From Trichoplax sp. H2 (taxonomy: Eukaryota), in assembly GCA_003344405.1 (NCBI GenBank), contig NOWV01000001.1, forward strand, positions 1,054,001 through 1,118,000: DNA of 64,000 nucleotides, read 5' to 3'. Under the pieces are notes generated by a model. That model did no database searches. It was not told where the DNA came from and saw only the letters and a list, made by a program, of their open reading frames with translations. This document shows positions 1 through 64,000 of the stretch, piece after piece (position 1 is the first letter of the stretch; each line of letters opens with the position of its first letter). The position numbers and the translations under genes are program-made.

Positions 1-85
1 ATATTTCCTATGTCTAAAGTGAAACTACTATTATAGAGATCGATTTGAAGTTGGATGGCATAATTGCACGTATTGTTATATTTAG

Positions 86-3000
86 ATATGAGCGTGTTGA
101 ACAATTTTGGACTTTAAACCTTGGAGTAAAGTGTCGTACTCTTCAGGAATCACTTGAGCAATATGTCAAAGGAGAATTACTAGAAGGCGATAACGCGTAC
201 ATGTGTGAAGAATGTCAATCAAAGGTATTCAGTCTACCGTTATCAAATTTGCATGATTAGCTTTTAGCTGAGTAAAACCCTAATTATAACTATAGAGAAA
301 CGCAATAAAGCGACTATGTATCAAGACGTTACCGCCAACGTTAGTAGTTCAACTGAAAAGATTCGATTATGATTGGGAAATCGGAAGACCAATCAAATTT
401 GATGATTATTTTGAGGTATTTAATTTAGTTATTGGCCTTTATTAAATACGTGTGCGTATATAGTACCGACAGTAAAATCTATCATTAATTATTCATGAAG
501 TTTCCTTGGGTCTTAAATATGGAGCCGTATACTCTTGACGGAATAATCTCTCGTGAAAAGAGTCCCCATGTACAGGAAGACGATGCGAACAGTGATACAA
601 GTAGTACTGATAGCAATAGTTTGCCATCTCAAAGGCCGAAGAATTATGAATTGGCTGGTGTGGTCGTTCATAGTGGTCAGGCGAATGCAGGACATTATTA
701 TTCATTTGTTAAGGATCGCCGGTAGGACAAAGACTTGCTTTATATCATTTCATTGTGATATATACTTCTGCATAAGTTATAGGCTGTAGAATATTGAAAT
801 AATTTCCAACTCTTCTCTAGAACTCAAATTTGGTATAAGATGAACGATATGACCGTTGAAGAATTTAATATGTCAGCGGCAACATTAGAATCTGAGTGTT
901 TCGGTGGAAGTTATCAGCCGAAGAGCAATGACGCATGTAAGATGTCTATGAAAATTGTAGCGATTTTTCAACATGATAACAGGATATTGCCATATAATTT
1001 ATAGATCCTTCCTATCAAGATATACGTCATGCTAACAAATATTGGAGTGGATACATGTTATTCTATGACGCGGTAACAGATTACGGCAATGACAAATTAA
1101 TGCTATCTAGATCTTTGGATAGCCGGTCTGAGGGTGCTCGGTTCGTACGCAGTGTTCATAGCTAAGTGGTCGTCTGAACATATTAGTTTAAAATTGCTAA
1201 GACATGTACTTTATATTTTAGGTCCGATTCTTCTGTTCCAGATTCTCCATCCTCTCTAAATCTTGCTAATGACGGATTTAGTCAATTAGCTGCACTAGTT
1301 CAGCGAGGGGAAAGGAAGGGGCTATTCATGAACAAGATGCCTGCAAGCATTCAGAGAATCGTAATAACTGATAACCTGATACTAAAGTGTTCACTTTAGT
1401 TAAATCTATTTTCTATAGAAATTAAAGTCATTACTGATGTTAGTGAAAGTTTAGAAATATATATTTTTGGGTTCTTTGCAGGTACATGAGGAAAACTTAC
1501 ATTTCATGAGAAATCAATCAATATACAACTCAAACTATTTTAAATTCATTCTTAGTTTAACATCATGCAATTTTGTAAGCAATCATGAAAGCTAAATGTT
1601 GTTTCTTCTTTCCACTTGTGCTTTAAATTTATTATATTTTTTCTGTTATTGAAGAGCACAAATGACATGTCTTCTGGATTAGTTGTCTGGAGCCTTAAAT
1701 TGGCAGTTAATTTTCTTGTGAATACTTACTTCAAAGTTAGAGAAGAACTTAGGTAAGATATGAAGTTATTTAGTGTTGAATAACCTATGTATTGTAAAAG
1801 CAGTTTATCAGTCTTTTCATTACAATTATTGTTAAATTAAGTATTACGTTTGTTCAATATAAAAATGTATTATTTCGTGCAGAAATTGTCAGTTGGAATG
1901 GAATAACTGCATGGAGAAATTAATCACGGCTTGTGATGAATCCTGTTTATGGTTTCTTTCTTATTTAAGTGATGGATATGGCGAAACTTGCCTGAAGTAT
2001 GAGTTTTAATGTGATTAAGTTATTAGCTCTATTTTAAGATTCGAATATCTACAACTCATAGGTCATTACTGCTGGAGTGTCCATCGGATAGTGTTCGAGA
2101 AAGCTTTGCAGGAATGCTCCAGCAAGCAATAAATCGCTTTTATAGTTGTAAACGCTTAGAACAGGCGGTGAGCAACATGCATTCTGCACACTTCTAAGGG
2201 CAATATTATGCTATATTTCTTACATTAATTTATCATAGGACGTATCAACTTATGAAAGAGTTATAACTAAGTTACTGCACGTGCTTGCAAGAGATGTCCC
2301 TGATTACTATCGAAGTTGTTGTCAATATTTTGGATTACTAAGTGCTATAACCAAAATGGTAATTGAAATTTCGCTTTAAATCCGAAAAATGACCATTTAC
2401 TATAAATTTGATCACTCATGCTTGTATAGGGTTCGAAGGCTGTATCTCATCTCTTAGACAGTGGTGCCTTGCAGAGGTTATTGGAATTTTTAATTGGACC
2501 GCCTTTTCAGAAATCTATCCGCATAGAGAATCTACCAATCTCGGAGATCCTGGTGAGTTTATATCATATCATGGGTATTGTAGCGATTTGCTATTCTTCG
2601 GCAAAACAATTTAATAATTCGACTATATCTCGCAATTTTTAAGCGAATCTCATCAGGACGCCGGTGGTCTGCTTTACAATCTAGAGAATTTTCTTCAATA
2701 CATATCACTATCTGTAACTTGATCATTAACTGTGATGTTTCTACTCAACATACAATAGGTATTTAAGATTTTATGGTATATAAACCGAAAAAACTAAATA
2801 TAAATAATGGTTTTGTTTTCTTTTGATATCGCTGCTTGACTAAAACCACATTTGATATTACCACAGTACACTCTATAAAATTACCGGATATCAACAATTA
2901 TCCGACGGAGTTACAGCCCATGTCTTCTGCAGTAAATGACATCATTTTTGGTATTGAAGGAGTCAAATACTTTCACGAGGTACATATTAGTGAATATTTT

Positions 3001-4393
3001 TATCTCTCACTCTGTTTGGCTGACTTTATCAATCTATTCTAGTCTCATTAACATTTACCTTATCGTATTTGCCATATCAAGGTTATAGCTGCTATGTATG
3101 TGAGCTAATAAGAAAATTTTACAATTATTAGGCTTTACTAGCTTGCTGCGAAGTGGTAGGAATTACTGCATCAGTTACCAATATGCTGGTACACTGTTGT
3201 TGGTGTAACGAAGCATTTTCGACCATCGTTTTGGCGAAGCTATTGGTAAAAAAATTGTTTTAATACTTTTAAAGAGAATGCCACATACCTTGAAACATTT
3301 AATAAGTGTAGAAAGAGAGAGTTGTATGATGATAGTTGTGGTTGCGGATCAGAGCATCATTTTAATATGCAGATGAATAAATGTTTTTACGTACATGTGC
3401 AATAGGCTCACTTATCGATGGCTCCTTCAAATGAATTAAAAAATTTATTTACTATCTTAACTAGATTAACGGTAGGTTCTTTAATTCTTTCCCCTACTTT
3501 TATGGATATTGGAAATTGTTGAGATATAATTTCTAATTTAAATCTTTACCGCAGCTGCTTGATGATTCTCTGAAAGTTAAAAGATTTAAAACTATAGTTG
3601 ACGGTCCAGAAAATAATGGTTTATTAGGTAAGACTACCTTTTATACATTGTGTCAATCATGCTTAAATACAATTTATTTATGTATGCCATAACATTATGA
3701 AACAGCGACTATTAAATCCAATTATCAAACCGACAGTAGAAGAGCGTATCAGTGCATCAAATTTTTAGTCAGTATGGCAAACAAGTGAGTGCTAAGAAAT
3801 TTAGTTGTCATAGAACGATCTATTTTATGTATTATTATAAACTTCAGACTTATTCAACACTTTTAGAGATGAAATCCTACGAAAGCATTTGATTGAAAAT
3901 ACTAATCGGTGGCACTGGGCAGTTCAATGGCTGAAGAAAAAAGTTGTTATCTCTTTTGTAATTTTGCTTCGTTAATTTTTTACTAAAACACTTTTATATC
4001 AATAGATGTCCGAATCTTGGACTACGCAGTCTGCTGTTTCCAATGAGTCTTCTACTAGCAAAGTTTTGCAAAGAACAATTAGTGCTCAAGTATGCTATGT
4101 ACTAGATAGTTTTTAAAGAAACACTGCTATGGTACCCGCCCATCTTTTCAATTATAATTATTAATATTTTTAATCTGCTATCTCATATACAGGATACTCT
4201 TGCAGAAGCAACTGCACTTTTATCGCAGATTGAATCGAGTGGAATTGCTCATGGTGCAATTTCAGAACTGGATTCGCAAGATTCTTTACAAGAAGACAGT
4301 GAAGTGGATGAATTGTACAATGAGAACGGCGAGAAAGGTGGTAAAAACGAGGATTCTGCAGATGAGTCGTCTCGGCAAGGTTACCAGTTCTAA
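86..4393 (+). CDS. USP24: Ubiquitin carboxyl-terminal hydrolase 24 (USP24-like), 3' portion; multi-exon, 5' end lies outside the window
   Basis: Spliced exons give [49 protein letters not shown], the His box [19 protein letters not shown] and WYKMND. The C-terminal [22 protein letters not shown] and [18 protein letters not shown] motifs match recalled USP24. GT-AG introns throughout; TAA stop at 4391-4393. Confidence 0.9.
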
Positions 4394-5479
4394 GAATAGA
4401 AATCGCATCGCATGGCATTGTTCATTGAGCTTTGTTGTCAAAACAATTACATTCTTTTAAATAATCTAAATGGAAATTTTAATAACGATCAGCTGTTGTC
4501 TCACTTTTTTTAAATAGTAAAGTTTGCTTAACATTTATATGTGTTTTTATTCTCTCATTCGATGCTGAGAATGAAATGTTAATACTACTGCATGTGTCGT
4601 GCTATCTATGTTTATGCGACGTTACGTAATGAAAATTGTACGATTCTATTGAGAATTTGCCAACAATGTTAAGTGTTTTGAAAATGTATTATTTTTGCTT
4701 GTATAGTAAACAGTGTCTGCTTTGAAAACTTTCTGTTTTAGTGTAAGATACGAATGCCAATGAAATATCACTGCCGTAGTCAATTGGAGCAGCAATGATT
4801 ATTATTTTTGATACTTTGCTTTCTGTTCTTTTATACCGTATGAAATAAATGTTGCTATCGCATCTCTTGTACCTTACTGAATTTCTTTGTGATCATAGGT
4901 ACACTCTTATGTTATTGTAGCATCTCAACAATCTAATAATAATATACGGGTAATTCTAATTTCGCCACCAACAAGATCAGGTATTTCTTTCAATCGCTTC
5001 TACCAATGTCATTCAATCTAAGTTTAGTACAATAAGTATTTATCAAATGTTCTACGAAATGGATAACAATCTTGATGAAGCAAAATTCGAAGGAAATTAT
5101 CTAGAAGATGCGGAATCCAATTTTTAAACAAAGAGAAATACAACATACACCTTTTTATTATTATTTTCAACGTATCGGTACTACTGGTGTTATCATTCAT
5201 AAACTATAATATAAAAAGTATCAATTGGGTAGATAATCTTCATCATTATTAGCTATTGGCTTTGGTGAAGAAAATCAATCATGTTCATTAAAAATAAAGA
5301 TTGAGTAGTAACAGGAAATAATTAGCATATTATACAAGCAAATCAAAAATTATACAGTGATTGCATAAGTTTGTCTATATCATATCGTTGGATAGAATAG
5401 TATTATGATTTACACTATATAGAAATCTCTAATATCAAGTAGAAGAGAGTAGAGAAGTCTTGCCGTGACTTTTATTTTC

Positions 5480-8400
5480 TTACTGGTTTTGGGTAGGCGC
5501 TGAACCGGTTGACGAGATAATTGATTTCAAATCCTATACAGAAATCATGTAGCCATGATTAATATTGTTGATGATAATATTCATTAGACGATAGATCTTC
5601 GTACTATTTAATATATGCACTAAAGTATCCTATGCATATTCGTAGTGTGAACGTAAGATTATAAGCTGTTAGCTACCGCTTTCTTGTATGTTTTGCATGC
5701 TTTAATAGCGTTATGAAGAATAGGATGAGAGAAAATGGTATCAAATGGCAATGGAGAAGCGGTAGATGAGCCAAGCTCTTGATATAAATCCGATACATAG
5801 CTCTAAATGGGGAGTTTTAATACAATTGCAATAGAAAATGAGATTAAATAGATTAAGCTTGATATTCATGAAGTGATAAAAGCATAAGTAATCCATAAAT
5901 GAACGATCGTAGCACTCACTATTGTTAGGGTACAATTATCTGTTGTCGACAGTTCAAATCGGTTCGATTTCTTCTTAATATAAGTTCCATGATTGAGTAC
6001 CTAAAATTGCAATAGAAAACATAGATGCATAAACAAACAAAATGCACAGTGTTCATAGTTTAGACAAATAATTTAAGTAGCTGATATATGTCACCTAAAT
6101 TAAATGTCTCCTATAACTTGGAGAATCTGATTGTTTCAAAATTATTTTCGAACCTAATTATTAATAATTGTACCTTCACTAAAGCTTCAACAGGAATCAT
6201 AGCATTATTATGTGTCGCGCTTTCAGATTCCTCTTCTTCTTCTTTTTCTTCTATAACTGTATGTAGGCTTGATTCAGTTGATTTTTCTTCATTCTCGGTT
6301 TTTACTCCATCGTCAGTGAGCTCTCTTATACTAATATATGGCATTGGCTGACTCGAAGTAACGCTAAGAGCTCGCATTAATCCAATATCGTGTCGTCTTG
6401 CTTGGCAGAAATAAAGCAACTATAAATTGATATAGAGATGAAATAGAGTCAAAAACTGAGTTGTCCATACTGTAATATATAAAGTTTTCATGTTAGTTAA
6501 ATAACATATCAATATCATAAAATTTTATGATGCTAATCAATACCATATCTACGTAATCAAGAAGAAGCGTTGAAGTATTATTATGGCCAAAGATATCAAA
6601 GAACGCCTGCAAGAAGAAAAACTTGAATTATTACTCGGCATATAATATTAAGCCCGATCATTTAAGATATACGATACTATTTCATATCATCCACAGATAA
6701 TGTTCCCAAATTGTAAAAACAATCGGGCTATTTTTTACCTTGCAAAACTATTTATTTGGGAACATAAGCAATGTAGTATCAAATTATAGAACAAGCACAT
6801 CATTCCACCCAAAATTAAAAGCTACGATGACTGGGAACGGAGCTAATTCTATCTTGCAACTCAGTAATTGACTAAGTTTATAGGCAATCCAGCAATGTAA
6901 TTAGTACTGCTATAGTACAGTATATCATTAGGATCGGTTATAAAGCAGTAGGAACTGAACGAGTTCATTATCATCTTAAAATATTTACTTGGAATACACG
7001 ATAACAATTGGATTGCGGTGTACATTTTAGGTACGAATACTGATGGGAATTGATTACCAAGGCTAATCTAATTTTTCATCTCATGTAGCGAGTGTCGAAT
7101 AAATTTAATCATGTTATAAATTAATGACCTCTTTCAGCTTTCCAAGTCGATCATATTGTCGAGGAAGAGATGGACTTTGATTGCTAGGCGGTGAACCTTT
7201 AAACCATAATTCTATCTATAATATCCAAAATGAAGAATTTCTCGCTTCTTAATGACACGATTTGATATTACTATTCTCAAACAACATAGGATAATTATGA
7301 ATTTTTAAATACCTTTTCATATTGTGCTTTTGTCACGAAGCCAGTGTGATCGGTATCCACTTGACGAAATTTCTTCAAGGTATCCAATAATTGATCTCGA
7401 CTTGGCCAAGGAACAGGATTCATAATAGCTACTAAAAAGATTCGCCAATTGATGTACTCCTTATCCAGCGATACCAAGTTAGCCATGTCATTCAACTACG
7501 AAAGAAGAAATGATAAAATTATATATCAAGATTGGATGACAAACAGCTACGTTAAAAAGTTGTAAAAATTCATAATGATGAAAATTGAAGCTAGTGATTA
7601 TAAATAAATATTTTAAAAATGAATTATAGTTGGGTTGGAAATACACAGCTATATAATTACTTGTGTCTGATTTAAGAGCATCCATTTATCCGGTAAAGTT
7701 TCCTGACCGTGCTATTATTAATAATTATGAATGGTTAAGATTGTATGATATTTTAATGATAATTAATTACCAATTATGAATTAATGTCATTCTAACCGAA
7801 AGCGAAATAGTTCCGTGAAGGAGATCAATAAATGCTTGCTTAGATATGTAACCGTTGGATGCAATAGCAGATAGCTAAAAATAGGATAATTGATCATTTC
7901 GATATTAAAACGCTTCAAACGGATTGAGATTCCAATATCTAAAATTTTATATAATGTACCTGATGGGCCAAGTTTAATATTTGCACAACAGTAAAATTCT
8001 CTGGCATGCTTGATTCAATTGGACTAGGGGGTGGAGGTGGCTCCGGTATGTTATACATCATGACATTCTACAACGTATTAATTATCGTCAATATCGTATA
8101 AAATTCATCAAATTTCTTTATCGATTTTAATGGCTAATTCGGAGACATCATTTCTACCTCATCGATGAAGAAGTTATCATTGACCAGTTTAAGTTCATTT
8201 TGTATCTTTTCCTCACTCTCGATAGCAGCTCTCATCATTGTCGTTAATTCTTTAATACTATAAGCCAGTTAATATGAACGGTTAGAAATCATTGAACTTC
8301 AAGAATTCTATAGCCAGAATATAATTATTATAAATGGATAGGATAGCATTATACTGTACGTGTATATACAACATTTGGTATTTCATGTCTGTTTACATGC

Positions 8401-11400
8401 TAAAATCAAGGCTACTACACATTCTAACTGAATAGCGAGATTGGATATTGTAAGCTTCTACCAACGAAATAAAGTCTATTTTCTTTAGCTAATTAATCTC
8501 TTTAGTTAAGCTCAAACGATTATTACCAGAAAATAAAGTAGTTTACTATAGAAACAGCTATTTTAATTGAGCGTAGTATATAGCTATATATTCCTATATA
8601 TTATTCTATATCTGGTTATTTTTCTCAGTTTCCACATTCAAACTGTCTTCACTTTTAACTTACGATCAGCACTTCAATTTTGTCAACTATAACTATAAAG
8701 TAATACCTTTCCATTTCTTTGCGAAATCGTTGACCCAACCAATCATCCATATCTTTATACATGACTTCAGCCTTATGCTAGCGGAATAAGTTTTATAAAT
8801 TAAAGCGGATATGGAAATAACATTAATCAGATCTAAACTAGGTCAATAACTACTAAGCGTACCACAATAATTAAATTTATTACATATCAACCAAGCGTGA
8901 TGATATCCTTAAAGTGAACTATACCTTTATTACTTGGATATCGTAAATAGCTCTACTGCGGATTAATTCTAATCGACTTCTCAATCTAATCTCTATAAGT
9001 AGAAAATGTTTTAATTTTTAGAAGTATTCATAATCCTTTTTCTTCCACCATATCTTAGCTACTGAAGATGATGTATGAGCCATAACTTATGACTTACCTT
9101 CAGCTTTTGTAGCCGCTGTGAATTCTTCACGGATCTTCTCACGTATAGCGATTTGTTCCTTTTCCTCAGCTGTTTGCTCAGGAGGTTCTAGTCCAAAGTC
9201 ATGAGTACCATGAGTATGATAGCAATAATATTTATGTAAAATTAAATAAAAATACTTTCATCTATTCAATCTTTATCAGTCAGTAGCGTATACTTCTGGA
9301 TTAAGGAAGATTGTGATTTCGATTAACTTGAACTACGACGATGATCGAATAAGAATTGACATCCTACTCGCTATAACTGTATGAAATAATGAAGAACTAA
9401 TGCATCTCACTATCAATAATCGACGCTTCTATTTAGTTTATTGTAAATGTTTATCCTCACGACTTAGAACGTTAAGATGCGATTTTTCTTTAGGAATGAA
9501 TACATCATTATGATCATAATCCCTAGTATTTCTAAGGATACTACAGCAATCGCAATTCACTACTCCTGCAGATCAATTCATACAGGTGAGCTAGTCTTCA
9601 CCGACTAAACATTTCATTAGAACTGATAATCACTTCTCTTACCTTCAACGGGTTCTTCGACTACAATTTGTTGTTTTTTATGTCTGCCTTTCACTACCTT
9701 TTCTTTCTTATGCTTTTTTTTAGTTTTAGCCGCTTTCTCTAAATCACGCTGCCTCTCGTGTTCACGCTCACGTTCTTTCTCAGCTTCAGCGGCAGTAGCA
9801 GTTAACTCAGCGCTGATCTAATATAAATAGATTAAAATTATATATTAGGTCTATGAAACACGTAATATCTATGCTATTCAAGCCAATTAGTGATTGCGGA
9901 TTCCCTACAAATTAGTTTTGTGGTTTATACCAAGCAACACATTACAAAATTACAAGTACTCTCTATTTAATATAAGGCATACTTACCATCATTAGAACAT
10001 ATTCTTGGACAATATTATACGCATCATTGATAACCTAATAATCCAAGATATACCGATTTAACAATATCATCTAGTATCGAGACAATTATCATATCATTTA
10101 ATCATCTACCTTCTCATCAGGATCCATATGTAACGAAGGCGAATCCACTTTTTCTTCTTGCTTCTCTTTTTTACTCTTTTTCTCTCTTTTTTCTTTACTA
10201 CCAGATTGACCATCTTTACTTTGCTCAGCAGATTTTGGTCGTCTGGGAATTAATGGTATTCTATATAATCATATCACGAAATATAATGATTAATAACGAG
10301 TAGAATTAAAAATACCTCACTCTTGTTGTAGTTTTTTTTATATAGATATCACGTATTAGTTTGTATGCAAATAATATAAAAATAACTATCAGGCAGATAT
10401 TTTAACGCTAATTATAAATATGTTGCCACTGTCGAATGCTAAATATTACGGAAATTGGTTAAACTATGATAGCAGAATCTTTATATACAACGGATGATTT
10501 ATTACTGCTTCTAGTTATGCATCAAAATATTATAAATAGGCTAAATCAAATGGTGGTAGGAAATCGAGGTAAGAAATATGATAGTACGAAATGTGGATAT
10601 CATACTTTGTCTTGCCATCTTCAGTATCTTCATGATTCATTGCTGAAGTTAAGGCAGAAATTCCACGCTCAGCAGCATCTTTCTCTTTTTCCTTATCCTT
10701 ATCCCTCTCCCGATCACGATCTTTACCGCGATCTTTGCCTCTACTTTCCTTAACTACACTCTCTTTTGCGCTAGTACTTTTACCAGTAGATGACTGAACT
10801 GAAACCGAGTTCGTTTCGATGGTTCCTTTTAGTACCACTACTGAGCTAGATTCAACTGTTGCTAGCTGTAATTGATAAAAATAAGATTATATAAGAGGAT
10901 AAGAGAGACAGCGGGTAGATGAAAGCTATTTGATAACGGATATTTCAGCAGAAATGCTTACTTCAAGAAGAGGTAAACGACCGTTAGGTACAGCAAATTC
11001 GATTAATATTTTACCAGCGGCAGACATGTAATAATCTTTCAATAGAAAACATGTATCTTGTACTCGGTCTAGCTCAGCCTAAAAATCATTTCATAATTAA
11101 TCATCATTAAATTATAAGCTAGTTACTACTTGGTAGGGAATTCATTAAGTATTATTGCTACCTTGATAGCGATATAAACTCTACCTGCATTAAAGTAATA
11201 TAATAATTGGTTGTTAAGCCAACTCTGTCTTCTAACCATCCATCTTTCATAATATTATCTCGCTCTCTTTCGGCATCTTCCTTACGTTTATCACACATAT
11301 TCCATAGTTTCTCTGCAAGATCCTAAATAGCGTATGGAATGAAGTCTTTTAGGGTTAGATACTGGCTTAATAAATCAATTCCAATAGCGCGTAGAAAATT

Positions 11401-14400
11401 TCTTAGATATATTGATTAGTTTAGTACATAACTTTCAACAACACCTGTTGAAACTAAGAACTTCTAGGATACAGCGACTAGATTAATAAAATTGTATTCA
11501 AACAGCATGGGTAAAAAATAGAAGTCTAGTACTGTATATATGCCAACATATATATGTCTTGTTTTATTAGTGCGGCAAATTATATACCATATGTTAAATG
11601 TTGCTAAGATGAAATTATTAAGCAATTAAGCTAGTTCAGTATGAATGAGCTAAAATCTTTTTAGATAAATATACTAGTTTGCTATACCATTTCAAGTAGC
11701 ACGAGCTAAAATAGAAATATTGTATGTTACAACTACAGATTTAATGTTATGTATTACAAATTCAGGGTAAATCGGTCACTGCATTTGCTAGTCATTATGG
11801 CCTAATAATTTCAAGATCGGATAATATCTATAATCCACGTACCATTACGGTCTGATGGAGTTCAGCCTTGGTCTCTTCATCACTCCTCATATCTTCAGCT
11901 AAGTCATTATATTCCTACAAAAGACGAAACAGCATAATCAAGTTAGTATTTCCAATTTTATTAAACATACAGCAGCTTTATTGCTTAGCTGCGTTAATGT
12001 ATTATCATTACTCAAAATATCTAAGAATGTCACTACTCACTAGTGTAGCGACAAATAGAAATTGTGTTTAGGCTGTAGCTTTTACCCGCTAATTAAGATA
12101 AATTTATTATCATTTTATTTTGATGGTACTGCAAATCCATAGGATGTAAAAATGTCATATAGGGTACCTATTCATGAGTATATTAGCTCAAATCAAGTAC
12201 TACTCACCTTTTGCCACTGGTTTACTAACATCTGTTTTAAATCAGGCCGGCGAAGAAATTCTTTATATTCATTGCTATCAAGATCAATCATGAAATTTCA
12301 GTATTGTTATGAAATGTCTATGAGTTGGGTCTATATCCTAAACTTGGTAAATCCACCTCTTGTTCAAAATTAAGCTAAAGGCTTACCGAATATTATAAAA
12401 GTACTGATAGGTGCTCTCTCTTTCGTCTCGCATTTTACGAAAGATGTATTTACATGAATCAATGTAATTGATTTCGATATTTTCCCATTGGGAAGATAAA
12501 ATGGTTGCCAATTCCTATCCATGATGAACGTGATAAATAATTCAGATGATAAACCTACGATATATATCTTTAAAGTTCCATAATTTTACCAATTCAATCG
12601 TATTTTCAACATAAATCCAATCTTCTGAACCAGGTTCTGGTTTTGGAGGACTAGGTGGTCGTTCTTCTTCTTCTTCTACTTTGTTTAAATCTTCCGCTTC
12701 TCCTTGTCGGACGAGTGATTGCTCTTGGATGACTGGTTCTGCCATAGCGGAAGATCGGCGTCTAGCATCTGATTTCTTTTTGAATTTCTTGCCTTAATTT
12801 TATAAAATTGGTCAGTACGAAAGATATTTTAAAATATTAAATTGATCTTATGGTATGCTTTGCTATTCAGATACCATAATTAATCATAATTCTATTTTAA
12901 ACATTGATTATTTATTGATGATATGGCAATATATATCGAAGTAAGAGGTTAATCAAATGGAATAACTGCAGGGACTTGTTGTGAAATTATACTCGATTAC
13001 GTATGATAAAATTGTTTTTATGCTACACAGGATGCAGAACAATACAGTACCGTATGATATACTACCTCAAAGGGTATAAACCTTTCCTATCATCTATTAG
13101 ATTACCTTTCTCCTTGATGCGGGGACTAACATCTTTGCTATCTTCCGATTTTATCGGATGATGCTTATTCTTTTCCTTCTCTGTTTGAGCTTTACTTTCA
13201 TTTTCGATAACAGCAATTAGATTAGGGGTATCAACAACCACTTTAGGTGTTTCAGCTAATGGAGTGTCTTTATTTTCAGGTATTAAGGATGCATCTTGTA
13301 CGGGATGAAGATTTAAATCTATGAACCAGAAAAAAATAATGAACAACTAAATTAGTCAAGACCGTAAAAATGGCTATGATAAAAATAATCTATCTACATC
13401 GCAATGGATTTACCTAACGGTTGCTGAGGCGATAAAGACCTTTCAGCTACCTGCGTAAACCAAATTTTGAAATATTTTATCAGTGATATAACGATTTAAT
13501 AATGATACTGATCATCAGGTTACAAATATTGATAAACATGGCTGTTATATCATTGAATTTACTCCGCTAGAGGGTTCAGGCTCCGGCTCCGGCTTTAATT
13601 TTTCTAGTACTTCTTCAAGAATAGTCTCCACATTTTGAAATACAGTTTCTATATCAAACATAAAGTTTTTAATCAATCATCTACTATGAGTAGAAGAAAT
13701 CAATTATTTTGCTACTTAAAATAAGATTGGTCTCTTTTTTCACACAAGGTGAAACAAATTAACTACCTTGATCTTCAGCACCATCAATCTTCTTTAAATT
13801 ACCAAATTTTGTAAACCATTTCTCCAGTTTTGACCAAGTATCATGAAAGCCAACCAACCTTTAAACAATTCCATAGTGAATTTAGTTATTATTACAACAA
13901 CGTTTAAGTATATTCTATCTCTGATATTATGTATTTGATTCGTTTTCTACCTTTGCTGAACATGTTCGCTGGCATAGTTTGCATCACTAACTGGCATAAC
14001 TTTATCTTGCTTGTTAAGACCAGTCCGGCTACCTTCTGGTGGTGGATTAAATTCTTCATGATACTGTTTACTAGACGTCATAGTCTCTACAATAGAAATT
14101 GCCTTTAGTTTTTCGCAAAATCATAGCTAGATCAAACACTAAACAATTCTATAGTCATAATCAGCGGTTATAGTGCAAAATTAATTGTAATCTAATGAGA
14201 CAAACTTGTTCTTCCTGTTGCTCGTTTCAAAACAACTTCATCTTTTACATCAAATAAAATGACAATATCGATTCCACTAACGGGCGGCGGTAACTATTAA
14301 GTACAAAAGATTAGCTATAACGTTCATTTTAATTCCTACTTACGTGGATCAAAGCTAAGACAAGTTAAATACAAGTAATATAGGAATATCTATTATAGAA

Positions 14401-17400
14401 TTAATTGATCAGTGACTCAACTTTCCCTTAAATTGGTATTATTAATACAACGACGCTAAAGATGATCTTTTCTTATAAGTAGTCTTATTATAAATTCAGA
14501 AGTAGCTGTGATGGCCTAGATTCATAGCTAACTATACCGACATCGGTATATCATAATTATCACTTTATTAATGTAGAGATACAGATGATAATCTGTATAG
14601 GCGAGGAACTAAAATTTCGTATAGATGTAATAAAAGTTACTATCATTTATTTACCTTTTCCTCCGGTTTTGGATCAGGTGCGAGCAAAGACTTCTTGCGC
14701 GCTTTGCTACCACCTTTAGCTTGTGATATGGTTTTAACTTGAGGTGGGCTTGGATCATAGCCTGTCAAGGCTTTCTCAAATAGCTATCAAGAATGATCAA
14801 TAAGATAAAACCATTAAAATGAAAACTTTTAAAAGTTTTCTCTATGCATACAACAGTAGAAATAATTATCTAATCTTTACCTTGGCTTGGTTATATGTTG
14901 ATGGGAAATCGTCTAAAATCCAACCGGAACCTTGCGGTATTTTCCTATAAAGTAACATTCAGTTATCTTAAAAAGAGAGTCTACACATATGCTATTCTCA
15001 ATCTAGAAACTGTCTTAACAGCTCTATAAATCATAAATTTTATCTCTAATTGGCTAACATCCTATATTAGACTTACTTAATGGTGTTAGTAATGATATCC
15101 ACCATGACTTGATCATCAACAGCTTTTCCACGTTTGAGAGCTTTAGCAGCTTTAAACCCCAACTTTGCCCTAGTGCTGTAATTCTAGCATGATATAACAA
15201 GTAAAATGAACTCGGTCAGGCTTATAAACTACTATTGCATAGAATCGTACGAATTGAAAGCGCAGAGTGATTCTAAATCGCAAACGCATATAATTCTATG
15301 CTCTGATAGTGCTAATGGATTATAACATGTTGCGATGTGTAGCGTTATATTATGAAGGTGTAAAGTAATTATTACATCAAATTCTTTATTTAACTGTGTT
15401 AAGTAAATATAAATTGTGCTAGTATGTAGAGTTCTATTACTTCTATATAGTAAAACTGCTAGTTGACTATGGGACTAAGGTTGTAAAGGAGTGACAAGAT
15501 TATAAAAATCAGAATTTGCGCTTATATAGCTTTCAAGGACTTTAATGATATCATTGAGCTACCTCAATATCAGATGCTCGGAAACTCATGATTGATCCCC
15601 GGCGTTTTCCATCATTGGATGGCTTATGTTCAGTCTCTTGAACGGGGCCTAAATGACCATTGCTACCATCATAAGACTGTTTGGCAGCTTTACCTATGTA
15701 GGTGCTGCCGCCACTATGCTTTAAATTGCCACCTTTAGATTTACTGTCTTCATTCGGAATACCACTTAGCGATGTTGATGATTGCATTGTAGTTTTGCTA
15801 CCATCGCCTTCTTGTTCGGAACCTTGATCAGTGGTATTTAGGTTGGTACTAGATTCATTATCCTTTTCATTTTAAATAGGTATATGTAAGAAATATAGAT
15901 TTGTTAGAAGCTGCAAAAAAATTCGTCATAATAGAGGTAAAATATACCTATAGCATTATTATAATTGCAAATATTAAAATCTAATATTCTAACTACAAAC
16001 TAGAATTTGGCATTTTTATTCACCTTTTTCATTTCATTTTCCCCTAGGGCACCTTCGTCTTCATTAGTTTCGCTCTGTATCTTGCTTTCATCTAATTCAC
16101 CTCTTTCAAATGCATCTACAGCTTCATGAATTAAATTATCTAGCTCGATGACCTTGATACGATGGTCTATAACATCATAGCATAAAAAAATTAGTGATGC
16201 AAGATAAGATAGCTTAACTTTCTACTGTAATCTGCAGCTGTAGCCTTGATTAAAATGGCTTAGTATATTTAACTACAGCTGCAACTTTAGCTTAACTGTA
16301 ATATTTAAGCTAATGTTATACCATAGTGGTGCTAAATTGAATACTCCTAATTTCTATTGCTAACTACTACAGTTATATTTTTTATTATTATGACTTAATA
16401 CATAATAGTACTTTAATCTAACAGTGTATTATCATAGAGCTAAAATTTGCTCAATTTTTAGCATACACGCTGATATAATCTCTTAATCTTGAGATATTAA
16501 TGATTCATGCTGGATCTTAAACATAGTTGACTTCATGTCTATAGTAACAACAGCTAAAGTTTGAACAATCTACAATGTATGAGCAAATATAGCTTCATAA
16601 CTTTGTTTTTTTCAGATTAATTTAACATTAAACCGTTGATAAACTACTATGTACTAGCAAAATTAACTTCATTTTGTAATAAAAATAGCTTACTTTCAAG
16701 TAATCTATCTATAGTGACTGATTTTCCACTAAATTGCTTTCCAAGAAAACAGGCTTTAATTGGAAATTCTGGAAATTCAGGAGCATCAACCGGAGGCTGA
16801 ATAAAACACAGAGGCGAAATTAACATTATTACTTACTTTGGCAATAAATACCCATAATTTGTAAACAATTTTGATGGAAATGGAATAATTAAATTATGTT
16901 ACACTGGTACAGATTTTTCGACAATTATTTGTACCTCTGGTGGTGCCACTGTATTAAACAATGTTTTAACAATATGGCCAAGAATAGAGTTATCTTTTGG
17001 TGGAAATTGATAATCGAAATTTTCTGGCGGATTCCATTCTCCAACACCATTCTTAATATACAATAAGTGTTAAAGTGAAAGAATAAAAGTGATTTGTTAT
17101 TTATAGGTCGAAGATCATCAATAAAGTTGCTATTAGAGTAGATTTTGATTGCATATCCTCACATTATATTCCATAAAGTCTGCTTCATCAAGTAAAGCTT
17201 GTCTTTCTTCATGCAATATATTGGTTACATCGGCCTCCTCTGCTTTATCGTCTTCTTCAGCTTCAGGTTGATCATCGAAGAGTGGTATCCCCACAGTAAA
17301 TAACGTCTTCCATTCGCTTAGTAACTTTGATGGTAATTTGCTAATATACATATAGATTGAAAGTTTACCCATTTTTAAGTCCCAGCGTTAACGGATGAAG

Positions 17401-20400
17401 CAGTTTAATGCTAATCATCTTATTTAACTATCTAACAAAAACTAAATATTATAATAATGTTTACTTTTCAGTTAACTCGCGATATTGACCGATTCTGACT
17501 GAAAAATCCACGATTTGATTCATTATCTAGGAAGTAGAAAAGCGATGTTCAAGCAGAAATAAAAGAGCTGAAGGATGAATAAATAATTACTGTTCTATTT
17601 GTAAATATTTCAGGCACTTGGAAATATCAATTATATAAATTATATGCCTAAAGTAAGATAATAGGGGATAAATTGATGGACTACAGCTTCAAATCATAAC
17701 TACATGTTATCTATTATATTCAACGGAGATCGAAAACGACAATAATCTCAACATGACTTACTTCCATACACATAGAATAATGCTTTTGGTATTTCCTTTC
17801 AGCACGTTCATTTAAAATTTGCTGATGTAATGCCTTTTCTTTTTTCAATTCTTCCTGATACTGTAGTCTTGCTAATTCAGCATATTTCTAGTAGAGTAAA
17901 GCATTCATTTTGATATTTTAACCCGTTATAGATTTACTAATTGGTCATTCCTTGTGAGATAGCTTCTGAAATCAGACCCGGTAAACTTACAGCTTCACGG
18001 TTTAGTGCATCATCGAAATCTTTCAGTCTACGTTGGGTATATTCATTTTCACGTTCAATACTAATAGAGAATTTGAAACTGATTTAGGTGTACGTAAATT
18101 TATATCGGACAAAATCCACTATTTAAGTCACCATTAATCCAGTAAGTATTGTTTACAGTAATCAATGAATATATTTACCGATTATTGACGATAACTTCTT
18201 TCAAATGGCGTTCCTATAATTATTAAGTAGTAATAATTATAAATTAGACTATTAAAGGCTCTCAAATTGCTCGTTTTTGCTTTCGGCCAATTCTTTAGAT
18301 TTCAATTATTTAAACTTACGTGCATTAGCTGAACAGCAATTTTACGTTCATGCTGTGATTGCCTCATTAATCTGTTAACTAAAATATCTTCATGGTGGGC
18401 TTCCTAATGTTTGGTAATTTTAAAATATGTATAAAAATTTAATTTTAATATTACTCTTATATTGTTAAAGCTTAAGAGCGGTTTTGCTAGCTCACTTCTT
18501 GCATATGGTAAGCTTTCATTTGCTCCAGAAGTACACGCCGGCGCCTTTTTTGACGTTCCTAAGACCCAAAATGGCATATTTTAATGTGAATTAAAAGGCA
18601 AAAAAATATCCAATGCTCATAAGCTGTAAAACCGGTTGGTAGAACGTTACCTCTTTTGCGTTTAAATCATCTTTAACTCGTCTCTTGATTCCTGTTACAT
18701 ATTCTGTTGCTTCATTGGGCTGAATTTGTGGTTAAAATAATTGTGATTAGTTAATTGACTTTTTGCATTCATTTTGAGTATCCTAGCGATGAATTACCTG
18801 AACGATGTTGATTGGATCCAGTTTATTTTTGGGCTTACCATCATCGTTTAGCATCATATCAACATCGAAACTGGATAAAAATTAGATAAATGAGTAGCTG
18901 TAACATTTTAACTATACTACATATGTAGACAGATATTCGCATATAGATGTGAAGTTGTGGCTTTTATTAGCTGTCTATGCCGACTAATTAGTATGTCATA
19001 ACCTTTAATTACGTATTAGATAATTACGCTGTAGTTTTGTCATAAACTTACTCGACAAGTAATGGAGAAGAAGGCATTGCTACATTTCGAATGCTATTTT
19101 CAAACTTTTCAATCTCTTCCTTAACCACCTAGTAAGTGTATCAGATAAGTTAACGTAAACGAACTACAAATGGAATTTTAAATTACAATCTATGAATTTG
19201 AATCTACAGAACTTACTATTTCATCTTGTGTCTTTCGCATTTCAACTGGAGACATACCGTTCGCTTTCTGTGCGGCAATATATTGAACAGTTTGTTAGTA
19301 GATCTCGAAACTAATAAACTAATTCTATTCTATACCATGATGTTCTAGCACATAAGTAATAGAGTATTAACAGAGCTTAAAAGATGATAAATTAGTTTTC
19401 TATACCATCATTGATACAACAAGTATGATAGCGCAGTAATATAGGTAGAAAGTAACAAATGAGTTAGCTGTTTATATTATACTGTCCGAAAAATTACTTG
19501 ATAGCGGGTACGTAAATCTTAAAGTAGTTAGTAATACCAGATAGATATATTATTACTAAGTGTATACCAATGATTATAAATTAATCTACATGGGCTACGA
19601 TTACCTTCGTGCTGGGTGGTTTAGGAATTCGGACAGCAGCAGCTCTAATATTTAAAAGCATTGTTTAACGATTATGCTTAGTGCAGATTGAGAGATAGGT
19701 AAATAACAATTCTAAATACCTGATTCTTGATAATACTTCTGTTTGTTGTTGTCTCAAATTACGAAACTGCGAATGAATTAAATTCGATAGCTTATGTTAG
19801 CAATAATCGGTTTTAATACGGCAACACTTGCAAATTTTAATACTGTTTGTATTAAACATTGCAATGTTATATGTACCTTTGCTAGTTCTTGCTGCCTTTG
19901 CTGCTCTTTCTCCTGCCTCCATTGCTCTTCTTCTAGAAATCTAATCGATGATTTACAGTTAAGTTACGATACCCTATTATAAAGAGCCTCCTATATGCTC
20001 ATTGAAAATAACTCACTTTTTCTTAAAGGCTTGATCTTGTAGCTGCTTCTTCTTATCATTATATCTGTTTTCAATTTCTCGCAGATTGAGTGAACTTTGT
20101 CTGGTCGTTTCGCCAGTTAATCGCTGCATAAAGATCCCATTGAATATCGAATTATTTATGATATCAATTGGTATTTATGTAGGAGAAAGCCTTTTGAAAT
20201 ATAATTTACCCTCTTGAATTCGATACTACCAACGCTAGCTAGTGCAACATTGGCTCGTGCTTTCATTGTTTGCATGGCTGTTCCAGTTAACTTACGTTTC
20301 TAATTGAAGTAACAAGCGAGAATTAGAGAAAATATTCTTTAGCCTCCGTAAAGTAATATTAGTATAATTCGATATAGCATTGTATGTTGGAATTTATCTA

Positions 20401-21873
20401 GAAACCGACTATATTTGATACCTCTTTATTGTTAAGAGCAATATAGAGTTCATATAATAACCTAACAGCCACTCCATGCTTTTTATACATAATATCTTTA
20501 GCCTACAAACAGAAATAGACAAGGATTAAAGAAAATATGATTATCAAACATCTACTCTCCTATAGTTATCAAATAGTAGAAATTCAGAATACTTACGGTA
20601 GCTGTGTTAAATGGTATGTCAAGTAGCGCCAAAGTTGGTTCGATCAACATAAAATTATTTAGTTTTGATTCCGAGGTACTAAACGTGAAAAGAATCTAAG
20701 AGTTAACTTTAAAGCAGCATAACCTTCAACATCATTTGAAGAATAACGTAAGCATATGAAAATAGGTAATCTTTAGTCGATAAACTAACCTTCCTTTAGA
20801 AAAGGACCCAAAGTCACTCTGCGCAACAAAGTTAAGAGAATATTTATAAACGATATACGAGCATATATTTAAGCTATATTGTACCAATTATAATTAGAGT
20901 TAACGTAGAAATTTTCAATTAATATTCACAGTTCAATTACTGCTATACCAATAATTGCTATTACAATATTTATTAGGCTTCTTACCTGTAAACTGTATTT
21001 GTTTAAAACCTGTCCTATAAGGTAACCATTTGCAAATTCAGCTTCAAAGTTATCAGATGCTGTAATGGTTACACGAAAAGTTAGTCTCCGCAGTTTAGGA
21101 TTATTTCTAACTAACTATTTATCGAATGGTTAATTAATATTCTGCGTTACAACTGCAAAGGTCGGCTAGAAGATTGTATGGATCACTTAAGGTATATAAC
21201 TTTGTATTGCCGTCGTGAGTTTATAACTAGGACTTGCCCTGAAAATTGAAATTACTTCTAATATGCTAATAATAAATAGTTTGCATATGATATGCGGTAC
21301 ATAATAATAGCATATTTGGTTACGAGATCGCGTTATATTTCACACTATTATGAATTTATCGCCATACCCTACGACTGAAAATTAAATTATTTCTAATATG
21401 TTTATATCAAACACTGACTCCAACTATACGAGTATAATACGGTTGCTAAAATTAGTTGTAAGATTGCTTAAGGTATATACGCCCGGCTCCCGTCATAAAT
21501 TCATTGGTAAAGTTAATCTGTAGCAATACAATAATATCGAATGGTAGATGCATGTCATATGTTCTAATGACGAGGATTAGTTATAAGAATGTCTAAAGAT
21601 CTGTTATTTCGCTACCATTATAATTTTACTGCTAAGATTAGTAAACTAATCTGAAGTTAGGGTTATTCCTGATACATTTATATCTAAAAGTTGATACGTG
21701 ATTCACTTAACATAATACGCATAACTACAGCGATCAGATTGCCAAATCAGCTAGTCTATAGAACTTTGCGATGGCATCATGTTTATAATAAAATATTATC
21801 CTAACGCAGACTTACTGATTTCACGCTCCAAGTGAACATCTTCGTTCAACCATTTACATAAAATCGCCGTCAT
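5480..21873 (-). CDS. SPEF2: Sperm flagellar protein 2 (SPEF2/KPL2), axonemal central-apparatus protein; many exons
   Basis: Exon 1 reads MTAILCKWLNEDVHLEREI (ATG 21873) and exon 2 reads FEAEFANGYLIGQVLNKYSLQ (CH-like N-terminus). Coiled-coil RKIAVQLMH; adenylate-kinase-like P-loop GKQFSGKS near 16720-16745; GWILDDFP near 14900-14930; EF-hand-like region near 7310-7495; TAA at 5480-5482. Not every internal exon boundary was traced. Confidence 0.9.
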
Positions 21874-22064
21874 TCTCGTTTATGTAAGGATAACTTAAAT
21901 GTCGGCAAAGAGCATGGAAATATTACTTATATAGATAATAACTCTGTACAGGCAATTGCGTTAACCGTTAACAATTCATCAACTTTCTTCTAATCAGTTA
22001 CTGTGCATATAGGTGATACTAAATTCCGAATAGATAGACTTGGTTGTACTGTATAGTATGAGCC

Positions 22065-22078
22065 GTTGCTATAGCGAC
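22065..22078. promoter_or_regulatory. Candidate RFX X-box upstream of SPEF2
   Basis: GTTGCTATAGCGAC (reverse complement GTCGCTATAGCAAC) is a near-palindrome fitting GTHNYY-AT-RRNAAC. It lies about 190 bp upstream of the ATG of a ciliary gene. Confidence 0.55.
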
Positions 22079-23160
22079 ATGAAAGCAACATTTATCAGCC
22101 ATTGAGTCTGCGTTAAATTCAAGTTGTCCATATAGGCTCAGTACATACTGTTCATTATATCGTGTTTGCATCATCAGTATCGGTATATTCAATTGTATCG
22201 TGAAATCACTAGAGCGGTTATCTAGTATAATCGGTATATCTTATACATGTAATACGTACAGTATACTTAACTTGCATAGAAAGTGACTTCTCGTTATAAA
22301 CATAGATGCAATCGATTTCGACATCTTGAATCTCGATATTGTGTACAATAATGTGAAATCTTGCGGTTATTTGCGAGTCAAAATTAAAGATTTGCTTCTT
22401 TATGTTTGATAATCACATCTAAAAAGATTTATTCCTTCAGTCGAAATCGCAGTAGATCAAATTTAATTTCGGTTATATTGTAGTGCAAACTGATTTACGC
22501 CTAATCGCCTTTAATTTACCTTGTATGGTGCTCCTTAAATGAAGTACTTTATATCGTTAATATCCCAATAAATATTGTTATAAGAATAACTTTGTTGCTT
22601 CTAACAAGACACCGCTTTTATATTCGGAAAATACTGCATGGCCAGGAAATTAATTTTGGCATTACTATTGTATAGCTAAGCTTGGCGCGTAAGTACTGTT
22701 TAGGTGTTTATACTCTGGTTGTCACATCACGAGTTTATATGCGCTAGAGAATAGCAGTCAGTAATCAGTTGTACAAACTGCGTGGAGAACATGGTAGTCG
22801 AGTCAGCCAGTAAAAGTCAACGTTTTAAAGCACTGTCATATTACTAAAACATGGTGTCATATCGCGTTAATTTATCAAATGAGAGAGACTACAGCTCAAT
22901 AAATGATGTGTAAGTAATACATTTTCGTACCCGTTGTAATGCTGCGACAAGTCGTTAAAGATTCGACGCAGGTACTCCATCTACACCCTTGCTTATAGTC
23001 ATAAATTCTTGCAATATTACTGTTTACAATTTTTTAATTGATATGTAACTGTAAACATACGAGTATTTACATTAGCCTTGAAGAAATTAGGATGAATAGG
23101 TAAATAAATCATATTATGCATATCATAGAAGTTGATACATGTTAAAATTTTTAAGCTTTA

Positions 23161-26969
<3,809 letters not shown>

Positions 26970-27436
26970 TCTTTACCCTATCTATTTGTTTTTTTTCTTG
27001 GTAAAAAGAGGAAAAAGAGTTTTAGGTGGTACTTTCTTCAAGTCAAATGTGAATTTTTTCCTAGTCTTGGTTATATTATTGAGCAGCAAGGACGCCGGTG
27101 AGTGCGTGATCGCTTTGACTTGCGTGTTTATACTACAGTACAGTACTTACCACTGTACACTGTATAGTACAGTATCTTTGACCCTATCGAACTGTACTGT
27201 ACTGTAGGGTAAAGAGACACTTGGGTACCATCACTCTTGTAGCAGTTAAAGTAGAAGCTCCATGGGATGAAGCTGTGTCACCTATAATTACAGTAGTTTA
27301 GGCATAATTGCTTAATGTAGCCTGCATTGTAAGCATCTTGTAGGGACATTACTTTTGCAAGCCATGAATTCAATCCTTCCGACTCGCTAGCAAGATGTTA
27401 TAGGTGACATTTTTCATTTCAACTCGCTAATGTCCA

Positions 27437-28580
27437 TATGCAATGGATTGCACTCTGCTATCACACCTGCAATCTGTAAAATTACGGATTTGAAATTGCT
27501 TCACTACAAGTAAAAAGTACAGCTTGAGCACACCCAAGTACTATGTCATGATTATGAGCGATAGTTATATAGATGATGTTATAGACTCAATACAGTAGTT
27601 GACCCACGAACTGATACATATCAAGGCACAAAAGTACACATACCATCAGTAAGCTTGGCTCGATCTACTGATATTTACATGCAAAAGTTTAGTAGATGCA
27701 TATAGACTCAATACAGTAGTTGACCCACTAACTGATACATATCAAGACACAAAAGTACTGATACCACCAGTAAGCTTAGTTCGAGCTATTGATATTTACA
27801 TGCAAGAGTTCAGTAGATGTATATTCACAACAGTACTGATACCACTAGTAAGCTTAGCTCGATCTGTTGATATTTACATGCAAAAATTCAGTAGATGTAC
27901 TGTATATTCACAAAAGTACTGATACCACTAGTAAGCTTAGCTCGATCTGTTGATATTTACATGCAAGAGTTTAGTAGATGCATATAGACTAAATACAGTA
28001 GTTGACCCGCTAACTGATACATATCAAGACACAAAGTACTAATACCACCAGTAACCTTAGCTCGATCTACTGATACCACCTGTAAGCTTAGTTCGATCTA
28101 TTGATATTTACATGCAAGAGTTCAGTAGATGCATATAGACTAAATACGGTAGTTGACCCACTAACTGATACATATCAAGACACAAAAGTACTGATACCAC
28201 CAGTAAGCTTAGCTCGATCTGTTGATATTTACATGCAAGAGTTCAGTAGATGCATACCAGTAAATGGGGCATTTCTTATTATATTAATTATTAAACTTCG
28301 TATGCAATGGATTGCAGTCTGCTACCACACCTGCAAGCTGTAAAATTGTAGATTTAACTACTGCACAAGGAAAAAATACAGCTTGAGTACTCTAAATACT
28401 CTGTATCATGATTATGAGCGAGGGGTTAACTCGCATATATGTCACTCTAGATAGATAATGATATACAGTACAGTAATTGACCTACTAACTGATACATACT
28501 AGGACACAAAGTACTGATACCACTAGTAAGCTTAGCTCGAATCTATTCATACTTACGTACAAGAGCACAGTGGAAGCATA
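27437..28580. repeat. Modular tandem-repeat array (about 121-bp unit plus truncated units) nested in an older ~860-bp-period duplication
   Basis: Unit start TATAGACT(C/A)AATAC(A/G)GTAGTTGACCC occurs at 27580, 27701, 27983 and 28134. Core GTAAGCTTAGCTCGA-like motif occurs 8 times. The flank TATGCAATGGATTGCA...CATGATTATGAGCGA occurs at 27437 and 28301. Confidence 0.9.
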
Positions 28581-28741
28581 TCGGCAAGCTCTAGCTTATA
28601 TAAGTATAATAATATTAATAATTAATAGCCTCCATTTACGATTCTCGTAACTACTGTCTGTGTACAGCTAGCTGAACAAATTGATGCCTACCAAGCGTAG
28701 TAGAAAATTAAATACTAGAGCAGCATCTCAAAATTAATCAA

Positions 28742-31700
28742 ATGTGGACAAAGTGTCATCGCTTTAATGGTCTGTTGACAGTTCTCCCTCACTGGGATAA
28801 GCCTCTGCTATACCGTTATTATGGCAGGCAAACGGTATCTTCTCTATTTATTCCTATGATGAGGACTTCCGATCAATCGGCTTCAGCCAGTGTTAGCCGC
28901 AAGGTATGGAGATCGAGATAAACTATACGTATCTGGATGAATAAAACTCCTACATCGTCTTCAAATGCGACGTACTGTATATAGTCATGACAAGCAGATA
29001 CGATAATGAATTCACTGAATCATCTATCACATTATATCACGGATTAGCTTATTCCAATAAATGAATAATTAATAGTACAGATTACTACTTTACGCAATCT
29101 ACTTTTATCGATGCTCAATCTTTTACTAGACTACTCAAGCAAGACCAGTATTCCATAATATTTCACACTTGTTCGTGCAAGTGTAAACTAGCCTGATCGT
29201 TGTTCATCCTATTTCCAAAGATTGCGATAAATTAATCGATGATATTTGTAAAAAAATTGTATACGCACGTAACATGTTGTTATTTGTACGAGTAACATTC
29301 GTTCGGTTGATGCAAAGGCTCATTTGCTGTTACTTGTTCTTACTGCCCTTCTTTAGACTATTTTGGAAAATGCTGGTTTATTAAAACAATCTAGGCCTGG
29401 TTTATATTACATCCTTCCGGTAGCTCTTCGTGCAATGTATAAATTAATTAAAGTAGTTGACGAAGAAATGACACGCATTGGCGGTAGTAAACTTGGCACG
29501 CCTTGTTTAATTCCTGCAGATCTTTGGCAATCATCAGGTAATACTTACTAGTACATATGCGAGCGAATATCTACAACTAACCTGTAATGATAATGCAAAA
29601 AACCCCCCTAAAGGCTTGTATCAAGTATATTACCATCGCCTGCTTCTCATTTATTCACTATAATCGGGTCTGATTTCGTAAAGGATTGATATATCGATTC
29701 ACATGTAAACTAATTGCGATCAATATTTTAGACCTAGCCCAAACGATCAATATTTCTTTGATTGATAAACTCTACTAGCTTTCGGATTTTTTATAAATTG
29801 GTACTACAGGTAGATGGGACACCTTAGGTGCTGAAATGTTTAAACTGAAGGACCGCCATAATCGTCATTATTGTCTAGGCCCTGTAAGCTTTATTTGAAT
29901 ACTTTTAAATCATAGTGATAACTTACTAGGTACCATAATAATTAACATCTTGAAATTTTGTAGACCCATGAAGAATCTATTAGTGAATTAGTGGGTACGT
30001 ATTTAAATTCCAAAAATATGATGCCCTTAAGATTATATCAGGTAAGTTTTCATAAACATGTTATAATCATTTGTCATGATGCTTGGAAACTATTGTCACA
30101 AAGCTAATACCTAATATCAATAGATTGATAGGAAATTTCGGGATGAAATTCGCCCACGTTTGGGTTTAAGAAGGGCCAGGGAGTTCTGGATGAAAGGTGT
30201 AAATAACTGTACAATCTATACCATTAATATGTCTCAATATTCGACTTTTGGTAGATTTATGTATGATAGAAAAGTAATTTCAAACTGTTTCAATATTTTT
30301 GTAGATATGTATTCTTTCGATATCGATAAAGAAGCATCGCTAAATAGCTACGAAATTATTTGCGAAGCATATGTTAGAATCTTCAAGAGACTAGGATTAA
30401 ATGTTGTTAAAGGTTAGAGTAAAGCTTTCATGGAAAGATTTTTATATATATTTAATTATTCCTTCAATATATAGCTTCTATATAAATATAATATACGTAT
30501 ACAATAACAAAGTACCCTATCATGTAAATTTATACAGTTGTAGCAGATAGTGGAGCAATGGGTGGTGATACTTCACATGAATTTCACTTAATTGCTGATG
30601 ACGGCGAAGATGAAATACTTATATGTGATCAGTAAGCTATATCAAAGTACTTTTTTATACACAAAATCTATATTTAGTATCTTTATGATGTAATATATGC
30701 TATCTCATCGAATATATATTATCTATCACTTATCTAGATGTCATAAAGCGATGAATATGGAAACTCTGAAGTCAGGTAGAAATATTATTAGGCCATTCCA
30801 GTTGTTTAGTTGACTTTACTATTTAACGTTATTAAATTGAACTATTTTGTTGTAGGCGATGTTACGGCAGAATGTAATTTATGCGAGGGAAAACAGAACA
30901 AGAATATTCAGAAATATCGTGGTGTAGAGGTGCTACTACATATTTAGCTCTAAAATCCTTTCCCTTTCTCTTATTGTTACTGCTCATTTTTATAAATTTA
31001 CAACTGTTGGATTTCTTTATTAATGCATCATCGGTTAATCTACCAGATTGGCCATGCCTTTTATTTGGGCACAAAGTACAGCAAAGCTGCATCTGTTACT
31101 TATACTGATGAAAATAACTGTAAAGTGTAAGTTTCAATACATAGCAAGTAAGATGATAGTAATTTATAAATCTATGCTAAAATCTGCCTTATTCTCTTCT
31201 TCGTTACAATTTGTGCAGATACGTTGAAATGGGCAGTTACGGGATTGGGGTAACCAGATTATTAGATGCGGCCCTAGAGATACAATCAACATCCAACAAA
31301 ATCCGTTGGCCATCGGTCATTACACCTTATAATATATGTATTGTACCCTTAGGAAGTCCTAAGGTAGGGCTACTGCAGTCGTAAACTAATCCACTACACA
31401 ACTCAGGCTTAACATATAGGACTACTACCGATTCATTATTTTTATACATCATACTGATATTATTTATTTTTTTACTGAAGGATAATTCATCCCAGCAGCT
31501 ACTTCAGTTAGCGCAACAACTGTATGATAAACTTGCGGTGGGTAAATTACAAAATGAAGTCGTTATCGACGATAGAATCTATTTATCGAAAACTGTTGGT
31601 CCAGGAACTCGTTTGAGACAAGCGACTCTGTTGGGATATCCTTATTTAATAATACTTGGTAAACAGGTAAAAATCTTCTATCGTTCTTTAACTTTATAAC

Positions 31701-31891
31701 ATGAATACCAACTTTGTATTAATCGTCATAAATAACTCTTTATTTTTTATCCTTTTTAAAAGGCATTACAAAAACAAGGCTATATCGAATTGGAAGATCA
31801 ATTAAATGGAAGTAAACAAAATATTCATATTGATAATATCGTAGATCATATTCAACAAGTCTACGAAAAAAGAGATATTTGTACACTATAA
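28742..31891 (+). CDS. PARS2: Prolyl-tRNA synthetase, mitochondrial (bacterial-type); multi-exon
   Basis: N-terminal presequence-like exon MWTKCHRF..., then [32 protein letters not shown], motif 2 [54 protein letters not shown], motif 3 [12 protein letters not shown] and anticodon-binding domain VVIDDR...[15 protein letters not shown] at 31889-31891. Confidence 0.93.
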
Positions 31892-31958
31892 GCATTTTAA
31901 TATTGCTAACATTGGTATGAAATATATAACACCGCTGTATTTAAATACTGTTAAATAA

Positions 31959-34900
31959 TTATAAAGTGATAGCAACAGCTTCTGTAGGGCTTAACAAGAC
32001 AGACAATGGAACACCTATGAAATAAAAGGAAAGTTGCTCATATTTCATCTAATGATGTTAGCTTACACAAATTTTTATTGTCCAAGCAAAAGTTGACAAT
32101 AGCTATATAAATACCTGTAAAAACTGTGGAATTTGTAAGGATTCGAACTGAAGAGAACGGATTTAATGGTGAATGACAGCGCTTTAGTAAAGTTTTTAAT
32201 AGTGTAGATGCAGGATCCCATCTAAATAAGCCAAAATAAATAATAATTGATCCCACTGCGACAAAATCGAAACAGTAAAAAATTCAAATTCATTCTAAAA
32301 ACTACTTTTGTGATTGATGTAATGCAGGAAATTCAATTGGTGAAACTTTTGGATCGCCGGTTAGCCAAATTTTGTTGGTTTTGAGGGACCAAGACAGAAC
32401 ACAATCGAGACGACAGCATGATTGCCAATTTCTAATAATTATAACATAATTAAAAGATAATTAAAAAGCCTGAAGTTGATATGGTAACGATATATTCGGT
32501 TCTAACTTTCGATGGTGTCGTTTAGGTGGTTGTGTCCCTTTAAACAATGCTACAATTAGAATTGTTAATTTCATAGTAAAAGGGCAGACCTATAGTATAT
32601 TGTGGAAATGAGGTTATTTTCAAGTAAAGGGAACTGGTGTAATTAACTCAAAAGCTTATTTGTTAAAATTGACTTGAGAATGACAGTTACGGCATATTAA
32701 ATTAGTATTACATCAATAATTTGCAGATCATAATCTGCAAGAGAAAGCTCCTTTTCTTGTAAGTAAGGTAATAATTCTGCGATAGCTCCAATACAACATT
32801 CAATATCTAGTGCCAGTTGATGAGTTATTAAAGCATCTAATAAATAAAGAAAAATGAAAAGAACTGGCAGTGGCAATATAAATCAAATATGATCTAAATA
32901 CAAATTTAAATAAAAATCATGAATATGTTTTAGTATTAATGCTACCTTTTTCCAGTAACTCTGAATCTTGTGGTTGCAAATACAGTCGTTGACGCTTAGT
33001 ATTGTAGATGTTGAGATCGAAATAATTCTCAACGTCAAAGGAGCTTGAAGCTAGCATTTGAAGGCAAGAGTTATAAATGCTCCAATGTAAATAAGCGAAG
33101 TGATCGATGTATTAAAGAAGTGAGCCATTTAATTGAAACTTTTACGATTAATACCTTAGATTTACGTACCTGATATTTCTAAATTGCTTTCATCAGGCAT
33201 GGCATAATACACTTGCCGAATGCGCCGAACAGCATTAGGAATTTCTAATAACGTCAGTTTGTGGAATCGATTGTTAACTGTTTTACTATCGCTATTTTGA
33301 ATACCATCACTTATACACTTGTTACTATTGCCATATTCAGTGGCACCATCTTCTATATTTGATTTGTCTCCCTTGTTATGCTGGTTATTATGGTCATTCA
33401 TAGTTAAATTCATTTTGACATCGTAATTACTATTTGGTTGATCCAGGTTATCATATATCCTGTTCGATCCAACAGGTGAAGAACTCCTGCCGAAGTTTTT
33501 ATAATTATGAGATGAGGCGGTCAATAGCTTAGCTTTTGGATATACTTCAAAAATAAGGCAGCGAACGCCATCTCCGCTGTTAAATATAACACAATTGTCT
33601 ATAACCATGTTTAGGGATGGTAAAAAAGGAGGATAGGGCGATAAGAGATTATAAGAGAAATGTATTTCATAATTGTGGTGTAGACATAATAAGTTTAGAT
33701 TCTGATGTCTATAAGTATCATCGTCCGAGCTGTCTAAATTACTTATAGTTCTGACACTGCTATCAAAATTTCGATTACACAACCGACATGGATGTAAAGG
33801 GGGAGTAGCAACTATTGTTATATAAGATCGGCAACAATCATCGGAAGAACTTGATGATGATAACATTCTATAAATATTTAATAACACTATTATTAGTATT
33901 GTACGTTATGACGAGATTGCATTGAGTAAGTATACAGGTATCATGATAGATATATTCATACTACTTACTCTTGGCCAACGATAACAGTGTACTTGTCATT
34001 TATTGATTCACAAAGTATTATCTTCAATTGTTGTTGAATTTCTTCATCTCTGAATAATCGGATACTTTTATACTACAATACAAATATATAGATCCTAATT
34101 ATACGCAGTATGTAAGTACATTACATACTGTACAAGCTACATTTTATACATATATGTTATCGCTGTGTTAACAATTTATCTATGCATTGGATCAACTTTC
34201 GTCAAATGAAAATAGAAGTTGGAATAATAAATAGTATAGCACTTACAAACGAAATACAATTATTACCTACTTATATAATTGCTAGTATCCATCATTTGTA
34301 ATAATTAATTTAGAATAAAGAATAATTATCAGAATCATGTATTCATTGACAAACAAGGTGAAGATCCTGTATTAAGATCATTAACTTATCCTTTTTTTTG
34401 ATTGTAAACAAACCTTGGTTAAAGGTTGGTTCAAATTAAAATTCCACCAATATAGGGTATATTTATATACTGGAGCAAATCCAGTTGATTGATTAGTACT
34501 AATATTGCAGCTATAGGAAAGTAAACGCTGACCATCTTTGGTAAAGCCTAGGAATACGGAACTGCAAATGAACAAAAGTAATAAGATAAGTGCTGACGAA
34601 TCTAGCTACGATGCTATACGAGATCAGTTGAATGACAACATTGTAGAATACTCTATTCAATTATAACGACAGGCATGTAACAAATCATTAACTAGCAATA
34701 TCTTTATCCTATACTGACATGGGTTATAGGGTATAGGTGTCTTATGTCAGTTATTCTTTGTAGCCATAGAACGTATGTATGACACCTCTTACGTATAAAT
34801 AGGATAGATCTTATCATATCCCACTACGCTTATGCAGTATGATTTATTTTGTTGGATATCGTTGTTGTTAGATGGATGAACAGGTGGCCGTATAGGATGG

Positions 34901-35392
34901 TTTTAACGATATAGGTAACACTCATGATACAGTTAACAATATCGACCTTCTAGCTGCGTGGATATCATCGCCAAAAAGGGATCTTAATGGAAGACACAAA
35001 CGGTTGGGATACTTGATCCAAAAGCTGGTTGTTCTGCTATAACGGCAATTCAATCCAAGGTACGATTGTTGAATCTATCCAACCGGATAAGTAAGCGTAA
35101 TTTAAGATACAGTATCAACATTTATGGCAAGAGCAATTATAACAGTATAAAGGTACAATACATAACACTTCACTTTGTAAGGCTGTAAGATGAATATTCA
35201 AAGGGTACAAATAACAAGAAGGGCAAGTAGAGTAGTTCAGTTCAAAAAAAAATAAAGCCGGAGTACCAGTAAAGATGGGCAAAAGTAGATTATTCTAGCC
35301 TGTTATGCTACTATCTACGTCAATCATACCTCTCGTGCACGTAACTTGATAGCAATATTATTACAATCACGGCGTTTTATTTTGGCTGCCAT
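31959..35392 (-). CDS. DCAF15: DDB1- and CUL4-associated factor 15-like; multi-exon
   Basis: YPNRLCLPLRSL...SVFLGFTKDGQRLLSYS...YKYTLYWWNFNLNQPL...IRLFRDEEI matches the recalled DCAF15 N-terminus. Also contains CYITIVATPP and C-terminal SVRILTNSTVFTG. ATG at 35392 is inferred; TAA at 31959-31961. Confidence 0.82.
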
Positions 35393-37861
35393 ACTTGTTT
35401 TTTTTCATCAACTAACTTGGCTTCGGCTTTGCGTGTTAGCAATCTCTTATTTCAATTAATAGCCATCAACTTATATATCAAGTTACTCACCACAGTGTCC
35501 TTTCCATCCTTCACCGGCTTCTCCTAACATGGGACACTTTACTGCATTAACGTCACTGTGACCATTCGTATTTAGTCACTAAGCAATAAACTAACGGTTT
35601 CTTTTGCTAGATAGATGCGATACTGGAAAGTACAGTAGAATAAATACAACTCTTAGCTTGGATATTTGATCAAATAGGCTATTAAACTGCTAAAGTTATG
35701 ATTGGATGGACTTAGTTTGAGTTCTTTCAATCTAGCTCAATCATAGCAGTACACTACTGTATTTGTCCAAGTATGCTTTGATCCATTCCTGGAAGCGGGG
35801 ACTACTACGTTTTTTGTAGCATGCCATAGTCTATAGTAACATATATCCTGGTCTGTCAAGAATCGGTACAGCAGAGTATTGAACAGTGGGTCATTTATTC
35901 GCTGTACTACGTACTTACCCGGCAGTGGTATACGTCATAATATTAATGTCCGCGTCTGTCCGTCTCTAACGCCTGTCCGCGTTTCTGACGTCTGTCCTCC
36001 AGTCAATTCATTGATGCCTTGAAATTCATTAATCAATTATATACTGTATATTAAATAATTATATATATATATATGTTATATATTATACGCGTATATAAAT
36101 AAATAAATAATAATATTAAAGATGTATTCTGGTCAAAACCTTCAAATCCTGACCTAACAAGATACCTATCGATGAACTATAAAATTTTCTATTTTAGCAG
36201 CTTTTTGTCGATGGGATGTTTCTCGTTATAATATTCATTGCAGCAAACTACTGAGCTGCGAACGCTGACGTACCACCAGAAGGAGAATCTGACGTTCTCT
36301 TTCTGAACTCATCCCCGATCGTATAAACGCATCTTTATAATTCACCTTCCTTCTAGGTTTACAGTAATTTACTGTCACGATTCACTGATTTAGGGTTAGG
36401 ATTGCGCATTAACAGGATATCATTTTTCATGCAAACTAAAAGCAAAGGTTCATAGAGGTCTATTGGTGCGATTACGGTTCATTCTAAAGTATAAAAATAA
36501 ATTTATACAATTTAGGTAAGCGAAGAAATGAAATTATTATAGCTATTTTCGCTGCATTATGTAATTCATTCCAGAATATGTGCACTTTCATGACTACCTT
36601 GCATGACCCATTTACGGAAGAAACTAAGTCGTAAATAACTTGTATAGATGATAATAATATGCAATTATAATTATAAACCACCCATATTTCTACTAGAAAA
36701 TATATCATTAAATTAACTTTGCCTTTAAAAATCTTGTTGCACTATTATTTATTCATGTTATTAACGTCTTAAGATGCGGTGTTGTAGTAGCCCTAGTGTG
36801 TAAAGAATAAGTAAGAATTGATTGAAAAGGATCAAATCATGAATAGTTGCTAAATTTTCTACTTTATAACGGGTTGACATTTATAAATTAGGAATTACTA
36901 GGCGTGTGTATGTCACAGATTTATCTCACGCGTATGTTTTAAAGAACGTTAGTAATCTGTATTCTAGAAAAGCGTTACAAGACAGCTTTAACGTTATGTT
37001 GTTGCATCATATGTCTTTAATTGCATCTTCAAGAGTCCTATTATAAAATTATCGTCTAGTTCTCTATTTTGCTATCTTATGTGATAAATGTAATGTAACA
37101 AAATCTATTATGCTTATGGCTTATAAGTTAGATTGTGAGATTGTGCGTATATGTGGTAAATCTATATCAGCAGTAGCACTTATTATTTCGAGTTAAAAGT
37201 TAGCCCTTGGTAGCAGAATACGAGCGTACATACATGCAAACGATGTAATAAAGTAAAAAAGAAAAGCAAAGTTCTTGGTATAATTGTTAAGATAACTTAT
37301 CACGAACTCTACGAAGTGATTGCATTCGTATACTTAAAGCATAGATAGTAAATATTAAATAAAAGGAATCAAGAAATTTGATGGCTTACGGCTAATTTAT
37401 TCAGCTAAAATTCTCGACATGGCTCAGAAACGCTATTACAGTAAATTGTCATCTAATTCTCCTTTATTACACAGACAAGTCTAATTACACTGAATTGTAC
37501 CGTATTCATATTTGTGAATGATCATAAAAGGATCAAGAAACTACCACCTAGGAATAATTCTAATTGCCTACTGAAATCAGTTACTGCCCAAATTTATTTC
37601 ATATATCTGCAAAGCATTACTAGTGACATTATTTATGGCAGCCAGGCGAATATGGCATACAACGTACTTACAACGCCCATGATATAAGCCGTCTCCTTCC
37701 TTCCTTACTGTCCATAGTAGGGGCTACTTTAGTGTTGAGTTATCAACGGCAAAACATACATAGTAGCCTAATTCTTTATGAGAATCAAGAAGAACCTTTT
37801 CTTCTTTCCCTTACTTGTATCTTATTGGTAACAAATCGTTCTAAATTTGCCTTCTCACATC

Positions 37862-40800
37862 ATGGGCACTAATGTTAAATCTACTTATCATGAATTAATG
37901 GATGAAGCTGCTAGTCATGGTTACGATATTGCTAGTCTTGAATTTGCCCAATATCTGGACAGTCAAGATGAATTCAAGGAATATCGAGAGTTATTTTATG
38001 TTCCACGAAAGAAAACTTTGCCTCAAAGTAAGTCTGAGTAAGCCTGGAAATCAATGAAATTTGCTGTAATCACACTGCTGTATGGTACCTATTTTACTGC
38101 TGATTTTATGCTCATGAATCTGTAACGAATGCTGCATTATCGACTAGCTGTCTATACCCTTTCACAATAAATGGGAAGCTACTTCTTTTTGAATTATGGT
38201 CACTAAACCTATGTACAGTAGATGATATAATAGAATACGTAATTACATCAGCAGGCTACGTAGGGTAAAATTTAACTGCTGAATACAATTAGCCTTTTCG
38301 TAGCACGATGAACAATAACAATAAAAAAATTAGCAAGACTAAAGTCAAATTTACTATCCACAATGTGCAAAAATTTTATTTTTATCATTACGGTACGATC
38401 ACTTGAGCAAGAGTACATATCACAGCCTTACTTATTACTCCAAAGCCTCTTTGTATACAACATTTTTAGCTTCGGTATGTAGACAGAGTGTTCACACGCA
38501 GCAAAACTTGTCGCTGATTTTCCATAAGTAATGATGTGGTGGAGGTGTCAGTATTAACTACACTTACTTACTAAATGCATAGTAGTATTATTCTACAGTG
38601 GTATGACTGTCCAATGTCAAGAGATTGATGCAATTACTGTATTATTTTAGAGCAGGGCAACCCACGAAGTGTGGCTGATCGTTGAATATTTGATAAATAC
38701 AGCGCTACTTGTAATGATAATACAGCTACAGTGGTAGTTAGCAGTAATGGAAACGAAATAACCAGGCAACGTACAATTAAAGCAGCACTTTTTTAGTTTG
38801 ATACAGCAGATTAAAGGTGATCACTCATATATTTGAATTGATATACAATAGTTGAATTTCATCATTAGCTCATGCGGATATAGTCATCAATATGCAAAAG
38901 GCTGCATTATTGTGCTCCTGCATAAAGTACTTGTATATGAGTAGGTCATGTCTATGCTATAATAAAGACTTGACATTGCAACGTAATAAATATTCTTTCT
39001 TCTTGAATTGTAGCTGATTTATCCCTAGTCGATGGTGAGAGTGAGAGTGTCTATCTTCTTGGTAATTCTCTCGGCTTGCAGCCTAAGCAATCTCGACAAG
39101 ATTTAATGGAATATATGGACAAATGGGCTGAAATGTTAGTTTTTATTTATAAATACAATTTGCCATGATTCATGGTTATAAAGACTTATCCTCACTAATT
39201 TACGTATTCTTAATATATACGCATATTCCTACTATTGCATAATATCAAAAGTACTGTACAAATAAAAACATTTATTTATTATCGAAAATGATGGCATTTT
39301 ATGATGGATATGTTACGGGTAGTATTGATAATCATTATTCAAAAATATTTCACTTCTAATGAAATGATATGGATGTAATAGGGGCTTCAAGGGATATTTC
39401 CATGGAAAGCATCGGTGGATAGACCTACAGGATACAGTAGCAAAGGATATGCTATGTCCTATTGTTGGTTGGTTTAAAGATACTCCTAATATTAAATGTC
39501 CTCTTTTTTTATGGCCAAGTCACTGAATGCCATATTGTAATACTGTATAACCAAGATATCTTGAATATCTGTCATCTTTTAACTATTGCATAGTAGTTGA
39601 CTCTTTATGCAAGACTGTATATTTGCTCTAATACGTTACTGCCGCCATTTAACCTAATTTTCAGTCCCTAAGAATCATTACGGTCACGATCCTTTAGTAG
39701 TATAATGTCATACAATTGATCATTTGTAAAGGAAAATTGGTTAATTTTTAATGCCGTTGTATAAACAGTTATGCTCAATAGTAATTATAATTAGTTAGTG
39801 GTTTTAGTACTGGTAGATCATTAATTAAGATCTTCAAGGTTAATCGTAAATTCTAATCGTTAGATCCTATGATGGGTAAACGTGTATGAATGCAGTATAT
39901 TGTCTATTTGTTCGCAATGGTTATGCGTTACCAGTCTACCAGCTTGAATGTAGACACTAAAAAATTTGGTTATTGATTTGATATAGGAGCAAAGCCAATT
40001 GAAATCTGTATAATGAATTCAGTTTCCGTTAACATTCACCTATTAATGGTATGCTAACTAATATCCATCTAAATAGGATCAGTACTGTTAATAACTCCTT
40101 TGAAATAATGGTAATAATGACTATGTAACCATCTTTGTTAAATTCAACCACTTAGATATCATTTTATCAACCTACTACCGAAAGATACAAGATTCTTATT
40201 GACCACGGAGCATTTCCTTCTGACCATGTACTACATTTACAAGCGTATATAACACTAGATCACAATAAATTATAGATATTAAATAATGCTCGAAAAATTA
40301 CTTGTCTCTCTGCATTATAGTTAATGATCAATTACCTTATTAAAGTATTTTTAATCGAAATAATCATATTGAATAACAGATAATTTTAGAAAAAGCTTAC
40401 TAATCTACTATTATATGATTATTATTTTAAACCGTTCTTAGTATGCAGTCCAATCACAAATACGAATGCATGATTACGATTCAGATGAGGCAATGATACT
40501 AGTTAAAGCGCGAGATGGAGAAAATACTCTAAGAACAGAAGATATTATAGCAAAAATCAACGAATTTGGCGATGCTATTGCTATGATTTTATTACCTGGT
40601 AGGTATTTCTCTTTATTAAAATTTATTAAAAAATATGTTATTGCGACTTTAAGACGATAATACTGCTTAATATTTATAACTTCTCTTTAAAGTATGCGAA
40701 TGCCTTTTAATATAGATAAATTGCTTAATCTATATACTGTAGGCGTACAATCTTTCACTGGCCAGTTGTTTAACATCAAAGAAATTACTAAGGCAGCGCA

Positions 40801-42207
40801 TGACAAGGTAAAAAATTAGGTGGAAAAACGAACACATTAATGGCAACTGAAATCGTAGTTAAGAATGATTATTATTCAGCTACCTATGTGAAAATAGCTT
40901 AAATATTGAAAGCATTATACGGAACTTTGTGATTGAATTCATTTAAAGGGATGCTATGTAGGTTGGGATTTATGCCATGCAGCTGGTGGTGTTGAATTAA
41001 AATTACATGAATGGGATGTTGATTTCGCAGTTTGGTGTACATATAAGGTAAGATAACGCTTATTTAGGCACGATAACTGAAACTATTTCCTGACAATCTT
41101 AAATTTCATAAAAACTAAAAGTGTTGTTGATAATATAATTGTATTCGCTGCAATTTCAAGTTTAATAAAACTAAAAATGTTCTTATCGATAAAGAATTTA
41201 TGAACTAATATTAAAAGTTGCAGTGTATCCTAATTCCATTTTTTTTATACACAATGTAGCTTCTTAACACCGGTCCAGGATCGATCGGAGCATGCTTTGT
41301 CCATGAAAAATATGCATATCGAAAAGACTTTAAAAGGTTGTCAGTAAATTATTTCAATTTATGAGTCGTTCATTTATCAATAATTTTGACTTTAACGCAT
41401 TTGAACATTTAAAAGGCTTGACGGCTGGTTCGGTCATCGTTTAGAAACTAGACTTAATATGACAAATGGTAATAATAGTTGAATTTGAGATAAGGTGATA
41501 GTTAAAACATTGTTGAAAAGATTAAATTTAGTGTATATTTACTAGTTATGGAGCACGCTCCTGGTGCCTCAGGCTTTCAGCTAGCTACTACTCCTGTTGC
41601 GGATGTCGTTAGGCTCATTAGTAGTTTAGATGTAAGTTTACTTATTAACTTTATCTGTAATTACTGTTCGTTCGTGACACGTTCTTTAAGCATTGTAGAG
41701 TGGTGATTGTTAAATTTTGATTTCTAACAATAGATCTATTCTAGAGTATCTTTACCAAAGCTATTTGAAAAAGCTCGTAAAGGTGTAGTATATATGGAAG
41801 CGCTTTATCGGCACTACTTTATGAATAATGATACATCGGCTGATTGTAAGAAAGTAGAAAGTGTTGCGGAGATTATTTCACCTAGTGATCCTTGTGAGAG
41901 GGGCACTCTCTTTGCATTCAGATTTCCGGGTCGTGTTGATTTCGTTTGTGACGGACTAGCTAAAAACGGAATTGCAGTAAGATAATTTGTCATAGAGTTA
42001 ATTATTAATTTAAATTAAAATTATTTTATTGTGCGATTAGCGATCATTATAAAATCTGCTATGAATGTTATATAATTTTAGGTAACTGTCCTAAAGAGCG
42101 AAATTATTAGAGCTGGTTTTGCTCCACTATATAATTCATTCCAGGATGTACACACCTTCATAACTACTTTGCATAATCTTTTTACTCAAGAAGAGAATCG
42201 TAAATAA
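37862..42207 (+). CDS. KYNU: Kynureninase paralog A (PLP-dependent), divergent active site; multi-exon
   Basis: [70 protein letters not shown] (PLP lysine), [20 protein letters not shown]. Exons join in frame with GT-AG introns; TAA at 42205-42207. Confidence 0.93.
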
Positions 42208-42889
42208 CGAGTCTTTCCATCTACTTGAAATAGAATCAGCGGATAGTCTTTGTATAGAACTTATATGCACGTACGAAAAACTAGCATTTGCAACCGTAAC
42301 GTACGAGCGAAGATGCATACATTTATATTTTATAACTCAAGCTTGGTTTGACCGACATTACTTAATGCTTAATTAATTATAAAGCACTTCAGCTAGAAGG
42401 TATAAAATTGAATGAACCAGAGCAAAGCAATTAAATGTCTTTCTAGGTTACTTTTCATGTTAATTAAAAAAAGTTGTGGAGTCTGAAACCAAACGTGGAT
42501 CAAGATTCTAAATTAATTAATTTCATAGTATTGTTTAGGAATAGATAAAATTTTTCTACTTATGATATTATTTTATAATACTTATTTAACAAGAAATAAC
42601 AAAGTGTATTCTATGAACTTTAGTATATTCTTTATTAAATTATATTATCAGCAGGATGCTGATAATAATATGGCAAATCGGTTATTGATAAATTTCAAAG
42701 TTGAGTAGTATGCAATTTATTATTCAGTATAGTAATTTGACTGACAGGAAATGTTGTTACGGCCCCAGGATACGCGTATGGCAGTGCTTTATTTTGTATG
42801 ACGAAAATATCGATTTCAATAACAGACGTGTCTATTTGAAAGATGAAAATCATATCCTTGAAAGTGTTCATTTTCCACTACATACTCAC

Positions 42890-42909
42890 NNNNNNNNNNN
42901 NNNNNNNNN
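42890..42909. other. Assembly gap (20 N)
   Basis: Run of N characters. Confidence 1.
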
Positions 42910-43049
42910 AAATTGAATGAACCAGAGCAAAGCAATTAAATGTCTTTCTAGGTTACTTTTCATGTTAATTAAAAAAAGTTGTGGAGTCTGAAACCAAACG
43001 TGGATCAAGATTCTAAATTAATTAATTTCATAGTATTGTTTAGGAATAG

Positions 43050-43595
43050 ATAAAATTTTTCTACTTATGATATTATTTTATAATACTTATTTTAACAAGA
43101 AATAACAAAGATATTATGTCATTTTTTGACATTTTTATAGTAAGAGTATAGCATGTCATCCATATCGTTTTATAGTAAGGGTATTGCATGCCGTTCATAT
43201 CGTACGGTATATAATAAAATTTTTTTCTCCTTATGATATTATTTTATGATACTTATTTTAAAAGAAATAACAGAAAAATACTAGGTCTTTTTCTGACATT
43301 TTTATAGTAAGGGTATAGTATGCCATTCATATCGTTCGGTATGTAATAAAATTTTTCTATTTATGATATTACTTTATAACACTTATTTAACAAAAAGTAA
43401 CAAAGATATTAGGTCATTTTTTATAGTAAGGGTAAGCATGCCATTCATATCGTTCGGTATATAATAAAATTTTTCTACTTGTGATATTATTTTATGATGC
43501 TTATTTAATTAGAAATAACAGAAAGATATTAGGTCATTTTTTGACGTTTTTATATTAAGGGTATTGCATGCCATTCATATCGTTCGGTATATAAC
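43050..43595. repeat. AT-rich tandem repeat, about 4 units of ~120-165 bp
   Basis: Unit ATAAAATTTTT(T)CT...TGATATTA...AATAACA(G)AAAGATATTA...TTTTATAGTAAGGGTA...CATGCCATTCATATCGTTCGGTAT starts near 43050, 43215, 43346 and 43465. Confidence 0.9.
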
Positions 43596-44677
43596 ATTAA
43601 CTAGAGACTTGCTATTTGAAAGTTACGTATGGTTCCTATACAATTACTTACATTTAATACTGTACACGTGTACATATGGGAGTTTACATAAGAGATTTAG
43701 TAACTATGCAGCGCAGTACTGCACAGTATGTTGTAATCAATTTTTGTTTCATGTATATGTTATATATATACTGTATAACATGTGTCATATAAACTGTAAA
43801 CACGGCTTCTAAAGCTCTTAGAAATTCTCTACCTTACCGTACTAACGTGCTGTGACTACGACGGTTTTAGCTGAGAGGGCGTTTTCGTGAAACACCACCC
43901 ATTAAGAAGGTGGTGGTAATAGTAGCCATCACGTATAAAGGAGTCATCCGGTAAAAATCAATACATTAAAAGGGAAGTGGGTTTTCATTTTACTGTAAAG
44001 ACATGGCCTATTCTATGAACTTTAGTATATTCTTTATTAAATTATATTATCAGCAGGATGCTGATAATAATATGGCAAATCGGTTATTGATAAATTTCAA
44101 AGTTGAGTAGTATGCAATTTATTATTCAGTATAGTAATTTGACGGACAGGAAATGTTGGTACGGCCCCAGGATACGCGTATGGCAGTGCTTCATTTTGTA
44201 TGACGAAAATGTCGATTTCAATAACAGACGTGTCTATTTGAAAGATGAAAATCATATCCTTGAAAGTGTTCATTTTCCACTACATACTCACATATAAAGT
44301 ATCATTTAAAAGAATTTACCTAGCTGAGGATTTACATGATTTATTCCATTCTGAACGATTTAATATGCCATTGTGCACGCAATAGTACTGTAGGCGGTGA
44401 GTAGGCTGATGTTGATCACTTGGGACACATGTTCCATGCCATTGGACAACGCCCACGGCGAAGGTCGTGTCCTTCCTTCCATGCTGCCGACTTTCTAGTG
44501 AATCGTACGAAAGTGTACAGTGTACAGTGTACAATGTAGACTATAAACTACAGTACTATCTACAGGCTAAACTGATGCAATAGCCTGTCGTGTTTACCAG
44601 CCTCTTGGCCTTGCCATTTTTTTGTGCCTTGCTTTACTTCTTCTTGTTGGTATCCAACTAGCTTACCTTCTGCCATC

Positions 44678-47600
44678 ATGGGCAATGATGTCAAATCTAT
44701 TTGTTATGAATTAATGGATGAAGCTGCTAGTCATGGCTATGACATTGCTAGTTGCGAGTTTGCTCGATATCTGGATAGTCAAGACGAATTCAAGGAATTT
44801 CGAGAGTTGTTTTATGTTCCACGAAAGAAAACTTTGCCTCTAAGTATGTCTGCCTAAGTACAGCTACAATTTGAAATCATACAAGTTCATTTTAATCGCA
44901 CTCTAGTACTGCATCCACCTTTTAGCCTACTCTATCTTGCAGTTGAAGAGTCAGAGTATTGATAAGCATCATAACTTGTTGATTATTTTTTATGGACGAT
45001 TGCCTAGTCTACTATCTCATACAGTATGTACAAATTCCAAAGTACTCATGAAACACTTGAGATACTCGCAGAGTCTTAAAGTAGGGCGTGATACTGCAGT
45101 ACTGTACAAGTAGATGGTGTTACCTACAAATAAATATATTAATATTGCAGCATTGAAACTAATCCTAATTAGTACAGTATGTCTATACAATATACAATAG
45201 TTGTCTTTCATCATTAATTATTACGGATAGGATGCTCAATGTTCAGTAAGGCTGATATTGTACTGTACTGTAAAATAATAAGTGTACAATTGTGTATAAG
45301 ATTATTGTGCATTATGTACACTGTACAGTATAGGCAGATAATGAAGAAAGTTGCGATGTTATAATATTCATGAAGATTTTGTACAATCTATACTGTAGTT
45401 GATTTATCCTTGGTCGATGGTGAGAGTGAGAGTATCTATCTTCTTGGTAATTCTCTCGGCTTACAGCCCAAGCAAACTCGACAGCGTTTAATAGAACACC
45501 TGGACAAATGGGCTGAAATGTTAGTCTTTATTTACTAAAAGCGCGTATATCAGTATTGTTAAATTAAATTAAGCAACACTTGAATTATTATATAGTGGAT
45601 ATACTACACTATAACATTGTATTTATTATCAAACATTATGGATGCAAATAGGGGTATCGAAGGACAATTCCACGGGAATGATCGCTGGATTGACTTTCAG
45701 GATACGATGACTAAGGATTTGCTATGTCCTATTGTTGGTTAGTTGAAAGAAAATTGAGAATACCGCTAAAAAGAAACTTTCTCCTTCTAACTTCAATTCG
45801 CTAAATGTCATTATTATAATACGTATATAAGTTAAGATATTTTTTATATATACTTACCAAGATAGTTTGCACAGTATTTAAAACAATTTTATCCAGAATC
45901 CATTGCTGCTGTTATTGAATCTAATTTTTCAGTACTCTGGAGTCATTGGTAAAAATCTCCTTATAGTAACATAGTGGACGTACAATCTATTTCTTGTAAA
46001 AATAATTTACCTATTTGAGAATATCAATATACAAACAATTATGCCTGTCAAAGGCGGTGATATAGTGATGGTAGATCATTAAGACCTTTAAATAAATTTC
46101 ATTTATTAAAATCCTAGATCTTGTTGGGATTATATACCAGGAATTGTTTTATTTTCAATGGCTGCATTGTTGATTCATGTCTATTAGGATGAATATCGAA
46201 ATTAAAATTTTGATTACGTATCAATATAGGAGCTAAGCCTATTGAAATCTGCGTAATGAATGCAGTTACTGTTAACATTCACCTGCTAATGGTATGCTAA
46301 ATAACAATTATAAAACAAAATTAATACTATCAATACTTCTATCAAATAGATATAACGACTATATAACTGCATTTAACTACTTAGATATCTTTTTATCAAC
46401 CTACTGCCGAAAGATGCAAGATTCTTATTGAAGACGGAGCATTCCCTTCTGATCATGTATATGCCAACACTTAGTTATATCCATAATTACAGTAAATTAT
46501 TTACTTCAAATTATATTCGAAGAGTTTTCATTTATTCGATAAATAATAATTAATTATATAATTAAGGCACTTTTAATTAAAATGAATGCTAATCTAGTAT
46601 TATATTTTAAACAATTCTCAGTATGCAGTCCAATCACAGATACGAATGCGTGGTTATGATCCAGATGATGCAATGATAATAGTAAAAGCACGAGATGGAG
46701 AAACTACTATAAGAACGGAAGATGTAATAGCCAAGATAAACGAATTTGGTGATTCTATTGCTATGATTTTATTACCTGGTATGTATTTTTGCTTTGATAC
46801 CTAAATAGGTAGGCTAATACTAGGCGATCATTTTAATGAAGTATTATAGTTTAACATTTATTCTTGTCTTTTAAAGAGCGCAACGCCTCTTCAATTTAAC
46901 CAATTTGTTCATTTCGTATAGGAGTGCAATTTTATACTTGTCAGTTGTTTGATATTAAAGAAATTACTAAGGCAGCACACGATAAGGTTAAAATTAGGTT
47001 ATATTAAGCGTACACTGATAACAAATTTAGTCTTGGTAAATAATAATATTTTTACTACTGCATATAGCCTTATTAAAAAATAACTACTCTGCTTAAACTT
47101 CACAGTGATGACAGTGATTGTGATATTATATTAAACTTTGTAATTTTATTATTTATTTAAAGGGGTGCAATATAGGTTGGGATTTATGTCATGCGGCTGG
47201 TGCCGTTGAATTAAAATTACATGAATGGGACGTTGATTTTGCTGTTTGGTGCTCTTATAAGGTAGACTAATCCTCTTATGTTATTTTCTTTATTTGAGGT
47301 GATTTCGTCTATCTCCAATTGAATATCCACGAAATTGTAGTTGTCCAGAAAATAATTTACATATTGCAGTATAACCTAATTTCTTATCTCGCATCATGCA
47401 TAATGCAGTACCTAAATAGCGGTCCAGGATCGGTTTCAGCATGTTTTGTACATGAAAAGCATGCACATCGGAAAGATTTTAATAGGTTGCCAACATGTCA
47501 TTATCATTTGAGTAACTTGAAAGATTGTAAATAGATTATTTCAATTTATGAGTTGTTTGTTTATCAGTAATTTTGACTTTAATGCATTTGATCGTTTGAA

Positions 47601-48406
47601 AGACTTGAAGGCTGGTTCGGTCATCGTTTAGAAACCAGATTTGATATGTCAAACGGTAATAACGATTGAATATTTGATGACGCGTTGACAAAAATTATTT
47701 AAAAGATTAAGTTTAGCGTATGTTTACTAGTCATGGAGAGTATTCCTGGCGCATCAGGCTTTCAAATATCTAATGCACCTGCTGCTGAAGTTGTTAAACT
47801 CGTTAGTAGTTTAGATGTAAGTAAATTCACCGATTCGCTGTCATAACTTTAATCTCAGCTTATTTGTGATATGTTATTTAAATATCATATCATATACAAT
47901 AATGTAGTAGAGCAGTACAGTATATTAAATTTTTTTTTAAACAATAGATCTACTCAAGAGTATCACTACCGAAGCTATTTGAAAAAGCTCGCAAAGGTGT
48001 GATATATATGGAAGCACTTTATAGGCATTACTTTATGAATAATGCCACATCGACTGACTGTAAGAAAGTAGAGACTGTTGCGGATATTATTTCACCTACT
48101 GATCCTTTTGGAAGGGGCAATCACTTAGCATTCAAATTTTCGGGTGGCGTTGATTATGTTTGTGACGGACTGGCAAAAAGAGGAATCGTTGTAAGATGAA
48201 TTTTTTAGTTAAATTAAAAGTATTTTTTATTACACGATTGGCGATCATTCTAAAGTACAGAAATGAATGATATACAATTTCAGGTGGATGTTCGAAGAAA
48301 TGAAGTTATTAGAGCTAGTTTCGCTCCATTGTATAATTCATTCCAGGACGTTTACACCTTTATAACTACTTTACATGACCTGTTTACTCAAGGAAAGAAG
48401 TCATAA
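44678..48406 (+). CDS. KYNU: Kynureninase paralog B; same exon structure as paralog A
   Basis: [100 protein letters not shown] at 48404-48406. Confidence 0.93.
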
Positions 48407-50013
48407 ATACATACATTGACTTGTAGATATCATAGACTTTCTATCTATCCGCTATAGAACTTATAGACAGTCCTTTTAGTATGTAATAATAATTCGATTT
48501 GTAATCTCGATATGAATGGATTTTATTTAACTCAAGTTGATGTTTTATTTTTGCTAGACGGTACGAAGTTGAATTATCCTTGTGAATTAAATATTAAATT
48601 ACGTTATTACTCATATTAGTGACTTAGGATATAGCAATAGCGAATCGAGTGGTAATGAATCCGCATGGGATTATTGAAAATTATCGAGATATTGGTAGTT
48701 GCTGAGCTTCGTACTTTCCGACTGATTAGAGAATAGAAGTTGTTTTACAGAAGAAATACTGTATTACATTCTATGGCATCTATTGTTTAACTATTAATCT
48801 ATTTTCTATACAAGACTTTGTAGCTAAAAAACGGCTTTACTCTGGTAGCGTAAAACTGTATGTTAAGATACTATTAGAAGATAAATGACGCAACGTTATG
48901 ATGTGACGTAATGCTTCAAATTGATATCATGTTTTATTTATATCAGCGTTTCAAACTACTCGAATGTAATTAAATTTTTTATAACTTAATAAATCTAACG
49001 GACACTTGGATACAGCGCTTTTAATTTGCAATTTCCATGCCATATGATATAGTCATATCCGTGGAAACATCTTACTGCCGATAGCCTTGTCTGATACTTC
49101 AAAGTTAAAAAGTCATATAATCTAAGGGTCTAAGTAATAACTTGCCGTAGGTATACGATCAAATACTTAATAATTATCTATGAGCATATTATTGTTTTAA
49201 TAGACTCTTATGGGATTTAACAGTAAATAAAATGGTTAAAGATTACAATTTTTATGTAAGTTTTAATGGAGAGTTCACAATAATTTTAAAATTGAATGAA
49301 TGATACTGATACACATAGAATGTGGAATATCTTATATTCCATAGCCTAGACAAATGCTATATTTTGGTATTTAGTATAAACTCATCATAAAACTTGATCA
49401 CTGTTCCTCAAAAGGTATGCGATCGATATTAGCTATTAATTATAATTATCTATGAGTATATGCATATTTTCAAATTTTATATTAGAGGCCGCCATAGAAT
49501 TTACCTTTAACTCACTTAAATGAGCATCAACCAGAATAATACATTAATTAATCTTTCACGAATAATACTAAATCATAAATTCATGAGCATTTAGATGCTA
49601 AAATTTTAAATTCCTGTATCATAATCAAATTTTAGTTATAGTCTGCATACTGAAAATTTGCTCTTAACAAGCATCTCTATAAATCTTGTATGGAAGATAC
49701 TTCACGGATTTGTGGGTATAGACATTTTAACGATAAAACTAAACACCAATGATGCTCGGTATATTATCTTTTCTTACAAAGTAATAGATTGGGTATATTA
49801 AGTTAGCATTAAGGATTTATATGTTCTTATTAAATGATAGGATCTGTATCTGCATTCTACTAGAATCAGTCTATTAACAATTTAATCTACTTTATTTAGT
49901 TCTGAGACGATCGAATTATACAGTATCCACAAATATCATATTAAATTAAATAAAGAAGTTGATCCAGTACGAATAATTTGGTTGATGAATTTTAAATAAC
50001 TTTTGATTTTGCT

Positions 50014-53000
50014 CTATAATAATCTCTCTGTGTCTTCAGGAGTACTATTGAATCGTCGTCTAGTTCTCCTTCTACCTTTCTTATACTCATGAATTATTTT
50101 TCGAATGACCAAAAAGGATTTAATTTGCGACCATTCGAAAATTTCCCAAAATGTTAAGAAACTACCGCCCAGGAATAATCCCAATTGACCACCAATATCA
50201 CCTGAAATATATTACATCGCCATCCACATATATTAGAAATTCGTTTCGATCCAAAATGATTAACAATCACTATGAGTATAACATACTTATAAATTGATTT
50301 ACGTCGTATGCTTTCTTTTCTTTAAATGTTGTATAAGAAAGATCGTCGTAGAATAAGTCTAGAAAGACATAATTATCTCTAGATTGGCAGCAGTTAGAAT
50401 GGAAAAATTAGAAATAAAGTTTAGCAATGTTTATACTAGGTGGTACTATGTATGTTGTAATATCGACGAATCTGTAGTAAAGACATAGTTCAGTTATTAT
50501 ATTGAATAGCTTTAATATCCATATAATAGCAATAAAGCTTTAAAATGGATATTTTACCTTATATATTCGCCCATTGAAATATTGTTATACTTTAAGAAAT
50601 CGATTTCTAATTCATTTAATCCGTAACGATGAGCAGCAAACCTTGATGTTTGTCTGAGGGGAATTTCAGCATAAGTTACATGAGGATTAAATGATTTAAT
50701 CCTGCAATCGTTAGGACAGTTGCAAGTAAAGTTTTCCGGTGTACTTAGGCCTTAGTTAGAAATAAGTATGAGAATTAATAGAGGTCATAATTTCAATTTT
50801 GTTGACATTTCAGTAGTACAAGTATCGACTACATTAGTTAGAAATCTGTAGATTATCTATTCGTTGTCTATTTATCTACTTTTGTTGACTATAACTATCT
50901 GTTCGTTCGAAATAGATGCTAGAACTCCTAGTAATTATCTCTAATATTGTGCAATTATTAAACTTTCGACATATTAACAGCTTACCTAAGTATTTAGTAA
51001 CGCATTTCTTAATGTGCTCAGGTGAGCAGATTGGAGATGAGCCTGTATCATTGACGCGTAAATTAGATGGAAATTAATAATTTACAAATATCATAAAATA
51101 GGAAATCACAATAATAATAAAATTAAATTTAAAGTTGTTGTTTTTGTTTTTATGTATGTTGTTTTATATATGCAGACCATAAAATACCGAAGTATTTACT
51201 TTGGTAATACATAACATATACCTTGCATCAAAATATTACGGTACCGCACTGTAGCTTAGTGATTAGTCTATCTCTAGTTTTAACCGTAATTGGTTCGGCA
51301 AAATATTAGTGCATAATTCATACCAATCTCTATATTCTAATATCTCAAGATATCATCCACAACTTGAAGAAATTAAAATAAGTTAGAAGCATATTAAAAT
51401 GCGATGAAAACAATGTACCAGGCATATATGGTGTCCGACAATCACATCGTCTTCTATAGCTATCAGCTAAACATTCTAATTGGCAGGAAGCTCGACTATA
51501 AGATTTAAAATATTTTAACTTCTTCTGACCACAATTTCCCCACGGCGGTTTTAAGAAATCGGACTACACCAAAAGAAAATAAGAGGTATAATTTATTTCA
51601 TACGGATTTACAGTAGACCCTTTTTAAATATAAATTGCTATATCCTTGCATGGCTTTAAAAGATAAATGTAAAAATACATATTTCTCCATTTATTACCTC
51701 TGTGTACAGTAATTTTGTATAAGCGTGGTAGCCGGGCGGAACTGCAATACCTTCAGCATTGATATCAGGAGGTTCAAACTGATTATGGACGCGAAATTTT
51801 ATACCGATATCCGGATCGGGATTAAGATGAGTATATTCTTCTTCTTCGATATTTAGAATTAATTTTAAACCATAACGGCTGCCAGGTCTTTTTTGATAGA
51901 GAATAGGCGCATCAGCTCCTACGGAAATAAAAAGCAATCAGTTGAAGATGTGAATATGAGAAAATAATTTGATCTTAAGTTTGAAATTTCATCTTAAAAT
52001 ACTATGGGAAATAATGTCGAATAACATCGTTTATAATCACGATCAGATGTAATAGCTATCTGGTCTTTGATTCTGACTATACATTATTATGCTCTACTTA
52101 TGAGATAATATTTATATTTAAAAGGGTATAAAGCTTTGATTGATGATATAAGAAAAATAACGAATATGAATGCGTTAAACGGTTCTGCAAGAAAGGATAA
52201 ACATGAATAAAAGATATATGGCAATCTTCTATATCCAAAGCAATTAGCTGACTAAGCAAAACTATGATTAGTCCTGACTTTAGAATAGCTGTTTTATCTA
52301 GAAATTGAGCAATAAACATAAATAAGATAGAAGATACTAATAAAAGTGTTGGTTAGGAATTAAGTCAAAACTAAAGCATGTACCTAATCATAAATTATAA
52401 TTTTAATATCTAAAAACTATCCACTTATAAAGAAAATCGTTACGTAGATTAGCTTTAGAATCGCCTTTAAAGATAGTCTGCCTGACCTGCATTAAAAGTA
52501 AAACAAGAGCCATAATCTGTATATATCCTTGTGAAATTCTCTATACTGCAAGGCTGGCGTCCATCGTTCCAGGTGCAATGTTTAATAAATACCTCAGCTT
52601 GGTTACTTTTAACGTTTAGAAATTGCGTGATATCAAAAGTAATGTTATCATAAAGTTCGAAGGATATATTTTTTAAGTAGTCATTCCACTCTTTTCCTGT
52701 TTTGCCATTGAGGCCAGTGAATATTTGGTTGTTATCGGTTGCAGTAAATAAATTAACTAAATAACCAATGCGATGCCAATCACCATATTCCAATGAAGAA
52801 AATCGAAATCGATTGAAATTGCAAACCGATACAGCTGGAAATTTTAATTTTTTACTGATGGTGTAATTAATTGCAGCATTGGTGGGATAGGTAAAGAGAT
52901 AGTCATAGCGTTGAACGCATGTGATAATGCACAAAATAGTCATCGTTAAGGTCAATAGAAACCAAACCGCATGTCGAACTCGACCACCACGACCAAATAT

Positions 53001-54052
53001 ACGAACTATACCATTACAGGATGTCTGTAAGGCGAATCGATCATCATAATTCGAATCATCACTGAATTCAAATTTATCTTTGGTGCTAATGTGGAGATTT
53101 TCCGCATAGGATGCAGAGACTGTAGTTTGGTTTGCTTCCTCAAAGACAGAGCTATCATCATTATCATCATAAGGAGTTAGGATAACTAGAGTATCCAAGA
53201 ATTAATATTAGTTATGTGATAAAAGTATTTATAATGCTACTCTTGGTTAGACTTATTTATAAACTAGCTTAAACTTACTATCTTCAAACTCCTTGTCTGC
53301 CTTAACCTTGGAATTTTCTGCACAAGCCAAGGATAGCATAGGATGTTTTACTTTCTCAACAGCAGGGTAATCTTCTTGATCATCACCAGGGGTTAGAAGA
53401 ACTGAGATATCCAAGTATTCAAGTTATTCAATGCATTGTAGATTATCTCACTTCAATTTATCGTGTAGAAATTAGATTAAATTTACCGTTTTCAAATACT
53501 TTATCTCTCTTAACTTTAGAGCTTTCTATACAGGACAAGGACGGTATAGGTTGCTTTACTGCCTTAAAAACAGATCTATCTTCCTGGTCTTCATAAGAAG
53601 TTAGAATGAGTAGGGTATTTTTAATTGGTATATAAAGGCAACACTATCTTTATTTAATATAATATTACAAGTTAGGGCAATCTTACGATATTGATACTCT
53701 TTTTCTATCTCAAATTTGGAGTCTTTTGCGTTGGGTGAGGATGGTGTGGTTAGTTCTATTTTTTCAAATACAGAGTAATCTTCTTGATCTTCAGGAGTTA
53801 GAAGATCTAGGATGTTCATATAATTACGTTACTAAAAGCGTTTATAGTGTCTTTACTGTTAAAATTAACTGTCTGAGAAAAATTTCTCAAGATTACCGTC
53901 TTTAAATTCTTTGCCTGTCTTAACTTTAAAATTTCTTGTATAAAGTGAAGATGCAATAGGCTTTTCACTTCCTATCAATAGTCGTCAGATTAGTTGGGTA
54001 GTTGTAAAATTATCTTAGCTCGAAACATACCTTCATTAAGTTCTTCATTCAT
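50014..54052 (-). CDS. Degenerin/ENaC (ASIC-like) sodium channel with repeat-extended N-terminus; multi-exon
   Basis: TM1 AVWFLLTLTMTILCII, FPAVSVCNFN, YGSCFTFN, GLKLILNIE, PPWGNC, full thumb Cys set, TM2 SDIGGQLGLFLGGSFLTFWEIFE, TAG at 50014-50016. The ATG at 54052 is inferred from in-phase upstream exons and is less certain than the core (50014-53185). Confidence 0.9.
53060..53971 (-). repeat. Tandem exon+intron duplications (~200-bp period) encoding a ~40-aa repeat
   Basis: Homologous segments at 53971-53897 (half unit), 53806-53687, 53609-53487, 53401-53279 and the start of the large exon from 53185. Consensus is roughly (L/I)LTP..DQED.SVFE......S......SKVK.DKEFE. Confidence 0.85.
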
Positions 54053-57000
54053 TTTTCCTAATTTTAGGAAGATTAAAGATGATACTGCTATAACGTTATG
54101 GTTTCGACCTTTAATTGAATAATAAACTACTTTTTAGCATCTCGAGGTTATGATTGTAAATGACTACGTAAGTGTTACATCAAATGTAAAGAATGGGCAC
54201 TAATGTCAGAAGTAGATAGTGCTATTGCAGTAGCGGATAAAAGGATAGATATGGAACCAGAACAGTGGCTATAGTTGGTCTATTAGTGATGAGGTCTCGC
54301 AGGAGTGAGAATACGCTTACTACATAATCTAGTCGTAGAATGATGTTTTAAATGACTATAAAGCATAATTAAAAATCTGGCCAGCAGAGTATTAGATGAA
54401 CTATTGGGAACTAAACAAGCAAGATTGAAGAAAGAATCCAACAGGCCAGGCAAATGAAACATATGGTACATTATAATTATACAGCAATGTTGTATATTCG
54501 TCTGCTTATATATTTACTGTCAGTTTCATATTTTTCAACTGATATATTAATTGACTCATAACATTATTTCAGATGTAGTTGATTTTCAAACTAACGATCT
54601 ACACAGAATTTCGTGTAATTATGAGCATAAGTCATACTGTTATTAGAAATATATCGTATATTCAATCCTATTAAATAGGTTGTATCGGTACGATAGCATT
54701 CGGAAATCGGCTAATCTGTAATCCGTAATAAAAATCACCTTACTCAATATCTGTATCTGGATAAGTGTGACAATGCTCTACTCTACAATACTTGTACAAT
54801 TTTTGATTTGCCATACTTACTGTACTTGAATTAAGCTATGACAAATATAATGTGATTGCTTTTTGCTACCATATGGTTCCTGATTATTAAACCAATTATG
54901 AGTGAAATATGAATCATCTGATTGAAGAAGTTATATTAGGATTTGAATTGGGAGTATGGTATGTGGAACGAATGATGATATTTTATCAGAGACTTTGTAT
55001 AATCTTCCAACTGGTTGTTTCTGATAGGTATCGCTTATTTAGTTCCAACGTTAGAAGAATATTTAATTCATGAATGAGGCTATCATTAGCAGGATAAATA
55101 AGCCAGTTCTGATTTTTAAATAGAATAATATGCCACGATCATATCACATAGGGTAAGTATGGCTTTATTTGTATTAGCAATTATGAAATTAATAATTGAT
55201 ATCAGATTAAATGAATCATGGTAGTTGGAATCGTAATTTAATGCAATATAGTAAAATTATTGTTTCTGATTTTAGTATAATTGTATATAATGATCTTATT
55301 TTATAGGTGAACATGGGCTTATAGTGGTAACTGCAAATAACGAAATTAATAATGGATATGTAGCGTTCCTTTGAAATTTTGAATGTTAATTAAGCTTAAA
55401 AATATGGACATTATTACTAACAAGTTCATGATAAATTGTAGCCTAAGATAAGAGACCGCTTGAAATGTCAAAAAGTTCTTTAATGCAAGAAAGTGAAATT
55501 ATAGTCGAGATTGGAATGACAGGAAATGATAGTTTTATATGTTGTACCGATAAATACGGGTTATATTTGTATTGGCAATGGTAAAGTCAAGTAGGTTACT
55601 ACATTCTATTGCCTAATGCCAGTTAAACATTTGATGTCCAGATGATTTTAATTGTGCAACGATACCGGCAAATACGGTAGTATTTGATTAAAACGGGCCA
55701 TAATTATATAGCATAAAGATTGTTTAAAATGTTCGAAATAGGTGAATATGATACTACTAAGTAGAATAGTGTATATGTATGAGATTCCATGTTTGGTTGG
55801 TACCCTGCTATAGTAGATTTTATCCTGATATCATTCCATTTATGGCGGTATATACTGGTCTTTCTAGACTTGAAGTATTAAGCCAGTTGGTAATTTGCAT
55901 ATTTGGGATTTGCTATAATTTCAACGACATACTATATTCATTTATTTAATTAATTAATGAATTATAAATATCTTGCTATACAAAGTTGGCAAACACGATT
56001 AAAGTATCAATCTGCTGCAATCAGAGAGACGGACTTAATCTGCAATATGTCAGCATTAAGTAACGATTAACGTTCATTATTCTAGGTATATTGTTACTAT
56101 CACTTTGAAATACATCAGTATCAATTTCTTGTAAATTAAATCCTAGTCAAAGTCAAATTTCCTGCATTCCAAGAGCTCGTTAAAAACTGTATTAATTAAT
56201 CATTGAACAACCTGGAAGTTTCTGTTCTAGTAGCTGTTGATATTTCAACTTGAAATTTCAAATCTAGATTTTAACGTAAGTTTTATCAATTATAACAGAT
56301 AATAACCATTTTGAGGGCTAACCATATCCTACTTTCATCGTCGAATGTAATCGTGATTTATGCTAAAAATAATATCCTAAGTAAATCTTCAAGCTTGAAG
56401 ATCGTCTAAATAATTTTTAAATAAGGGTAAATGGTAATGTATATAGTCATTTTTGATTTATGATTTCATATTGAAGTTTAGTAAAAAGTATCTAGGAAAT
56501 ACGAGTAGAATTCTCTCAGTAGTTTGTGCAATTGATTTTGACTTTGATGTAGAATATTCCAAGATAAATTACTTTCTGTTTGAATACTTTTGGCACTATT
56601 TGTAGTAAGTAGTCATCACTAAGATATAAAACCGATTAATTACAGTAGATTCCACTCCAATAACTTTCGGAATTTGTCTCAATTATGACGTAAATTGACG
56701 ATCGATTAATATCTTGAAGGTTTCGAAGCACTGTTTTATAGCCAACAATAGGATAGTAGTCGAAAAGATAAAAATGTAAATTTTACTTCCATGGCTTATA
56801 GTCCATGCAATTAAACTCGATTTTAAATTAAATATCGGTCGATTAATAACTTTTTTCTTGAACATTTAAGATGCTATTTACCCTAACGTGTATTAGGATG
56901 CAAAGGAATATTTGTCTATCAGTCTCAATTTCCTTTACATATCGTTGCTTATAATAGTAAATACGATTAGATATTCTTAAGCAAAGGATTACAATTTTAG

Positions 57001-57131
57001 TTAATATTGCACTTATATCCATGAAGGTGATCTTAATCTAGGGAAAGATACACGTATAACTTAGAAAGGTCTAATTACAATTTAAAATTACTTATTCGTA
57101 TCAGATTTTCTCTGCCTCTGAACTTGTAAAG

Positions 57132-60100
57132 ATGACTACTAATCCATCGGACGATTCTGATGATAGCAACAGCTTAGCCAGCTTTGATTTGGAGGAACAT
57201 TTTGCTAATGTTACCAGTTGTCATGGAATGATTCATATTTTCGATCATAAAACTTCGTTTTTAAGGCGTTATGTTTGGGGAATCGCAACTTTTGCCGCTT
57301 TTACAGCTTGTATTATTGGTTGTATCAATTTGTTACATAATTTATTAAGCCATCCAACTAATATCTCTGTGAAAATTCATCATACCAATAAAATGTTATT
57401 TCCCGCAGTGACATTATGCAATTTTAATCAATTTTCAAGAACATTAATCTCGCATAAGGATATTCGGCATTTAGATACAGTCTTGAGTGCATATAATCAC
57501 GATCATACTATACCAAAGGAGGACTTAAAAGAAGCTGAAGATTATTTTAAATCTAAAATTCATGGCCACTTTGATTTTAGCCAATATAACCAAGAGCTTG
57601 GCTTACAAAAAGAAGATTTAATTTTATCTTGTACTTGGAATGGCGAAAAGTGTGGCTCTAAAAATTTTAGTCGAGTTTTTACATCTTATGGAAACTGCTA
57701 TACTTTTAACGGAGGTAAAATAAGTTTGGGATCAATATTTTCTCTACAATCTGCTTCACTTATATTGATGCATTATATATATATATATATCCTTAGATCA
57801 AGGCTGCATATTTTATTTTACTTAAATCATATTATTTTAAGTCTATTTTGGATAACATCGTAGGTTAACCTACCTGTTTCTTTCGGATTCATCTTAGGTT
57901 CGGCAAATCATCCTCTACTAAACCAGCATGGTCGAGGTGCCGCTCATGGTCTGAGTTTAATCCTTAATATTGAACAGTATAAATATACACCGGAGTTGAT
58001 GGTAGGTGCTCCTAATGTGGGTATACGCTGTTCAATTCATTACTACAAATCGTTACCACGAATGGAATCTCAAGGAATCGCTATACCTCCAGGTGCTCAT
58101 GCCTACGCGGCTATACCTGGAACAGAGGTAATTTATGATTAAGCGATTAGTCATGGGATTAAATAGTTTTTATATGCTAGTTACTCAACAATTTTAGCAA
58201 ATACACATGCCTGATGAGATTGATTATACTGTGGATTTACATTACAAAGACTATAACTAAAATCGATCAACAATACACACATGTATACCTCGTACTTTGG
58301 AAGATTTGTAGTTAAATTTAAATCTTTTAGTAAATTGCGTCCCGAAAGATGGTAGACCAAGTCATTCGATGTAGTTAGGCTAAAGGCTCCATAATGCAGT
58401 ATAATAGGTAACATTTTTATGTTAGAAATTTTGTACTATTTGATAAATTCAACTAATTGATGCAATAGAAAGTATTTAGGCCTTGGGTTTTCATAGTGTA
58501 ATAAAAATATAATCGAATAAAACACCAGTTGTCTATCAAGCGAAATATCGATCAAGACAAAAATAGCTGTCGCTCCTGCGGAATATTGATCTATCTATTG
58601 CTTGAAATTGCGGTTTAACGGTAGGAAACTATTACTATTATCGTTAGGTAACCAATTATCAAAAGAAGCCATGGGGTCAATGCGGTGAGAAAAAGCTCAA
58701 ATATTACAAATATTATTCCATGTCTGCCTGCCTGCACGAAGATGAAACTCTCTTTGCGGAAACAACTTGTCAATGCCGTGATCCTCGCTTACCGGGTATA
58801 GCAGTAGATTCTATGGAATTTTTGTTTTAAATATAACTAATTTGGAATGCTTCTAATTGTGTTATTTTTTACGATATTATCACATTGATCTATTTGTTAC
58901 AATTATATCTTCAGTATTAATTATTGCGATTTAAATACTACTAGGGAATGAAAAAGCTTGCACACCGATACAAATGTTAGAATGTCTCATTCCGGCCATG
59001 AGTAAGTATAACTTCAAATTTTGAAAGGAGATATTTTAATAGTGTCATACGGTAGTGTTCTATATTGGGATAATATCTGTATCCTAGGAGCAAAAAATAG
59101 ATATCTTTTTCCGTTACATTGTGTCTTCTATACTGCTGTATAAATACAAATTCTAACTGTACCGATAAAGTAACAAAAATTACTCAATTATAGTATGGAC
59201 AAAGTTCCATAATGTTGAGAAATTACTGCTAATGGACATGGTCCTTGGCTGTGATACGATTCATCATCCTTTCTTCCTAGTACTCTTCTCTCTCGAAACC
59301 ATGACATTTTTCGTACTTGTATATGCGTAGACAGTCATGTTGAATTTTCTCCATGTTGGCCCGATAATCATCTTTGAGTTTTAGTTGTGCACCTTTGGCA
59401 ATATTGTAACAGATTTAGCTAGATATCTAGAATTTTAATACTGTAATATTTTAGGCAGAGAATCGAGTTTTTTCTTTTACGACCCGACTCATACACGGGT
59501 TTACGGACCCTATATGATGGCTATTTCAAACTTATAGACATTACTATCTTAACGCGGAATACCTTTAGTTTAGTTTATCTGAGTCGACCGTTTTGAATCA
59601 AATTTATATTTTATATGCGCATTCGGAATATATATAGCAGCCATTCAAGGTATCAAATACTTCCTTTCTTTCAGAAACGCTTTAAAAGGACATTTTTTAA
59701 CATAAGTGTCTATGTTGTCTGGCAATTTTGTTCCTATAAAAATAATGAACTGTTTAAAAATATCTATTCTATAACTAAAGGTCGATATCGAGAACAAGAT
59801 CGTAATTTATCTAGCTGTCCCGAGGTTTGCGAACGCGTAGAATATGTCCCACAAGTTTCTTATGCTAAAATTCCAGCTAAAATTATGGCAGAAGAAATTG
59901 CATCAAAATATAACCTCCATCAGGTTCACAAGAAAGCCATAATTGAAGGTGGTATAGTAGATAATAGTACATCGGTAAAGCAATTTATCAGGTTAGCAGC
60001 AACTTCGTAATACCTACTGTTTAATGTTTATGTTCGTATGATTGTCCAAGCTACGCGTAATAAATATGTATAGATGATTGATTTCTACATTAATTTAATC

Positions 60101-60750
60101 TAATGTGGCTCTACATTTTTAGGGATAACTTAGTTTTCCTAGACATCTTTTTTAAAAATTTATATAACACAACAACCACTCAAGCAAGGGATGCAAGCTT
60201 CTCGCAATTTTTAAGTATTAATTCTATCGTCATCCTATCTTGATCATTTAGCTTAGCTAAAATTAAAAAATTCAATTTTTGTATCATGTAAAATCGAAAT
60301 TAATCAGGATAGAGGTTAACTTTGTGACGGGTACTTTTATATTGTAACTGTGCGCGTGTGCGATCTTAATTGGTACTATATTTGATTTATAGACCGAATT
60401 TTGCAGTTTGATTGATTTCTTACTTTCTAATAGGTAATGTTGGAGGTCAAATTGGTTTATTTATTGGCGGTAGCTTCCTAACTTTGCTTGAAATTGTAGA
60501 ATATATCTTTGACAAATTAGCTCAGCAACGAAGTCGATATCGACATAAAACTAGTCAGATTGAAAAAGCAGAGTGGAAGAAGATCTATGCATCTAGCATG
60601 ATTGTCCCGAAAACCAGCTACCATAATGGTAATGCGAATCATCCTCCACCATATGAACGTACATTAGTCCAAATGGATGAGTACGACTCAACAGAGGGCT
60701 TCCTCAATGGTCCCAAGTATGTTCATGTACACAAGCAATGCAAAGAGTAA
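57132..60750 (+). CDS. Degenerin/ENaC (ASIC-like) sodium channel, second paralog; about 7 coding exons
   Basis: FANVTSCHG, TM1, FPAVTLCNFN, YGNCYTFN, GLSLILNIEQ, KPWGQC, DNLVFLDIFF, TM2 SNVGGQIGLFIGGSFLTLLEIVEYIFD. Exons at approximately 57132-57714, 57898-58127, 58648-58795, 58946-59001, 59781-59991, 60123-60213 and 60434-60750. Confidence 0.92.
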
Positions 60751-61751
60751 TCGAAGAATGCCCTAACGACGTTCTGTACTAACGTCTACCTGCAAATCAG
60801 CCGGCTTGAGACAGTAACAAGCAAATCTGGGTTTTCTTGCTACTGTAAACTTCCTTTTCAAGACAGTACGATTTATAAGATATTCTAGCATAAACAGAAA
60901 TCAATTTTTCTATATGCTTGCTTAATGTACAGCATGTGTAGCCAATTTATTGCAGTGATTGTGCCAGATGTAGCGATATATGTCCAGGTAAACAGATGCA
61001 GGCATTTTGTAACGTAGAAATCATTATAATCCTATATATTATTTTAACTTAGAGCATCGATTAAAAAGCGTTAAACTATCATCGTTTTCAAAACTGAGAT
61101 CTATTTACACACAATGGATCAATTTAGGACCAAGCTATCACACTGCAATCATCATAAGATGTCAAATCGTTATTTATTATCAATGCTATCATTAGACTGC
61201 AGAAAGATAGCTACTTTCATGAGAACTAGTACAGTGGTCTTTCGATAGTTAAAAACTCAAGTGAACCAGCAGCATGTCGGAATTATTACTACGCAATCTT
61301 TCGATTACCAGTGTAGCTAATATTTTGAATACATTGTTATATACTTGCAACGATATTAAATTAACATTAACATATTTTTTGATACAATCAACACTATAAG
61401 TATTGCATACAGTATGATAATAAACCATATCACAAATAATTAATATTATAATTTACTGCTATAAAATCCTATAATCTCTTAATAAAGAGCTAGATCCTAC
61501 GAAAATAGCTGTTAACGAATAAATTTGTTACAATATGACTGTATATTATAGAAAGCTATGCTAGAATGACGTAAGCAATACGGTATACCGGAGGAAGGTG
61601 ATCATAAGCCAGTCACCAATCGGTATTCGGTATACATTTCGAATATGCTTGCGAAATACATAATTTGGGTCTTAGGTAATTAATAGATACAGGATATGAA
61701 TCAATTATTAGACTTTTCAATCTAGATATTACCAATGTTAGAGAATAACAT

Positions 61752-63541
61752 TTATTGGTTAACTTCTTCACAAGCGTCGATCCAGTCGCTGTATACATCC
61801 ACAGGATGTGATAGATCTACGTGAATAGTAAATGATGGAAATGATATTAGATGGGATGTACAGGTGCCATGATAACTAACTTTAACACAGATAGTAGTAC
61901 GCTAATATTATTTATTTGTACAGTAAAGGGCTAAAGATTTTGCACTGCATATACTGTATTATTGACTTCATTGCTTTTAAGTTAATCGAACTGTCATAAT
62001 CCAAGTCTGTCGTGTGTACTTAACGATTGTGCGTTATACTTATGGAGGTACAGTACACTAGTATACTTTATACTGTATAGTTCATCTAATTTCTGTAGAT
62101 TGAGAGTTGCATAAATAATACTACAAGAACCTACAGCATTAGATTGAAGATTAATATTATGTTTGTATAACTACTGGTTGATATTTCTTCTCTCACTGTT
62201 TTACAAAATCTTATATGAGGATATCTTATTTTGCAGACAGTATAAGACTGTAGCTAATTGATATTAGAACCTTACAGGTAATTTTGGTTTGAAAATCTTC
62301 ACCACAGACTCGACATTCTACCAGACCAATGTTTTTAGTATGATCACTAAAGAAATAAAAAGAAGCATCCATTTAACTATAACATTATCATCCTGTACTT
62401 GTATTCCTTTATTTGCAACTGAACATTTTGCCTAATACCACCAACAATTAATCCATACAATTCATTGACGTGATAAAAATGAAATACACATAATTTTATC
62501 GTACTGTACATATTTTTTAAATGACATAAAAGATTGGTTGACTAGTTTAGATCGCATACGACTTATAGAATCGGTTTGTCTAGTCATGTATTGAGAATCT
62601 AGTTCATATCTTTGCAGGCTTCAAGGGTATAAAAATACATTCGTGATATGACGTAGGATCGCAGTGTAACCAGAGTGATAAGCATGCCACCAATTTAATA
62701 TTATTCTACATCATCGCTTTTCTTGCGATCTTTTGAAATAAACAATAAAGGTTTCATCACTTATCCTAGCCAAATTACTCTATCAACTACCAAATATGAA
62801 ATGTTGCTAAAGGTTTAGAGTAGCTAAAATGGGTATAGTGGATATTGACTGCATTTATCACGGCATAGAGTAAGGGAATGTACGCGTTACCCAATCTGCA
62901 AGTTGATTTATAGTTTGATCTATGGATAATGTTTGCTATCCGGAAACAAACTACGATTTCCAAGTAGTTTAGCGCGTTCCATAAACCATGAAGAGATATA
63001 TACGCATGCAATGAAGCTACGCTAATACTGTAAAGATGAATTTGTGTTCATAGACTATAGTGAAGGACTTTGTGAGATTCTCCAAACAAAACAATTTCTC
63101 AGGTTTTGGGGGGAATTTCTAACTTTAGGTTGATAGATGTATACTGTGGATGAAGACTGATGATATTGCAAGATTCGTTCGATTTCTGGGCAATCGTAAT
63201 GAATCATTTTATCACTAATACTGGCTCAATATTAGAATAGGTCCTATAGAGTCAATAATAACTTGAAAATCATTGTCTATATCCATCATAAAAATTCATC
63301 TATGCTATCCAATCCATCAGCCATCATGATTCAAAACAACCGAGTTGATCATCCCATACAATACATGCGGTCTATCGATTTGAGTGACTTTCTCGATCAA
63401 CATGTTGAGTATAATTTCAACTTACAGCTTAACATCACAAGATTTTTCATGATTGCAGAAAGGGCAAGTAAACTGAGTCTCCAATCCTCCAACTAGTTTC
63501 TTCTTTGGTGGAGGTTTTCGCTTGGATTTCCTTCTTCCCAT
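61752..63541 (-). CDS. ELOF1: Transcription elongation factor 1 homolog (Elf1 zinc ribbon), 83 aa, 3 exons
   Basis: Exons 63541-63426, 62346-62276 and 61816-61752 splice in frame to [83 protein letters not shown]. Confidence 0.97.
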
Positions 63542-63727
63542 CTTATTCTTGGAGTGGTTAGCGCAGCGCGATTTCAACTATGGAAAGGCACGTAGATTGA
63601 TTGTCCAAAGGGCATCGACTTTCGTTATATACTATTTTCTAGGGAATAAAGCGGTTACTTGCGTAGTACTACTCTACCTGTTTGTAGGCATGGACAACTA
63701 GGATATTCTAGTAGTCTAAAGTCTCTC

Positions 63728-63906
63728 CAGTTTAAAATGTCACCCCAGTCCGGTTTGCACTCTGGCAGTGCAAACGACTTCGTATACGAAGTCGTCCGCT
63801 ACAATACAACGGATGGAAAATTGGGGTGACATTTTAAATTGTAATCCGGTTTGCACTCTGGCAGTTCAAACGACTTGTAGTGTACTGGTACAGTACATGT
63901 ACTGTA
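63728..63906. repeat. Inverted-repeat/palindrome cluster, possibly MITE-like
   Basis: 17-bp perfect inverted repeat at 63731-63747 / 63822-63838; 22-bp palindrome at 63774-63795; 32-bp direct repeat at 63749 / 63845; 18-bp palindrome at 63889-63906. Confidence 0.8.
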
Positions 63907-64000
63907 GACCTCCCGGATAAAAGTACTGTAATCATGTTGATATTATAGTAGGTTACTCAAATCTGTCCAGTAACTTGTCTGTCCGTATGCGTTTTTCCTG

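What the first reader, a model, noticed from the sequence alone, without database searches (positions are those of the whole stretch)
37862..48406. Tandem kynureninase paralogs differ at the substrate-specificity residues; paralog A has a bacterial-like set
Seen: at the human H102-equivalent position, paralog A reads GFKG-Y-F (TAT 39395-39397) and paralog B reads GIEG-Q-F (CAA 45665-45667). At S332/N333, A reads GFQL-A-T-TP (41584-41589) and B reads GFQI-S-N-AP (47769-47774). Recalled knowledge: animal KYNU uses H102/S332/N333 to prefer 3-hydroxykynurenine, Pseudomonas-type enzymes have W/G/T and prefer unsubstituted kynurenine, and swapping these residues shifts preference. Inference: A (aromatic/small/Thr) may have converged on a kynurenine-to-anthranilate activity while B stays closer to the 3-hydroxykynurenine/NAD type. 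That would be a split tryptophan pathway in an animal. The identical intron positions point to local duplication rather than horizontal transfer. Neither copy has His102, so both may have altered specificity.
Basis: partly seen in the sequence, partly recalled or inferred. Interest (0 to 1): 0.72.

Follow-up and report, generated by a model that had tools for sequence, protein, structure and literature searches.

The report
Trichoplax kynureninase copy with rebuilt pocket
The simple sea animal Trichoplax has two active side-by-side copies of a tryptophan-breakdown enzyme: one looks like the usual vitamin B3 (NAD)-making form, while the other has a rebuilt substrate pocket and probably cuts a different molecule, which a simple enzyme assay could test.

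Summary
Two intact 13-exon kynureninase genes lie in tandem: A (37862-42207) and B (44678-48406). They are 79% identical, share all intron positions, are both spliced in RNA contigs, and match Trichoplax sp. H2 records. At human H102/S332/N333, A reads Y/A/T and B reads Q/S/N. No third, His-type copy was found. The tree and introns point to local duplication, not transfer; dN/dS is 0.20. TDO, KMO, HAAO and QPRT are present, so B most likely makes 3-hydroxyanthranilate for NAD. 'Bacterial-like' is only half right. Aromatic-102 does co-vary with Thr333 in nature, and Y/A/T are the single-base steps toward W/G/T. But A alone also lost F225, Y277, F314, D426 and R428, which P. fluorescens, the engineered human kynurenine specialist and 7 of 7 natural aromatic/Thr enzymes keep (aromatic at 225 and 277). 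All PLP and catalytic residues are intact and A is still constrained. Best reading: A is a neofunctionalised lyase for a ring without the 3-hydroxyl, most likely kynurenine to anthranilate (about 45%). Another aryl substrate (20%) or a weakened generalist (22%) remain open. Published mutants show H102W/N333T alone lowers activity, so the motif cannot settle it.

The parts
37862..42207 (+). Kynureninase paralog A, 13 exons: 37862-38027, 39014-39134, 39382-39467, 39987-40048, 40156-40227, 40442-40598, 40743-40807, 40949-41047, 41260-41336, 41416-41468, 41546-41631, 41734-41976, 42082-42207; 470 aa
   Evidence: identical to RDD47874.1; TIGR01814 372 bits against a cut-off of 246; spliced RNA contigs
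44678..48406 (+). Kynureninase paralog B, 13 exons: 44678-44843, 45399-45519, 45652-45737, 46230-46291, 46385-46456, 46622-46778, 46922-46986, 47163-47261, 47409-47485, 47603-47655, 47731-47816, 47948-48190, 48284-48406; 469 aa
   Evidence: identical to RDD47795.1; TIGR01814 411 bits; 11 spliced joints displayed
39395..39397 (+). A: Tyr at human His102 / P. fluorescens Trp64 (ring-stacking residue)
41584..41589 (+). A: Ala-Thr at human Ser332-Asn333 (3-hydroxyl recognition site)
40751..40753 (+). A: Ser at human Phe225 (Tyr or Phe in 143 of 149 diverse homologues, Ser in none)
41042..41047 (+). A: Tyr275 and the PLP-binding Lys276, intact
41260..41262 (+). A: Leu at Tyr277 (Tyr or Phe in 149 of 149 diverse homologues)
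41453..41455 (+). A: Leu at Phe314 (hydrophobic substrate-ring contact)
42085..42093 (+). A: Thr at Asp426 and Leu at Arg428 (small-domain strand above the pocket)
42109..42111 (+). A: Arg434 (substrate carboxylate anchor), intact
45665..45667 (+). B: Gln at His102
47769..47774 (+). B: Ser-Asn at Ser332-Asn333 (canonical 3-hydroxykynurenine type)
36517..36639 (+). Orphan, degenerate copy of the last kynureninase exon with part of its intron (79% to B, 72% to A; small deletion near Asp426, Arg434 changed); remnant of a third tandem copy
42405..44291 (.). Intergenic stretch with a 20-N gap (42890-42909), near-identical duplicated blocks either side of it and a roughly 118-bp tandem repeat (43299-43594); partly an assembly overlap
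   Evidence: an X7 contig runs from 42404 straight to 42910

Best explanation
A His102/Ser332/Asn333 kynureninase duplicated in tandem in the placozoan lineage. B kept the housekeeping job: cleaving 3-hydroxykynurenine to 3-hydroxyanthranilate and alanine for de novo NAD, with Gln as a milder stand-in for His102. A kept the PLP chemistry (K276, D250, D168, H253, F165, Y275, W305, S75, R434) but rebuilt the aromatic-ring pocket. Asn333 to Thr and Ser332 to Ala remove the hydrogen-bond site for the 3-hydroxyl, and His102 to Tyr adds an aromatic stacking face. F225S, F314L, D426T, R428L and Y277L make the pocket roomier and less charged. A therefore most likely cleaves a kynurenine without the 3-hydroxyl, most simply L-kynurenine to anthranilate plus alanine, giving a KMO-independent branch. 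Shown: gene structure, transcription, residue positions, fold, purifying selection, faster change of A, presence of the pathway genes. Inferred: all substrate preferences and the order of changes.
For: (1) PMC11329768 passages name H102, N333, F314, W305, S75, Y275, H253 and R434 as substrate contacts and N333/Y275 as the hydroxyl network. A changed 3 of these 8 against 5 of 63 other conserved columns (Fisher p=0.04). (2) In 134 of 149 diverse representatives with both positions filled, aromatic-102 and Thr333 co-occur 7 times against 7/7/113 (p=6e-5, not corrected for kinship). (3) His (CAT) is the only sense codon one step from both copies' codons. Tyr, Ala and Thr are single-base steps from His, Ser and Asn, while Trp and Gly are not. 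(4) A is constrained, not decaying: pairwise dN/dS 0.20 (0.15-0.27), dS 0.51; 8 of about 70 ancestrally conserved columns lost against 26-37 expected under neutrality; H1 and H2 differ at 1 of 389 compared residues of A. (5) A changed faster than B: branch 0.18 against about 0.07; more A-unique changes with 8 of 8 outgroups, p<0.05 in 6 of 8; 7 A-only against 1 B-only losses at 79 columns conserved at 90% or more. (6) The genome has HAAO, QPRT, KMO and several TDO loci, so one copy must handle 3-hydroxykynurenine, and B has the nearer pocket. (7) In the PMC10580291 supplement one TDO sits in the 'unknown_1' cell module in three placozoans, while KMO sits in other modules in H2 and H23; this fits kynurenine made apart from KMO. 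(8) Both copies are spliced in three RNA or RNA-like runs.
Against: All 7 natural aromatic+Thr enzymes keep F314, S332, D426, R428, an aromatic 277 and an aromatic 225. 1QZ9 and the engineered specialist 7S3V keep F314, D426, R428, Y277 and Tyr225. A has none of these, so it matches no known kynurenine specialist. Tyr102 in natural homologues never came with Thr333 (0 of 7). H102W/N333T alone gives 0.3-fold kynurenine activity on the human enzyme and cut the activity of the 93D9 variant 113-fold; F225Y accompanies kynurenine-improved variants, whereas A has Ser there. B also lacks His102 and carries G228C, and both share further unusual changes (L137V, A252C, N257G/A, P437F) on a long stem of 0.98, so B's specificity is inferred too. 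The enrichment test (p=0.04) is weak. Neither gene appears in any cell-type gene module of the supplement. No use for anthranilate in placozoans is known to me. No docking or kinetics could be run.
Confidence: 0.45

Rival explanations
1. A is a kynureninase-fold lyase re-tuned to a different substrate: a ring-substituted kynurenine from diet or microbes (halogenated, N-formyl), another aroyl-alanine, or a cysteine S-conjugate. B alone does kynurenine-pathway work.
For: A lost residues shared by both known specificity classes (F225, Y277, F314, D426, R428) while keeping all catalytic residues and purifying selection. The losses enlarge and de-charge the pocket. PMC9191678 places the 427-436 stretch directly above the substrate pocket, and PMC5986058 lists P. 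fluorescens Y228 (= Y277) among family-specific positions. A classic kynurenine formamidase was not clearly found, which leaves N-formylkynurenine conceivable. Side activities of kynureninases on such substrates are recalled, not read here.
Against: The Tyr/Ala/Thr changes follow the known kynurenine-type direction. No candidate substrate is documented in placozoans. The formamidase search was inconclusive, not negative; the supplement names an 'arylformamidase' orthogroup with one member in each placozoan.
Confidence: 0.2
2. A is a weakened, partly redundant generalist under relaxed selection; the pocket changes are tolerated damage, not adaptation.
For: Faster amino-acid change than B; 16 of 79 strongly conserved columns changed against a median of 2 in 245 homologues; motif mutations in the human enzyme mostly lower activity; a decayed third copy nearby shows birth and death at this locus; Hoilungia has only one annotated copy.
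Against: Intact frame and splice sites at dS 0.51; far fewer conserved-site losses than neutrality predicts; losses lean towards ring-contact positions and spare all PLP residues; no excess amino-acid difference between H1 and H2 (1 of 389 against 6 of 457 for B; p=0.13).
Confidence: 0.22
3. Both copies are near-equivalent generalists and differ mainly in expression; the residue differences matter little.
For: A generalist human variant exists with equal activity on both substrates (93D9), and both copies carry F103/H104 as in that variant. Both lack His102.
Against: Strong asymmetry at conserved pocket columns (7 A-only against 1 B-only); loss of Asn333, the hydroxyl contact, in A only.
Confidence: 0.08
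4. A is catalytically inactive and kept as a structural or regulatory subunit, for example in A/B heterodimers, since the active site is built from both chains.
For: Many pocket losses; the PMC11329768 figure legend marks active-site residues as coming from two monomers.
Against: Every PLP-binding and catalytic residue is kept, which is unusual for a pseudo-enzyme. Heterodimer formation was not tested.
Confidence: 0.05

Closest known systems
Human kynureninase KYNU (PDB 2HZP, 3E9K), 3-hydroxykynurenine-preferring
   Same: Fold (TM 0.92, rmsd 1.5 A for A), 42-43% identity in the structural alignments, all PLP and catalytic residues; B keeps S332, N333, F225, Y226, Y277, F314, D426, R428.
   Different: Neither copy has His102 (A Tyr, B Gln); A also lacks S332, N333, F225, Y277, F314, D426 and R428; two expressed genes rather than one.
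Pseudomonas fluorescens kynureninase (PDB 1QZ9), kynurenine-preferring
   Same: A has Thr at T282, an aromatic residue at W64 and a small residue at G281.
   Different: Only 22-25% identical; Tyr and Ala instead of Trp and Gly; 1QZ9 keeps the aromatic 225, Y277, F314, D426 and R428 equivalents that A lost. A arose by local duplication of an animal gene.
HsKYNase_66 (PDB 7S3V), laboratory-evolved human kynurenine specialist (PMC11329768, passages and section 6 read)
   Same: A eukaryotic scaffold carrying aromatic-102, Phe103 and Thr333; A's best sequence and VIA hit by a negligible margin.
   Different: 7S3V has Trp102, keeps Ser332, F314, D426, R428 and Y277, and has F225Y; A would be a natural, independent and more drastic solution.
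Paired inducible (kynurenine) and constitutive (hydroxykynurenine) kynureninases of filamentous fungi such as Neurospora (recalled; search returned nothing on it)
   Same: A eukaryote with two kynureninase genes that split catabolic and NAD roles.
   Different: Independent duplication; the fungal active-site residues were not examined here.

Membership tests
Kynureninase (TIGR01814; Pfam Aminotran_5 + KYNU_C) | Score above the curated cut-off | tested here: met
   A 372.4 and B 411.1 bits against 246.4; both Pfam domains
Kynureninase (TIGR01814; Pfam Aminotran_5 + KYNU_C) | Fold-type I kynureninase structure | tested here: met
   Model of A: best hits 3E9K, 2HZP, 7S3V, 1QZ9, Z 46-53 against 36 or less for other families; B not modelled
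Kynureninase (TIGR01814; Pfam Aminotran_5 + KYNU_C) | PLP and catalytic residues S75, F165, D168, D250, H253, Y275, K276, W305, R434 | tested here: met
   All present in A and B
Kynureninase (TIGR01814; Pfam Aminotran_5 + KYNU_C) | Hydrolytic cleavage of a kynurenine to an anthranilate plus alanine | not testable with these tools
   Needs an enzyme assay
3-hydroxykynurenine-preferring (His102/Ser332/Asn333) class | His102 | tested here: not met
   A Tyr, B Gln; Gln occurs in 1 of 149 representatives and 4 of 93 short homologues
3-hydroxykynurenine-preferring (His102/Ser332/Asn333) class | Ser332 and Asn333 in B | tested here: met
3-hydroxykynurenine-preferring (His102/Ser332/Asn333) class | Ser332 and Asn333 in A | tested here: not met
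   Ala and Thr
3-hydroxykynurenine-preferring (His102/Ser332/Asn333) class | Genome encodes KMO, HAAO and QPRT | tested here: met
   supplement rows
Kynurenine-preferring (Trp102/Thr333) class | Thr333 in A | tested here: met
Kynurenine-preferring (Trp102/Thr333) class | Trp102 in A | tested here: not met
   Tyr; natural aromatic+Thr enzymes have Trp (3) or Phe (4), none Tyr
Kynurenine-preferring (Trp102/Thr333) class | Remaining pocket conserved (aromatic 225 and 277, F314, D426, R428) | tested here: not met
   All five changed in A; kept in 1QZ9, 7S3V and 7 of 7 aromatic+Thr homologues
Kynurenine-preferring (Trp102/Thr333) class | Higher kcat/Km on kynurenine than on 3-hydroxykynurenine | not testable with these tools
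   Needs kinetics
Horizontally acquired bacterial kynureninase | Branches with bacterial sequences and lacks host-type shared introns | tested here: not met
   A is sister to B inside the eukaryote clade; 12 introns shared with B

The most novel reading that the evidence does not exclude
Paralog A is a naturally evolved animal enzyme with a new specificity on the kynureninase scaffold: either a kynurenine-to-anthranilate specialist reached by a route (Tyr/Ala/Thr plus loss of F225, Y277, F314, D426, R428) unlike bacterial or laboratory solutions, or a lyase for substituted kynurenines. Together with the expanded TDO family and a TDO-marked cell type, it would define a second, NAD-independent tryptophan branch in placozoans.
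Probability: 0.55. Interest if true: 0.68.

Novelty: new variant of a known kind. Interest (0 to 1): 0.52.

Why it matters
PMC11329768 states that all eukaryotic kynureninases carry H102 and N333, and that the laboratory needed these two changes plus a network of others to make a human kynurenine-degrading enzyme, which is pursued for cancer immunotherapy. Here an animal gene pair, 79% identical, brackets that switch naturally. About 99 substitutions separate the two, so the pair is a ready test of how specificity changes on a eukaryotic scaffold. If A prefers kynurenine, placozoans have a dedicated anthranilate branch; I recall none in another animal and found none in the searches run. If it prefers something else, it is a new enzyme activity. 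The genes themselves are already annotated as kynureninases; what is new is the pocket.

Tried and rejected
(1) Assembly artefact or two alleles: rejected. dS is 0.51 and introns are about 69-89% alike in aligned columns; both genes also exist in T. adhaerens H1 records and in RNA contigs.

(2) A third canonical copy: none. TIGR01814 gave 8 matches of 10 candidates and a His-type marsupial query 10 of 12, all inside A or B; the supplement lists two H2 genes. Exon-by-exon searches give lower bounds.

(3) Loss of His102 because KMO was lost: raised when a bacterial KMO query and PF01494 found nothing relevant, then rejected. A shorter query and the VioC family found C286, where 15 collinear segments cover the KMO profile, and the supplement lists one KMO in each of four placozoans.

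(4) Missing formamidase making N-formylkynurenine the substrate of A: inconclusive. No cyclase-type KynB (0 candidates). PF20434 gave 26 matches, of which the 20 fetched are mostly carboxylesterases. A recalled five-residue formamidase motif gave 4 matches, none in a convincing coding context. The candidate on C1 is a hydrolase with a long hydrophobic insert and only a weak match to insect formamidase 4E11.

(5) Cell-type expression of A versus B: neither is in the gene-module table; contig depth cannot rank genes, so it is not used. Run X5 showed unspliced, DNA-like cover and was set aside.

(6) Sequences of Hoilungia or Cladtertia orthologues: not among the hits, so the duplication could not be dated and no branch dN/dS was run.

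(7) A 16-position 'pocket' tally in which A ranked first of 236 used positions picked after seeing A; it is circular and not relied on.

(8) The careful tree did not finish; the quick tree is cited, and it used 61 of the 272 proteins then held.

(9) A PDB search with exon 12 alone found nothing useful. The ESM Atlas returned only kynureninase clusters.

(10) Papers that added nothing on the pocket: PMC4217691, PMC7844877, PMC13629015, 10.1101/2025.04.18.649542 (passages). No passage on D426 or R428 was found, so their role is inferred from conservation and neighbourhood. Earlier scan notes held nothing on this locus. No complex prediction was run.
Full report
What is there. The region holds two complete kynureninase genes in tandem on the + strand. 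A spans 37862-42207 and B 44678-48406, each with 13 exons; all 24 introns are GT-AG, and the 12 positions and phases agree between the copies. The spliced proteins (470 and 469 aa, 370 of 469 identical) are the Trichoplax sp. H2 records RDD47874.1 and RDD47795.1, both annotated 'Kynureninase'. T. adhaerens H1 has both genes too: B as TRIADDRAFT_28018, and A split into models 58135 and 58136, the first of which runs into intron 2, so residue 102 of H1's A is not visible there. Neighbours are a prolyl-tRNA-synthetase-like gene, a DCAF15-like gene and two amiloride-sensitive channel genes, with no functional link.

Expression. Contigs of four runs were laid on 36300-48700. X14 (on record as RNA), X7 and X13 (RNA by guess) show spliced joints at my predicted boundaries. 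Four joints of A and 11 of B are among the 15 displayed, 12 more are hidden, and the piece table also joins A's exons 12 and 13. X5 gave unspliced, DNA-like cover. Contig depth cannot rank the genes.

Residue mapping. HMMER alignments to 3E9K, 2HZP, 7S3V and 1QZ9 are gap-free around the three sites in the human structures. A has Tyr/Ala/Thr and B Gln/Ser/Asn at human H102/S332/N333 (P. fluorescens W64/G281/T282). The model of A is confident (pLDDT 94.6) and superposes on 3E9K at TM 0.92, rmsd 1.5 A. Among the 118 nearest non-Trichoplax homologues, H102 and N333 are invariant and S332 is 117 of 118. In 149 representatives at 50% clustering the triad is H-S-N in 101; Ala332 occurs in none. Exceptions do exist in the eukaryote part of the tree among unnamed proteins (P0153 Q-S-N, P0174 Y-S-N, P0138 H-S-S), so Trichoplax is not the only eukaryote-type sequence off the motif, though every named animal among the 118 has His and Asn.

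More than the triad. Using all 267 homologues, 79 columns are conserved at 90% or more. A differs at 16 and B at 10, against a median of 2 among 245 near-complete homologues (3 reach A's count, 14 reach B's). Seven losses are A-only (E161D, Y277L, F314L, S332A, N333T, D426T, R428L), one is B-only (G228C), and nine are shared columns, H102 among them. A also has Ser at F225, where 143 of 149 have Tyr or Phe. Both copies keep S75, F165, D168, D250, H253, Y275, K276, W305 and R434.

What the papers say about these positions. PMC11329768 (passages and section 6 read) names H102, W305 and F314 as ring contacts, N333/Y275 as the hydroxyl network, R434 as the carboxylate anchor, and F225 as close to the active site. 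PMC9191678 (passages) places residues 427-436 directly above the pocket. PMC5986058 (passages) lists the Y277 equivalent among kynureninase's conserved or family-specific positions. I found no passage on D426 or R428. The S332G part of the triad and the specificity-reversal result of Lima et al. 2009 are recalled; I saw only that paper's citation.

Is A bacterial-like? Partly. Aromatic-102 and Thr333 co-vary among 134 representatives with both sites filled (7, 7, 7, 113; p=6e-5, kinship not corrected). His (CAT) is the only sense codon one step from both TAT and CAA, so each copy probably lost His separately. Tyr, Ala and Thr are one base from His, Ser and Asn, while Trp and Gly are not. A has therefore moved in the kynurenine-type direction by the shortest route. 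But all 7 natural aromatic+Thr enzymes keep F314, S332, D426, R428 and aromatic residues at 225 and 277; none of 7 Tyr102 enzymes has Thr333; and 1QZ9 and 7S3V keep the same pocket residues. In the human enzyme, H102W/N333T alone gives 0.3-fold kynurenine activity, and a His/Asn variant can be a full generalist. The motif suggests loss of 3-hydroxyl selectivity more firmly than it suggests good kynurenine turnover.

Origin and selection. In a quick IQ-TREE tree of 61 of the 272 proteins held, A and B form one clade (SH-aLRT 100) on a long stem (0.98) inside a eukaryote clade (99), away from bacteria. A's branch is 0.18 and B's about 0.07. Relative-rate counts favour A with 8 of 8 outgroups (p<0.05 in 6); polarised changes are 54 against 29 (p=0.008). 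Over 464 codons dS is 0.51 (0.41-0.64), dN 0.104 and dN/dS 0.20 (0.15-0.27). If dS is split evenly, neutrality would have removed 26-37 of about 70 ancestrally conserved columns from A; 8 were lost. Three of 8 literature-named substrate contacts changed against 5 of 63 other columns (p=0.04), a weak enrichment. H1 and H2 differ at 1 of 389 compared residues of A and 6 of 457 of B. A is thus a maintained, faster-evolving enzyme with a selectively altered pocket. A decayed third copy of the last exon just upstream shows that the locus has duplicated more than once.

Pathway context. No further kynureninase was found in G000. HAAO, an intronless QPRT, KMO and TDO matches at three places on one contig are present. 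Supplement file 4 of PMC10580291 (rows only; the file was cut when stored, after this sheet) lists one KMO, HAAO and QPRT in each of four placozoans, 14 TDO rows, and kynureninases as H2 x2, H1 x3 models, Hoilungia x1 and H23 x2. File 3 places one TDO in the 'unknown_1' cell module in H2, H13 and H23, and KMO in other modules in H2 and H23, but lists neither kynureninase. As a side check on what the His type does, 69 of 80 Bacteroidota loci fetched with a His/Ser/Asn query carry KMO within 4 kb (the residues of each locus were not checked). With KMO and HAAO intact, one copy must cleave 3-hydroxykynurenine, and B is the better candidate.

Mechanism and odds. Most likely (0.45) B serves NAD synthesis and A cleaves kynurenine without the 3-hydroxyl to anthranilate and alanine by the standard PLP ketimine route (PMC7461572, passages). 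Rivals: a new aryl substrate (0.20), a weakened generalist (0.22), equivalent copies (0.08), an inactive subunit (0.05). Substrate assignments are inference; nothing here measured activity or docked a ligand.

Novelty. The genes are annotated and the copy number sits in a published supplement. I found no paper on their active sites: 'kynureninase' with 'Trichoplax' gave one unrelated paper, and searches gave none on placozoan kynureninases. The library lacks most subscription papers, and bioRxiv supplements were closed. Verdict: a real and directly testable new variant of a known enzyme family.

Noticed in passing
window 36461-36639: Orphan, degenerate copy of kynureninase exon 13 with part of its upstream intron, closer to B (79%) than to A (72%); no other exons of this copy were seen in the window.
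   Followed up: partly
window 42405-44291: Blocks 42405-42604 and 42607-42889 recur at 42910-43110 (99.5%) and 44009-44291 (98.6%) around a 20-N gap; an RNA-like contig of X7 reads from 42404 straight into 42910-43200, so part is an assembly overlap and A's 3' UTR probably extends past 43200.
   Followed up: partly
G000:C619 (about 93.3 kb, 389.5-391.4 kb, 399-401 kb; loci L019-L021): Tryptophan 2,3-dioxygenase is multi-copy in placozoans (14 rows over four species in the PMC10580291 supplement); one copy scores 0.96-0.97 in the 'unknown_1' cell-type module of H2 and H23. L020 holds a 1.2-kb near-duplicate (92%).
   Followed up: partly
L011 (G000:C499:17125-17925): QPRT/nadC is a single 305-codon open frame with no intron, unusual in this intron-rich genome; origin not examined.
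   Followed up: no
L126 (G000:C1:1218346-1219425): Alpha/beta-hydrolase with a long hydrophobic insert between its oxyanion and nucleophile motifs; possibly the gene called 'arylformamidase' in the supplement, but only weakly like insect formamidase. No classic kynurenine formamidase was clearly found.
   Followed up: partly
window 44766, 44786, 44816, 47775 (gene B); 41831, 41935, 42151 (gene A): Amino-acid variants between H1 and H2 or among RNA contigs: B R30Q, E37K, V47I, and Thr (H1) versus Ala (H2) next to Asn333; A D381V, V416I, H453Y, all outside the pocket.
   Followed up: partly
window about 50000-53201 (-) and 57075-60747 (+): Two divergently oriented amiloride-sensitive sodium channel (DEG/ENaC) genes.
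   Followed up: no
window 27437-28581: Array of 83-121-bp imperfect repeats upstream of a prolyl-tRNA-synthetase-like gene.
   Followed up: no
proteins P0184, P0201, P0226, P0252 (F-S-T) and P0246, P0249, P0264 (W-S-T): Unnamed long-branch kynureninases of the eukaryote/Bacteroidota-like type with aromatic-102 and Thr333: further natural candidates for switches to kynurenine preference.
   Followed up: no
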